Of a stretch of DNA of 64,000 bases, positions 1-64,000 are shown one piece after another. Numbering within the stretch: the first letter of the stretch is position 1; every line of letters starts with the position of its first letter. The stretch covers positions 79,939 to 143,938 of the forward strand of contig JABSOS010000004.1 in assembly GCA_013216135.1 (NCBI GenBank), written 5' to 3'. Origin of the DNA: Candidatus Caenarcanales bacterium (GTDB taxonomy: Bacteria > Cyanobacteriota > Vampirovibrionia > LMEP-6097). The position numbers and the translations under genes are program-made. A model generated the notes under the pieces. It did no database searches, was not told where the DNA came from, and saw only the letters and a program-made list of their open reading frames with translations.

Positions 1-219
1 AGATTACTTACGATACCGATATGGGTGCTAAAGCAGTTAGATAGTGCTGGGATAGTGTCTCCAGATAGAATTAATACTGGTCAATCCCGCCTATACTCTA
101 AAAGAGAGCTCGCTAAGCTTAGTAAAATCTGGTATCTGATGAATCAGCGTAAGGTAAAAGTAGACGGCATCAAGGTCATATTGGAGATGGAAACAATAGG
201 CTACATAGAATACAGGTAG
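1..219 (+). CDS. MerR-family transcriptional regulator (HspR-like?), partial; ORF open to window start
   Basis: Frame open from nt 1. GIVSPDR..GQSRLYSKRELAKLSKIWYL resembles the MerR HTH / wing consensus. Sits directly upstream of Hsp20 genes. Confidence 0.4.
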   Translation, partial: RLLTIPIWVLKQLDSAGIVSPDRINTGQSRLYSKRELAKLSKIWYLMNQRKVKVDGIKVILEMETIGYIEYR

Positions 220-439
220 TCTGTGTAATTAGTAAGAAAAGGAGGTTGATGATGATTGCATTAGTTTCCAAATTTATTAAAAAACCAAAAAAACTATTGA
301 GTAAGCCACCTCCTTTGAGGTGAGCTTTATGATCTGCTAAAAGCAGAATATTTAATTATTAACTAGTTTTAACTCTGATATCTATCAAATTTTATTTGAT
401 TAGATTTTCAATGCTGTAAAAATTTCATGGAGGATAAAA

Positions 440-916
440 ATGAACTTAATACCATATAGAAAACGTAGAAATATATCTAGCTTAAGTCCTTTGAGCTTGA
501 TAGAAGATCTGCAAGCTGATTTGGATAGTTTCTTTGGAAACTCACTAGTCAGTTATTTACCAAGTAATCAAGGAGCTCTTACTAGTAACTGGCTACCTAG
601 TACTGATATTCATGATTTAGGGAATCAGCTTGTCGTGAAGACTGATTTACCAGGGATTGATAAGAAGGACCTTGATGTTTCTGTTGAAGGAAATACTTTA
701 TTTATTAGAGGTGAAAAGAAACATGAAGAGGCTACTAAAGATTTTGGTCATATAAGATCTGAACGGTTCTTTGGTAGCTTTGAAAGAGCGCTTCCCCTTA
801 CTGAAGATATAGATGCAAGTAAAATTGATGCATCGTATAAAGATGGAGTGCTGACTGTGACTGTTCCTCGTAAAGAAGAAGCTCAACAAAAACAAATCAA
901 AGTTAATATAAAGTAA
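440..916 (+). CDS. Small heat shock protein, Hsp20/alpha-crystallin family
   Basis: 158 aa. Alpha-crystallin domain hallmarks: DIHDLGNQLVVKTDLPGIDKKDLDVSVEGNTLFIRGEK ... ASYKDGVLTVTVPRKEE. Confidence 0.85.
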   Translation: MNLIPYRKRRNISSLSPLSLIEDLQADLDSFFGNSLVSYLPSNQGALTSNWLPSTDIHDLGNQLVVKTDLPGIDKKDLDVSVEGNTLFIRGEKKHEEATKDFGHIRSERFFGSFERALPLTEDIDASKIDASYKDGVLTVTVPRKEEAQQKQIKVNIK

Positions 917-943
917 TTTGTAATTAATCGATAGGAGTCTTAG

Positions 944-1525
944 ATGAGAAGTAAATTTCTTATATTCATTTTTTCTCTTGCATTCATCTTAAATATACCT
1001 ACAGGGCTTAAAGCCTATGCTTCAGACTTAATGTTAAATCAGTCTAAGGCTCCTTCAATTAATCATCCTTTTGCAGCTTTTGAGAATTACCGAAATAGAA
1101 TGCTAGAGATGTTTCAAGATTTTGACTCAGAGTTTAGTGATGATATGGGGTTTAGCTCTTTTAATCCTGATGTAAATATCGAAACAACAGATAGCGAGTA
1201 TATTGTTACTCTCGGTTTACCTGGCTCAGATGAAGAAAAAATCAATGTTGAACTTAAAAATAATCAATTAAGTATCTCTGGTCAAAGAGAGTTTGTTGAA
1301 GAAAATAAAAATAGCAATGGTTTTCATAGCACTAGAAGAAGTTTAGCTTCTTTTCATAAGTCTGTGACACTACCTAATGATGCTAGTGAAGATGACTTGA
1401 AGGCTGATTATGAAAATGAAGTTTTGAAAATTACTATTGGAAGACTTGGTGAGAATAGATCTAATAATAATATCAATAAAGAGCAAATCAATAATTATGA
1501 GGAGCTTGATGGAGAATGGTTATAA
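944..1525 (+). CDS. Hsp20-like (alpha-crystallin domain) protein with N-terminal signal peptide
   Basis: Signal-peptide-like N-terminus MRSKFLIFIFSLAFILNIPTGLKAYA. ACD-like core YIVTLGLPGSDEEKINVELKNNQLSISGQRE ... ADYENEVLKITIG. Confidence 0.6.
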   Translation: MRSKFLIFIFSLAFILNIPTGLKAYASDLMLNQSKAPSINHPFAAFENYRNRMLEMFQDFDSEFSDDMGFSSFNPDVNIETTDSEYIVTLGLPGSDEEKINVELKNNQLSISGQREFVEENKNSNGFHSTRRSLASFHKSVTLPNDASEDDLKADYENEVLKITIGRLGENRSNNNINKEQINNYEELDGEWL

Positions 1526-2637
1526 TGATGCAAAGTTTATTTTTTGTTAGAAGAGATACTACTAGAAAGCTGTTCCAAAGTATCGTAACTTCACTTTTAG
1601 TATTCATTCTATTACTTAGTAGTAGTTCCTGTGCTAAAGCTTCTATTGCTCCAGCATTAATTAATTCGTCTACTCCTAGCCTAGCACCTATCTTAGAGAA
1701 GGTTTTACCTGCTGTAGTTAATATATCTACTTCTAAAGTTGTTGGTGTTGAATACGAGGATTTATACTTTGATCCTTTCTGGAGAGGCTTTTATGGAGTT
1801 AACCCAAGAGAGAAAAGATCTCAAGGAATAGGTTCTGGGGTAATTATTGATAAAAATAATGGCTACATTTTAACTAATAATCATGTCATAAAAAAAGCTG
1901 ATGATATTTATGTAACTCTTAAAAGTGGTGAAAAGCTTGAAGCTGAATTAGTTGGAGCTGATGCTAGTACTGATATAGCAGTTTTAAAAATTAATACTGA
2001 TACACCTCTTACACAGATCCCAGTAGCTGATTCTGATCAGTTGAGAGTTGGTGATTTTGCTGTTTCTATTGGAAATCCTTTTGGTTTAAGTCATTCGGTA
2101 AGCTCAGGTATAGTAAGTGCGCTTGGTAGAAAAGGATTAGGCATTGAAGGCTATGAAGACTTTATTCAGACTGATGCCTCTATAAACCCTGGAAGCTCTG
2201 GTGGAGCTTTAATTAATCTTAGAGGTGAATTGATTGGAATTAATACAGCTATTCTTTCAAGGTCAGGGGGGAATATTGGTATCGCTTTTGCTATTCCTGT
2301 TAATATCGCAGAACAAGTTAAAGACCAGATCTTAAAATATGGTTCAGTTAAGCGCGGTGCCATTGGAATCAAGATTGTAGATCTTAAGAGTGAGATTGCT
2401 AAAAAGTTGAACTCTGATCTTAAGCAAGGTGCTCTAGTTGCAAAGATATTAAAGAATGGTCCAGCTTATCAAGCTGGTTTGAGACCAGGAGATATTATTA
2501 TTGCTATTGATGACAAGAAAGTTACTAATGCTTTAGATCTTAGAAATATTATTGGCTTAAAAGCTGTTGGAGATAAGCTACTAGTAAAGTATTCACGTGA
2601 TGGCAAGATTAGATCTTGTAATATCGAAGTTAAGTAG
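1516..2637 (+). CDS. HtrA/DegP-family periplasmic serine protease (trypsin-like domain + PDZ)
   Basis: GSGVIID..GYILTNNHV (His), DIAVLKI (Asp), GNPFGL, TDASINPGSSGGALINLRGELIGINTAI (Ser), then a PDZ-like C-terminus. Start overlaps the preceding gene. Confidence 0.85.
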   Translation: MVIMMQSLFFVRRDTTRKLFQSIVTSLLVFILLLSSSSCAKASIAPALINSSTPSLAPILEKVLPAVVNISTSKVVGVEYEDLYFDPFWRGFYGVNPREKRSQGIGSGVIIDKNNGYILTNNHVIKKADDIYVTLKSGEKLEAELVGADASTDIAVLKINTDTPLTQIPVADSDQLRVGDFAVSIGNPFGLSHSVSSGIVSALGRKGLGIEGYEDFIQTDASINPGSSGGALINLRGELIGINTAILSRSGGNIGIAFAIPVNIAEQVKDQILKYGSVKRGAIGIKIVDLKSEIAKKLNSDLKQGALVAKILKNGPAYQAGLRPGDIIIAIDDKKVTNALDLRNIIGLKAVGDKLLVKYSRDGKIRSCNIEVK

Positions 2638-2766
2638 AAAAATAGATAAAATCATCTAAATTAGTAAAATTAATGCTTTTTTACAAATAATTAGATCTTA
2701 ATATAAAAAAGGCATAATATAATTGTACATATAGATGTAAATGCTTTTTACATTCTTGAAACTAAA

Positions 2767-2979
2767 ATGAAAGATCAAGCGCTTAAATCTAATATAAAGA
2801 GAGAATCTTTGAGATTTAGAAAGATGGTTGTGAATAATGCCATTGCTCAACAAAGGATAGAAGGTAATAAATCTTCTCCGAGAGATACTTTACGTGATTT
2901 GAACTTGATAGCTAAAGGTGAAATGGACACTGAAACAGCTATACGTAATGTGAATAAATTTTATAAACTAAATGTCTAA
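2767..2979 (+). CDS. VbhA-like antitoxin of a class I Fic toxin
   Basis: 70 aa with AIAQQRIEGNK, resembling the [S/T]xxxE[G/N] inhibitory helix. Stop overlaps the Fic start (ATGTCTAA). A paralog lies at 31944-32126. Confidence 0.55.
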   Translation: MKDQALKSNIKRESLRFRKMVVNNAIAQQRIEGNKSSPRDTLRDLNLIAKGEMDTETAIRNVNKFYKLNV

Positions 2980-3568
2980 TAGGTATTCTGTTAATGATAA
3001 GTATACTTATCAAGATTCTGATGTATTAATTAATAGACTTAATATTAAGGATGCTCAGGCTTTGGAAGAAGCCGAATTTCGCTACTCTACTATTCGATCT
3101 GTTGAGCTAACTGAAAAATTTTTAAAGGTTCCATTTAATACTTATATTTTAAAAGATATTCATAAAAAGCTATTTAGTGATGTCTATGATTGGGCAGGTG
3201 AATATAGAACTGTTGATATATCCAAAGGTAATTCTCGCTTTTGTAATATGAATTTTATTGAATCTGAATTAGAGAGGGTTTATAAGGAAATAAAAAGTTT
3301 AAATTATCTTCAAAATCTAGATCAAAAAGAATTTAGTGAGCAAGTAGCGTATTTTATAGGTGAAATAAATGCTATTCACCCTTTTAGGGAAGGTAATGGA
3401 AGGACTCAGCGAGAGTTTATAAATCAGTTAGCTCTTAATTCTAATTATTACGTTAATTGGCATGATTGTTTGGTTGAAGATATACTGGAAGCCACTATCA
3501 AGAGCTTTGCTCAAGAATATGGTATGTTAAGTCAGTTGATTTTTGATAACTTAATTTTATTTGATTAG
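2972..3568 (+). CDS. fic: Fic-family protein (AMPylator/Doc-like toxin)
   Basis: Canonical Fic motif HPFREGNGRTQRE at about aa 145; 198 aa. Confidence 0.85.
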   Translation: MSNRYSVNDKYTYQDSDVLINRLNIKDAQALEEAEFRYSTIRSVELTEKFLKVPFNTYILKDIHKKLFSDVYDWAGEYRTVDISKGNSRFCNMNFIESELERVYKEIKSLNYLQNLDQKEFSEQVAYFIGEINAIHPFREGNGRTQREFINQLALNSNYYVNWHDCLVEDILEATIKSFAQEYGMLSQLIFDNLILFD

Positions 3569-3597
3569 GTTTTTAAAGTTATATATCTAAATGGAAC

Positions 3598-3642
3598 CTG
3601 TTAATCGATCGGTCACTGGTTCGAATCCAGTCTTGGGAGCCA
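3598..3642 (+). tRNA. tRNA-Asn(GTT) 3'-half fragment (anticodon loop CTGTTAA through T-arm, acceptor 3' strand and CCA); no 5' half, so att-site copy
   Basis: ctgttaa tcgat cggtc ACTGG TTCGAAT CCAGT CTTGGGA G CCA. Perfect T-arm and a GTT anticodon with U33/A37. No complementary acceptor strand TCCCAAG upstream. Near-identical copy at 25703-25752. Confidence 0.6.
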
Positions 3643-3737
3643 TTAAAAGAAAGCCCTGGTCGATTGATTGGGGCTTTTTTGTTTTTAAGGCTTTTAGTCA
3701 TTTTCAAAATATACCGTTAACACTATTAACACTAACT
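3635..3737 (+). repeat. About 100-bp direct repeat (tRNA 3' tip + terminator-like hairpin + flank), copy 1 of 2; partner 29521-29620
   Basis: gggagccattaaaagaaagccctgRtcgattgattggggcttttttgtttttaaggcttt, then catttYcaRcaaatatWccgtWaacaYtatWaacaYta, about 85% identical overall. Contains a GCCC..GGGC stem plus T-tract. Confidence 0.65.
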
Positions 3738-3778
3738 TTCAAAAATATATATTAACTGATATTTGGGTTTTGGAGGTG

Positions 3779-3804
3779 AATTATTATCCTGCGGGATAAT
3801 AATT
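3779..3804. repeat. 26-bp perfect palindrome aattattatccTGCGggataataatt (family copy P1)
   Basis: Exact inverted 11-nt arms. Identical to the copy at 18114-18139. Confidence 0.8.
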
Positions 3805-4148
3805 GAAATGTAATTTTATTTTTATTAGAATAAATGACTTACTTCTGGCTCTTCACCATTTAAGGGAAACTTATGTGAAGGTTTCTAATAAATTATCTAT
3901 GTATAAGCACTATAGGAATAGAAACTCATGGATTTTTTTTAAGCTCTTCCTCATCTGTTTTAAAGTTTCGTAATTGCAACACATTTTCAGCAGCACGGTA
4001 TCGATTATATAGAGATTCTCTTTATGTTTTTAAGGATATATATCCGTAAATTAAATAATTTTGTTTACCTAGCGTCAATGTGAAAGAGAGCAGTACCTAT
4101 AATTCCTCTGACTAAAGTAATTAATGCACCCGTTATATTTGAGCCCAT

Positions 4149-5369
4149 TTATTTTTTAATCTCTCCTTCTGTTGGAGACTTTTGATAAGCTCCCTCTTGA
4201 GAAGACACTTCTGAATCAGGGTCATTATTCTTATTAATGGTTTCATGAGACGAGGCTGGTTTATTATCTTTGTGAATATATTTGAAACTCTCATTACCTC
4301 TTTTTTGTTTCCCAAATAAAAAATGATAAATACCTTTAAAAGCCGAAGTTAAGATACCTTTCTTTTCCTCTTTCTTTTTAGGTAGATTATCTTCTCTTTC
4401 TTCACTTAGCTTTTTGTCTTTAAATAACTGGTAGTAACCTGAACTATTACCAAAAATTTGTGATTTTTGTACATAACCATTATTGTCAAACAAAGCGAAA
4501 CCAGAAATATGCCCACCTAAATACCATTCATTATTTCCTGCTATACGAGAAACCAAATTTTCTTTATGTTTTATTAGACCACCAGCTATAGACTTGTTTA
4601 TGTATAAAATTTTTACTTTTGAAGCTTTATCATCATCTTTTTTATCAGCTTTATAGACATAAGCTTGTGCTATTTCTAATAATATCTCAGAAAGCTTGGT
4701 TTTAACTAAGTCTTTGCTTTCTTGGCTTATATCTTGGCTTTCTGTAACTTTACTATTGATGCTAGACACTAGATCTAAAATACTTGATAATTCTCCCTTT
4801 GATAAAAAAATTATATTTTTTTTTGTAGAGTTAAGAACTTTAGCATTTAAATTTGTATTTTTATGTAATTGAGCTGCAACAATATAGGGAAGTAGATCTG
4901 CCTTAATATTTATTTCATTTGACTCAACAGTCTCTTTATTTATAACAATATCAAGAAGCTTATCTGATAAATCAATCGCTTTTTCAATCGCACCTAAACT
5001 AATAAAGGGTTCATTTATGTGAATTTGATCAAGAAATGGAAAATTTTTGGGTTCAATTTCTTCTACTGACTTTTTGAAAAGTTCTAACTTCTCAATAATA
5101 GATTGACCTTCAAATAAAGGCATTGAATTTGTTACTATTAAATCTTTGGTTTCTTTCAAACAATCTTCAAGAGACAAATTGATATCCTGGGCTGTTTTAC
5201 TTAAACTTTTATAAGCTAACATTTCCTGCATGATATTTTTGACATTAGTTTTTTGGATATTAATCTTTGGAGATTTTTTATTATCAGTAGATGCGTCTTC
5301 CTTATCTTTAGCCAAAGCATAAATAGGGGAACAAAAAAAGATTAATGTGAGGATAAATATAAATCTCAT
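4149..5369 (-). CDS. Secreted Lys/Glu-rich hypothetical protein (signal peptide)
   Basis: 406 aa. N-terminal MRFIFILTLIFFCSPIYALA. Charged low-complexity regions. Confidence 0.5.
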   Translation of the reverse strand: MRFIFILTLIFFCSPIYALAKDKEDASTDNKKSPKINIQKTNVKNIMQEMLAYKSLSKTAQDINLSLEDCLKETKDLIVTNSMPLFEGQSIIEKLELFKKSVEEIEPKNFPFLDQIHINEPFISLGAIEKAIDLSDKLLDIVINKETVESNEINIKADLLPYIVAAQLHKNTNLNAKVLNSTKKNIIFLSKGELSSILDLVSSINSKVTESQDISQESKDLVKTKLSEILLEIAQAYVYKADKKDDDKASKVKILYINKSIAGGLIKHKENLVSRIAGNNEWYLGGHISGFALFDNNGYVQKSQIFGNSSGYYQLFKDKKLSEEREDNLPKKKEEKKGILTSAFKGIYHFLFGKQKRGNESFKYIHKDNKPASSHETINKNNDPDSEVSSQEGAYQKSPTEGEIKK

Positions 5370-5523
5370 TAATATGTATTTTATCTAATAAGCTCTCTAA
5401 CTTATTTAAATATTGTGCTTATCTGGAGAACAATAGAGAAGTTATAATATCGCTTACGCTTTTATACAAATGTTTAAGTTATGTCTTGTGAGAAATCGTT
5501 CAATAATGTAAAATAATTCGATT

Positions 5524-5973
5524 ATGATACCTCTTTGTGAGTACGTCTGTGATACTTGTGGCGAGTTGATTGTTAGTCCTGATGAGGGCTACTTAGAATG
5601 GGTTGGTGGCGTAGGAATAAAAGACCATTCTTTTAAAATCATTCACCACAAACATGAATGTCAGAGGAAAGAAAAAGATCTACCTAATGGTTTTATAAAA
5701 GATGGAAGTTTGAGTCGCTATCTTGGTGTAGAAAATTTGCAAAACCTTTATACCTTACTCCATCCAGGACCTCTTTATGGTAAGGGAAAGGGGATTCTTG
5801 TTGAAGATATCAATGAATATATGGAAATACTCAGAAGGTTGACAATTCCTTACTACGAAGAAGCTCGTATCTATTGGCCATTAGCTGAAGAGGATGGTTT
5901 CTTTTGTGATGTAAATGAAGTATATCCATGCTTAGTTAGTACTCTGAAGTTGATAATAGAAAAATATAAATAA
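5524..5973 (+). CDS. Hypothetical protein with N-terminal CxxxCxxC zinc-ribbon-like motif
   Basis: 149 aa, CEYVCDTCG. No recognisable family. Confidence 0.45.
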   Translation: MIPLCEYVCDTCGELIVSPDEGYLEWVGGVGIKDHSFKIIHHKHECQRKEKDLPNGFIKDGSLSRYLGVENLQNLYTLLHPGPLYGKGKGILVEDINEYMEILRRLTIPYYEEARIYWPLAEEDGFFCDVNEVYPCLVSTLKLIIEKYK

Positions 5974-6014
5974 AATTGAACCTTAGAAGACTTGGAACTC
6001 AATATATCTTCTAC

Positions 6015-6929
6015 CTAAGAGTCAAAAAAATTAAGATTCTTTAGTTCACTATCTTCATCGAAGACATCAAATTTTTTATTAAGATTAAAGTAATTATGAA
6101 AGTGTTTGACGAGCTTGGTTTTTACTGGTTTTAACTTATTCTTATATATTTCTGTTGATAAATAAAAGTTTTCAGTATATAAGAAAATTAATTTTGAGAT
6201 TAGTTCTTTTTGTTGAACTTTATTCATTAATGGAAGTTCTTTTACTAGTAATGTATTAGCAGTCTTGTTGTTTTTTAAAAAAGAAATTGTCACAATCGTA
6301 TCATTATTAAGTGGTATTAAATTAAGTATTATTGGATCTAAATGTTTAAGGCTACATTTCTCTTGGAGTAAATTAACTGGCTCGTGATTGATATCATTTT
6401 CTAAAAAAAAAGCTCCAGAGGCTAAGCAGTGCAAAGAGTCATTAAATATTATTGACACAGAATCTAATACATTATATTTTTTTTGCCATATGCTAGTTAG
6501 TAGCAAATTTTTGTAATACTCTAATCTGTAATACGCAAAGCAGCTTCCAACATCAATAAAGCTTGGATTATGATGGGTATCAAATTTTTCAGCCTGTGAG
6601 TTTATACAATTCATTTTTAATAAGTATTCTTTAGATAGGGTTCTAAGGGATAATTTCTCAATATGTTCTGGATTTGTAAAATCAAAGTTATGATCTTCAA
6701 AGCATTTGAATAATTCTTTGTCGTGATAACCACAAAATCCTCTAAATGTAGATGCTTGCCTTATTCCTATTTCTTCAAAATCACCACTACTCGGGGCTAT
6801 ACTAATAACCCTTCCATTTTTTGCAATTTTTCTCAAAAATTTTTTTGAGATTGAATGAGCCTGGATTATATTATCTTCACAATTTTCTGATTTGGCGACA
6901 CAAAATTTAATTTCTTGGAGAAATCTCAT
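6015..6929 (-). CDS. Hypothetical protein (Cys/His-rich segment GFCGYHDKELFKCFEDHN)
   Basis: 304-aa ORF convergent with 5524-5973. Possible metal-binding or nuclease-like segment, but no confident family. Confidence 0.45.
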   Translation of the reverse strand: MRFLQEIKFCVAKSENCEDNIIQAHSISKKFLRKIAKNGRVISIAPSSGDFEEIGIRQASTFRGFCGYHDKELFKCFEDHNFDFTNPEHIEKLSLRTLSKEYLLKMNCINSQAEKFDTHHNPSFIDVGSCFAYYRLEYYKNLLLTSIWQKKYNVLDSVSIIFNDSLHCLASGAFFLENDINHEPVNLLQEKCSLKHLDPIILNLIPLNNDTIVTISFLKNNKTANTLLVKELPLMNKVQQKELISKLIFLYTENFYLSTEIYKNKLKPVKTKLVKHFHNYFNLNKKFDVFDEDSELKNLNFFDS

Positions 6930-6964
6930 ATAGTAAATTTTAAATCATGAATTTGAGAGAGTTG

Positions 6965-6990
6965 AATTATTATCCCACTGGATAATAATT
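6965..6990. repeat. 26-bp palindrome aattattatccCACTggataataatt (P2)
   Basis: Same 11-nt arms as P1/P6 with a different 4-nt centre. Confidence 0.8.
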
Positions 6991-7116
6991 TAGTAAGCAT
7001 TTGTATATTTGTTCATGATAGATTGCCTAGTTTCTTTCTAAAATGATTTGACAGAATTTTCCACTAAGCTTCTTAAGTCTTTAGGACGGGCTGGTTATTA
7101 TAATAATTAGATAGAT

Positions 7117-8091
7117 ATGCGACATTTTTTCTCTGAAGAAGATCTTTTCCAAATACTAACACCTTATGATTGGTTACACAGACCAGATAAAGAATGTACT
7201 TATTCTTTTAGTCCTAAACCTGGTGAAGGATTCCAAATCTCAATTAATTATTTAAGAGAGCATAAGTATAAGGACAGAGCAAATAAACTTATAGAAACTT
7301 CAAAAAACAATGGATTACCTAAAATTCATAATTTTTATCAATTAGATGATTTTGTCTCTAAAAATGGACTCATTTGTAGAATGTGGGTAAAGAAACAAGC
7401 ATCTAAATTTATTAAAGTTTCAATAACAGCCATGAATATTGATGAACATTTGGAACAAGTGAATAAATGCTTGGAAAGCTTTAGAATAGTAAAACCAAAT
7501 AAAGTTGACCACGTTAAAAGATGGTACAAGTTCGGCAAATTCCTAGAAGGAATGGCTGCAATGATGGCTGTTCTTAATAAATCATTGGAAAATAAATGCT
7601 ATATAGAAAGTGTGTGTGCATATACTAATTTGATAGATGCATATCTCAGATGTGCTCTTATTTTAAAGAATCAAATTAAGAATAGAAATAAAGACCTAGA
7701 TATTAGATGGATTTATCAAGGTATTGATGATAAGCCAATTTCTGAAAAAATGACTTACAAAGAAGCTTTTGAGGAAGGGATTATTAACGAAAAACAAAAA
7801 ACAACTTTAGACACATTATATAATGAGAGAAATAGAGTAATTCATAGATTCATTATTTCAGAAATAAGCTATTTTGATATTGAAGATATTTCATGCCAAC
7901 ACAACAAGTTATTTGAAGAGATTTGGCAAATTGTAAAAGATTTAGAAGATGAACAGATTGCTTTAAATGTTGGCATGACTAAACAAGTTGAGACAGATAT
8001 CAAAGATTTTGATTATCAAATGTTTATAAAAGAGAAATTGGAGTCTTTTACTTTACTAAAGCATTCTTCTAGTAACTATTCTAAAAAGTGA
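7117..8091 (+). CDS. HEPN-like (Abi-type) protein, partner of downstream reverse transcriptase
   Basis: 324 aa. ERNRVIHRF matches the HEPN Rx4-6H motif in the C-terminal third. Sits 96 bp upstream of RT1, co-oriented. Confidence 0.45.
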   Translation: MRHFFSEEDLFQILTPYDWLHRPDKECTYSFSPKPGEGFQISINYLREHKYKDRANKLIETSKNNGLPKIHNFYQLDDFVSKNGLICRMWVKKQASKFIKVSITAMNIDEHLEQVNKCLESFRIVKPNKVDHVKRWYKFGKFLEGMAAMMAVLNKSLENKCYIESVCAYTNLIDAYLRCALILKNQIKNRNKDLDIRWIYQGIDDKPISEKMTYKEAFEEGIINEKQKTTLDTLYNERNRVIHRFIISEISYFDIEDISCQHNKLFEEIWQIVKDLEDEQIALNVGMTKQVETDIKDFDYQMFIKEKLESFTLLKHSSSNYSKK

Positions 8092-8187
8092 AGCGACTAA
8101 TACTGTTTTTAATTGAAAGTTATTATAGCTGGCTTTTTAATAATTCTAAGCCTAGCTGTATAATAATTTTGAGTAAGTATAAATATT

Positions 8188-9594
8188 ATGACTGAGAATT
8201 CAATAACCATAGATGAGCAAGATATTGAATTATTTAACAGTGTATTTTCTAAGGAAAATTTAGAAAATACTTTTAAAAATAAGAAGAGCATATATTCAAA
8301 ACAATCATCTGGAATTGATAGAAAAAGCATTGAAAATTTTGAGAAAGAAACAAAAAATATTTTCCCAAAAATTTTAGAGAAAATAAAGGGTTCTGATTAT
8401 TATTTTTCCCCATATGTAGAAAGTTTATTTTTAAGAGGCCCAGATAAGCAACCACGAAGAATTTCTTTACCTACAATTCGAGATAAATTAACTCTAGACT
8501 TGGTTCGGCAATATTTAAATAAAAAGCTTGGTCAATCAGTAAAGAGGACTTTACCAAATATTTATATAAAGGAAATAAAAAAATTCTTTGAAGATAAGGA
8601 TACGAAATCTCTTAAATATAAAAGAATTGACATTTCAAGTTTTTATAAAAGTATCAATCACATAATTCTTTTGAACTTTCTTAGAAATATTAAAGTTCAT
8701 GATTCTGTTTATACTTTAATTAGAAGAGCTATAAAAACAAATACTTACAACAAATCAGTTTATTTAAGGAAAGACAAGGAAAATAACAATAAAGGTTTAC
8801 CAGAGGGACTTTCCATTTCAAATGTATTGGCTGAGTATTATTTACGTGAGATTGGTTTGATACCTATTCCTCAAGGTGTTTTATACCAACGCTACGTGGA
8901 TGATATTTTGATCTTGTATCAAGACGAACATGCTTTTCAGTCTTTCTATAATAAAATTGAAAGGAAATTCAAGAAACTTGATCTAAATATTTCGAAAGAT
9001 GAAGATAAGACGGGAGAGGGGAATCTTTCTAGTGATAAGGGCTTCAATTTTCTTGGTTATGATTTTAAAAAAGGTAAAATCTATGCAAAGCGAAGATCAC
9101 AGGTAAAGCTTATTAATACAATAATTAAATTGTTTACACAGTATAAGTATAGTACACAAAAAAATGAGTTGAAGAACCGAATATTGATAGAAGATGTTAA
9201 TGAAAAGCTTACTGGCGCTATGTCTGAAAGTATAAAGTATGGTTGGATATTTTTTTTCCGTGAAATAACTGATATTAACTTTTTGTACCAAGTTGATATT
9301 CTTGTGGAAAAGCTTCTTGATAGATATAAGCTTAGTGTTTCTAGTGAAGTGAAAAAAATAAAACAAATCTCAAAAGCTTATTATAAATTGAAAAAAAATG
9401 ACTATAGCTACTGTCATAATTATGATGCATATTCGACATTTTCAGATAAAATAAACTATCTTTCAGGAAGAGTAAAGGAATCTAGAGAAGATTTAAAAAC
9501 TAAGACATTTGAATATATTGATAGTCTATTTAAAGAGGTACGCAATAGAAATTTGAGTAATTTAGAAAAGGATAATGGGGTAGAATCATACTAG
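8188..9594 (+). CDS. Reverse transcriptase (RVT_1; retron/Abi/defense-associated-like, no endonuclease or maturase extension recognised)
   Basis: RT motifs: RRISLPTIRDKLTLDLV (1-2), LPEGLSISNVLAEYYL (4), YQRYVDDILIL (5, YVDD), KLDLNISKDEDKT (6), FNFLGYDF (7). Thumb-like KYGWIFFF. Confidence 0.85.
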   Translation: MTENSITIDEQDIELFNSVFSKENLENTFKNKKSIYSKQSSGIDRKSIENFEKETKNIFPKILEKIKGSDYYFSPYVESLFLRGPDKQPRRISLPTIRDKLTLDLVRQYLNKKLGQSVKRTLPNIYIKEIKKFFEDKDTKSLKYKRIDISSFYKSINHIILLNFLRNIKVHDSVYTLIRRAIKTNTYNKSVYLRKDKENNNKGLPEGLSISNVLAEYYLREIGLIPIPQGVLYQRYVDDILILYQDEHAFQSFYNKIERKFKKLDLNISKDEDKTGEGNLSSDKGFNFLGYDFKKGKIYAKRRSQVKLINTIIKLFTQYKYSTQKNELKNRILIEDVNEKLTGAMSESIKYGWIFFFREITDINFLYQVDILVEKLLDRYKLSVSSEVKKIKQISKAYYKLKKNDYSYCHNYDAYSTFSDKINYLSGRVKESREDLKTKTFEYIDSLFKEVRNRNLSNLEKDNGVESY

Positions 9595-9727
9595 AGTGCC
9601 TTCCTGTAAAATGGAACCAGTGTATTTTATTATACAAAGGGATATTGTTATTTTTGTGCTAGACACTACGAACCATATTCTTATCTAAGCAATATGGGAA
9701 CATCATTAAAAGTGGGCACTCAGATTT
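9594..9727 (+). ncRNA. Candidate structured non-coding element between RT1 and the TM protein, flanked by a 7-bp inverted repeat gagtgcc/ggcactc
   Basis: IR at 9594-9600 and 9715-9721 encloses about 114 nt. Reminiscent of the a1/a2 repeats that flank retron msr-msd, but in an atypical position (downstream of the RT). Confidence 0.2.
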
Positions 9728-10357
9728 ATGTTTAAAGCTATAAAGTCGGAAGTAGAGGATTTTCAAAGAAGAGTTAAAATTACACGTGGAGCCAGATATA
9801 ATGCTTTCAGAAGAAATGAAGCTAAAAGTATTTATTCTTCCTGTACTTTGATATTTTTATCAATATTTATTTTTGCTCTTAATTTACTTCCTTACTATAA
9901 TTTTTTGAATATTGATTTGTTAAAGGATAAGAACTCAAGTATTCAGTTTTCGGCACTAATACTTTCTGTTTTCTTGTTGGTTTTTTCTCTTCTAGAAGCC
10001 AATAATAGTTATAAGTATAATGCAGATAAATTTCATGGTTTTGCTATAGGTCTAGAAAATATTGTAAATGAATTAGATCGATGTTCTTCTGAAAATCAGT
10101 TAGAAAGAATAAAAACAGAGTATGTCGACCAGTTGGAAAAATCTTTTTTGAATCATTTAGAAATTGACTATTTGATTTCATCAGCAAGATACTACACACC
10201 AAGTAGTGATAGTAAATGTTTAGATAAAGTCCTTTATTGGTTGAAAATCATCATTTATGGTACGCGTAATTTTGTTTTTACTTTATTGCCCTATTTATTA
10301 CTTATCTCCCTGTCAGTATATTATGTTGCTTACTGTCAACTTAATATCATTAATTAA
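9728..10357 (+). CDS. Integral membrane protein (about 4 TM), possible effector of the RT cassette
   Basis: 209 aa. Hydrophobic segments IFLSIFIFALNLL, ALILSVFLLVFSLL, FVFTLLPYLLLISLSVYYVAY. Confidence 0.5.
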   Translation: MFKAIKSEVEDFQRRVKITRGARYNAFRRNEAKSIYSSCTLIFLSIFIFALNLLPYYNFLNIDLLKDKNSSIQFSALILSVFLLVFSLLEANNSYKYNADKFHGFAIGLENIVNELDRCSSENQLERIKTEYVDQLEKSFLNHLEIDYLISSARYYTPSSDSKCLDKVLYWLKIIIYGTRNFVFTLLPYLLLISLSVYYVAYCQLNIIN

Positions 10358-10402
10358 TCCTATTTTGACTTAATTGAAAAAATATACTTCAATATTCGTA
10401 AT

Positions 10403-10666
10403 ATGCAAAAGTTTATATTAACCTTGTTCATTTTGCTTGCAGGTTTGTCTTCCTCTGCAAATCTAGATTACTATCAGTCAACAGATAATGATAGATCTAT
10501 TCAACTGCAAGATCAAGTTCAAGAAACTGTTTTTTTCAATACTAAATCTCATAAGTTTCATAAAATGTCTTGTATCTGGGCTAAGAAATGTACTGTTAAC
10601 TGTGTGATAATGGAAAAAGCTGAAGCAATTTTAAAGGGTGTGCCTTGTAAAGTTTGTGGTGGCTGA
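10403..10666 (+). CDS. Small secreted Cys-containing protein
   Basis: 87 aa. Signal-like MQKFILTLFILLAGLSSSA; C-terminal CKVCGG. Confidence 0.35.
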   Translation: MQKFILTLFILLAGLSSSANLDYYQSTDNDRSIQLQDQVQETVFFNTKSHKFHKMSCIWAKKCTVNCVIMEKAEAILKGVPCKVCGG

Positions 10667-10916
10667 TTTTTTACGTAGATAACATCAATAATAATTGAAA
10701 TTTACAATAGCTTAACAGATGAATTTCCTCTGAGGGGATTATTATAATCTGCACCTATACTTAACATCAAACAAAGGTACAGATTCTTTTTTAAGCTTGT
10801 TTAGATTCAGTTATGCGATATTTTCTCTAAGTAAATTTACATAATTACAAAACTACAGACTATTTTTAAAACTTCTATATATTTTTTAAGAAAGAGAAGT
10901 AATAACTTAATCGTGT

Positions 10917-10942
10917 GATTATTATTCCTAAGGATAGAAAAC
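10917..10942. repeat. Palindrome-family copy P3 with hybrid arms (tgattattattcc TAA ggatagaaaacc)
   Basis: Left arm is ttattatcc-type; right arm is ggatagaaa-type as in P5. Confidence 0.6.
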
Positions 10943-11071
10943 CTTTTGTTTAATCAAACTCTTTTCCAGCTACTAGTAAAAATATTGAACAATTTAATTG
11001 AAAAATATGGTTCTAAGTATTGTGCTCGAAACCTTTATATTTTATAATCTGCCTATTAAGATCGTGGAACA

Positions 11072-11893
11072 TTGAAAATAACTCCTAATAAATTATATTC
11101 AAATTATCTAGTAGTATACTTTGACGTACTAGGTTGGAAAGATTTAACTTTAAATAGCCCGCTTGCCTGCAGTTTTGTGTCTAACCGGATTAATGGTCTT
11201 AGATATAAATTAAAATCGAGAAGTATCTTTAGTCGTGAAAAAGTAATATCATTCTTCTTCTCTGATTCCGTAATACTAACCCTTGAGCTTCCAATGGATA
11301 ATGAAAATAATTTAGAAAAACAAAAAATAATATTTTATCAAATTGCAGAATTGCAGTCAGAATTGTTTGAAAATTGGGGAGTGTTATTAAGAGGATTTAT
11401 CACTATTGGAGAATGTTTTATAGATCCTTTTGAACATGTTTGTTTTGGACCAGCAATTAATAAATCAGTATTGAAAGAGAAACTTATTTGTTTTCCAAAA
11501 ATAGTTTTAGATAAGGATCATTTTCCAGATAAGCTGATGGTTAATAATTCTAGGCAAAATTCTGTCCAAATTAATAGAAAAGATTCTTGGTGGAACAAAA
11601 AAGCACATAGAGGTGAATGTTATGAAGAATTTAAAGAAATTCAAGAATCTTTCTTCCTTGATTATATTAAGGTTCAAAAAAACTCATTAGATCGTTACGT
11701 TGGAGGATTCAATCAAGTCAACAACTTTCGTACATCCTTTAGAAGTAAATTAAATAAACAAATCACAAATGATGTGACAATGCAAAATGAGAAATTAAGC
11801 TTGAAATATATCTGGCTCACAAAATATTACGACAAGTGTTTTAGAAAAAATTCTTTTCATTTAGATTATAAAAATTTCACTAAATCCAATTAA
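11072..11893 (+). CDS. Class III nucleotidyl cyclase-like (CHD / palm fold) protein, tentative
   Basis: VVYFDVLGW resembles the cyclase FADIVGFT metal-binding motif. FFFSDSVILTL resembles the GD second-metal motif. LLRGFITIGECF ... FGPAINKSVLKE resembles RIGIHTG ... GDTVNxASRME. TTG start. Confidence 0.35.
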   Translation: MKITPNKLYSNYLVVYFDVLGWKDLTLNSPLACSFVSNRINGLRYKLKSRSIFSREKVISFFFSDSVILTLELPMDNENNLEKQKIIFYQIAELQSELFENWGVLLRGFITIGECFIDPFEHVCFGPAINKSVLKEKLICFPKIVLDKDHFPDKLMVNNSRQNSVQINRKDSWWNKKAHRGECYEEFKEIQESFFLDYIKVQKNSLDRYVGGFNQVNNFRTSFRSKLNKQITNDVTMQNEKLSLKYIWLTKYYDKCFRKNSFHLDYKNFTKSN

Positions 11894-11969
11894 TGATTTA
11901 TGTTGAACTTTTAATCAACCGTAAGTAATTACGTCTTGAATTACTTTCTAATGCTATTTTAATATATTA

Positions 11970-14900
11970 ATGTTTAGTGATAGCTATTTTTTAGAATTAC
12001 AATTTGAAAATAGGGTGTATAGTCTAAACTCTTATGAATTTCAGAAATTTTTTGAAGATATTATGCTAAAAAAATTTCCTGGACATTTTCAAAGAGTTAG
12101 ACCATATGGAAATAAAGGTGATGGTGGTAATGACGGTTTCATGAAAGAGGATGGGAAGTATTTTCAATCCTACGCACCTTTAAAAGTCAATGAAGACAAA
12201 GAAAAAGAAGCTATACAAAAGTTTAGAGATGACTTTCAAAAACTCTTATCAAGTGAATGGGGCAATTTTTCTAAAATTAAAGAATATTACTTTGTTTATA
12301 ACGATAAATTTTATGGCACTACTATCGAATTTGAGAAAGAACTTCACGTTTACCAAGAGGGTTACCCACAAATAAAATTTTATTTATTAGGAACAGATCA
12401 ACTTAAATCCATATTCAAAGAATTAAGTGAAGATGATTATAAAAGTCTAAATTTTAATACAGATAAATCAGCTTCTCATCTTATTGTAGAAGCATACCTT
12501 AATAATATTGAGAATCAAATAAAATTAAACAATGTTCATATTGCTGAAAATGCACTAGACTTATTAGACCAAATCCTTAATTCTGAGGAATTAAAAAAAA
12601 ATTCACAATATATTGATCTCTATATTAAGAACTCTGTCATGAAGTATAAGTATTTTTTACTAAAAGAGAGATTTCAAAATGCTATTGACACCTTAGAAAA
12701 ACTAACTGCAAGATATCCTGAACGTTGTGAACCACTTTTACATCTGGCTGATTATTACTGTAGCCAGGATGAGATAAACTTAGCTTCAAGCTTATATGAA
12801 AAAGCAACAACAAAAATAAATTTTGGTGATTATTGGCTTAATAAATATGTTCCAATATATATCAAAATTAAAAGTAATTTGTCCTTTGTTGAAGATGATT
12901 TTGTCTTATTGAGAAGCTTGAATGATAATCAAAGAGCATGTTTCTATAGATTATTTTCTATGTATTACTTAAATAAAGATATAGAAAAATCTCTTGAATA
13001 TATAGATAAAGCTATAGAGTTTGACCCAAAAAATCTCTCTTTTATTCTAACTAAACTCAATATATACAAAGCTCAGTTAGTGAATAACTATTCTGAAAAA
13101 CTGTATAGGCTTGAATTTGTAGATAATATGGAAAAAGTTATTATCTATATTGATGAATCTTTTTCTTTCATATCCGTTAGAAGTAAATTACTTTTACAGA
13201 TGAATAAACTCTGTATTCTCTGGTGTCAAGAGAAAATACAAAGCTGTATTCTGTTACTTGAAGGTATTTCAGAGTTACTGGTTGAATGTGATTTTAATAA
13301 AGGAATCGATTCTGTAATCTGTGAGCTATTAACTTCAGTTGTAACTCCAGACCTATTTGAAGTTATTCTTGATTATTGCCTAGATAATAAATCCAAACAA
13401 TTTTCTGATTTATTACTAAAATTAATTTTCAATCATGCGCTAAGGGATCAAAAATTAAAACAACAAGCTCAAGTTTTTTTTGAATCAATTTCAGCCAATC
13501 AGGGCTCTAAATATATAAAACTAATGAGCTTTATTAACTCTGGAGATGAAGAAGAATTTATTAAAATTGTTAGTGCTGACACTAATTTTCTTCTAATGCT
13601 GGCAGAAACATTAAAGATAAATCCTGAATTTAGGAAAAAAATAATTTTTCATTTGAGAGACTCTAATAATGAATATTCAAATATACTTTATACAATATTT
13701 TTATTTGATATTGGTGAAGATAAAGAGGCTTTTGAGTATTTAAAAAAAATTGATTTGAGAAACATAACAGTTCCCCAATATGATCCTTTACTCAGAGTTG
13801 CTTTGAAAAATGAAGCTTGGGATTTGGCTGAAATAATAATAGTGCAAATAATTGATAAAGAAGAAAATGATAAATATCGATATTTTTTAAATACACAGTT
13901 ATTAAACTGCTATGTTCATTTAGGAAAGCACCTTGAAGCAACAAAAGTTGGAAAAGCCTTATTAAAGTCGGAACAATTTAATAGTTCTGATACTGAAAAA
14001 ATTTTAGAGCTGTTACTATATTCTTACCTCAAACTGAGTCAACATTCTAATAGATATAAAAATGAGGTAAAAGAAATATATTATAGTTATCGTGAATATA
14101 ATTTTTCTTTGAATTTTCTTTTAAATATTGCTAGTTTTGTTCATGCATATCTTGGTACAGGTGATGACCTTGTAAGTTTAATAGTCAGATCTATATCCAA
14201 ATTAAATAAAAATCCAAATCCACTGGAGTATGCTCAAATATTTACGGTTCTAACTTTAAAAAACCAAGTCAAAATTGATATTGAGTCTAGTAAGAAAACT
14301 GTTACTGAAGATTCATTTGTGAAAATTATAGAAGATGATGACTGGTACTATATTGGTAACGGAAATTGTTTATGTGCTATTCCTCTTCAAGAAACACAAA
14401 CTAAATACCATCAACTATTCAATGCCTCTTTAGGTGACAAAAATATTGAAAAGATATTTGATTTAAGGCAATTTTTATACTATAAAGCTAGGGAAATATT
14501 TAATAAACAAATAGAAAAAGATAATTTGGACAATATGAAGAAATTCAACTTACTGGATTCTTCGGGTAATATTGATATAAATAGATTTAAAGATACAATA
14601 GCTGAGTTACAAAACTCTGAATCTACATTTTTTGATAAATATTCTGAAAATACATATCCATTAGCTATGCTTGCTTTATTTGAAGGAGGTTTAATACCTT
14701 CAATTGCAAAGATTCAGAGAGAAAATAAAGGCTACATTCACTCAAGTGATGGAAGTATTAATGAAATTGAAAGACAAAGCTCGCTTATTAAAGAGTTGAT
14801 TAAAGCTAAGTCTGAGCTTTACATTGATACAACATCAATTCTTTTCTTAAGTGAGGTGGGTATTTTTAACCACTTTATTAATTTATTTTCAAAGTACAAA

Positions 14901-15788
14901 ATAGTTCAGTCATCAATTAATTTTTTGTCTGACACTTTAGACACCTATAAATATAGGAAGGGAACATTGGGAACTGCAAGTGTCATAAATAATGAGCTTG
15001 TTTACTTACCTTTCAATAAAGCTCGAAAGAAGCAAATTCAAAAATTTGAGAAAAGGTTACTTGAATCAATTAAGTTTCTCAATAAGGATCTCAACAGGAT
15101 TGATTCATTATCAAAAGCTTCAAAGTCTTCTGTTCCTTCTGAACAGAGAATACCACCAGAACTCTGTGATGGAGCGATTATGGCTAAGAAAAATAAATTG
15201 CCAATTATGACAGATGACTATGTTTACCTTCACTGGAACGCTCTTGAGACAAACTTAGAACCACCTCAATATTTTTCATCTATAGCTTTTTTAGAGTATT
15301 TGTATGAGCAAAAAATAATAAATTTTGAAGAATACTTGGATTGCTTTTATTATTTCTCTTCATATAGATTTAGGTTTATGAGTATCAATAAACAGATTTT
15401 GTATAAAACTATATTTGGTGATGATCTTATAGTGTTGGTTAATCCAGGTAACATAAGGAAACTTAACCTTCATTTGATTTTATCAAGAGACTATGGTGTT
15501 TCACTTCAAAATTGTTTTAGATTAATTGGTGAGTTTGTTTATGATTTAGTAAAAAACAAATCAATAATATTTAGTGTACTGAATGATGTTTTAATCAGTT
15601 TATTAAATTATCTACCACTTGAATATAAATCCATCTTGTCTTATAAAATGATTGTTGACTATTGTACAAAGAGATACGAAGCTGAAAAAAAAGAAAGAAC
15701 AATTATTGACTTGAAAAATGACTTTCTAGAGAAGAGGTTAAGTCAATTACAAGATGTGTGTGGTTTAACCACTCTCTTGAAATTTTAG
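11970..15788 (+). CDS. 1272-aa protein: N-terminal Mrr-like PD-(D/E)xK nuclease motif + long alpha-helical/TPR-like repeat region; no Walker A
   Basis: YGNKGDGGNDGF ... YFQSYAPLKV resembles the Mrr_cat GxDGGxDG signature. The rest is predicted helical repeats. No GxxxxGK[ST]. Confidence 0.6.
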   Translation: MFSDSYFLELQFENRVYSLNSYEFQKFFEDIMLKKFPGHFQRVRPYGNKGDGGNDGFMKEDGKYFQSYAPLKVNEDKEKEAIQKFRDDFQKLLSSEWGNFSKIKEYYFVYNDKFYGTTIEFEKELHVYQEGYPQIKFYLLGTDQLKSIFKELSEDDYKSLNFNTDKSASHLIVEAYLNNIENQIKLNNVHIAENALDLLDQILNSEELKKNSQYIDLYIKNSVMKYKYFLLKERFQNAIDTLEKLTARYPERCEPLLHLADYYCSQDEINLASSLYEKATTKINFGDYWLNKYVPIYIKIKSNLSFVEDDFVLLRSLNDNQRACFYRLFSMYYLNKDIEKSLEYIDKAIEFDPKNLSFILTKLNIYKAQLVNNYSEKLYRLEFVDNMEKVIIYIDESFSFISVRSKLLLQMNKLCILWCQEKIQSCILLLEGISELLVECDFNKGIDSVICELLTSVVTPDLFEVILDYCLDNKSKQFSDLLLKLIFNHALRDQKLKQQAQVFFESISANQGSKYIKLMSFINSGDEEEFIKIVSADTNFLLMLAETLKINPEFRKKIIFHLRDSNNEYSNILYTIFLFDIGEDKEAFEYLKKIDLRNITVPQYDPLLRVALKNEAWDLAEIIIVQIIDKEENDKYRYFLNTQLLNCYVHLGKHLEATKVGKALLKSEQFNSSDTEKILELLLYSYLKLSQHSNRYKNEVKEIYYSYREYNFSLNFLLNIASFVHAYLGTGDDLVSLIVRSISKLNKNPNPLEYAQIFTVLTLKNQVKIDIESSKKTVTEDSFVKIIEDDDWYYIGNGNCLCAIPLQETQTKYHQLFNASLGDKNIEKIFDLRQFLYYKAREIFNKQIEKDNLDNMKKFNLLDSSGNIDINRFKDTIAELQNSESTFFDKYSENTYPLAMLALFEGGLIPSIAKIQRENKGYIHSSDGSINEIERQSSLIKELIKAKSELYIDTTSILFLSEVGIFNHFINLFSKYKIVQSSINFLSDTLDTYKYRKGTLGTASVINNELVYLPFNKARKKQIQKFEKRLLESIKFLNKDLNRIDSLSKASKSSVPSEQRIPPELCDGAIMAKKNKLPIMTDDYVYLHWNALETNLEPPQYFSSIAFLEYLYEQKIINFEEYLDCFYYFSSYRFRFMSINKQILYKTIFGDDLIVLVNPGNIRKLNLHLILSRDYGVSLQNCFRLIGEFVYDLVKNKSIIFSVLNDVLISLLNYLPLEYKSILSYKMIVDYCTKRYEAEKKERTIIDLKNDFLEKRLSQLQDVCGLTTLLKF

Positions 15789-15812
15789 ACTTAAACTAGA
15801 TATGAATAACGT

Positions 15813-15838
15813 AATTATTATCCCTAAGGATAGAAAAG
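15813..15838. repeat. Palindrome-family copy P4, hybrid arms (aattattatccc TAA ggatagaaaag)
   Basis: Same hybrid architecture as P3. Confidence 0.6.
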
Positions 15839-16010
15839 AAAGTATTTATTTTATGGGCTAAATACCAATTCTAAGATTTAGTCATCGTTTTCAATGAAGA
15901 TGTATATCTAAATTTTCTTAAGCTTTGCTTTCTAATACACATAAAAATATAATCTATTTATGGTCTATGTAGTAAATTCTCAGTCTGTAGATAAATTAAA
16001 CTTATAAGTT

Positions 16011-16517
16011 ATGAGATCAGTCTTATTTATAATTCTCACATTATTTGTTTTTGCTGGAGGTTATTATGCTGGTAAAAATTCCAAGAATCTAGAATTTACT
16101 GATTCAAAGCCAGAGCTTTTTGTTAAAGCTGAAACAAAGATGGAAAGTTATCAAAACACCTATCTAAAACCTCTAAGGGTAATTGATGGTGACACCATAG
16201 AATTTGAAATAGTTAATCTCCCATATCCAGAAATCTCTATTCTAAAGCTTAGAATCTTCGGAGTTGATACTCCTGAAAAGTCATGGCGTACAAAATGTGA
16301 ACAAGAGAAAAATCTAGCAAACCTAGCTTCATCTTTTACAGAAGACTTATTTAATAAAGCAGATCATAAAGAGATAAAGCTTATGAAGTGGGGTAAATAC
16401 GGTGGTAGGGTTTTAGGTGATATTTATTTAGATGGTAAATCTTTAAAAGAAGAGCTTTTAAGTAAAGGGTTAGCTAAAGAATACTTTGGTAAGGAAAAGG
16501 TATCTTGGTGTGAATAA
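16011..16517 (+). CDS. Secreted/membrane-anchored thermonuclease (staphylococcal nuclease, SNase family)
   Basis: N-terminal hydrophobic anchor. VIDGDTIEF, RIFGVDTPEK, KYGGRVLGDIY match the SNase Ca-binding and catalytic motifs. Confidence 0.8.
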   Translation: MRSVLFIILTLFVFAGGYYAGKNSKNLEFTDSKPELFVKAETKMESYQNTYLKPLRVIDGDTIEFEIVNLPYPEISILKLRIFGVDTPEKSWRTKCEQEKNLANLASSFTEDLFNKADHKEIKLMKWGKYGGRVLGDIYLDGKSLKEELLSKGLAKEYFGKEKVSWCE

Positions 16518-16519
16518 TG

Positions 16520-16545
16520 AATTTCTATCCCTCGGGATAGAAATT
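16520..16545. repeat. 26-bp perfect palindrome aatttctatccCTCGggatagaaatt (P5)
   Basis: Variant arm type (ttctatcc). Starts 3 nt after the nuclease stop. Confidence 0.8.
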
Positions 16546-16827
16546 AAGGTGCTATAAAAACCAAAATAAGTTAAAATTTCTTTGGGGTATATAGCACTAT
16601 ACCTCGGGGCTTCAAAACCTCTCAATCAGCAGTCGATAGAGATATACGACTGTTTAAATACGATATCTCCTGGCTAAAAGCTTCCTCTTTAGCCGGGAGA
16701 CTCTATTATGTCCAAAGCCTTTTGGCTTAAAAATAGAGTGGTCGTCTGATTGCGATTTTTGAACTCCCGGCTATATATTATTTATTTAATACATAGCTAA
16801 TCTAACAAAAAATAAAGGGAGATTAGT

Positions 16828-17994
16828 GTGCAAAACTCAGATAAGCAAGAGAATATCTTATATAAACTAGCGAAGCTCGCTTCAGGACCAAATATATTAC
16901 TAGTATCTAGTGTCTACTACTACATAGCTTTTAAATATTTAAGCTATTTTGAAGAGAGCGATGCTTTTAGAATTCTCACTTGTCTAATTTTAATCAGTAT
17001 CGCAACCATGATTTATGAGGCAGCGACAAATAAAGATCCTAAAGTTGTCTGTAATAGATTCGCCTGGTCTAATTTAGAAAAAACACTTGCTTATGCATTA
17101 ATTATCTGGGCTTTGTTTTGGGGATATGGGTTTATAGATAGAGTAATAAATCCAACTGAAAAAATTCCAGTCGAGATTAAAGAAGAAGAGCAAAGTAATG
17201 ATACTCAGAACTCAGTAAAACAAGAAGAGGATAAAATCGAAGAAAAACAGTGGGACTCTAATGAGCCTGTTAGTTTTGAAAACTTACTTGCAGAAAATAC
17301 AGAAGAAGGTGTTTTAGTTACCGGGGAAACAAATTTACCTGATGGAGCAATTTTAAGAGTAGGTCTAGAATTAAAATCTAACTGGAAAATTAGTACTCAT
17401 AATTCTGTAAAAATTGAAGATGGGAAATTTGAGGCTTTGCTTTGTTCATACCAGCCTTGTAGGTCTGGTCTATATATAGTTTCGGTATTACTCCCTATGC
17501 AACATGATGCAGAAATCGTTGAGATTCTAGGTAGGCTAAATAAAAAAATTAGGGGAGATTTAGTCAAAGGTAATGATGGTGATCTAAAAACTGCGAAGAA
17601 AGAATTTGATTTCCAGCTTAATAACTCAGCAGAGGATACTAAGCTGAAAGCAAAAAGACAGCTTGCAAGTGACTTATTAAATAAATATCAAAACTTATAT
17701 AATGAATTGATCTCTTTTAAAAATCAACCTAGCTTTCATAGACTTGGCTTTAGTCAAGGTTCTACCTATGCTAGTTGGAAAGCAAGAGTCGGAGAATTAG
17801 AACAAGAATTTAGAGATTCTGATATTTTTGTGCCTGGGAAAAAACCTATTATTGTTCAGCCAAGTACCTTAAAGGTTTTAGGTAATTCCTATATGAGAAG
17901 TCGGGGGCAAGAAACTTCGAATACTCTTCATAATCGTCACTTGTTTGAAGAACTCTTCGACGATAAGGGGAATATACTAAATCAGTTTTACTAA
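16828..17994 (+). CDS. Membrane-anchored hypothetical protein (2-3 N-terminal TM, large soluble C-terminal domain)
   Basis: 388-aa ORF. No family recognised. Confidence 0.5.
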   Translation: MQNSDKQENILYKLAKLASGPNILLVSSVYYYIAFKYLSYFEESDAFRILTCLILISIATMIYEAATNKDPKVVCNRFAWSNLEKTLAYALIIWALFWGYGFIDRVINPTEKIPVEIKEEEQSNDTQNSVKQEEDKIEEKQWDSNEPVSFENLLAENTEEGVLVTGETNLPDGAILRVGLELKSNWKISTHNSVKIEDGKFEALLCSYQPCRSGLYIVSVLLPMQHDAEIVEILGRLNKKIRGDLVKGNDGDLKTAKKEFDFQLNNSAEDTKLKAKRQLASDLLNKYQNLYNELISFKNQPSFHRLGFSQGSTYASWKARVGELEQEFRDSDIFVPGKKPIIVQPSTLKVLGNSYMRSRGQETSNTLHNRHLFEELFDDKGNILNQFY

Positions 17995-18113
17995 GATTTT
18001 GAAATACTCCGTCAGTTTAGCTATGGAGAAACTCCGTATTTATGATTTTCATTCGCGAGTGAAAGCAGAAAATAGCAAATCTCTATGCCACCTTGTATTA
18101 AGTAGTAGTGATT

Positions 18114-18139
18114 AATTATTATCCTGCGGGATAATAATT
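18114..18139. repeat. 26-bp perfect palindrome identical to P1 (P6)
   Basis: aattattatcctgcgggataataatt. Confidence 0.8.
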
Positions 18140-18578
18140 AGAAGTAAGGAAGTAAATAAAAAACTAATTATAAAAAGAGCATTTTAGAAGTTTATAAAAG
18201 ATGTACTAAAGCTTAATACCCTTATAAATACTCAAGTTCTGTGAATAGTCAATTGCTAATTTTGTTTTTAGTAGGTTGCAAAGCTGCTTGCAGAAGGATA
18301 TTTAAAAATAATGATTACGGTTAGATTAATTTTTTTTAACCTTTCTGCTGGTAAAATTTCTGAAAGTCTTATCAGTTTTGAGATCTGAATGAAGATTACT
18401 TTCAGTGAAAATTCACTTATTATTGATTTATTTTTCGTTCTTTTGGATAGTGGCTCTAGGACTTGGATATGAATATTTGCATTTTTTAGATTTTTAAAAA
18501 TAAATAAATATTCAAATGCTGAATTGGGTTTTACTAACATTTTTTTCTGTCTTATATCGAAGAGATAAATTAATTTTG

Positions 18579-18604
18579 ATTTATTATCCCGCGGGATAAT
18601 AAAT
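18579..18604. repeat. 26-bp perfect palindrome atttattatcccGCgggataataaat (P7)
   Basis: 12-nt perfect arms; lies 89 bp upstream of the tyrosine recombinase gene. Confidence 0.8.
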
Positions 18605-18692
18605 ACTCACCCCGAAAATTTTTTAAGAGCTGTCTCAAATTTGAGTTATTATCAAAAACACTCGGATTTGAAGAAATCCAAAGGAGCTGAAT

Positions 18693-28391: not shown

Positions 28392-28454
28392 CTTATCTAA
28401 TGTGGTTTTACCTTTTATGTGCAAAAGTCTACTAAAGCAAAAGGATGAAGTAAA

Positions 28455-29402
28455 ATGATAAATATTCAGGAATGTATGAAAGAAATTCATAATATCGACA
28501 CAAGCTCAATTCTAGAACGAATCCACTTTGAGATTATTGTGGCAGTAGAGGAGTTGGGTACAGTAACATCCGCTGCAAAGAAATTACATCTTAGCCAGTC
28601 AGCCCTAAGTCACAGTATGCGAAAACTTGAAAAATCACTGGGCTTAGAAATCTGGCAGAGACAGGGTCGTAGACTTGTTCTAACACAGGCAGGAGAATAT
28701 TTATTAGCAGTTGCTGAGCGCTCCCTCACACAGTTTAATCATGCTGAAGAGCGCCTTCGATTATTTGCCCAAGGGCAGAAGGGGATTCTTAGAGTCGGTA
28801 TGGAATGTCACCCTTGTTATCAATGGCTATTAAAGGTTGTGGCACCTTATTTAATATCATGGCCTTCTGTAGATATTGATATAAAACAAAAATTTCAATT
28901 TGGAGGGATAGGAGCACTGTTCGGTTACGAGATAGATATGCTTGTTACACCAGATCCTCTTTTTAAAAAGAAGTTGCTATTTGAGCCTGTGTTTGATTAC
29001 GAACAAGTGCTTGTGGTAGGGAAGTCGCATGAACTATATCAAGCAGATTTTATTAATCCAGAGGATTTATCACAAGAAATAGTGATCACTTATCCAGTGT
29101 CAATCGATAGATTAGATATATTCTCACAGTTCATGACTCCAGCCGGAATATACCCAAAAGAGCATAAGGTGATTGAAAATACCGATATCATGCTTCAGAT
29201 GGTTGAGAGTGGAAGAGGCGTGGCTGCTCTACCACGCTGGTTAGTTGAAGAGAGTTCTAAACACTTTCAAGTAGCTCCAGTAGCTCTTGGATCTAAAGGA
29301 ATTCAAAAACAAATATACCTAGGGATTCGTGAGGATGAAGTTAACATTGATTACATTAGTGCATTTCTTCAACTAGCTCGTGAACAGTGCTATGTTAAAT
29401 AA
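28455..29402 (+). CDS. metR: LysR-family transcriptional regulator, MetR-like
   Basis: N-terminal HTH (VTSAAKKLHLSQSALSHSMRKLE) and LysR substrate-binding domain. Divergent from metE across a 63-bp spacer. Confidence 0.75.
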   Translation: MINIQECMKEIHNIDTSSILERIHFEIIVAVEELGTVTSAAKKLHLSQSALSHSMRKLEKSLGLEIWQRQGRRLVLTQAGEYLLAVAERSLTQFNHAEERLRLFAQGQKGILRVGMECHPCYQWLLKVVAPYLISWPSVDIDIKQKFQFGGIGALFGYEIDMLVTPDPLFKKKLLFEPVFDYEQVLVVGKSHELYQADFINPEDLSQEIVITYPVSIDRLDIFSQFMTPAGIYPKEHKVIENTDIMLQMVESGRGVAALPRWLVEESSKHFQVAPVALGSKGIQKQIYLGIREDEVNIDYISAFLQLAREQCYVK

Positions 29403-29520
29403 TGAGGGTGTTTCATGCTTTAGCCTTTAGTTCAATATTTGATAATTTGCAAAAAACTTCATAATGAAAACCAAACCGGAATCAAATTCCACCTCCTTGT
29501 TGTGGAACGCGCCCACTAGG

Positions 29521-29620
29521 GGGAGCCATTAAAAGAAAGCCCTGATCGATTGATTGGGGCTTTTTTGTTTTTAAGGCTTTAAACATTTCAGCAAATATTC
29601 CGTAAACATTATAAACATTA
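29521..29620 (+). repeat. About 100-bp repeat copy 2 (partner of 3635-3737); shares only the last 10 nt of the tRNA fragment
   Basis: gggagccattaaaagaaagccctgatcgattgattggggcttttttgtttttaaggcttt ... Upstream sequence does not fold as a tRNA T-arm. Confidence 0.65.
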
Positions 29621-29677
29621 GACGACGTGGTTTATAGTACCTTATTTTTTGAGGAAAATGTAATTAGGATATTTTTA

Positions 29678-31456
29678 TCAGAATCCAACTTCGTCAATAT
29701 TACTATTTGAGTTTTCTATGATTAATTCAACTGGACCCACATTGTCAGATTGTCCATCGTAGAAATCACCTATATAATAGCCGGTGGTTTCAAAATCTTC
29801 TAAGTCACTTTGCCTTCTTATTCTAGATACAGACCCAGAAATGTTGGTATTGTAAACTTCAAGTGGAGTAAAAGTATTATTTGTTCTATTTGAAACAAAT
29901 AAACGCCCAACTATATAGCCAAAAGAACTACTTCCTCTTCCATCATCAAAATTAACTTTAATATTCGCATTATTTACTAGGATTGGATACTCTTTAATTT
30001 TATCAATCTCGTCAACAGTAATCGATGCAGTGGAGATGAGTCCTCCAGCCCTTACATCAGCTGAAATAGAACCGAGTTTATGATTAACTTTGAGACTAAC
30101 ATCAATATCAATATTATTAAATTTAAGTCCAGGTGATGCACTATTAGCTATTATAGCAAGGGAATTCCTTGCTATGTTTTGTCTCTCAGATTGATAATTC
30201 CAGTCTACTGTTTTTAGGTTTATATTTCCTGTGATTTTAACATTCGTAAAATTGGTTCTCCCTATTTCATTTGCAAATACTGCAACTGAGTTCTCACCTG
30301 ATATATTAATATTTTCAAGAGTTAAGTTTTTAATTTCTGCTGCTCCTTTTAAACTGCCGATTAGTTCAAATATCGCAGCTTCTGAATTACGGTTCATGTA
30401 TAATCCTGAAATTTTGTGTCCTCTCCCATCAAAATGAAATAAGCCATGAGTATAAAAAAAACGAATGGGTGGAAACCCTTCTCCATCATGCCAGTTCTTT
30501 GTTTCTGAGCAGTCAATATCGTTAAGCAACTCAATATGTAAATTGTCGTGAACTAAATGTGTACTATTGTATGATCTATTTAGTTTTTGAAGATCCACAC
30601 AATTTTCTATTTTAAAAGGGTTATTAATTGTACCTTTTCCCTTAGGCTTTTCGTTAGCCTCAGTTTTTCTTAGTTCTTCTTGAAAATCAAATTCACTTGC
30701 TTTTATAAAAGTCATCTCAAAATTACCTTTCAAATAAGGTCTAGTCCACAAATATATAATTTGTGAATTACTTTTTGGTATTGGTAAACTATCAAAAATA
30801 TTACCTTTAACTGTTACCAGATTTGGATTCTCTGAAGATTTCTCAATCGTGATTTTACGTAAGTAAGAGCTATACCAAATATAATCTTCATTAAAAGAGC
30901 CATCATTAAGCCCTGAATTAAATCCAGAATTACTATTCTCTAATCTTGAGTATAATTCTTTAAAATCTGGTATATATTCATCTGGGATTACTTCACTCGA
31001 GAATGAAATGACGAGAGAAGTATCAAATTTGTCTCTTAAGGACTTTCTTTTCTCAAGATTAATAGTCTTTATATAGTCATTTTTAGAAGAAGCAAATGCT
31101 TTATCTACTTCATTAATTAAATCAATATTTGATAATGAAAAAAAATATTTTTTATCATTTGTATTATCAATATTCGTTTCTTCAATAGTAAATCCACCTA
31201 TACCTGAGTTAACCTGACCTAGAAAAACTATTTTTTTTTCTCTTGGTATATTTTCACTATTAGCTTGGAGAAATTTGTTTCTTTTATTAATCAAAGTTCG
31301 GTATTTAGCTCCCCTCCTTTTCTGGTTAAATGCTTCTAAGGAAACTTGAGTAATGACTTCATATTTCAGCTCATTTTCAGCATTTGCAGGAACTTGTATA
31401 GAAAATATTACTAACAATGCAATATATAGTTTTAATATAATATGCTTGTGTATCAT
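29678..31456 (-). CDS. Secreted hypothetical protein (signal peptide), 592 aa
   Basis: MIHKHIILKLYIALLVIFSIQVPANA. Asn/Ser-rich; no family recognised. Confidence 0.5.
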   Translation of the reverse strand: MIHKHIILKLYIALLVIFSIQVPANAENELKYEVITQVSLEAFNQKRRGAKYRTLINKRNKFLQANSENIPREKKIVFLGQVNSGIGGFTIEETNIDNTNDKKYFFSLSNIDLINEVDKAFASSKNDYIKTINLEKRKSLRDKFDTSLVISFSSEVIPDEYIPDFKELYSRLENSNSGFNSGLNDGSFNEDYIWYSSYLRKITIEKSSENPNLVTVKGNIFDSLPIPKSNSQIIYLWTRPYLKGNFEMTFIKASEFDFQEELRKTEANEKPKGKGTINNPFKIENCVDLQKLNRSYNSTHLVHDNLHIELLNDIDCSETKNWHDGEGFPPIRFFYTHGLFHFDGRGHKISGLYMNRNSEAAIFELIGSLKGAAEIKNLTLENINISGENSVAVFANEIGRTNFTNVKITGNINLKTVDWNYQSERQNIARNSLAIIANSASPGLKFNNIDIDVSLKVNHKLGSISADVRAGGLISTASITVDEIDKIKEYPILVNNANIKVNFDDGRGSSSFGYIVGRLFVSNRTNNTFTPLEVYNTNISGSVSRIRRQSDLEDFETTGYYIGDFYDGQSDNVGPVELIIENSNSNIDEVGF

Positions 31457-31600
31457 AGTTGTATTGATTCCAAAGTTGAATTAATTGAAGGTTAAAGCAA
31501 TACCAACTTTGGATAAAAAATAAAAATATTTTCTATAAAAATGTTTAAAACATTTCAAATCTGGGCATAATATATTTATCAAACAAAATATTTGAATTAA

Positions 31601-31627
31601 TTGATCCAAGAAATTGGGTCTTTTTTG
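31601..31627 (+). terminator. Hairpin + T-tract element ttgatccaagaaattgggtcttttttg (copy 2)
   Basis: Same element as 23525-23550, with one G-U pair in the stem. Confidence 0.4.
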
Positions 31628-31702
31628 TTTATAAGACTAAGTTTTCTTCAGCGTCACATTTATGCCAATAAATATAGAATCCCTTGTTTAAAGCTAACTG
31701 AT

Positions 31703-31938
31703 TTAAAATTCTCTTTGAGTTCTACCATTACCTTCTCTGAAAGGGTGTATTGCATTGATTGCACCCATATAGTAAGCAGATCTCATATTGAACTCTTTTT
31801 TCTCTAAATTTTGAAGAAAATGCTCTTCATGTAATGTATTTATTATTGACTTAACTTATCATGGTCATAAATCTCTAATTTATTCTTGAAAACATTGTTA
31901 TTAGAGTATTTTTAGTTATCCTCTGATGAGTACTTATC
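31703..31938 (-). pseudogene. Decayed Fic toxin pseudogene (paralog of 2972-3568), internally deleted with premature stops
   Basis: Minus-strand translation gives MSDKYSSEDN* ... LHEEHFLQNLEKKEFNMRSAYYMGAINAIHPFREGNGRTQREF*. This collinear with Fic1 MSNRYSVNDKY ... LNYLQNLDQKEFSEQVAYFIGEINAIHPFREGNGRTQREF, but about 230 bp remain of about 600. Confidence 0.6.
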
Positions 31939-31943
31939 AGACA

Positions 31944-32126
31944 TTAACTATATCTCTTGGTGATGTTTGATAAAGCTTGAGGAACATCTAGGTTTCCTTT
32001 CAAAATCAAACTAAGATCTTTCAGAAATGCTCGTGAAGTTTTTAATCCCTCTAATCGTTGTTGAGCAATAGCTATTTTAGCAGCAATTTTTGAAAATTCA
32101 AATTCTTTAGTTTTAAGGTCTTTCAA
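31944..32126 (-). CDS. VbhA-like antitoxin paralog (intact), partner of the decayed Fic
   Basis: IAIAQQRLEGLK ... LILKGNLDVPQALSNITKRY parallels 2767-2979 (AIAQQRIEGNK ... LIAKGEMDTETAIRNVNKFY). Confidence 0.55.
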   Translation of the reverse strand: MKDLKTKEFEFSKIAAKIAIAQQRLEGLKTSRAFLKDLSLILKGNLDVPQALSNITKRYS

Positions 32127-32231
32127 GTTGATTTCCTTTTTAACTAATTCTAATCATAATATGCCTTGATATTATTAAGGTTTATCTGTCTTCCAGACTT
32201 TTTTCTACTATGACTATATTGGCTTACCCTT

Positions 32232-34169
32232 CTATTGAAAAATTGGAGCAAGGTAATGCTCAAGCAATGTGTCAGAAGCTGAGTTGAAAAACTCTCGGAA
32301 TTGTCCCAAAAGATTTTTATTCTCTTCATCATCTTCATTATTTTTAAAAAACTCAGTATCAAGATCAAAGAGTTTAGATGCCATATCTAATGAAACCCAG
32401 GCTCTATCTTGGGTCTCAACACAAAATAAATCTCTTATTTTATAAAGTTTAAAACCATTATTTTCAAGTAATGGTCCATCTTCTAAAGTTCTCATAAGCT
32501 CCATCTTACTTAGACGGTTTTTTTGAAGCTGCTGATGCTCACGCTTATTGATGATAAGTGAAAATTCAGTATCATCAATCAAATGAGTTTCATATGTATA
32601 ATCCCAAAAGTTTGTGTCAATTGAGTTTAAGTCAAGGATATATGCAAAATCATTTTCATTAGATTTTTTAACTAAGTAAAGATTTTCACTGGGATTGAAT
32701 GCAATAATATCTACATTGGAGTCATTTTTTAATTGAACTCTTATAGGTTTTTCTATATCATGGAAATGATCAAATGTGTGTGAATCATTCAAATCTACTT
32801 TTTGATGTATAAAAGTTTCAATATTAAAAAATCCTTCTTCCATAAACGTATTTAGGCGATTATCATTACTATCCTTTATTTCTAATACTTTATCTTTCAT
32901 TGCTGTTATTAAAAATGAATTAGTTCCTTCAGCTACAGCTGTTGCTAATGATTCAAACATAAGAGAGTACATGGTAAGACTCGTTGCGGCTAGATAACTT
33001 GAAAATTTTTTAAATTTTGATTCAGCTATAGGTGTTATTAGCTCTAGAAGAGGTAGTGCTTGAGAACAATGAAGAAGATACCTGGGACTTCCAGTGGCAA
33101 GTGCTATGGGCAAACTTGTAAGTGCAGCAATACCTGAATTTTTATACTTTTTGAGAAATTGCTTTTTCCAGCCAATACTTTCATTCGATAAGTCTTGATC
33201 TGTTTTTTCATTATTATTTAAAAAATTATATGAATAGAGATAGGTCAACATTGTAAAAGCTCTATTCTTAGTTGGTGAGATTTCTGGATTCGTTGAATCT
33301 AAGGCAAGCTTATTTAAGTCAACATTATTAATCAAGGGGTTAATAATATCTATTAGGTGTTGAACAGTATGTGTTTCATTTAAAGCAATCATTGACATGG
33401 TTAGTAGTGAGAGTTGACTTATTTTTTTGAGCATTTGGCGTGATTTGTTGTGTGACTCTTCAATTGCAAGAAAAGCCTCATTTAAACTTATCTTGTAGTC
33501 ATTCGTTAACTTAGGATTCTCTCTAGTATTGATTATTAGATTTTTAGTTGGGATAAAATTATTGAAATCAGACTTGTTTGTTTCTGCACATGTGTTCCTA
33601 CACTTAAACTCATTTTCAAAATCTTTATTTAATTGATTGTTTAAACTTCTTAAATGATCAAGTGATAATGATAGTGCTTGGAAACGTTTTACTTTGACAC
33701 TTCTATTGCTTAAATTAGGTTCAACAGGTTTGCATGAATTGACTTCTTTAAAACATAATTTCAATTTTTTTTGGAATTCTCTAAGTTCAATGTTATTAGT
33801 CGTAAATTGTTTTTGTTGTAAATTCTCCCAGTTCATCAATAAATCATCTAATTTTTGACTATGATCTGATTCTGAGATTTTGTGAATATTGGTAACAGTT
33901 TCTATAAACTTTGTTACGGTATTTTTCAATTTGAATGTTAAAGCAAAATCTTTTTTGTCAATTTGTTGTTGATTGGCGATCAGAGTTGCAGCTTTATTGT
34001 AAATGGGATTAACTTTTATAGAAGCCTCTACTGTATTATCTATGGGATCATTATTGCAAGGTTTTTTCTTTTTATGTTCTGATTTAGATTCACTTACATC
34101 AGTTGCAGCATTTATATTATCTCTTCTATCTTTTAACGGATCATTATAAGAACCTCGAAAATTTATCAT
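32232..34169 (-). CDS. Hypothetical protein, 645 aa
   Basis: Long ORF. No family recognised. Confidence 0.5.
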   Translation of the reverse strand: MINFRGSYNDPLKDRRDNINAATDVSESKSEHKKKKPCNNDPIDNTVEASIKVNPIYNKAATLIANQQQIDKKDFALTFKLKNTVTKFIETVTNIHKISESDHSQKLDDLLMNWENLQQKQFTTNNIELREFQKKLKLCFKEVNSCKPVEPNLSNRSVKVKRFQALSLSLDHLRSLNNQLNKDFENEFKCRNTCAETNKSDFNNFIPTKNLIINTRENPKLTNDYKISLNEAFLAIEESHNKSRQMLKKISQLSLLTMSMIALNETHTVQHLIDIINPLINNVDLNKLALDSTNPEISPTKNRAFTMLTYLYSYNFLNNNEKTDQDLSNESIGWKKQFLKKYKNSGIAALTSLPIALATGSPRYLLHCSQALPLLELITPIAESKFKKFSSYLAATSLTMYSLMFESLATAVAEGTNSFLITAMKDKVLEIKDSNDNRLNTFMEEGFFNIETFIHQKVDLNDSHTFDHFHDIEKPIRVQLKNDSNVDIIAFNPSENLYLVKKSNENDFAYILDLNSIDTNFWDYTYETHLIDDTEFSLIINKREHQQLQKNRLSKMELMRTLEDGPLLENNGFKLYKIRDLFCVETQDRAWVSLDMASKLFDLDTEFFKNNEDDEENKNLLGQFREFFNSASDTLLEHYLAPIFQ

Positions 34170-34264
34170 AGGTATCTAACTTTTATTACAAAGTAGAAAA
34201 TGGGAATTATTTTACTTGGTAATGAAAGAAGAATGTAGATGGCAATTAAGCTAATATAAAAACA

Positions 34265-34759
34265 ATGCTGAACAAAGCTTTACTAATATTTTCAATACTC
34301 ATTTTTTCAGTGAACAATACTCAAGCTTTAACACTCCCTAATGACACTATGGTGAAAATTGCTTATCTCTCACCTCTAACAGCAAAGTATGGTGATACTT
34401 TAGATATCTATGTTCGAAGATCTGTCTTTCAAAAAGATGAAAATGATAGAAGAGTCCTGGTAATTCCAGCTGGGACTAAGGGGCAGTTAACTATTACTAA
34501 AATTGGTGGTTTGAATAACGATATAGTTATGGACTCTAAAGGTTTTTTGATTTTAGGTGAGAAAAAAGTTTGTTTGAAGCATTATAAGGATAAACGAAAA
34601 GCTTTGAGGAAAATTTATAAAGTCGGTAAGTATGCTGGAATTGGTTCTGTCTTTGGTGTGGCTAGTACCATAGCAGGCTCTGCTATTAAGCGTAAAACTA
34701 ATAAACTAAATTTACCTAAAAAAATGTTTACTACTCAAAACTTAATCTTCTCTATATAA
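34265..34759 (+). CDS. Secreted hypothetical protein
   Basis: 164-aa ORF with an N-terminal signal-like segment. Confidence 0.4.
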   Translation: MLNKALLIFSILIFSVNNTQALTLPNDTMVKIAYLSPLTAKYGDTLDIYVRRSVFQKDENDRRVLVIPAGTKGQLTITKIGGLNNDIVMDSKGFLILGEKKVCLKHYKDKRKALRKIYKVGKYAGIGSVFGVASTIAGSAIKRKTNKLNLPKKMFTTQNLIFSI

Positions 34760-34809
34760 ATTTATGAATATAAATTCCTCAACTAACTTTAGTATCTGGA
34801 GTGAATATG

Positions 34810-35286
34810 TTATAACTCAGGAAAGGATTTCAACATTTTATCTTTCCAATGCTCATTGAAGTTTGTAATTGAAGTAAGTGTTTCTGGTTGTGTTCTGTCT
34901 TCTCCATACTTAGCTTCATAGCTACTCTCTCCAAACTCCATCTGCGCAGCATAGTTTAGTAAGTTATCTAAAAAATTAAGTATGTTGATTCTAGTATCAT
35001 CTGGCATTTTGGGATAAGCAATAGTTATTGATTTTGAGTTATCTTCTTGATCTTCAATTGAAAATTCAAGTTCAGCCCCAGCGCTTTCTGGACCTGTATA
35101 TTTGCCAATTAAAACTCCATTTTCACGATTACCATTCCTGACTTCGTTAAACTCTAAAATCCCATTAGTCATAGATTCTTCTATTTCTACTATCCCATCC
35201 GTATCTTGTTTTTGTGCATCTTTAATTAGGTCAGAAATTTGACCTAAGAAAAAACTGGTATCGGTGTTCGTAATAATTTTTGGCAT
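34810..35286 (-). CDS. Acidic hypothetical protein
   Basis: 158-aa ORF. Confidence 0.4.
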   Translation of the reverse strand: MPKIITNTDTSFFLGQISDLIKDAQKQDTDGIVEIEESMTNGILEFNEVRNGNRENGVLIGKYTGPESAGAELEFSIEDQEDNSKSITIAYPKMPDDTRINILNFLDNLLNYAAQMEFGESSYEAKYGEDRTQPETLTSITNFNEHWKDKMLKSFPEL

Positions 35287-35361
35287 ATTGTTTTTATGTA
35301 TTATAACTATTTTGCTAACTATAATTTACTTTAAAACAAAGAAGTGGTGGTAATTTAAATT

Positions 35362-36279
35362 ATGTTTTTAAATCAATTTTCATCAATTGTAAATGAGCAG
35401 TTAGGTTTTGACCTTAACTCTCAAGTGAAAATTTTAAAGACTTTTTCTTTTATATTGATACTTTGGTTTTCTAATGCTTTTTTAGTAAAACTCGCTTTAA
35501 TAAAAGTCACTGATCCTAAGTCTAAATATAAAGCTCGAAAGATTTTCGGTTATATCAGTTCTGTTTTAGGGGTAATAATAATTGGGCGAATTTGGTTTGA
35601 AGGTTTTACATCTATTGCAACTTACTTAGGCTTAGTCTCAGCTGGACTTACGATTGCACTGAAAGACTTAATTAATGATCTGGCAGCTTGGCTCTTTATT
35701 ATTGGAAAACAACCATTTAAGTTAGGTGATCGAATTGAGATTGGTGAAAATAAAGGAGATGTTATTGATATTGATTCATTACAGTTTACTTTAATGGAAG
35801 TAGGTGCTGGAAGGATTGATGCAGAGCAGAGTACTGGCCGGATGATTCATATTCCTAATGCACAAGTCTTTACTACCCCACTTGCAAACTTCACTAAAGG
35901 TTTTGAGTATATTTGGAATGAAATCCCAATTTTGGTTACCTTTGAAAGTGATAGGAAGAAAGTGAAAAGTATTTTAAACGGAGTGCTTGATAAGCACGTT
36001 AAAGATGTCGTCGCAAGAGCGAAAAGAAGAATTGATCAAGCTTCCCAAAGGTTTTTAATTAATACTTCTAAATTGAGTCCTCGGGTGTATACTGACGTGA
36101 AGGATAGTGGTGTTCTTTACACTTTAAGATATTTATGTCACCCTCATCAGAAAAGAGATACTGTAGAGAAAATTATTGAGGATGTTTTAGAAGAGTTTGA
36201 TAAACATAAAGATATTGACTTTGCTTACAATACTACAAGGGTTTTTCGTAATAATGAAGAAGGGAAGCACTTAGATTAA
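35362..36279 (+). CDS. MscS-family mechanosensitive channel
   Basis: TM helices, then LGDRIEIGENKGDVIDIDSLQFTLMEVGAG..IHIPNAQVFTTPLANFT (MscS beta-domain). Confidence 0.75.
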   Translation: MFLNQFSSIVNEQLGFDLNSQVKILKTFSFILILWFSNAFLVKLALIKVTDPKSKYKARKIFGYISSVLGVIIIGRIWFEGFTSIATYLGLVSAGLTIALKDLINDLAAWLFIIGKQPFKLGDRIEIGENKGDVIDIDSLQFTLMEVGAGRIDAEQSTGRMIHIPNAQVFTTPLANFTKGFEYIWNEIPILVTFESDRKKVKSILNGVLDKHVKDVVARAKRRIDQASQRFLINTSKLSPRVYTDVKDSGVLYTLRYLCHPHQKRDTVEKIIEDVLEEFDKHKDIDFAYNTTRVFRNNEEGKHLD

Positions 36280-36692
36280 TGTATCCTATGATATTGCAGT
36301 TTGATTTTTATACTTTAATGATATTGGGGTTGATAACTTTAGCTGTATTTGTCACTGTATATATCTTATTAAGAAAAAAATATTTAAGTAAAGAGCAAGC
36401 CAAGCTTTACTGTAAGCAAATCCAAACAACAAGCAAGCTTGTTCCAAGCCACTCTCTAATAGAATCTCACAAAATTCTAGTTTCAGCTGTCTCTGAGATG
36501 CAAGGCAAAAAAGCAAATGCAGCCAAGCTTTTAAATAGAATTAAATCGAGGGTACTTGATGAAAAAGAAATGTGGTTCTATCACAGTATGCGTAACCGTG
36601 CAGCACACGAAGTGAATTTCAAAGTGTCTGAAAATGATGCTAAAAAGGCACGTAAAGTTTTCAAGAATGTTCTTGAGGCTTTAGTTAAATAA
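36279..36692 (+). CDS. Membrane-anchored hypothetical protein
   Basis: 137 aa. N-terminal TM. Start overlaps the MscS stop. Confidence 0.4.
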   Translation: MYPMILQFDFYTLMILGLITLAVFVTVYILLRKKYLSKEQAKLYCKQIQTTSKLVPSHSLIESHKILVSAVSEMQGKKANAAKLLNRIKSRVLDEKEMWFYHSMRNRAAHEVNFKVSENDAKKARKVFKNVLEALVK

Positions 36693-36696
36693 CTAA

Positions 36697-36835
36697 TTTC
36701 AGTCTTTCTTCAATAACGAAATTACTAAAGCAAATAAACTCACAAACGCCATAAGACCAAGAATTATCGTAGAAATTAACTTTTCAGCATTCCCTCTCCC
36801 AGAAAATGCCATTAAAGCAAGTGTGAACCTCTTGT
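36697..36835 (-). pseudogene. C-terminal fragment copy (about 45 codons) of the small membrane protein gene at 39372-39713
   Basis: Minus-strand translation *DKRFTLALMAFSGRGNAEKLISTIILGLMAFVSLFALVISLLKKD* versus intact ...TWRFTLALMAFSGGNAEKLTPTIILGLMAFVSLFTLVISLFKKETN*. About 85% nt identity over about 130 bp. Confidence 0.55.
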
Positions 36836-36881
36836 CTCAGGAATATGAGAATATAAAGAATAATATAAAGTTTTATGTCTC

Positions 36882-37670
36882 TTGTTTGTAAACAATAAAC
36901 CTTCTCAAGATAAAAGCGTACGGTCTTGTTATTATAAAGCCATGGATATAAATATTAATGCTTTTAATAGGAATGACTTAAGGGGCATAAATAGGGCTAC
37001 TGGTGAAGATACAAATATCCCAATAAATGAATCACAAAATATAGTTAAAGATTTAAATCATATTGTTGACCAGGGCAAATTTAAAACAGGTTTACAGAAG
37101 ATGCTTTCAAAAATACTTCATTCACAAAATTTTGATCAAGCCTTTGATGTTGCATTTCGACTTCTCATGAGTCCTGTTGAAACGATAGATTTGCTAAATA
37201 TCGGTATTAGAAAAGACTTCCCTTTTATTTTTAATATTTTACAGTCAGCCTCTAGAGAAGGTAAATTTAAAGATCTACAACTTAACTTAAAGCCTTTTGC
37301 TAAAGACTTTTCTGCTTATTTTAAGGATAAAATTATTAACTCTAAAAATAAAAATGAAATTATTCGTGAGATTGTTAATCTTACAACTAATATAATTACT
37401 TTAAATGCAACTAATCTCGAAGAGGCATCTGATTCTCTAAAAAAGTTTATTCGGTCTATTAATAATTCTGTTAAGCATCAAAACCTTAAATCAATTTTCA
37501 TAAGTGGTGATTATGCAATAAAAAATACATTAATCCTTGATGAAGCCTTATCAGACTGGAAAAAATTTAGCCATAGTTTCGGCATCCACATGGACCCTAT
37601 GTCTGAGATAGGAATATCAATGCTAGGAGTTCTTGTAAAAGTAAGGAATGGCTTTTCAACAAATCACTAA
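36882..37670 (+). CDS. Hypothetical protein
   Basis: 262-aa ORF. Confidence 0.4.
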   Translation: MFVNNKPSQDKSVRSCYYKAMDININAFNRNDLRGINRATGEDTNIPINESQNIVKDLNHIVDQGKFKTGLQKMLSKILHSQNFDQAFDVAFRLLMSPVETIDLLNIGIRKDFPFIFNILQSASREGKFKDLQLNLKPFAKDFSAYFKDKIINSKNKNEIIREIVNLTTNIITLNATNLEEASDSLKKFIRSINNSVKHQNLKSIFISGDYAIKNTLILDEALSDWKKFSHSFGIHMDPMSEIGISMLGVLVKVRNGFSTNH

Positions 37671-38581
37671 GATAACTCTTTATTTAAGAACTCGGTTAAA
37701 TCTTGATCTTTGAAAACAAAGCCTGAATCTTCTAATTTTTTACTTGATACATTAACATCATTTAGAAGTAACTCTTGACCTTTTTCCCCCATTGTTGTCT
37801 TAATTGCTACTTCTGGAACTGGAAGTGGGCAGGCAATTCTATTCAGAGCTTTTGATAGAGATTGAGTGAACTCTTTGTTATCAACGGTTTGAGGGCTTGC
37901 TACATTAATTGCACCTTGAAGGTTTGGGTTATCTTCATTTTTAATTACATGTACTATTGAATCCACTACATCTCTTAAACTTACCCAAGGCATTTTTTGT
38001 TTACCACTACCGAGTGGAGAAGTCATACCAATCTGAAATAAAGGTTTTAACTTCGCAATAATACCTCCGTCTTTACTGAGTATATTCGCAAATCTCAGTG
38101 AACTAACTTTTATCCCTGAATCTTTAGCTTTTTGGGTTGCAGATTCCCATTTTTGAACTAAGTTCGGTAGAAAGCCAGAGCCTGGCTTCGAGTTTTCTGA
38201 TAAATCAGCTTCACTCGGTCTATTTCCGTAATAACCAACAGCTGAAGCATTAATCATTAAACTAGGCTTATTTTCTGTTTCTGACATTTTCTCAGCTAGT
38301 AATCTTGTAGTATTAACTCTACTATTAATTAAATTTTCTTTACCAGCAGAATCCCAGTTTGTTTCTGCAATTGGTGAACCAGATAGGTTTATGACAGCAT
38401 CAATATGTTCAAAGACACTTGAGTCTAATTTGTTATTGGCTGGATCCCATTTAACTTCACTGCTGTTAATTGGGGTTCTTCTTACTAAGGATTTAACATT
38501 ATATCCAGCCTCTTTTAATTCAGATTTTAGTCTGGAACCAACTAGTCCAGAGGATCCGGCAATTAAAATATTCTGAACCAT
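37667..38581 (-). CDS. NAD-dependent epimerase/dehydratase family protein (YfcH/SDR39U1-like)
   Basis: N-terminal ILIAGSSGLVGSRL Rossmann motif. 304 aa, C-terminal DUF1731-like region. Confidence 0.7.
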   Translation of the reverse strand: MVQNILIAGSSGLVGSRLKSELKEAGYNVKSLVRRTPINSSEVKWDPANNKLDSSVFEHIDAVINLSGSPIAETNWDSAGKENLINSRVNTTRLLAEKMSETENKPSLMINASAVGYYGNRPSEADLSENSKPGSGFLPNLVQKWESATQKAKDSGIKVSSLRFANILSKDGGIIAKLKPLFQIGMTSPLGSGKQKMPWVSLRDVVDSIVHVIKNEDNPNLQGAINVASPQTVDNKEFTQSLSKALNRIACPLPVPEVAIKTTMGEKGQELLLNDVNVSSKKLEDSGFVFKDQDLTEFLNKELS

Positions 38582-38863
38582 AATAACAAGGTTAACACAC
38601 TAGCTGTCTTAACGTATTTGTTATAGAATCTTATGTTGCATGTCTAACTTGATAAATAAATTAAATCATTACTCTGATGTTTTTGATAGATACTCACAGT
38701 TCTTGAATGAATTGATTGAAAGAGAGAAAATTGACAAGAAAGGGGAAAACCCACATTCTCCTGAAAAAAGGTATCTTCACCTCCCTTTGTAACCGATCAA
38801 AATGCTTTTAATACAATCACGTCTAATTATAGTGATATTCAAAGAGCTTTATCAAAAGAAGGT

Positions 38864-39298
38864 TTGTATGAAGATAAAAATAAAAGGCAACTTGTTAGAC
38901 TTTTAAGCGTCAATAGTCTTCAGAATGAATTCTCAGAAAAGTATAATATTAGTAAAGAAAATATCTCAGAGTGGATTGAGCAGCTTAAAGATTATGGAGT
39001 CTGTAAAGAAATTAGTTCAAGGGAATGGCTTTTAATGCAGATGATAAAGAAAAGGCATGAAATTAAACATGGGTCAAGGAAGGTTGTTCCATTAGTTGAA
39101 GGAACAGCATTAGCTGGATTATTGCGTGAGAATGCTCTTCTCGTAAACCCTCCGTGGCTTGGTTATAGATACTTGAAAAATAAAGATACATGGCTTCTTA
39201 GTCTTGCACAATTCCTGGAAAAAAATTTCCTGGTTAAACCTTCAAAGCATTTATCAAAGGGATTATCAGATATCTCCTCTAAATTAAGTAAGGAATAA
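38864..39298 (+). CDS. Hypothetical protein
   Basis: 144-aa ORF. Confidence 0.4.
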   Translation: MYEDKNKRQLVRLLSVNSLQNEFSEKYNISKENISEWIEQLKDYGVCKEISSREWLLMQMIKKRHEIKHGSRKVVPLVEGTALAGLLRENALLVNPPWLGYRYLKNKDTWLLSLAQFLEKNFLVKPSKHLSKGLSDISSKLSKE

Positions 39299-39371
39299 AA
39301 TTTTTTAACTATGGAAGCATTTTTTGATTGATAGTAATTATTTAGTAATAGTTGAGTCTTTAATCTGATAA

Positions 39372-39713
39372 TTAATTAGTCTCTTTTTTAAATAATGAAA
39401 TTACTAAAGTAAATAGACTTACAAATGCCATAAGACCAAGAATTATTGTAGGGGTTAACTTTTCAGCATTGCCTCCTGAAAAAGCCATTAAAGCAAGAGT
39501 AAACCTCCAGGTGAAAACTCCTAAGAAAGCTAAAGTTAATCCTTTTGAGATATAGTTGACAAAAGTCTTTTCAATAAAAAAGGACAAACTTAGAATAATA
39601 GTTCCACTAGCTACACCACTTATTAATGCTGATTTAGCGTGTGTTAAGAAGAAGCCTATTAAGCCCATTGAAATTAAAAATAAGCCGTATGATGTGAAAA
39701 TTTTTTTATCCAT
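39372..39713 (-). CDS. Small integral membrane protein (3-4 TM)
   Basis: 113 aa, strongly hydrophobic. Its 3' end is duplicated at 36697-36835. Confidence 0.5.
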   Translation of the reverse strand: MDKKIFTSYGLFLISMGLIGFFLTHAKSALISGVASGTIILSLSFFIEKTFVNYISKGLTLAFLGVFTWRFTLALMAFSGGNAEKLTPTIILGLMAFVSLFTLVISLFKKETN

Positions 39714-39819
39714 GCTTCTGCTTATTTTAGCAAGGCTTTAAATGTTTAAGAGTGCTGAGTGATCAATGGCAGAAATTTGTAGTGTGATAATGTTACATTA
39801 GGACTCTATAAGAAATTAA

Positions 39820-40440
39820 ATGAGTATCTTTAGAACTAACAGTATTGAAGAATTAAAAGAATTTTCTGAACGTTCTGACCAGTTAACTATTCTAGAACGT
39901 AGCCCTGTAAGAGGTGCGGAAGCTTTTTTTGAGGAGCTGATGATAAAGCCTTTTGGCTTTACGGGTGAAGTCTTTGGAGCTGATGCTGAAAAGAATGTTC
40001 GCGAGATTTTAGAAGAAAAATTTTCCTCTGAAATAGAAAGTAATCCATTTTATGATAGCTGGGTTTTAGATATGGTAAAGCTCTGTGAAGCTTTCTGCGA
40101 AATGCAAAACAGTGATTCTATTAGTTTTAAGCTTGGATCACAGCGTGGCTGTCGCCGCTATCATGTTGATTTCGTTCCACTACGTTTACTAGTTACTTAT
40201 GGAGGGAAAGGTACTGAGTTACTTCCAGATGAAGCTGCTGATCGTGATGCCTTTGAGAATGGAGAAGCTAATGAAAAGATTGTTAAGGATAGCTCTGTAA
40301 TAGAATTTATGAAACCTTGGGAAGTCGCTGTTTTTCATGGAGGTCCTAAGGGTATTTTGCATCGTACTCCAGATGATGCGCTTAACGGTCCTTCTGTGAT
40401 GATGCGACTTGATCATTCTACTTTTGGTTCGATGAAATGA
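39820..40440 (+). CDS. Hypothetical protein
   Basis: 206-aa ORF. Its last 25 nt plus downstream 30 nt are directly repeated at 40896-40960. Confidence 0.45.
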   Translation: MSIFRTNSIEELKEFSERSDQLTILERSPVRGAEAFFEELMIKPFGFTGEVFGADAEKNVREILEEKFSSEIESNPFYDSWVLDMVKLCEAFCEMQNSDSISFKLGSQRGCRRYHVDFVPLRLLVTYGGKGTELLPDEAADRDAFENGEANEKIVKDSSVIEFMKPWEVAVFHGGPKGILHRTPDDALNGPSVMMRLDHSTFGSMK

Positions 40441-40495
40441 AAGATTTCATTTGCGGAAAAATGACCCCTTAAAATTTTTCTCTGGGATTGCTAAC
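40432..40495 (+). repeat. About 60-bp direct repeat copy 1 (catgaaatgaaagatttcatttgcggaaaaatgaccccttaaa...ttctctg); copy 2 at 40896-40960
   Basis: Near-identical copies flank a 460-bp segment that carries two tiny hydrophobic ORFs. Confidence 0.6.
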
Positions 40496-40940
40496 TTCAT
40501 TTTTAATGTCTTCTAAAAACATTAAAGAAGAGAATAAGTATAAAGCTGAAACCTTTAGGACATTTGGTTTTGCCGTTATGGTTCCTTTTGCAAAAGCCTT
40601 TCTTGCATTTATTGAGGACTTTGAGATTATAAATGAGATTCACTTTCAAGTTAATGGTGTAATTTCTTTTTTACTTATATTTTTAGGTGTGAGGTTAATT
40701 GATATGGGAAGGCAAGTGATAGAATTTAACTAGGGTAAGCATTTTACTATGGAGATTGATACAACATTATTTGGTGCTTTATTTGCTTTTTTTATAGCAT
40801 TTTCTTTTAGTTCTTTTATCTTTTATCGTTTTGCTTTCCTGTGGGGAAAGCTTGATGGGAGAGTTCCTAAAGATGCTCGTTTTTGGAAATTTTTCTATCA
40901 TGAAATGAAAGATTTCATTTGCGGAAAAATGACCCCTTAA
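40488..40940 (+). CDS. Two tandem small hydrophobic ORFs (81 aa at 40488-40733; 63 aa at 40749-40940), doubtful
   Basis: Both are TM-like and bounded by the 60-bp direct repeat. The second ORF ends with the duplicated ...KDFICGKMTP tail. Confidence 0.25.
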
Positions 40941-41101
40941 ATTTTTTCTCTGAGATTGATAATTTTAATAAAGTGCTTAGAGCTTTTATGGGCTTCCTCA
41001 CATTAGAGCTCTAGGTGCACCTTAATTCAAGATAAAAATAAAAACATAGGAAAATTAGATCATGTTTATGTAAAATTGACATGACACATTGAAGCTCGGT
41101 A

Positions 41102-43393
41102 ATGTTGTGGCAAATTCTATCAGCAATAATTTTGACAGTAGTATTAGGTCTATCATCTATCCTGATACAGACGAACCTTGCTCAGCGTAAGATGGCGTTA
41201 GTTGAGTTTGCAAGTCATGATTATGTAGAAATTACTAAAGGCGCGAGTGCTTACATCGCTGATGAGTCAGCAGCACTACTTAAAGCTGTTAAAAGTTTTA
41301 TTTACTCGACAGAAAACTCAGAGACATCCTTAGAGAATTTAGAAAATCAATTTAATCAATTCCACAGTGACATGAACTCCTCTGCTTCTTCTTCCATTCG
41401 TGAGTTTTTAGATTACTATATTCAAAAGTCTACTTTTATTAATAAGCTTGAACTTAAAGCTAAAAAAGAGTTTAAAGAAGATTTGGATTTGAATCATAAT
41501 TTTAATCTTGCTAGAAGTGAGTTTCATGAAATTAAAAATATTGATTCTCAGCCTGATTACAAAACATCTTTAATTACAGAAGATAGACTGAGTTATTATA
41601 ATCCTAGACTTGTTTCTTCATATTTTAATTTTGCTGTTGAATTTGTGAGTGATGATAAGTTAATGATTGCTGATAATCTTTTACAGAAGATTGTGACTGA
41701 TAGTGCAGACTATGACGCGATTGTAGCGAATCCTGAAAATTTTAATTTGGATATAGATATCTCTGGACTTTCTGAAAGTGACTTTCCGAATACTTTAGTG
41801 CTTAATACTAAGTATCCAGTCTTTAAGTTTGATAATAAAGATGAAGAAGAAAGCTCTAGTAAAGAAATAAGAGAAATTAGTTTTATCAGTACTGCTCAGA
41901 TAAATACTACCAGTGATATTGAACTTAGACCTATAGTTTTCCCTAAGGTTCCTAAAATCAATCAATCACCGACTTTTCCCCCTTTACCTATCATTGAAAT
42001 TGAAAATATCCCTATTTCACCTCCATCTGCTCCAATCGCTGAAAACAATAATTTAACTAACTTCGATTTAGGGATTCGTAGCTTGCCAGCTAATAGTCAT
42101 GGGATCTTTGTCGATTCAGACAAAGTAGTTTCTGCTGATAACCCTTTACGGATAGCGAGTTCTAAAAGTAATGGACTTTCTACTTTATTCATAGATGAAA
42201 ATGGACATATAGTTATGTCTATCGGAAAAGCTTTTGAGGGTAATTCTAGATTGGGTTTGCCTGATAATTCACTAAACTTTAATCATGAAGGGATAGAAGT
42301 TTTAGACACTTTTAGTGATCAGCACGGAAAACAAAGTTTAGGCTCTAAAGACTCTTTATCTGGACTTAGTTTTCAAAATTCAGAATCAAATTCTGTTAAT
42401 AATAATTCTGAAATTAACTCAGGTGCTGAGATCTTAGCTGAAAACCCAAGTGTCGTACTCGATATTCTGCCGAGACAGCATAATCGCTATGGTACGGTAA
42501 ATGAAAGTTTTAAAGTAAATGGTGTTGAGATTCCAGCTGGAGCTGTAGTGGTGGCTACCAAGTCTGAGAACACGAAAAATCGTATCGATAAAAACTCTGA
42601 CTTTAACTACTTTAAAGTCTATGATGCAAGTGGCGCGCTTATAACTAAATTCCATCAGGGTTCAATTCAAAGTAATAAAAAACTTAAGAATATTGATTTG
42701 CAGAGTTTTAATACAGAAAAGGGTTTTGAGGATGCAGATGGTTCAAGTATTTATCAGAGTTTTTCTACTGCTGATCTGTTTAATGGGCAGGATGCAGAAA
42801 CAGCAGTGAAGTCTTTTCTGAATATTCAGGCAGATCTCGGGGATAGTCTTCAGTTAAATATTAATGAGAAGAATAAAAAGTGGCATAAGGATCTTTACAG
42901 GAATTTTAAATCTCAAGGGATTTCTTATACAGGGTCTACTTTAGAGGTTAATGATAAAGAAGCGGCTGCGGAGCTTTATATAGCTGAGAAGGTTTACGTG
43001 GATGATACTGCAAAAAGTTTGGATAAAGCGCAGTTTACTGCGCTGGTGGATTTGGAAGATGCTCGGGGGAAGGTTGAGAGTGCTAAGGATAAGTTGGTTG
43101 CTACTAAAAGTGATTTGAAGAAACAAGGTTACTCAAAAGCAAAGATTGATAAAAAGCTTAAGGAGCAAGTGAAAGAAATTAAAGTAGCTAAAAAGGAGAG
43201 AAAAGCTGTAGAAAAATCTTTTACAAAAACTAGGAAAGATTATGATAATTATATAAAGAATAGAGCTGTGCCTAAAGCTAAAATTAAGGCAGCTCTAGCA
43301 AAGCCTGTTGTAGTTAAAGCAGCCCCTAAAGTGTTTAAAGTTGCTCCTAAGAAATCAGCTCCGAAACCTAAAAAGAGAAAAAGAAGAAGATGA
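41102..43393 (+). CDS. Large membrane-anchored/secreted protein with Lys/Ala/Pro-rich histone-H1-like C-terminal tail
   Basis: 763 aa. N-terminal TM. C-terminus KAKIKAALAKPVVVKAAPKVFKVAPKKSAPKPKKRKRRR. Stop overlaps the LRR gene start. Confidence 0.55.
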   Translation: MLWQILSAIILTVVLGLSSILIQTNLAQRKMALVEFASHDYVEITKGASAYIADESAALLKAVKSFIYSTENSETSLENLENQFNQFHSDMNSSASSSIREFLDYYIQKSTFINKLELKAKKEFKEDLDLNHNFNLARSEFHEIKNIDSQPDYKTSLITEDRLSYYNPRLVSSYFNFAVEFVSDDKLMIADNLLQKIVTDSADYDAIVANPENFNLDIDISGLSESDFPNTLVLNTKYPVFKFDNKDEEESSSKEIREISFISTAQINTTSDIELRPIVFPKVPKINQSPTFPPLPIIEIENIPISPPSAPIAENNNLTNFDLGIRSLPANSHGIFVDSDKVVSADNPLRIASSKSNGLSTLFIDENGHIVMSIGKAFEGNSRLGLPDNSLNFNHEGIEVLDTFSDQHGKQSLGSKDSLSGLSFQNSESNSVNNNSEINSGAEILAENPSVVLDILPRQHNRYGTVNESFKVNGVEIPAGAVVVATKSENTKNRIDKNSDFNYFKVYDASGALITKFHQGSIQSNKKLKNIDLQSFNTEKGFEDADGSSIYQSFSTADLFNGQDAETAVKSFLNIQADLGDSLQLNINEKNKKWHKDLYRNFKSQGISYTGSTLEVNDKEAAAELYIAEKVYVDDTAKSLDKAQFTALVDLEDARGKVESAKDKLVATKSDLKKQGYSKAKIDKKLKEQVKEIKVAKKERKAVEKSFTKTRKDYDNYIKNRAVPKAKIKAALAKPVVVKAAPKVFKVAPKKSAPKPKKRKRRR

Positions 43394-44475
43394 AATCATT
43401 AAATAAGTTAGTTATTGTTTTTTTAATAGTATTGAGTTCACTATTTATCTATGCTGTAAACGCCAAGAAGGTAAAAAGAAATCGTAATTTATCTGGTCGA
43501 AAAATTACTGATCTTAGTAGATTTAATTTTAAGGAAGGTCTGGAGATCCTAGATTTAGGAAGAAATAGGATTGTAGATTTATCTACTTTGGTTTTGCCTA
43601 GTACTTTAAAGGAACTATACCTCGACAATAATCCAATTTCTAACTTATCTCAATTAAATTTAAATCAAGGTCTAGAAACCTTATTTTTAGTTCGTAATGA
43701 AATTTCAAATGTTTCTAATTTAACTTTACCTGAATCTCTTGAAAGTCTAACCTTAGATTCAAACCAAATTTCCTCAATTGATGATTTGATTTTAAATGAG
43801 AATCTAAAAGAACTTAGTATCAGTAGAAACAACATAACCGACCTCTCAAACGTAACTTTTCCTTCGAGTCTCCGTAACTTAGAATTCGGCAACGCCGAAT
43901 TCACCAACACCGAAAATTATAACTTCAACGAAGGCTTAGAGCGCTTACTTATCAGTGGTACAAATATTAGCTCTATTGATGATATGCAATTCCCAAGTTC
44001 ATTAAAACAATTGATTCTGCTTAGCTCACAACTCACAACAATAAATGGAGAAAATCTCCCAGCGACACTAGAAGAAATAAATTTTAATAACAATTTCTTC
44101 AATGAATTCGAAAACGCCAAATTTCCTTCAGGTTTAAAAAAACTCAGCTTAGAATTCAATAACATCGACGGCGACAATTTCGCGGACTTAGTCTTACCAG
44201 AAGGACTTGAAGAATTAAGCCTATCACGCAATCTTTTATTTAACCCTAAAGCCTCAAACTCCCCATTCCAATTTCCAGACGCTTTAGAAAATTTAAGCTT
44301 ACCTGATTCGATTAAAGTCTTAGACTTAAGTGACAACTCACTAAACAATTTAGACAATCTTGATGTCCCTACTTCACTTGAAGTTTTGAAATTGAAGAAA
44401 AATTTCTTTTCTAGAAAAGAAAAACGAAGAGTTAGAAAAAGATTTAAAGCCCTAGGAGTTAAAGTTCGGATTTAG
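43390..44475 (+). CDS. Leucine-rich repeat (LRR) protein with signal peptide
   Basis: Tandem 22-aa LxxLxLxxNxIxxLxxL repeats (LKELYLDNNPISNLSQLNL, LETLFLVRNEISNVSNLTL, ...). Confidence 0.7.
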   Translation: MKSLNKLVIVFLIVLSSLFIYAVNAKKVKRNRNLSGRKITDLSRFNFKEGLEILDLGRNRIVDLSTLVLPSTLKELYLDNNPISNLSQLNLNQGLETLFLVRNEISNVSNLTLPESLESLTLDSNQISSIDDLILNENLKELSISRNNITDLSNVTFPSSLRNLEFGNAEFTNTENYNFNEGLERLLISGTNISSIDDMQFPSSLKQLILLSSQLTTINGENLPATLEEINFNNNFFNEFENAKFPSGLKKLSLEFNNIDGDNFADLVLPEGLEELSLSRNLLFNPKASNSPFQFPDALENLSLPDSIKVLDLSDNSLNNLDNLDVPTSLEVLKLKKNFFSRKEKRRVRKRFKALGVKVRI

Positions 44476-44869
44476 CTTTATACCAGGACCTAAACATCCA
44501 TAAAATTAAAAGCAGCTGCACAAAAACTCTAGCTATAAAGAAAACCACAGGCTGATCAGTAATCAGATCTAATTTATAAGCATCAACATAAACTTTGTAA
44601 TCAAGTAACATCTCAATATGAACTGAAAGAAAAACTGTGACTAAAAATGTCATAGCTAAAGCAGCAATCTTTCTAAAACTTTCAAATAAAAACAAAGCCC
44701 CTAATATGATTTCAGCGATACCTGTGAGATAAACTAATAATACTTTCATCGGGAAAATCGCTGGCACAACTGAAGCTAAGAGGTCAGTGTAGAAAAAGTG
44801 AGATAAACCAGCGAACATAAAAAATACGCCAGTATAGGTTACATCTAAGTTCTTAAAAAACTTTTCCAT
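44459..44869 (-). CDS. DoxX-family-like small membrane protein
   Basis: 136 aa, 4 TM, GVFFMFAGLSHFF. Confidence 0.45.
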   Translation of the reverse strand: MEKFFKNLDVTYTGVFFMFAGLSHFFYTDLLASVVPAIFPMKVLLVYLTGIAEIILGALFLFESFRKIAALAMTFLVTVFLSVHIEMLLDYKVYVDAYKLDLITDQPVVFFIARVFVQLLLILWMFRSWYKAKSEL

Positions 44870-44958
44870 CTCTTTTTAATATACCTTTGTAAATCTACTA
44901 ATATCATGGCTATGCTCTAAAACGCTGTTTCCTGTTCCATATAAGCATTTTGTTGATT

Positions 44959-45621
44959 TTAGATTACACTAAAACTTTTAACCTTAACTTTTAATTCTTT
45001 TGCAAAGTGACACAGGTACTTATCGGAGATAGCTTCAATTTGATATTTTTCTAAATAGTTTTCTTCAATACTCTCTAAATTTACCTTTTTTAGTTTCCAT
45101 GGAGAATGCTCAAGCTTTCCTTGAAAAACTTTTCCATGTTTACTTTCTAAATATGAATATCTCTCAGTGAGCCATTTACTTAAGTCACTATGATCTTCAG
45201 TTTTATGGTCTACATTAAATTTAGCGTTAAACCTTACTTGATAATCTCTGTCATCGTACCTGATGCATTCGATGGACTTTGTCGGCTGATAGTCTATATT
45301 TGCTTTAAGATAGTTTAATTTGAAAAATAATCTTGCTACTTCTATATGCAGACTTTTATTTGCATCTAAGCTAAAAAAATAGACAGCTTTTTGTCCTTTG
45401 TAGCGAACGTAAGTTCTCAGGTTAAACTCAAGTATCGAAGAGAAATAAGGGATAAGAGGTAGATCTAAGACTTTAATGTCTTTCATCTTAAATGGTACAA
45501 AACTTATATAAGCTTTACCATCTAAGAGATCAAGCTCAAGTGGAGCAGGAATGATTTTCATTAAACTCTGCGGATCTACCTCTTGATGAATGAAAATCAA
45601 ATTTGACCATGTTTGCTGCAT
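44959..45621 (-). CDS. DUF2071-family protein
   Basis: WSNLIFIHQEVDPQSLMKIIPAPLELDLLDGKAYISFVPFKM ... LRTYVRY ... VYFFSLDA matches the DUF2071 pattern. Confidence 0.5.
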   Translation of the reverse strand: MQQTWSNLIFIHQEVDPQSLMKIIPAPLELDLLDGKAYISFVPFKMKDIKVLDLPLIPYFSSILEFNLRTYVRYKGQKAVYFFSLDANKSLHIEVARLFFKLNYLKANIDYQPTKSIECIRYDDRDYQVRFNAKFNVDHKTEDHSDLSKWLTERYSYLESKHGKVFQGKLEHSPWKLKKVNLESIEENYLEKYQIEAISDKYLCHFAKELKVKVKSFSVI

Positions 45622-45623
45622 AA

Positions 45624-45926
45624 CTAATCTTGCACTTGTTTCGTATCAGTTTCTGATACAGAATTTGCCACTGGACAAGTTTCCATAGTTGCGGTAATTC
45701 CATGGAAACTTAAAATACCAGGGCAAACTTTTGTGAAACTTAAAGTGTTATACATTAGCCCTAAAAAGAGAATGGTAAATATTGAAAGAGCCATGAAATT
45801 TTCTCTTTTTAGGGAGCTAACTTTTACTACATTTGCCTCTAAGTCACGGGTATCAGCTTTTAATATCGAATAGACAAATGCGATTAGTAATGAAACTGAA
45901 ACTAGTATAGTTAAAGTTGTTACCAT
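45624..45926 (-). CDS. Small membrane protein
   Basis: 100-aa ORF with 2 TM. Confidence 0.35.
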   Translation of the reverse strand: MVTTLTILVSVSLLIAFVYSILKADTRDLEANVVKVSSLKRENFMALSIFTILFLGLMYNTLSFTKVCPGILSFHGITATMETCPVANSVSETDTKQVQD

Positions 45927-45972
45927 ATTTTTATAATACCCAGCCCTGTATTACCTTATCGTCTAACTGAAG

Positions 45973-46896
45973 CTAAGTGAGGAATTGTGTCTTCAAATGC
46001 CAAAGTCTGACAAAAATCACGTGTGGAATGGTAAGTCCAGCAAGGCTGATGAACACTACTTTAAAGATTTGTAAATTGATATTTTCAATACTTAAACCAT
46101 TTATGTAAAGAAATATTAGGAACATAAAAATAACTGACACTATAGTTCCTATTAAAAGCTTAGTGAAAAACTTTTCTGGTACATCACCTTTTTCGAAAAA
46201 ATCTAAGATATGTTTCGGTGAATGAAGAAAACAAAAATAAATAATAAAACCTATAAGTGGCTCACAGTAGAGCATCGCGAGTGTGACTAGTAGGATCTCA
46301 ACAGCTTTGTTGATTTTACCTCTAAATGAATAGTAGTTAAGGAGAAGGAATGAGAAAAATATTATTAAGTAACTGAGACTATTAAGTATGTTTACTAGAT
46401 TTGTCGCTGTAGCCTGGTTACTAAGTATCGAAAAAAGATTTATTAAAGTCTCTCTATGAAATACACTCGTTAATGAAATTAGAGCTGTGCCGTAAAAAGA
46501 AAATTCGATTAGATATCTGGCTAATTCTAAGCATGATGAATTTTTTGGAGCTCTAGCATCGCTTTCTCCCCAGTGATAGACTGATGTTAATAGGAAAAAG
46601 CTTAATGCAAAGGAAGGCACTCCTAGCCAAATGAGGGCTAGGAGTGCTGCAAGGACTAAATATGATAATCCAAACCTATTGCTGGATTTGAAGAAGTTTG
46701 CGATTAATTTATTTGATTTGATTAATTCAAAATCAAACGTTCCATGTGGTATTCCAAAAATCGATACAGAAATGGCTGTTAAGATTATTTGGACATATAG
46801 GTTGGATAATAATTCAGTCCTTGAAAGGGATATAGTAATTATCGTTGATAAGATGAAAAACCAACGATGATAAGATCTAAATCTCTTTAGCATCAC
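45973..46896 (-). CDS. blh: Brp/Blh-family beta-carotene 15,15'-dioxygenase (retinal synthesis)
   Basis: 307-aa polytopic membrane protein with several conserved His (IPHGTFD, YHWGESD, FLHSPKH, IPHVIF). Sits immediately downstream of the rhodopsin gene. Confidence 0.7.
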   Translation of the reverse strand: MMLKRFRSYHRWFFILSTIITISLSRTELLSNLYVQIILTAISVSIFGIPHGTFDFELIKSNKLIANFFKSSNRFGLSYLVLAALLALIWLGVPSFALSFFLLTSVYHWGESDARAPKNSSCLELARYLIEFSFYGTALISLTSVFHRETLINLFSILSNQATATNLVNILNSLSYLIIFFSFLLLNYYSFRGKINKAVEILLVTLAMLYCEPLIGFIIYFCFLHSPKHILDFFEKGDVPEKFFTKLLIGTIVSVIFMFLIFLYINGLSIENINLQIFKVVFISLAGLTIPHVIFVRLWHLKTQFLT

Positions 46897-47662
46897 TTGC
46901 TGCTTTTACAGCGAGTACTGCGACTAATCCAAATCCAACCTTGTTGATTAAGTCTGCAATATTATAGATTAATTCTCTAAGAACAATCGTTAACTGAGCT
47001 GCTTCTCCACCTGAACTTGTCAGACTTAAGAAATAGCCGATTGGGTATATAGCCCAACCTATGAAAATGAAGGTTCTCATGCTGAGTAAGCCTTCACCAA
47101 TTGATTTCGGTGCTGCTTTAGCACTTTCAGTTACTTCAGTGAATAGAACGCCTAAAATATAGACCCATGCGAGCATACTTATTAAAAATGCTACCCATCC
47201 AGTTTGCGTTGCAGCTCCTGCACTGTTGATAGATGTCTCACCGACATAACCAGCAACAATCATCACGATATCTGCTAATACTAAATTTTTGAGTAGTTGA
47301 CGTCCCTTTTCTTTTCCTAATCTAAGTAAAGCTGGGAATTTAACAAGTAATAACGGTGTAGTTACTAACCAATCTATATATCTAATTTCAGTAGGGAAGG
47401 TTAGTAGTGTATCAATGGAACCGTCAGTTCCTACGTAGTGTTTCATTGCTTGATAGTGAATAGCTGCAACAAATGTTACTAATGCAGCAACTGTTGCAGT
47501 GGATCTATATTTCTCTGGAAGCGAATTTCGCTCTACTAAGAAATATAGTGTACCTGCAGCCATGCCTACAAAGCCTACCCAGAACATGTATTGGGTAGCT
47601 AGTACTAGTGTATCCATGATTAAATACCTCCATTTATAGCTTGCCACGATTGATACAAACAA
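46877..47662 (-). CDS. Proteorhodopsin-family microbial rhodopsin, D-T-K motif (Lys at proton-donor position, Leu at tuning position)
   Basis: Helix C RYIDWLVTTPLLLVKF versus PR RYIDWLLTVPLLICEF. Helix G Schiff-base Lys in IYNIADLINKVGFGL. IGWAIYPIGYF. His in AAIHYQAM. The true start may be the internal MDTLVL ATG at about 47617. Confidence 0.85.
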   Translation of the reverse strand: MFVSIVASYKWRYLIMDTLVLATQYMFWVGFVGMAAGTLYFLVERNSLPEKYRSTATVAALVTFVAAIHYQAMKHYVGTDGSIDTLLTFPTEIRYIDWLVTTPLLLVKFPALLRLGKEKGRQLLKNLVLADIVMIVAGYVGETSINSAGAATQTGWVAFLISMLAWVYILGVLFTEVTESAKAAPKSIGEGLLSMRTFIFIGWAIYPIGYFLSLTSSGGEAAQLTIVLRELIYNIADLINKVGFGLVAVLAVKAASDAKEI

Positions 47663-47753
47663 TACCGGGCCTTTGCACTCACTTAAATATTCCTGTTGTT
47701 AATTTCGTTTTTTGGTTAAAAATATTTAATCTTCACTAGGCTTTGATTTGTTT

Positions 47754-48794
47754 CTAGTAACTATCCTTCGTGATTTTCACTTTGCCTCTAAACACATAAT
47801 AGATACAGCTTGTATACGCTAAAACTAGTGGCACACCTATAAGAGCTATGTTTAGCATGATTGCAAGAGTTTTCTGCGAGGATGATGAATTATATATATC
47901 CATAGTCCACTCTGGATTATTTGTACAATGAATTATTTCTGGAAATAGCCCTATGCCTACAAGCGAGGTTAAAGCTGCAATTGCAAAGCAGGATGATAGA
48001 AAAGCTCTGAATTCTCTTCCGTGATATATCTCTCTTGGAATATTTGCTATAGCAAGGATTCCAGAGAACGGTAATAGTAGCCATATGACATTTTCTTTGA
48101 AATGTTCATTAATATGAGGGACGTAGAGAAGAGTTATTACTGATACGAAAATGAAACTTAATGCAAAGAAAACCATGGAATAATGAAACCATTTCCTAGC
48201 TTTGTTTTGAAGTTTGCCCTCGTTCTTTAAGACTAAATAAATTGAACCATGCATCATAAAAAGTGCAAGAGTAAGTATCCCGGTACTGATGGAATATGGA
48301 TTTATTAAATCTGTAAAACCCATGGATAGTATCTTTGTTTTTGAAAATTGTACTCCCCAGATTATATTTCCCATTGAAATTCCTATTAGTAAAGCTGAGC
48401 TGATACTAGAGACGCTAAAACTAATATCCCAAAACTCTCTTGCCCAAGCTGCTTTGAATTTAGATCTAAATTCAATTGCAACTGCTCTAAAAATTAAGCT
48501 GAGTAAAAGAAGCATAAAGGCTGTATAGAAGCCAGAAAAGACTGATGCGTAAATTTCAGGGAAAGCGGCAAATGTAGCTCCCCCTCCGGTTACTAACCAA
48601 ACTTCGTTTCCATCCCATACTGGACCTATTGAATTTATCATTAACCTACGTTCGTGATCTGTCTTCGAAAAGAGGTGTAAGGCGCCTACTCCTAAGTCAA
48701 AGCCATCAAGAATGACATAACCTGTGAAAAGTGAGCCTACAATAATAAACCAAGTCAGGTTTAAATTTAAATTGTTCATGAAAAAATCTATCAT
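47754..48794 (-). CDS. cydB: Cytochrome bd ubiquinol oxidase subunit II
   Basis: N-terminus MIDFF..WFIIVGSLFTGYVILDGFDLGVGALHLF is typical of CydB. Immediately downstream of cydA. Confidence 0.8.
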   Translation of the reverse strand: MIDFFMNNLNLNLTWFIIVGSLFTGYVILDGFDLGVGALHLFSKTDHERRLMINSIGPVWDGNEVWLVTGGGATFAAFPEIYASVFSGFYTAFMLLLLSLIFRAVAIEFRSKFKAAWAREFWDISFSVSSISSALLIGISMGNIIWGVQFSKTKILSMGFTDLINPYSISTGILTLALFMMHGSIYLVLKNEGKLQNKARKWFHYSMVFFALSFIFVSVITLLYVPHINEHFKENVIWLLLPFSGILAIANIPREIYHGREFRAFLSSCFAIAALTSLVGIGLFPEIIHCTNNPEWTMDIYNSSSSQKTLAIMLNIALIGVPLVLAYTSCIYYVFRGKVKITKDSY

Positions 48795-50141
48795 TTAAAT
48801 TTTCTCCTTTAGGCTCTCTAAACTTTCAGGACCTGCTTTTATTTTTCTATTGAGAAGGAAAATAAACAAGAAAAATAACAAAATGTAAACTAGTGCAAAC
48901 ATAATTAGTGATGATAAAACCATATTCGACGTGACAGCTTCTGAAATTCCATCACTTGTTTTTAATAAGCCGTATACTATCCATGGTTGTCTACCTACTT
49001 CTGCTGTATACCAACCAACTTGATTTGCGATCTGTGGACCGAGTACAGAACTTATAAGTAAAGCGAGTAATATTTTATTGGTAAATAAAAAACCTTTAAA
49101 CCAAGCAAAGCAACTAAATACCGCAAGTCCAAACAGTCCCATACCTATAGCAACCATGATGTGATAGTACTGGAAAGTTAAATTTATTGGTGGTCTAAGT
49201 TCTTTAGGGAAAGCTTTTATTCCAGTTACTTCTTTATTGAAATCTCCTGAAAGTAAAAAACCAAGCATGCCAGGTATCCCAATCGCGTATGTTTTTTCTT
49301 TTTCTTCATCCACCCAACCTACTAAAGTTAAATCTGCTTTTGCTTTCTCTGGGAAATGACCTTCCATAGCTGCTAATTTTACGGGCTGATACTTACTTAC
49401 ATAGAGAGCACTTTCATGTCCAGAGAGGATTTGAGCGAACGAGCATATTAAAGCTATACACAGAGAAATCTTTAAGGACTTTCTAGCAAATTCTGTATGT
49501 ATTTTTTTGAATAAATAGAAAGCTGAAACACTAATAACTAACCAAGCACCTGCCTGCCAAGCTCCTAGAAGTACGTGAATTAATCTGTCTACTGATGATG
49601 GGTTAAATACCATTTGCCAGAAATCTAATATCTCGGCACGCGCGTTTATTCCTTCACCTACTATGTGATATCCAGTAGGGGTTTGCTGCCATGAATTTGC
49701 AACAACAATCCAGATTGCGCTAAATATTGAACCTAGTGCTACCATGCAGGTGGAAAAAAAATGTATCTCTTTACTTACTTTATCCCAGCCGAATAATAAA
49801 ATCGCTAGAAAGCCTGATTCTAAGAAGAAAGCAAAGACTCCTTCTGAGGCGAGGGCACTGCCAAATATGTCTCCCACGAACCTCGAATAAAATGCCCAGT
49901 TCGTTCCGAACTCAAATTCCATCACAATTCCCGTGGCGACCCCGATGGCAAAAGTTAAGGCAAATATTTTTACCCAGAATCTGGTCATTTGAAAATATAT
50001 AAGATCTTTAGTGCGTAAATATTGTGCTTCCATTATTACTAGTACTAGTCCAATACCAATACTGAGTGGTGGGTAAATATAGTGAAAAGCTATAGTTAAA
50101 GCGAACTGTAATCTAGATAAACTAAGAACATCTATGTCCAT
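48795..50141 (-). CDS. cydA: Cytochrome bd ubiquinol oxidase subunit I
   Basis: [25 protein letters not shown]-terminus and the Q-loop region KLAAMEGHF. Confidence 0.85.
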
Positions 50142-50266
50142 ATATTAAACTTACTCTTTTGAAATACTTCATTATCCTCCTATGTCCTTTCAGGTATATT
50201 TGAGGTGCTGAATATCAGTGTTTTGCAATGATTTTCACTAAAATGTAATGCTAAAATAATATTCTC

Positions 50267-52114
50267 ATGTTACTCACTGGAGCAAGACCAAAAGCAAGAG
50301 CAATGAAAAATAAACCTCTTCCTGATGAGCTTATGTTCGATAGTTCTGGTACAGCTTTATTAACAGCTATCGAATATCTTCTCGCTAGACCTCAGTATGA
50401 AAAAGATTTTGATGATGATTTTTCTGAGAATGAGATAAATCTTAACCGTGCCTTAGCAGCTACAGCCTCTTTATTAAAATCGAAGGATTATTCAGAAGCT
50501 ACGGTAAAAAAACTAATCGAGGATAACAGCTTAAATGCTTTAATCCAAAATCTATTAATTAAAGGAATAGACGATTCTATAAACTCAGGTGACCATAATG
50601 GTTCTGTTGATATGATGAAGGCTTACTTTAGACTTAGCCTTGATTTCTATAGTATGGGCTTTGAAGACTTTTTAAAGCTTGGAGATAGTTTGTTTAAGAC
50701 TTATACTGGCACCAGTAAAGAGCATAAGAGAATTATACAGGCTATAGTTAAATCTAGAAGTATAGCTCCTGATTTTGAAAAGGATTATGAGGAAAGACAA
50801 ACAGCTGGCTTTGGTACAGCAAGGGTTTTCCAAAAAGGTATAGTGAAAGCTATGAGAGGCTTACTTAATTACACTACTGATAAAAAGTTTCTCGCCACTA
50901 AAATTTTAATTCTAGGAGCAGGTCCAGCAGGGATGTTGACAGCAAGAACCCTTGCTGAAGTTGGTTTTACAAACATTCAGATACTGGATGAAAGTGGAAA
51001 GTTTAATGGTGTCTGGAAAATGAATTCTTTAAGTAAAGGTACTATTAATAATCCTTTTAATATTAACTTCCTTGGGATTAGGCTTCCAGCCTCCACCGGT
51101 CAGCAAGGTTCAGGAGCTAAACTTATTAATTTTTTAGAGCAAGTTGTAAATGGTAAGAAAGATATAAATGGTGAAAGAATAAAAAACTATTTTTGGTCTC
51201 TAATGCCTGAGCTTATTAAAGCGAAGATTAAAACTGTTAAAGCTGGAAACCTAGAACATGAAGTGCAGTATTTAGACGAAAATTTAGAGCTGAAATCTGT
51301 TGAAGCACCTATAGTTATTAACGCTTTAGGCTTAGGGCAACCGCTGGATCTCTGTGCCAAAGATGCTCCTATGAAAACATCTACACCTAAATTATCTGGT
51401 TCTAGATGGCAGATTCAAATCTCAGATAAGCAAGCTGAAAATTTAAATGATAAACATTTGACTTTAATCGGGCTTGGGAATAGTACTATCGAAATGCTGA
51501 TGCAAATTCATGAGTGTAACAGTAAGGGCTGCAATATTAAATATAAAGTTCTTACTCATTATCCAGAAGCAAGTGTGCAAAATCCTGATCAATACATTGA
51601 ATATGAAGGAAGAGAGTATCGAGTTTTTAGAGATTTGAAAAAGTCAAACTTAGTTGATTTAGAGGGAGATATAGCTCCAGCTAGAGAAGCTTATATGAAA
51701 GCATTAGAGGATAATAATATAATCTCAGATGTAGTTGAGTGGAAGCGAAGTCTGGAAGGTAAAGTAACTTTTGTGAAGTTAAGAAATGGAAATGCTATTG
51801 AAGTTCCAACTGATAAACAGCTTACCTTAACCGGTTATAAGCCGAGTAAAGAACTTTACCAGCAGATGAATATTCATCTAGATAGTGATAGCTGTCCATT
51901 ATATGACTATGATGGTGAAATCCAAAGGCTTGAAAATGAACAAGAAAATGACGGTAGAACTTATAAAGGTTACTCATTAATCGGTGCTGTTAGAGCAAAT
52001 AATCATGAGCCAAATGCACTTGTTATTCCAGGAATTATGGATTCTTTGCCTAAGCTAGTTTTTAACACCATTTTAAGAACCATAGATTTTAGCTATTCCG
52101 CAAAAAACAAGTAG
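50267..52114 (+). CDS. Hypothetical protein with FAD/NAD(P)-binding Rossmann domain (flavin-dependent oxidoreductase/monooxygenase-like)
   Basis: 615 aa. KILILGAGPAGMLTARTL ... ILDESGKFNGVW dinucleotide-binding motif in the middle. Confidence 0.5.
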   Translation: MLLTGARPKARAMKNKPLPDELMFDSSGTALLTAIEYLLARPQYEKDFDDDFSENEINLNRALAATASLLKSKDYSEATVKKLIEDNSLNALIQNLLIKGIDDSINSGDHNGSVDMMKAYFRLSLDFYSMGFEDFLKLGDSLFKTYTGTSKEHKRIIQAIVKSRSIAPDFEKDYEERQTAGFGTARVFQKGIVKAMRGLLNYTTDKKFLATKILILGAGPAGMLTARTLAEVGFTNIQILDESGKFNGVWKMNSLSKGTINNPFNINFLGIRLPASTGQQGSGAKLINFLEQVVNGKKDINGERIKNYFWSLMPELIKAKIKTVKAGNLEHEVQYLDENLELKSVEAPIVINALGLGQPLDLCAKDAPMKTSTPKLSGSRWQIQISDKQAENLNDKHLTLIGLGNSTIEMLMQIHECNSKGCNIKYKVLTHYPEASVQNPDQYIEYEGREYRVFRDLKKSNLVDLEGDIAPAREAYMKALEDNNIISDVVEWKRSLEGKVTFVKLRNGNAIEVPTDKQLTLTGYKPSKELYQQMNIHLDSDSCPLYDYDGEIQRLENEQENDGRTYKGYSLIGAVRANNHEPNALVIPGIMDSLPKLVFNTILRTIDFSYSAKNK

Positions 52115-52661
52115 TTAAATGATCATCAACTAAGCCAACTGCTTGCATGTAAGCGTAAATAATAGTTGAACCGACAAAACTCATACCTCGTTTCTTTAAA
52201 TCCTTTGATATAGCATCACTGATCTCTGTTGTGACTGGAACATCTTCAAACTTTTCCCAGTAATTATAAATTTGTTTTCCTGAGACATAAGCCCATAAGT
52301 ATTTATCAAATGAACCAAATTCTTTTTGGATATTTAAAAATACCAGCGCGTTTTTTCTTGTACTGTAGATTTTTAATCTGTTACGAATAATTCCTTCATC
52401 TTCTCTTAGGGCTTCTAGCTCTTCGTCACTCATCTTTGCAACTTTTTTCGGATCAAAACCTTTAAATGCTCTGCGGTAGCCTTCTCTTTTTTTTAAAACG
52501 GTTTCCCAGCTTAAACCTGCTTGAGCACCTTCTAGAATAAGCATCTCGAAAAGCTTTATGTCATCATGAACGGGCACTCCCCACTCTGTATCATGATATT
52601 CAGCGTAAAGTTCTTGACCTGGTTTATTACCAAAGCATCTATTTTTAACTACTTCTTCCAC
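52089..52661 (-). CDS. tag: DNA-3-methyladenine glycosylase I
   Basis: RCFGNKPGQELYAEYHDTEWGVPVHDD..LFEMLILEGAQAGLSWETVLKKRE matches the Tag family. Confidence 0.8.
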   Translation of the reverse strand: MEEVVKNRCFGNKPGQELYAEYHDTEWGVPVHDDIKLFEMLILEGAQAGLSWETVLKKREGYRRAFKGFDPKKVAKMSDEELEALREDEGIIRNRLKIYSTRKNALVFLNIQKEFGSFDKYLWAYVSGKQIYNYWEKFEDVPVTTEISDAISKDLKKRGMSFVGSTIIYAYMQAVGLVDDHLTTCFLRNS

Positions 52662-52664
52662 GAT

Positions 52665-53291
52665 TTATTTCTCAAAACTCTTATAAAAAATATTTACTAC
52701 TTTCTCAGCAAGTTCATCTTTGTATTTGTTACTAGCAGTAACCTTAAAACCAAGCATTGTTTGGAAATGTTTCTTTGTTTTTAACATTGTGTAGAAAATA
52801 TCAGCTGCAAATTCGGGGTCATTGACTTTTAGATATTTCTTTACATGCTTCTTCTTGAAATAATCTTCAAGCATAGTCAGCATTGCTTGAGGACCGCTCT
52901 TGTAGAAAAGCTTAGGGATGTCACTTTCACCTGAGATTGCTTCACTCATAACAAGTGTATGCATATGTATAACATCCTCGCTAAATAAAAGGTCTAAAAA
53001 ACTTATTGCCAGAATTTTCAAGAATTTCTTTGGGTGGAGGTTAGTGTCTTCGATCATTTCTACACTGGGTTTATGTTCAAGACACTTATCTGTAATGATT
53101 GATGAGAATAATTCGTCTTTATTCTTAAAATATCTGTATATAGTTTGTTTTGTTACAGAAGCAGCCTTAGCGATTTGATCTAAGCTTACTTTCGTATAGC
53201 CTTTTTCCATAAAGAGTTCTGCTGCGCAATCTTTTATCGCTTCTACTTTAGCGGGATCAATTGGTCTTCCTCTTTTTTTAGCTTCTATCAT
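52665..53291 (-). CDS. TetR-family transcriptional regulator (likely efflux operon repressor)
   Basis: HTH GYTKVSLDQIAKAASVTKQTIYRYFKNKDELF. Stop overlaps the start of the RND pump gene. Confidence 0.8.
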   Translation of the reverse strand: MIEAKKRGRPIDPAKVEAIKDCAAELFMEKGYTKVSLDQIAKAASVTKQTIYRYFKNKDELFSSIITDKCLEHKPSVEMIEDTNLHPKKFLKILAISFLDLLFSEDVIHMHTLVMSEAISGESDIPKLFYKSGPQAMLTMLEDYFKKKHVKKYLKVNDPEFAADIFYTMLKTKKHFQTMLGFKVTASNKYKDELAEKVVNIFYKSFEK

Positions 53292-56200
53292 GCAAACCTT
53301 TTAGCTTTAGTAAAAATTAAAAACAGTGCTGGACTAAAATAGAATGAAATAACTGTCGATAATACTATACCACCTGCTATTGCTATTGAAAATGAGTCCC
53401 AGAAATCTCCTTCTGATAGCAGTAATGGCATAAAACCTACAAAAGTGGTTAATGTAGTAGAAACTATATGAGTACTTGATTCCATTACTATATCTTGGAT
53501 ACTTTTTATATCTCCATCTTTAGCTTTTTCTTCTTCTTTTAGTAGGCTGAGAATTATGATACTTGCATTGATTGCTATACCTAAAAGTCCCATGCTGGCA
53601 ATTATTGCTGTAAAGCCTAAGTTCTGATTGAAGGTGAATAGACTTAAGAAGGCAAGCCCAAAAGATAAGCCAGCGACAAGGAAAATTATTAAAGCAAGCC
53701 TAATGGAGCTAAAACTTAGTATTACTATGCTTAGCATTATAGTCATTAAAATATTGATTTTTGAAGTTAAGCCGCCTACGGCTTCTCCTCTTTCTTCCTC
53801 TTCACCACCATATTTAAGTTCAAAGCCATAAGGAAGCAAGTCTTGGTCACATTCAATTATCTTTTTGATTTTGCCAAAGACAGTTGCAGGCAGTACCCCA
53901 TACTCTAAGTAGCCTTGGACTAGGTTGTACCTTTTAAGGTTTTTTCTGGAGATATTCTCTAGCGCTGGCTCTAAGCTAAATGTTCCAATAGATGAGAGTG
54001 GAATATTATTAAGTTTTTCATCGAAGGATAGATTTGTGGTTCTGAGATCACTAAGTTTTGATCTTTCAAGCGCACTTAGTCTAACTCTAATTGGTATGCT
54101 TTCATTTTCTTCAAGTACGGAACCTGCTTCTAAACCTAGAAATCTTGATCTAACTAGATTCACTACAGTGTTTAAATCAAAGCCTAGTGCTTTGATCTTT
54201 TCTTCGTTAGGAATAAATACAATCTTCTTTTCACCTGCTTGAATTGATGCTTCTGAAAATATTATTTCTGGAACAGTAGAGAGTTTCAGCCTAATCCTTT
54301 CTCCAACTTCTCTAAGTTTTTCGATATCACTACCGAAGACTTGAATTTCGATTGGAGCTTTAAATGGTGGACCTTGTTCAAGTTTATTTACTTGAACTTT
54401 AATTTCAGGAAATTTTTCACTGAGTTTATTTTGTAAAAGAGGAATAAGGTTTTTTACATCTTGTATGCTTTTAGCTGTAACCATAGCTTGGGCATAGTGT
54501 GGGCTTAAATCTCTATCCGCTATTAGATTGTAGTAAAAAGATGGAATACTCTTCCCTATTTGCCAGTCGATATTCTTAATCTTTTTATACTCTTCTAATT
54601 CTTTATTAATAAGCTTTGTATATTTTTCAGTTTCTGCGATTGATGTCTGAGTAAGAAGCTTAAGCTCAATGTGGAATTGATTCCTATCAGCTGGTGGGAA
54701 GAACTGAACAGGTAGTTGTGTTACGGTTATAAAACCGAGAATTGCTATTAAAGAGCTTAGAGCTATAGAAAGTATAGGTCTTTTTAAGCTTGATTCTAAG
54801 CTTTTGTAGAATAATTCTTTAAGCTTTTTGAATCTTGTTCCCAGGTTGATTTTGAAACTGTATCTTGAAAGTTTTAATTTGTTTATTTCAATAAAAATAG
54901 GTGGGATTAAAATTATGGAGATTATATAAGAACTGATAAGTGAGCAGATTACACTTATCGCGATAGCTCCTACAAATTCTCCAGCAGGTCCTGGTAGCAA
55001 AGCTATAGGAGCAAAAGCAAGTATAGTCGTTAATGTGGAACTCAGTAGTGGTACCCATAATATTGTCATGGGTTTGAGAATATAATTTTCTCCAGGCTTT
55101 GAACGTTTTTTCTCGAGGGCGATAGCATCGACAATTACTATCGCATTATCTACTAGTAAACCAAGGGCAACGATTAAGCCTGTGACAGACATTTGGTGGA
55201 TTGGAATGCCTAGTAAACTTAGCATAAACATAGTCAGTAAGACTGTAAGTGGAATACTGAGTGAAACTATTACTGCTGGCTCTAAGCCTAGTGTTATGAA
55301 AAGTATGGCTATGACTGCTATAGCACCTATAAGTAAATTGCCGATAAGACTACTTAGTCTATCTTTGATATAGTTGTTTTGATCAAAGATTATTTCCAGT
55401 TCAATAGGCTTAGAAAAATTATTTTTGAATTTATCTAACTTTTCATAGATTTTTTCAGACCAACGCTCAACTCTTTGATCAGCATTAACTCTAATTGCAA
55501 TGAATATTGCTTTGTCATCATTCCTATAGGATATTTCATCTTTAGGTTCTTTAATACTTTTATAGACTTTAGCCAAGTCTGTAACTCTTATTTGATTATT
55601 ATTGCTATCGCTGAATACTGGAACCTCTTTTACTCTTGAGATTGAATCAAGTTCACCCTGAAGGTCTAAGAGTTTATTTTGGTAAGAATATAACTGTCCA
55701 GCTGTTTTTTTTGTATCTGCTGCTAGTAAAGCATTTGCAATTGAGTTGATATTGGTATTATATTTATCTAGCTTAGCTTTATTTACTTCGACTAAAATTT
55801 CTTCCTCCGCTGCACCGAAGACTCTGACTATATCCGTGCCACTAACTTTTCTTAGGGAGTCACTTAAATCTTTTGCAAGTCTACCTAAGATTCTTTCATT
55901 AACGTTAGTTTCATCTGTCCACTTTAAAGCTGTAATAATAGTATATGCATAGCCTCTTTCATCATCAAAGATTGGATCAAAAGCGTCTTGGGGGAGTTTA
56001 GGTTTAGCATTGTCTAATTTATCTCTGAGTTTAGAAAAGACTAAGTCTGTGTCATTGACAGTATCCTCAAGGGCTATATTGATGAAAGAAAAACCTGTTC
56101 TTGAATTTGAGGTAATTTCTTTTACTTCTGAAACTTCTGCTAATTCTTTTTCAATCGGTTCTGTGATTAAAGATTCAATTTTTTCAGCGCTGACTCCTGG

Positions 56201-56347
56201 ATATCTGGTGATAACTATTGCTTGACGATTTGTTATTACTGGGTCTTCTAATATCGGTAAATTTAGTATGGAATTAATTCCAGTGACTATGATAAGTGAT
56301 ATTACTAGATACATTAGGTATCTATTTTTGATGATGAATTTTTCCAT
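53288..56347 (-). CDS. RND-family efflux transporter permease (HAE1/AcrB-like)
   Basis: 1019 aa. 12-TM architecture with two large periplasmic loops. Confidence 0.9.
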   Translation of the reverse strand: MEKFIIKNRYLMYLVISLIIVTGINSILNLPILEDPVITNRQAIVITRYPGVSAEKIESLITEPIEKELAEVSEVKEITSNSRTGFSFINIALEDTVNDTDLVFSKLRDKLDNAKPKLPQDAFDPIFDDERGYAYTIITALKWTDETNVNERILGRLAKDLSDSLRKVSGTDIVRVFGAAEEEILVEVNKAKLDKYNTNINSIANALLAADTKKTAGQLYSYQNKLLDLQGELDSISRVKEVPVFSDSNNNQIRVTDLAKVYKSIKEPKDEISYRNDDKAIFIAIRVNADQRVERWSEKIYEKLDKFKNNFSKPIELEIIFDQNNYIKDRLSSLIGNLLIGAIAVIAILFITLGLEPAVIVSLSIPLTVLLTMFMLSLLGIPIHQMSVTGLIVALGLLVDNAIVIVDAIALEKKRSKPGENYILKPMTILWVPLLSSTLTTILAFAPIALLPGPAGEFVGAIAISVICSLISSYIISIILIPPIFIEINKLKLSRYSFKINLGTRFKKLKELFYKSLESSLKRPILSIALSSLIAILGFITVTQLPVQFFPPADRNQFHIELKLLTQTSIAETEKYTKLINKELEEYKKIKNIDWQIGKSIPSFYYNLIADRDLSPHYAQAMVTAKSIQDVKNLIPLLQNKLSEKFPEIKVQVNKLEQGPPFKAPIEIQVFGSDIEKLREVGERIRLKLSTVPEIIFSEASIQAGEKKIVFIPNEEKIKALGFDLNTVVNLVRSRFLGLEAGSVLEENESIPIRVRLSALERSKLSDLRTTNLSFDEKLNNIPLSSIGTFSLEPALENISRKNLKRYNLVQGYLEYGVLPATVFGKIKKIIECDQDLLPYGFELKYGGEEEERGEAVGGLTSKINILMTIMLSIVILSFSSIRLALIIFLVAGLSFGLAFLSLFTFNQNLGFTAIIASMGLLGIAINASIIILSLLKEEEKAKDGDIKSIQDIVMESSTHIVSTTLTTFVGFMPLLLSEGDFWDSFSIAIAGGIVLSTVISFYFSPALFLIFTKAKRFA

Positions 56348-57477
56348 TATGAATTCTTTAATTTAACTCTTTGTCCGGGTACTAATTTATGAGTGCCATG
56401 CTTTACGATAAGATCTCCATTCTTGATAGGTCCTTTTACGTAAGCACCTGTATCGCTGAGGTGAATTATTTCGACTGGAAGATTTGTAATTTGATATTGA
56501 GTATCATCTTCACTGTTTAATTTCATAAGATTCCACAATCCTCTCACCCCTTGTGATAAAGCTTCTTGTGGGATGTAAAACACATCATCAAGAACTGATT
56601 TGCTGAGTTTCAGATAGACAAACTCTCCTTCACTAAACTCTATCTTTGGATTTAAACCGAAGACTGCTGTTACTGTTCTTTGACTGGGATCTAGATTTGG
56701 TAAAAATGAATTTAAGCGAGCTTCGAAGTTTTGATTTTCTAAACTAAAATTGTAAATTCCACCTTGTTTGAAAATGAGTTTTTGATTAGATGGGATGCCG
56801 ACTCTGATTTCAGGTTGATTGTTTTCAAAAATTGAAATTACTGGTGTTCCTGGATTAATAATCGCTCCATCATCTAAGACTTTGTTACTAAGCTTGCCGC
56901 TAAAAGGAGCAACGATATACGCTTTGCTGATATCACTATCAATAATATCTATTTGTGCATTTAGACTATCTAATTCAGAAAACTTGGATTGATAGTTAAA
57001 GTTACTCTCATCGTATTCCTGTCTTGAAATTGCACCTTGAGCTTCAAGTTTTTTTGCTCTATCCTTAGTGACTTTAAGTAGTTTCATTTGGTATTCCACT
57101 TGATTCTTTTGAGCAATTATTTTTCTTCTTTGCGCTTCTAATTTTTCAGTATTTAAAGCTGCAATTGTAGTTCCCTTATTAACAAAATCACCATCGTCGT
57201 AATAAAATTCTGCTATAGTTCCAGCAAGCTCAAAGCTTAAATCTGTTTTACGTTTTGAGTAGACTCTACCGGGGTAACTAAATTCGATAGGATATGAGCT
57301 TTGCTCTTTTAACTCTAGTCCTTCAATTATTTCTAAGTTCCTATCCGTTTCAACTTTCCTTCCTTTGAAGAAAAATACCCCTACGAGTAGTGGGATTAGA
57401 AGGATTATTGCGATTAATTTAATAAATTTGTTTTTCATGGGTTTATCATACCGTTTAGTATGGTATATAATTATCAT
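56347..57477 (-). CDS. RND efflux periplasmic adaptor (membrane fusion protein)
   Basis: N-terminal TM, then coiled-coil, lipoyl and beta-barrel signature. Precedes the pump gene. Confidence 0.8.
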   Translation of the reverse strand: MIIIYHTKRYDKPMKNKFIKLIAIILLIPLLVGVFFFKGRKVETDRNLEIIEGLELKEQSSYPIEFSYPGRVYSKRKTDLSFELAGTIAEFYYDDGDFVNKGTTIAALNTEKLEAQRRKIIAQKNQVEYQMKLLKVTKDRAKKLEAQGAISRQEYDESNFNYQSKFSELDSLNAQIDIIDSDISKAYIVAPFSGKLSNKVLDDGAIINPGTPVISIFENNQPEIRVGIPSNQKLIFKQGGIYNFSLENQNFEARLNSFLPNLDPSQRTVTAVFGLNPKIEFSEGEFVYLKLSKSVLDDVFYIPQEALSQGVRGLWNLMKLNSEDDTQYQITNLPVEIIHLSDTGAYVKGPIKNGDLIVKHGTHKLVPGQRVKLKNS

Positions 57478-57487
57478 ACCACTTAGT

Positions 57488-58864
57488 ATGAATTTTAAAC
57501 TCCTAAATTTAAGAATCTTCCAAGTCGTTTTGATTTTATGCTTTTTTACTGTAAATTCAGCTATAGCTAGTGAATTTGATATGGCTAATGCTGATAAAGA
57601 GGTAATAGGCTTAACTTATATTCTTGAAAGGTCTATAGAAAGAAACCTTGAGTTAATAATTAAAGATTTAGATACAGATACTGCTAAATGGGACTTTATT
57701 GAAGAGTTTTCAAATGCTTTACCCGATATTAAATTAACTGCCACTAAGCAAGATTTAGATGGAACCTTTTTCTTGAATCCTCAGTTTCAGGGTAATATCG
57801 ATACCACTCAAGCAAATTTTACTTTAGGTATAAGTTATAGAGCTTTTAATGGTGGACAGACCACTTTTGCGATTATGGCTGATAATTATTTCCGTAAAGC
57901 TGCTAAAGAAGATTACCGCAGGCAATATAACCAAGTAGTCTTTGATTCGATTAAACTTTTTAATAACTTAATTCAAAACCAATCAGCTTTAATTAGTAAA
58001 AGTAAAACTGTAGATGAAGCTACTTTGAATTTGAAATTAGCAGAAGATAAATTAGAAGTAGGTGAAGGTACTCTATATGAGGTTTTACTTGCTAAGTCTA
58101 GACTTGCTATAACTAAGCAAGATTTGATGGATCAAAAAGCGAGGCTAAGAGTGGTGCAGATTGACCTTGCAAGACATTTAAACCTACCTTTAGACTCTCC
58201 ATTATTTGCAGATAAAGACCGCTTGAATAACTTTCATATAATTAATGACGATCTCAGCCCTGAAAACCTTATAGAAATTAGTTATGAAAATAACCCAGAG
58301 ATTAAAATGGCACTGGATCAAAAGAAAGCTATTCTTAGACAAGAGCTTGCTAGCTATGGACGTTTCTTACCAGCATTAGACTTATATGCAAACATTGCGG
58401 CTAATGGAACGGAATTTGATGATTTGAATCAATTAAATACTATCGGTTTCCAGCTATCCTATGAATTTGGGGAGAACTCAGGTTTAAGCTCTGTTTCTTC
58501 CATTAGGAAAGCAAAGATAGAAACTAAAAAAGCAAAAATTAGATTAGAAGATACGACTAAAGAAATAGAAGCTAGGTTGAGAAGGTCATATGTAGAGTAT
58601 AAGAGAACTGAAGCTAATATTGATACTGCTAAAGCTAGTTTAGATGCTGCAAATGAAGCTCTGAAGCTTTCTAAGTTACGCTATGAAAATGGTAGAGAGA
58701 TCTTAAAAGATCTTATCGATAATGAATCGAAGCAAAGTATTGCTGAAATTAGCCTGATTGATAGTATAGCTTTGCATAATATCGCTCAGGCTAATTTAGC
58801 ATTTGATTTAGGTAACTTTTCTGTTGAGAATATTGTTGGGACTAACTTTAAAGAAAGTCATTAA
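57488..58864 (+). CDS. Outer membrane efflux protein (TolC-like OMF)
   Basis: Signal peptide MNFKLLNLRIFQVVLILCFFTVNSAIA and two OEP repeats. Start set at 57488; the track ORF start at 57365 would overlap the adaptor gene. Confidence 0.7.
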   Translation: MNFKLLNLRIFQVVLILCFFTVNSAIASEFDMANADKEVIGLTYILERSIERNLELIIKDLDTDTAKWDFIEEFSNALPDIKLTATKQDLDGTFFLNPQFQGNIDTTQANFTLGISYRAFNGGQTTFAIMADNYFRKAAKEDYRRQYNQVVFDSIKLFNNLIQNQSALISKSKTVDEATLNLKLAEDKLEVGEGTLYEVLLAKSRLAITKQDLMDQKARLRVVQIDLARHLNLPLDSPLFADKDRLNNFHIINDDLSPENLIEISYENNPEIKMALDQKKAILRQELASYGRFLPALDLYANIAANGTEFDDLNQLNTIGFQLSYEFGENSGLSSVSSIRKAKIETKKAKIRLEDTTKEIEARLRRSYVEYKRTEANIDTAKASLDAANEALKLSKLRYENGREILKDLIDNESKQSIAEISLIDSIALHNIAQANLAFDLGNFSVENIVGTNFKESH

Positions 58865-60237
58865 TGTTTAAAAGCCTTATCCATAAAACGTGAAAGTGTT
58901 CTAAATAAAAGGCTTGATTCATTACTAAGGGTTTCCATTCTGTGTTCTGAGCTATAGTCTTGATTAAGTTTTTCTTTGATATTTTCAAAAATCTTACCAG
59001 AACAAAATGAAGCTTCAGGATCATATATATCCTTTTCTCTATGGTAAATATGACCTAATTTTTTATCATTAATTATATTTAAACCTGTGCAGTTAACTAG
59101 TTTTAAGTTATCAGGGTTCGCTGCTGGGATTGAGCAGCTAGGGACTAGGCTGCCATGTTCAGTGCACATCCCTTTTAAAGCTACTTGTCCTAAGCTTGGC
59201 TTTGCATTTTTGATTCTTATTACCGAGGAAGCCATGATCAGTAATTCATGAGGTTTCGATTTTAATAGTGTTAGTAGAGGAAGAAGTAAATCAATGAATT
59301 TTGATTTTTGACAATGCTTATTTCCTTTTAGAAAGTGACTAAAGACTTTTGCGTTGTCTTTAATATTTAAGCCAAGCTTCATATACTCACCTGCTGAATC
59401 AAAGAATCTCTGGATTAAATCTTTTTCATCATCATTTGTAAATTCATACTCTTTTCCTATTAAGGACATAGTGAGTGCAATGTCATTGAGTGCAAAATAT
59501 AAGTAGAAATTTTTAGCTAAGCCAGCTAAGCTATAGCCAGGCTTTCCCTTCTCTAGCTCATCGTAATCTAGTTCTGGAGCTACTAAAAATATATTGTCAA
59601 AGACTTGAGGTGGATTTTCTTCTTTCGAGAAATTTTTTAATACATTGTACATAGAGTATGTAAGCATCCTGCATCCTGCTGAATGAGCAAGTATGCTGAT
59701 GTTTTTTGATAATTTGAATTCTTCAGAATCAGGATTTTGCTCTTTTTTCCAGTGAACAAAGTCACTAATAAATTTTGTGAATGGTTGGTAACTAATTTCT
59801 GCTTTTTCTCTATCTGACTGATAAATCTTTTGAAAGCGCATAACTTTGTGAGAGATTATTTGTTCTATTGGTAGATCTTTAATCTCATTCTCTGAGTGAC
59901 TGGACTTTGCAGATGGCCAGACTATAGGAACTAATTGATAGTTGATATCATCAAGAAAATTTTGTAGTTTCTTTGCATCTTCTAAGGTTCTTTCAGGAAG
60001 CGTGTTAAAGCCATGTATGTAAAATAATATATTTTTGCAAGGATCTTGTTTTAAGCTATTGAAGAAATCTTCAGGGCTAACTTCAAGCTTAGAGCCATCT
60101 TCTTGAATTTTTACACAATAAAATATTTCACTAGAAGCTGGATTCTCAACTCCACATTGGAAGTGGAACTTAAATTCCTTTCCTGGTTCGCGATCATTAA
60201 CACCAGATTCTTTTAGGAAATTGGTTAGAAAGTACAT
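58861..60237 (-). CDS. Alpha/beta-hydrolase-fold protein (DUF900/lipase-like)
   Basis: ILFYIHGFNT and ILAHSAGCRM (GxSxG nucleophile elbow). 458 aa. Confidence 0.45.
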   Translation of the reverse strand: MYFLTNFLKESGVNDREPGKEFKFHFQCGVENPASSEIFYCVKIQEDGSKLEVSPEDFFNSLKQDPCKNILFYIHGFNTLPERTLEDAKKLQNFLDDINYQLVPIVWPSAKSSHSENEIKDLPIEQIISHKVMRFQKIYQSDREKAEISYQPFTKFISDFVHWKKEQNPDSEEFKLSKNISILAHSAGCRMLTYSMYNVLKNFSKEENPPQVFDNIFLVAPELDYDELEKGKPGYSLAGLAKNFYLYFALNDIALTMSLIGKEYEFTNDDEKDLIQRFFDSAGEYMKLGLNIKDNAKVFSHFLKGNKHCQKSKFIDLLLPLLTLLKSKPHELLIMASSVIRIKNAKPSLGQVALKGMCTEHGSLVPSCSIPAANPDNLKLVNCTGLNIINDKKLGHIYHREKDIYDPEASFCSGKIFENIKEKLNQDYSSEHRMETLSNESSLLFRTLSRFMDKAFKH

Positions 60238-60269
60238 ATCTTCAATGATAAATGATATTAATAAATAAC

Positions 60270-61109
60270 TTAGACTCTTGTTGAAGTTTTCATGTGAAGT
60301 GCTTCTTGAATATTTGTTCTCATTTTAGGTCTTAAAACATTGAAAAATTGGTCATCTTTAAAGTCACTAGGGAATTTGATATCAAACTCTTGATTTGGTC
60401 TTCTTACTAATATGGCGACTTTTTTAGCAAGATCTTTTTTCAGCTCTGGTTGATTAAAATGTTCTACCCATTCTGGTTCTCGAATATTTATGAATTTAAC
60501 ATCAGCTAAGTTACTGCCATTTTCCATAATCGTACTTTGAGCTATGTCTAAAGCTAATTTATCCATCCACTCATGCATTTGCAATTTGGCATTAGGATCT
60601 CCTTCTAAAGCTTTTTTTGCTGTTTCTTCAAGGTTTTCGACTGGGCATTCTTGATTAGCTTTTTCATTAAGCTGCTCTTGACTCGCTCTTACATAGTTAG
60701 CTTTTTGAAGCTCAGCTGATAATTTTTTAGTATTTTTTTTAATTGAATCAATTATTTGATTTTCAATATCGCTTCTTTTAGTAAGTGGATCTTTTTTTGA
60801 TCTATTTGGTTTAAAGGATTTTAGTTCTGTTAGATCATCTGGGCATCCCATTACTACAGGTAGTCTATAATTAATGTGATTTTTTTTATTTTCTTTCTCT
60901 TGAAGTTTTGCGACTTCTCCTATTATTGAAACTAGTTTCTTTACCGCTTGTTTGATAGGTTGCTTTGCTGATACTGTTGAGCTAAGCTTATTATCTTTGG
61001 TAACTTCTTCACTTGAACCTTTTTGTTTACCCACCGTGATACTTAAGCCATGATCTCCAAAAGATGCTGCAACACCATAAAAGTTTGGATTAGAATTATT
61101 GATAACCAT
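60270..61109 (-). CDS. Hypothetical protein
   Basis: 279-aa ORF. Confidence 0.4.
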   Translation of the reverse strand: MVINNSNPNFYGVAASFGDHGLSITVGKQKGSSEEVTKDNKLSSTVSAKQPIKQAVKKLVSIIGEVAKLQEKENKKNHINYRLPVVMGCPDDLTELKSFKPNRSKKDPLTKRSDIENQIIDSIKKNTKKLSAELQKANYVRASQEQLNEKANQECPVENLEETAKKALEGDPNAKLQMHEWMDKLALDIAQSTIMENGSNLADVKFINIREPEWVEHFNQPELKKDLAKKVAILVRRPNQEFDIKFPSDFKDDQFFNVLRPKMRTNIQEALHMKTSTRV

Positions 61110-61214
61110 GAAATATATTGTATTAATGTAATCGCAACGCGAGGGTTATCTTAAGCAATGTTTAATTTTTGTCAAAATAATAGGTTAAGGTTCGTTTAAT
61201 TATATACAGCGAGT

Positions 61215-63815
61215 ATGAAAATAGGTGATGAGTTAAAATTCATAAAATCATTAATTAAATCTTCCAGAAAAAAAGAGAACAAGCAAAATAATGGAGTTGC
61301 TAATAGTGGTGTTAAAAAAAATAGTCCGAGTTTAAGTTATAGAATTACACGATATCTTGGTATGACTGTAGCGATGCCATCACTGATCTTAGCGAATTTC
61401 CCACCTGAGCTTTTTGGTTATGGGCAAAATACAGGCTTAGATTATGGTGAACCTCAAATTAGCTCCAGGAAAGCTCTAAAACCAGAATGTCCTGATTTTC
61501 TTCACTTAAGTATTGATAACTATATTACTGATGATTTAAGAAATATCAGAGATAATTATTTTTATAAAGCGGATATTCCAGCTCATATGGAATACCAAGA
61601 TGTTTTAAATACTTATAATGAATCTCAGCTTAAAGAACTAAGGGGGAAATCTTCAGACCGAGAACTGAATTTTGTTTATAGCTTAATGCATTTTTTCTCT
61701 GAATCATATACTAGTGGTGTTAAGCATATAGGTTCACAAAAAAAGACTATTTTTATACCTAAAGATATAGAGCCACTTTTAAAGATCAAAGAATCATTAA
61801 TTAAAAACAGTTCTAAGAAGATAGACTCTCCTATTATCGACCCTATATGGATTGTTATGAACAAAGACAGGCTTCTTCATGACTCTGAAGATAGTGAGAT
61901 GAAGTTTTGTGATTTGATGAGAAAAGCGTACCCTGAAATAGATTTAAAGGAATTTCGGGATGAATATTTTATTAAAGCTTCTAATATCCTTGAATTAGAG
62001 CCTCTAGATATTTTAAGAATAAATCCAAGTTTAAAGGCAGAGCTTGATGAATTAAATTTAAAAATTGATAGTAAAGAAGTTCGTCAGATTATTATGCTTA
62101 TGGAGCTGTTTTCACAAAGCTATCTCGATGAGAGTACGAACCTTGATGAAAAAGAAGCTAAGGTACTTTTTGTGCCTAAAAATTTAAAAGATTTATTAAA
62201 CGCTACAGATGAATTAAGTAAGTTCCCTCAGGCAATTAACAGTCCTAAAGGACTTAAGACTCCTTTAGCTGATGTTTATTGGCTTGCGAAAAATAGGGAC
62301 GATGTTTTTAATGGTTTAGATGAACTTGAAATGAAAAAAGCAATAGAAATTTTCTTCGAGATTAATAGTCCAAATATTAACTATGCTCCGATGTTTCAAC
62401 CGAGCTTTAACTCTCGAGAGAATAATGCTGAAGCTGCAAAGCTTCTTGTGAAAAAGTATCCAGGTTTAAGTTCTAAAGAAATATCAAGTAAGTTTGAACT
62501 AAAAGAAATCTTTAATGAAGATATTGTCCTGCATATAAATGCACCTGAAATTATTTATGGAGACGGAGTGATCTTTTCAACTAGACCTGGTCTTAGCTTA
62601 AATTTTTACAATAAGGGAGATTTGAAGAGTCCATCATTTTATTGGACGCCTGAAAATAATTACCCGATGCCTCCCCTTCTTTTCCAAAATCAGACTCTAC
62701 AGTTAACTGGGCATCATATTCTTGATAATTTCAGTGATGATGTGGATCGATATGTTATTTATGTCGTGCACAACGATAGTGATGAAGATGCCACTGTGAA
62801 GATAATAAAAAGAGCTGATCAAGGTGGTGAGGAAACTTCTTTTCAAGATCTTGAAGGACCAGATGTGAGAGATACTATTAATGAATCATTTAATTCTGGT
62901 CCTGGAAGTGCTGTCTCAGAAGAGTTTTTAGATCCATCTTATGCTGAGGAAAATAATTGGGGTGAAGAGATTTCTGTTCCAGCAAATTCCAGTCAGATAG
63001 TATACCTAAGGCAGCGTAAATTAAATGGAAGTGTCTTAAGTACAAATATGTCTCTTGAGGTTACTGGAGGTCCAGTCAGCTTTTCTATGGGAGTTGTGAC
63101 TAATCCTGTAGATGAGCCTGCTGATAATAAGGTTTTACTTAATTCATTTCTTAATTTAATAGAAGCTAAGAAAGGGGTTGATAGATTTGAATTTACTGGA
63201 CCCATGACGAGTGGACGCGCTACTGGTGCTTACTATACTACTGAAGTTAATAAAAGTGAAACTCTTTTTCTGACTGATATTGATGCTGAACTAAGTACTA
63301 CTATTATTGCTGCAACTGGAGCATATGGTATTGAAGATCCTAAAAATATTAAGCCTGGTGAGTATCGTAATCGAGATCAAAGTGGAGATGTTGTAAGAAC
63401 TAAAGCAGGAAATAATGCTGACTTGGGCATTTATTCAGCAGGTGGAGGAGTTAATCCTAGAAATTTAGGTAATTTTAATACACCTAATAGTGTTACTTAT
63501 AATTTTGAAAATTTATCTCCTGATAATTCAAAGTATCTAGAATTTAGTTTTGCGAGTATAGCTGTTGGGGATCACTTATCAAAATCTTTTCGAGGTAATT
63601 TACATTTTGAATTTATCGATTCGAAGGGGAACCTTGTTCCTGACCTGTATAAGAAAGTATATGTTGGGATTTCACCGCAAGAGTCTGTTCCAATTCTTCA
63701 AATAGATAAACAGCTTTTGATTGAAAATGATATCAAAGAATTTAGAGTTTTATTGTCTAATACTGGTGACTCGACTCCACCTTTTGCTTTGAGAGTATCC
63801 CAAAAGAGTAAGTAG
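61215..63815 (+). CDS. Large hypothetical protein (866 aa)
   Basis: Long ORF. No family recognised. Confidence 0.5.
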   Translation: MKIGDELKFIKSLIKSSRKKENKQNNGVANSGVKKNSPSLSYRITRYLGMTVAMPSLILANFPPELFGYGQNTGLDYGEPQISSRKALKPECPDFLHLSIDNYITDDLRNIRDNYFYKADIPAHMEYQDVLNTYNESQLKELRGKSSDRELNFVYSLMHFFSESYTSGVKHIGSQKKTIFIPKDIEPLLKIKESLIKNSSKKIDSPIIDPIWIVMNKDRLLHDSEDSEMKFCDLMRKAYPEIDLKEFRDEYFIKASNILELEPLDILRINPSLKAELDELNLKIDSKEVRQIIMLMELFSQSYLDESTNLDEKEAKVLFVPKNLKDLLNATDELSKFPQAINSPKGLKTPLADVYWLAKNRDDVFNGLDELEMKKAIEIFFEINSPNINYAPMFQPSFNSRENNAEAAKLLVKKYPGLSSKEISSKFELKEIFNEDIVLHINAPEIIYGDGVIFSTRPGLSLNFYNKGDLKSPSFYWTPENNYPMPPLLFQNQTLQLTGHHILDNFSDDVDRYVIYVVHNDSDEDATVKIIKRADQGGEETSFQDLEGPDVRDTINESFNSGPGSAVSEEFLDPSYAEENNWGEEISVPANSSQIVYLRQRKLNGSVLSTNMSLEVTGGPVSFSMGVVTNPVDEPADNKVLLNSFLNLIEAKKGVDRFEFTGPMTSGRATGAYYTTEVNKSETLFLTDIDAELSTTIIAATGAYGIEDPKNIKPGEYRNRDQSGDVVRTKAGNNADLGIYSAGGGVNPRNLGNFNTPNSVTYNFENLSPDNSKYLEFSFASIAVGDHLSKSFRGNLHFEFIDSKGNLVPDLYKKVYVGISPQESVPILQIDKQLLIENDIKEFRVLLSNTGDSTPPFALRVSQKSK

Positions 63816-63850
63816 TAACTATATATTTAATTAGCTTGTAAAATATCAAT

Positions 63851-64000
63851 ATGCTGACTTTACGTGTGAAACTCCCTTTGACCATAATAGCTTTGTTAGT
63901 AGGTCTCTTTAGTGTTGATAGTGTTTCAGCAGAAGATCACAGCAAGGAAACAGTTAATTATGTTCACATGGTTCAGAATATTATTAAAGCCCATTGGTCT
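63851..64000 (+). CDS. Secreted protein, 5' partial (runs off window end)
   Basis: ATG at 63851; signal-like MLTLRVKLPLTIIALLVGLFSVDSVSA; open to 64000. Confidence 0.3.
   Translation, partial: MLTLRVKLPLTIIALLVGLFSVDSVSAEDHSKETVNYVHMVQNIIKAHWS

What the first reader, a model, noticed from the sequence alone, without database searches (positions are those of the whole stretch)
45973..47662. Proteorhodopsin with Lys at the proton-donor position (D-T-K motif), adjacent to blh
Seen: helix C reads RYIDWLVTTPLLLVKF. Aligned to green proteorhodopsin (RYIDWLLTVPLLICEF), this gives Asp acceptor, Thr, and Lys in place of Glu108. Leu sits at the spectral-tuning position 105. The Schiff-base Lys is present in helix G. 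A Brp/Blh dioxygenase gene follows immediately. Established: most PRs are DTE; Lys as proton donor is known from the Exiguobacterium ESR type. Inference: a functional retinal-producing unit with an ESR-like DTK pump that is likely green-tuned. No crt genes are in the window.
Basis: partly seen in the sequence, partly recalled or inferred. Interest (0 to 1): 0.5.

Follow-up and report, generated by a model that had tools for sequence, protein, structure and literature searches.

The report
ESR-type rhodopsin in a melainabacterium
A marine relative of cyanobacteria that cannot photosynthesise carries an intact light-driven proton pump of the known Exiguobacterium (lysine-donor) type, followed directly by the enzyme that makes its retinal cofactor; the pump type is ordinary, and the host is the mildly interesting part.

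Summary
Window 46877-47617 (-) encodes a 246-aa microbial rhodopsin. Helix C is RYIDWLVTTPLLLVKF, which gives D82/T86/K93 (DTK), Leu90 at the tuning site and the Schiff-base Lys226. A Brp/Blh dioxygenase gene (45973-46893, -) overlaps its 3' end by 17 nt. No crt gene lies in the 64-kb window.

It is not a variant proteorhodopsin. It belongs to the recognised "DTK pump"/ESR clade: 66% identical to Exiguobacterium sibiricum rhodopsin (PDB 4HYJ, E 3e-92), with every ESR functional residue that I mapped conserved. The AlphaFold model superposes on 4HYJ at TM 0.90. Of the 120 best database homologues, 105 are DTK.

The host is the new element. The exact proteins are GenBank NQY79060.1/NQY79059.1 from a "Candidatus Caenarcaniphilales bacterium" MAG (Vampirovibrionia/Melainabacteria). 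Two other such MAGs share the synteny. The gene's GC3 matches the host, and dN/dS is 0.02. In a neighbour-joining tree the clade is sister to the Bacillales ESRs, not nested in them.

The β-carotene source is unresolved. More distant relatives carry crtI/B/Y beside the rhodopsin; this lineage has only the rhodopsin-blh pair.

Verdict: new member of a known kind, already deposited and machine-annotated. No paper in the searched library discusses it. Interest is modest.

The parts
46877..47617 (-). Rhodopsin gene, 246 aa, ESR/DTK-pump clade. Residues: H54, R79, D82 (acceptor), T86, L90 (tuning), K93 (donor position; codon 47339-47341), E127, E215, D222, K226 (Schiff base; codon 46940-46942). Identical to GenBank NQY79060.1.
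47627..47631 (-). GGAGG ribosome-binding site 9 nt upstream of the ATG at 47617. It argues against the TTG at 47662 as the start.
   Evidence: homologue N-termini
47618..47730 (-). About 110 nt upstream of the rhodopsin gene, conserved in the window, L001 and L002. L002 has no cydAB upstream. This is probably the gene's own regulatory or leader region; no promoter could be pinned down.
45973..46893 (-). Brp/Blh β-carotene 15,15'-dioxygenase, 306 aa from the ATG (a GTG at 46896 is also possible). It overlaps the rhodopsin 3' end by 17-20 nt. Five His are invariant across 10 homologues (H50, H107, H224, H228, H291). Identical to NQY79059.1.
47754..50141 (-). cydA (48795-50141) and cydB (47754-48794), the cytochrome bd oxidase, directly upstream on the same strand. 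Present in L001, absent at this position in L002. Context only, not shown to be part of the unit.
44459..45926 (-). Three same-strand downstream genes syntenic in L001 and L002: a 100-aa membrane ORF (45624-45926), DUF2071 (44959-45621) and a DoxX/MauE-like protein (44459-44869). They are absent next to the rhodopsin-blh pair of the 76%-identical relative P0397, so they are probably not functionally tied to it.

Best explanation
The two genes form a retinal-phototrophy cassette in a marine, particle-associated Caenarcaniphilales bacterium. This order belongs to Vampirovibrionia/Melainabacteria, the non-photosynthetic sister class of oxygenic cyanobacteria.

The opsin binds all-trans-retinal at K226 and should work like Exiguobacterium sibiricum rhodopsin. 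After green-light (about 530 nm) isomerisation, the Schiff-base proton goes to D82, which is paired with H54. The Schiff base is then reprotonated from the cytoplasm through K93, a lysine that is neutral in the dark and transiently picks up a proton. The proton leaves late in the photocycle by the H54...E215 route. The net effect is outward H+ pumping that adds to the proton-motive force.

Blh, probably translationally coupled to the opsin through the 17-nt overlap, cleaves β-carotene with O2 into two retinals.

Shown here: family membership, conservation of all mapped ESR residues, fold, intact Blh, purifying selection, host-like codon composition, host identity.

Inferred: pumping, colour, and the Lys-mediated mechanism, all by homology to ESR. 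Also inferred is the β-carotene source. I judge crt genes elsewhere in the 3-Mb genome somewhat more likely (about 60:40) than uptake from prey or particles.
For: - Family: 4HYJ E 3.4e-92, helix C identical. Identity 66% over 237 aa, and 15 of 15 mapped ESR residues conserved, including H57, R82, D85, T89, K96, E130, E214, D221 and K225. At 30 positions defined on bacteriorhodopsin (retinal pocket plus proton-path residues), 26 are the same as in ESR.
- Fold: AF2 model pLDDT 93.3, and 4HYJ_A is the top structural match with TM 0.90/0.93 and rmsd 1.7 A.
- Clade: DTK in 105 of the 120 nearest homologues. In a neighbour-joining tree the window clade is sister to the Bacillales ESR clade.
- ESR properties from the literature: Lys96-dependent pump, active at pH 4.5-8.5, 531 nm (PMC11155677). 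'DTK pumps' is a named group (PMC10519204).
- Blh: above the NCBIfam cut-off, with invariant His residues.
- Selection against L001: rhodopsin dN/dS 0.019, blh 0.058.
- Composition: rhodopsin GC3 0.27, against 0.20-0.31 for the neighbouring genes and about 0.6 in Exiguobacterium rhodopsin genes.
- Host: the exact proteins are NQY79060.1 and NQY79059.1, and MetE is NQY79037.1, all '[Candidatus Caenarcaniphilales bacterium]' on a 358-kb contig. Synteny is shared with two independently binned MAGs.
- No sensory transducer next to the gene: no neighbouring ORF has a HAMP or MCP-signal domain.
Against: - No experiment exists on this protein. Pumping, colour and the role of K93 rest on homology.
- Two residues near the β-ionone ring differ from ESR: S147/M148 against G150/C151. 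The absorption maximum may therefore be shifted.
- No β-carotene pathway was found. None lies in the 64-kb window or in about 13 kb beyond it. None turned up among the closest relatives of a neighbouring lineage's CrtI.
- The simple promoter and terminator scan was uninformative, so the operon structure is not established.
- The host assignment rests on MAG binning and the depositors' taxonomy.
Confidence: 0.85

Rival explanations
1. The same pump and Blh, but the organism has no carotenoid pathway. Blh would then cleave β-carotene taken from phototrophic prey, hosts or detritus on sinking particles, so phototrophy depends on a scavenged pigment. This differs from the main reading only in the substrate source.
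For: - No crtB/I/Y lies in the 64-kb window or in about 13 kb of extra flank.
- The 76%-identical relative P0397 also has only the rhodopsin-blh pair within ±10 kb.
- The next lineage out (L003) and the distant DTK clades keep crtI/B/Y beside the rhodopsin. This lineage has therefore lost that linkage.
- The closest 8 clusters of L003-type CrtI contain no member labelled Caenarcaniphilales.
- Caenarcaniphilales on ALOHA particles are described as putatively predatory or parasitic (PMC7848738).
Against: - From general knowledge, a rhodopsin-blh pair with crt genes elsewhere in the genome is a common arrangement in marine bacteria.
- Only about 77 kb of a roughly 3-Mb genome was inspected.
- The CrtI search lists only the top 120 hits and shows names mostly for cluster representatives, so absence from it is weak evidence.
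Confidence: 0.35
2. It is a photosensor rather than an ion pump. JGI's pipeline names close relatives 'sensory rhodopsin'.
For: - JGI labels on P0002 and P0003.
- A sensory group related to PRs and closest to DTK pumps does exist (Proteo-SR; PMC10519204).
Against: - Proteo-SRs replace the helix-C carboxylate acceptor and have Met at the donor position. This protein keeps D82, H54, K93, E215 and D222 exactly as the demonstrated pump ESR does.
- No transducer, HAMP or MCP gene lies nearby.
- The JGI labels are automatic.
Confidence: 0.04
3. The contig is mis-binned or chimeric, and the cassette really belongs to a Firmicute or another known ESR host.
For: The closest cultured homologues are Bacillales. 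L001 and L002 are short contigs of 12 and 4 kb.
Against: - The rhodopsin GC3 of 0.27 equals that of its neighbours, and composition is uniform over 64 kb at about 32% GC. Exiguobacterium rhodopsin genes have GC3 of about 0.6.
- The gene sits on contigs of 0.2-1 Mb in several assemblies.
- Three independent MAG projects give the same taxon.
- A protein with a DUF3370 domain lies in the window; from memory this family is mainly cyanobacterial.
- In the tree the clade is sister to Bacillales, not inside it.
Confidence: 0.03

Closest known systems
Exiguobacterium sibiricum rhodopsin (ESR; PDB 4HYJ) and the 'DTK pumps'
   Same: - 66% identity, with helix C identical.
- DTK motif, the His-Asp counter-ion pair, E130, E214, D221 and K225 all conserved.
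- LRE motif at the start of helix G.
- No signal peptide, and a similar length.
- Predicted fold superposes at TM 0.90.
   Different: - The host is a Gram-negative-type Vampirovibrionia with about 32% GC, not a Bacillales.
- The gene is fused in an overlapping pair with blh. None of the Bacillales loci fetched has blh or crtY within ±10 kb.
- A 4-residue insertion in the F-G loop.
- S147/M148 replace G150/C151 near the ionone ring.
- The helix-C end reads FPALLRLG where ESR has FPLLLGL.
Green-absorbing proteorhodopsin (EBAC31A08; PDB 2L6X/7B03)
   Same: Same superfamily branch. His75-Asp97 equivalent, Thr101, Leu105, Asp227 and Lys231 are conserved. A blh partner gene is typical.
   Different: Only about 34% identity. 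Glu108 is replaced by Lys93. No signal peptide. It falls in a separate clade.
rhodopsin-crtI-crtB-crtY-blh clusters of Acidobacteriota and Burkholderiales DTK rhodopsins (L022-L050), and the L003 lineage
   Same: A DTK (or DTx) rhodopsin linked to blh.
   Different: Those loci carry the whole β-carotene pathway beside the rhodopsin. Here only blh remains adjacent. The blh is only about 30% identical to that of L003, although the two rhodopsins are 73% identical.

Membership tests
ESR / DTK proton-pump clade of microbial rhodopsins | Seven-helix microbial rhodopsin fold | tested here: met
   PF01036 E 6.7e-54. AF2 pLDDT 93.3, with seven long helices (helix C broken at residue 92) plus a short B-C loop helix. 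4HYJ_A TM 0.90/0.93.
ESR / DTK proton-pump clade of microbial rhodopsins | Asp-Thr-Lys at BR positions 85/89/96 | tested here: met
   D82/T86/K93 in alignments to ESR, GPR and BR.
ESR / DTK proton-pump clade of microbial rhodopsins | Schiff-base Lys and second counter-ion Asp in helix G | tested here: met
   K226 and D222.
ESR / DTK proton-pump clade of microbial rhodopsins | His partner of the acceptor Asp (ESR H57), plus E130 and E214 of the release pathway | tested here: met
   H54, E127 and E215 conserved. Their roles are taken from PMC11155677.
ESR / DTK proton-pump clade of microbial rhodopsins | Clade-specific motifs FPLLxG (end of helix C) and LRE (start of helix G), as listed in PMC10519204 | tested here: inconclusive
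   LRE is present (L213-R214-E215). The helix-C end reads FPALLRLG, a variant of FPLLxG.
ESR / DTK proton-pump clade of microbial rhodopsins | Groups phylogenetically with ESR rather than with PR or XR | tested here: met
   Best PDB hit by 180 bits over PR. In the NJ tree the window clade is sister to the Bacillales ESR clade, with GPR as outgroup. This is a distance tree without bootstrap.
ESR / DTK proton-pump clade of microbial rhodopsins | Light-driven outward H+ transport with Lys-dependent Schiff-base reprotonation | not testable with these tools
   Needs expression, pH-electrode measurements and flash photolysis of wild type against K93A.
Proteorhodopsin sensu stricto (DTE) | Glu at the cytoplasmic donor position (E108 of GPR) | tested here: not met
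   K93 aligns with E108 in five PR alignments.
Brp/Blh β-carotene 15,15'-dioxygenase | Match to the family model above the curated cut-off | tested here: met
   TIGR03753 146.8 bits against 95.25. PF15461 145 bits against 28.
Brp/Blh β-carotene 15,15'-dioxygenase | Conserved His residues, including the HxxxH pair. That these are iron ligands is from memory of the Blh literature. | tested here: met
   H50, H107, H224, H228 and H291 are invariant in 10 homologues.
Brp/Blh β-carotene 15,15'-dioxygenase | Availability of β-carotene (crtE/B/I/Y or equivalent in the genome) | tested here: inconclusive
   None in the window or its flanks. The CrtI homologue search was uninformative.
Sensory rhodopsins (including Proteo-SR) | Non-carboxylic acceptor and/or Met or an aromatic residue at the donor position, with a transducer gene adjacent | tested here: not met
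   D82 and K93 are present. No HAMP or MCP gene lies in the neighbourhood. Criteria are from PMC10519204.
Antenna-binding xanthorhodopsin-type pumps | Gly at the helix-E fenestration that admits a carotenoid ring | not tested
   No reliable XR or Kin4B8 sequence alignment was made. XR is only 28-29% identical.

The most novel reading that the evidence does not exclude
Retinal phototrophy is an established, vertically maintained trait of a marine clade of Vampirovibrionia (Melainabacteria), the lineage used as the 'never phototrophic' outgroup in arguments about the origin of cyanobacterial photosynthesis. In this putatively predatory, particle-attached clade the chromophore would be made by Blh from β-carotene stolen from phototrophic prey, because the genome has lost its own crt genes.
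Probability: 0.25. Interest if true: 0.6.

Novelty: new member of a known kind. Interest (0 to 1): 0.3.

Why it matters
Mechanistically it adds little. Lysine-donor (DTK) pumps have been known since ESR, and here they turn out to be widespread in metagenomes.

The value is organismal and ecological. Vampirovibrionia are treated as strictly non-phototrophic relatives of cyanobacteria, and I found no paper in the searched library that links them to rhodopsins. Here a conserved, strongly constrained rhodopsin-blh cassette sits in at least three marine Caenarcaniphilales genomes. It shows that some members harvest light with retinal, and it marks them as sunlit-zone organisms even when recovered from 4,000-m sediment traps.

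It also gives a second, phylogenetically distant natural host background for studying ESR-type pumps, this time with a dedicated retinal enzyme. Finally, it poses a concrete and answerable question: does a putative predator make or steal its β-carotene?

Tried and rejected
- Rfam and tRNA scans of the window found nothing.
- The σ70 promoter and terminator scan of 44.0-50.6 kb gave no more sites than shuffles and none in the cydB-rhodopsin gap, so operon boundaries stay open.
- Literature searches pairing rhodopsin with Caenarcaniphilales, Melainabacteria or Vampirovibrionia, by word start and anywhere in a word, found only incidental co-mentions. The exception is Leu et al. 2022, which reclassified the MAG DT-Caenarcaniphilales-1 as surface-derived using criteria that included photic-zone genes such as proteorhodopsin.
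- A search for statements on carotenoid biosynthesis in these taxa led nowhere.
- I tried to find crt genes of the MAG indirectly, by searching homologues of the L003 CrtI and looking up cluster members. The nearest relatives are unnamed marine contigs (L058-L063) and Bacteroidota. None is labelled Caenarcaniphilales. This is inconclusive.
- The PyrRedox neighbour (50267-52114) was considered as a carotenoid enzyme. It is not CrtI-like: it has only Pyr_redox_2/3 hits and a weak YpdA hit. Rejected.
- The 317-aa Amino_oxidase next to blh in L055 and P0397 is not similar to CrtI.
- A recent transfer from Exiguobacterium was rejected on codon composition and tree position.
- The TTG start at 47662 was rejected in favour of the ATG at 47617.

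Full report
**What is there.** On the minus strand the window carries a compact run of genes:

- cydA (48795-50141) and cydB (47754-48794)
- a 136-nt gap
- a rhodopsin gene (46877-47617)
- blh (45973-46893)
- a 100-aa membrane ORF, DUF2071, and a DoxX-like gene

The listed rhodopsin ORF starts at a TTG (47662). A GGAGG lies 9 nt before the ATG at 47617, and the N-termini of ESR and all close homologues match that ATG. The product is therefore 246 aa. The blh start (ATG 46893 or GTG 46896) lies inside the last codons of the rhodopsin gene. That is an overlap of 17-20 nt and suggests translational coupling.

**Checking the observation.** Helix C is RYIDWLVTTPLLLVKF.

- HMMER alignments to several proteorhodopsin structures put D82, T86, L90 and K93 on GPR D97, T101, L105 and E108.
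- K226 (ADLINKVG) is the Schiff-base lysine, and D222 is the second counter-ion.
- The blh call is solid: PF15461 E 4e-42, and TIGR03753 146.8 bits against a cut-off of 95.25. Five histidines, including an HxxxH pair, are invariant across ten homologues.
- No crt genes are in the window. Pfam scans of all 46 ORFs of at least 150 aa found none, and tblastn with CrtB/I/Y of a relative found none. About 10 kb upstream and 3 kb downstream of the window also hold none.

Every factual statement in the finding is correct.

**What it is.** The protein is an orthologue-level relative of Exiguobacterium sibiricum rhodopsin, not a proteorhodopsin that happens to have Lys.

- 4HYJ scores 311 bits (E 3e-92). 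The best proteorhodopsin scores 128 bits.
- Global identity to ESR is 66%.
- All ESR residues discussed in the mechanistic literature are conserved. ESR H57, R82, D85, W86, T89, L93, K96, E130, E214, D221 and K225 correspond to window H54, R79, D82, W83, T86, L90, K93, E127, E215, D222 and K226.
- At 30 positions defined on bacteriorhodopsin (retinal pocket plus proton-path residues), 26 match ESR. The differences include S147/M148 for ESR G150/C151 near the ionone ring. The BR sequence used to pick the columns is from memory.
- An AlphaFold2 model built with 36 homologues has pLDDT 93.3. Its best PDB match is 4HYJ_A at TM 0.90/0.93 and rmsd 1.7 A.
- Among the 120 best homologues in the 5.8-billion-protein collection, 105 are DTK. 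The rest are mostly DTV, DTM or DTI.

The literature already names this group 'DTK pumps' or the 'ESR branch'. It reports the branch in Firmicutes, Planctomycetes, Verrucomicrobia and Actinobacteria (PMC10519204 and bioRxiv 10.1101/2022.08.01.502354).

**Whose gene it is.**

- The window is about 32% GC throughout.
- A genome-collection scan found the same rhodopsin at 99% identity in 'Candidatus Caenarcanales bacterium ALOHA_ZT_4' (L001) and at 94% in an 'uncultured Candidatus Melainabacteria bacterium' (L002).
- L001 has the same gene order, with neighbouring proteins 85-96% identical. L002 shares it except for cydAB.
- Exact-sequence look-ups show the window's rhodopsin, Blh and MetE are GenBank NQY79060.1, NQY79059.1 and NQY79037.1. 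All are '[Candidatus Caenarcaniphilales bacterium]' on a 358,477-nt contig.
- The same proteins occur on other 0.2-1 Mb contigs and in Logan assemblies SRR7648341 and SRR7648288.

This fits the MAG DT-Caenarcaniphilales-1 of Leu et al. 2022: 3.08 Mb, 33.6% GC, Vampirovibrionia, family LMEP-6097. That MAG was recovered from 4,000-m sediment traps at Station ALOHA and reclassified as surface-derived on criteria that included photic-zone genes such as proteorhodopsin (PMC9426571). The identification with that MAG is my inference. Poff et al. 2021 list Caenarcaniphilales among putatively predatory or parasitic bacteria on sinking particles (PMC7848738).

**Evolutionary context.**

- The rhodopsin's GC3 is 0.27, the same as its neighbours (0.20-0.31). 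Exiguobacterium rhodopsin genes have GC3 of about 0.6. This is not a recent import from Bacillales.
- In a neighbour-joining tree rooted on GPR, one clade holds the window, L001, L002, P0002, L003 and several unnamed metagenomic sequences. It is sister to the Bacillales ESR clade. Acidobacteriota and proteobacterial DTK rhodopsins branch further out. This is a distance tree without support values.
- Against L001 the rhodopsin has dN/dS 0.019 and blh 0.058, so both are under strong purifying selection. The rhodopsin's dS (0.42) is well below that of its neighbours (1.0-2.2). That could reflect codon constraint in a highly expressed gene or recent exchange among relatives.

**The carotenoid question.**

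- Distant DTK loci (Acidobacteriota, Polaromonas and others) carry rhodopsin-crtI-crtB-crtY-blh.
- L003 has a 73%-identical rhodopsin and 32% GC; it is an unclassified 'bacterium' MAG. It carries crtB-crtI about 5 kb upstream and rhodopsin-crtY-blh.
- The window's subclade (window, L001, L002, L055/P0002, P0397) has only the overlapping rhodopsin-blh pair.
- The Bacillales loci fetched have neither blh nor crtY within ±10 kb.

Retinal synthesis here is therefore half documented. The last enzyme is present and constrained, but the substrate source is unknown. I could not reach the rest of the genome. A homologue search with L003's CrtI and a look-up of the nearest clusters found no Caenarcaniphilales-labelled protein, but that test has little power.

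**Mechanism proposed.** By homology to ESR:

1. Green light of about 530 nm isomerises retinal on K226.
2. The Schiff-base proton moves to the D82/H54 pair.
3. K93 is uncharged in its hydrophobic pocket in the dark. It captures a cytoplasmic proton and passes it to the Schiff base.
4. The proton is released late, through the H54-water-E215 path.

The result is outward proton pumping over a broad pH range. Nothing suggests a sensory role: no transducer gene is nearby, and the acceptor and donor residues are those of the pump.

The roughly 110 nt upstream of the rhodopsin gene are conserved in all three genomes, including L002, which lacks cydAB there. The gene therefore probably has its own control region even where it follows cydAB.

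**Novelty and score.** The family, motif and mechanism are known, and the protein is already in GenBank with a generic 'bacteriorhodopsin' label. What is not in the searched literature is any discussion of rhodopsins in Melainabacteria/Vampirovibrionia. The library covers only open-access papers. I class it as a new member of a known kind, with modest interest (0.3). The interest would rise if the clade proves to lack carotenoid synthesis and to rely on prey-derived β-carotene.

Noticed in passing
window 7100-25700: A defence and mobile-element island. It holds a UG17-class defence reverse transcriptase (8188-9594, PADLOC E 1e-106) with its RT-associated SLATT partner (9728-10357). A second RT (20749-22020) follows a weakly SIR2-like gene (19742-20755). 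There are also DUF3800 (23654-24466), two tyrosine integrases (18693-19709 and 24477-25682), and a 1272-aa protein with a weak PIN-TPR-GreABC hit (11970-15788).
   Followed up: partly
window 47754-50141, compared with L002 700-892: cydAB (cytochrome bd oxidase) lies between the PyrRedox gene and the rhodopsin in the window and in L001. It is missing in the closely related Melainabacteria contig L002, where PyrRedox is 151 nt from the rhodopsin gene. This is an insertion/deletion of a terminal oxidase among near relatives, while the rhodopsin's upstream 110 nt stay conserved.
   Followed up: partly
L001 about 4780-4910: L001 has an extra small Cys-rich ORF (MKKGQLPKKICLVCKRPFEWRKKWKACWDEVKYCSNRCRN...) between cydB and the rhodopsin gene. 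The window lacks it. From memory it resembles DUF2256, a family often found near photolyase genes.
   Followed up: no
window 46877-47617, compared with L001: The synonymous divergence of the rhodopsin gene (dS 0.42) is 2.5- to 5-fold lower than that of every neighbouring gene (1.0-2.2). This suggests strong codon constraint or recent recombination of this gene among Caenarcaniphilales.
   Followed up: no
window 50267-52114 (+): A 615-aa FAD/NAD(P)-binding oxidoreductase (Pyr_redox_2/3 only, no specific family) is conserved and divergently oriented next to the rhodopsin region in the window, L001 and L002. Its function is unknown, and it is not CrtI-like.
   Followed up: partly
L003 1834-12779; L058-L063: An unclassified low-GC (32-34%) marine lineage has a 73%-identical DTK rhodopsin and carries crtB-crtI plus rhodopsin-crtY-blh. 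On contigs from what appear to be related organisms (same PAD_porph and Reprolysin neighbours), a CrtI 74-75% identical to L003's sits in a crtI-crtB-crtZ-lycopene cyclase (PF18916) cluster, with a Caroten_synth (PF04240) gene nearby. The L003 CrtI is otherwise closest to Bacteroidota enzymes (about 60% identity).
   Followed up: partly
the contig of P0397 (no DNA held), genes at 6137-9965: In the 76%-identical relative, a photolyase-related protein (DPRP, PF04244) lies two genes upstream of the rhodopsin-blh pair. This is another light-related gene in the neighbourhood.
   Followed up: no
window 61215-63815 (+): An 866-aa protein matches DUF3370 (E 1.6e-9). From memory this family is largely cyanobacterial, which is consistent with the host assignment.
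   Followed up: no
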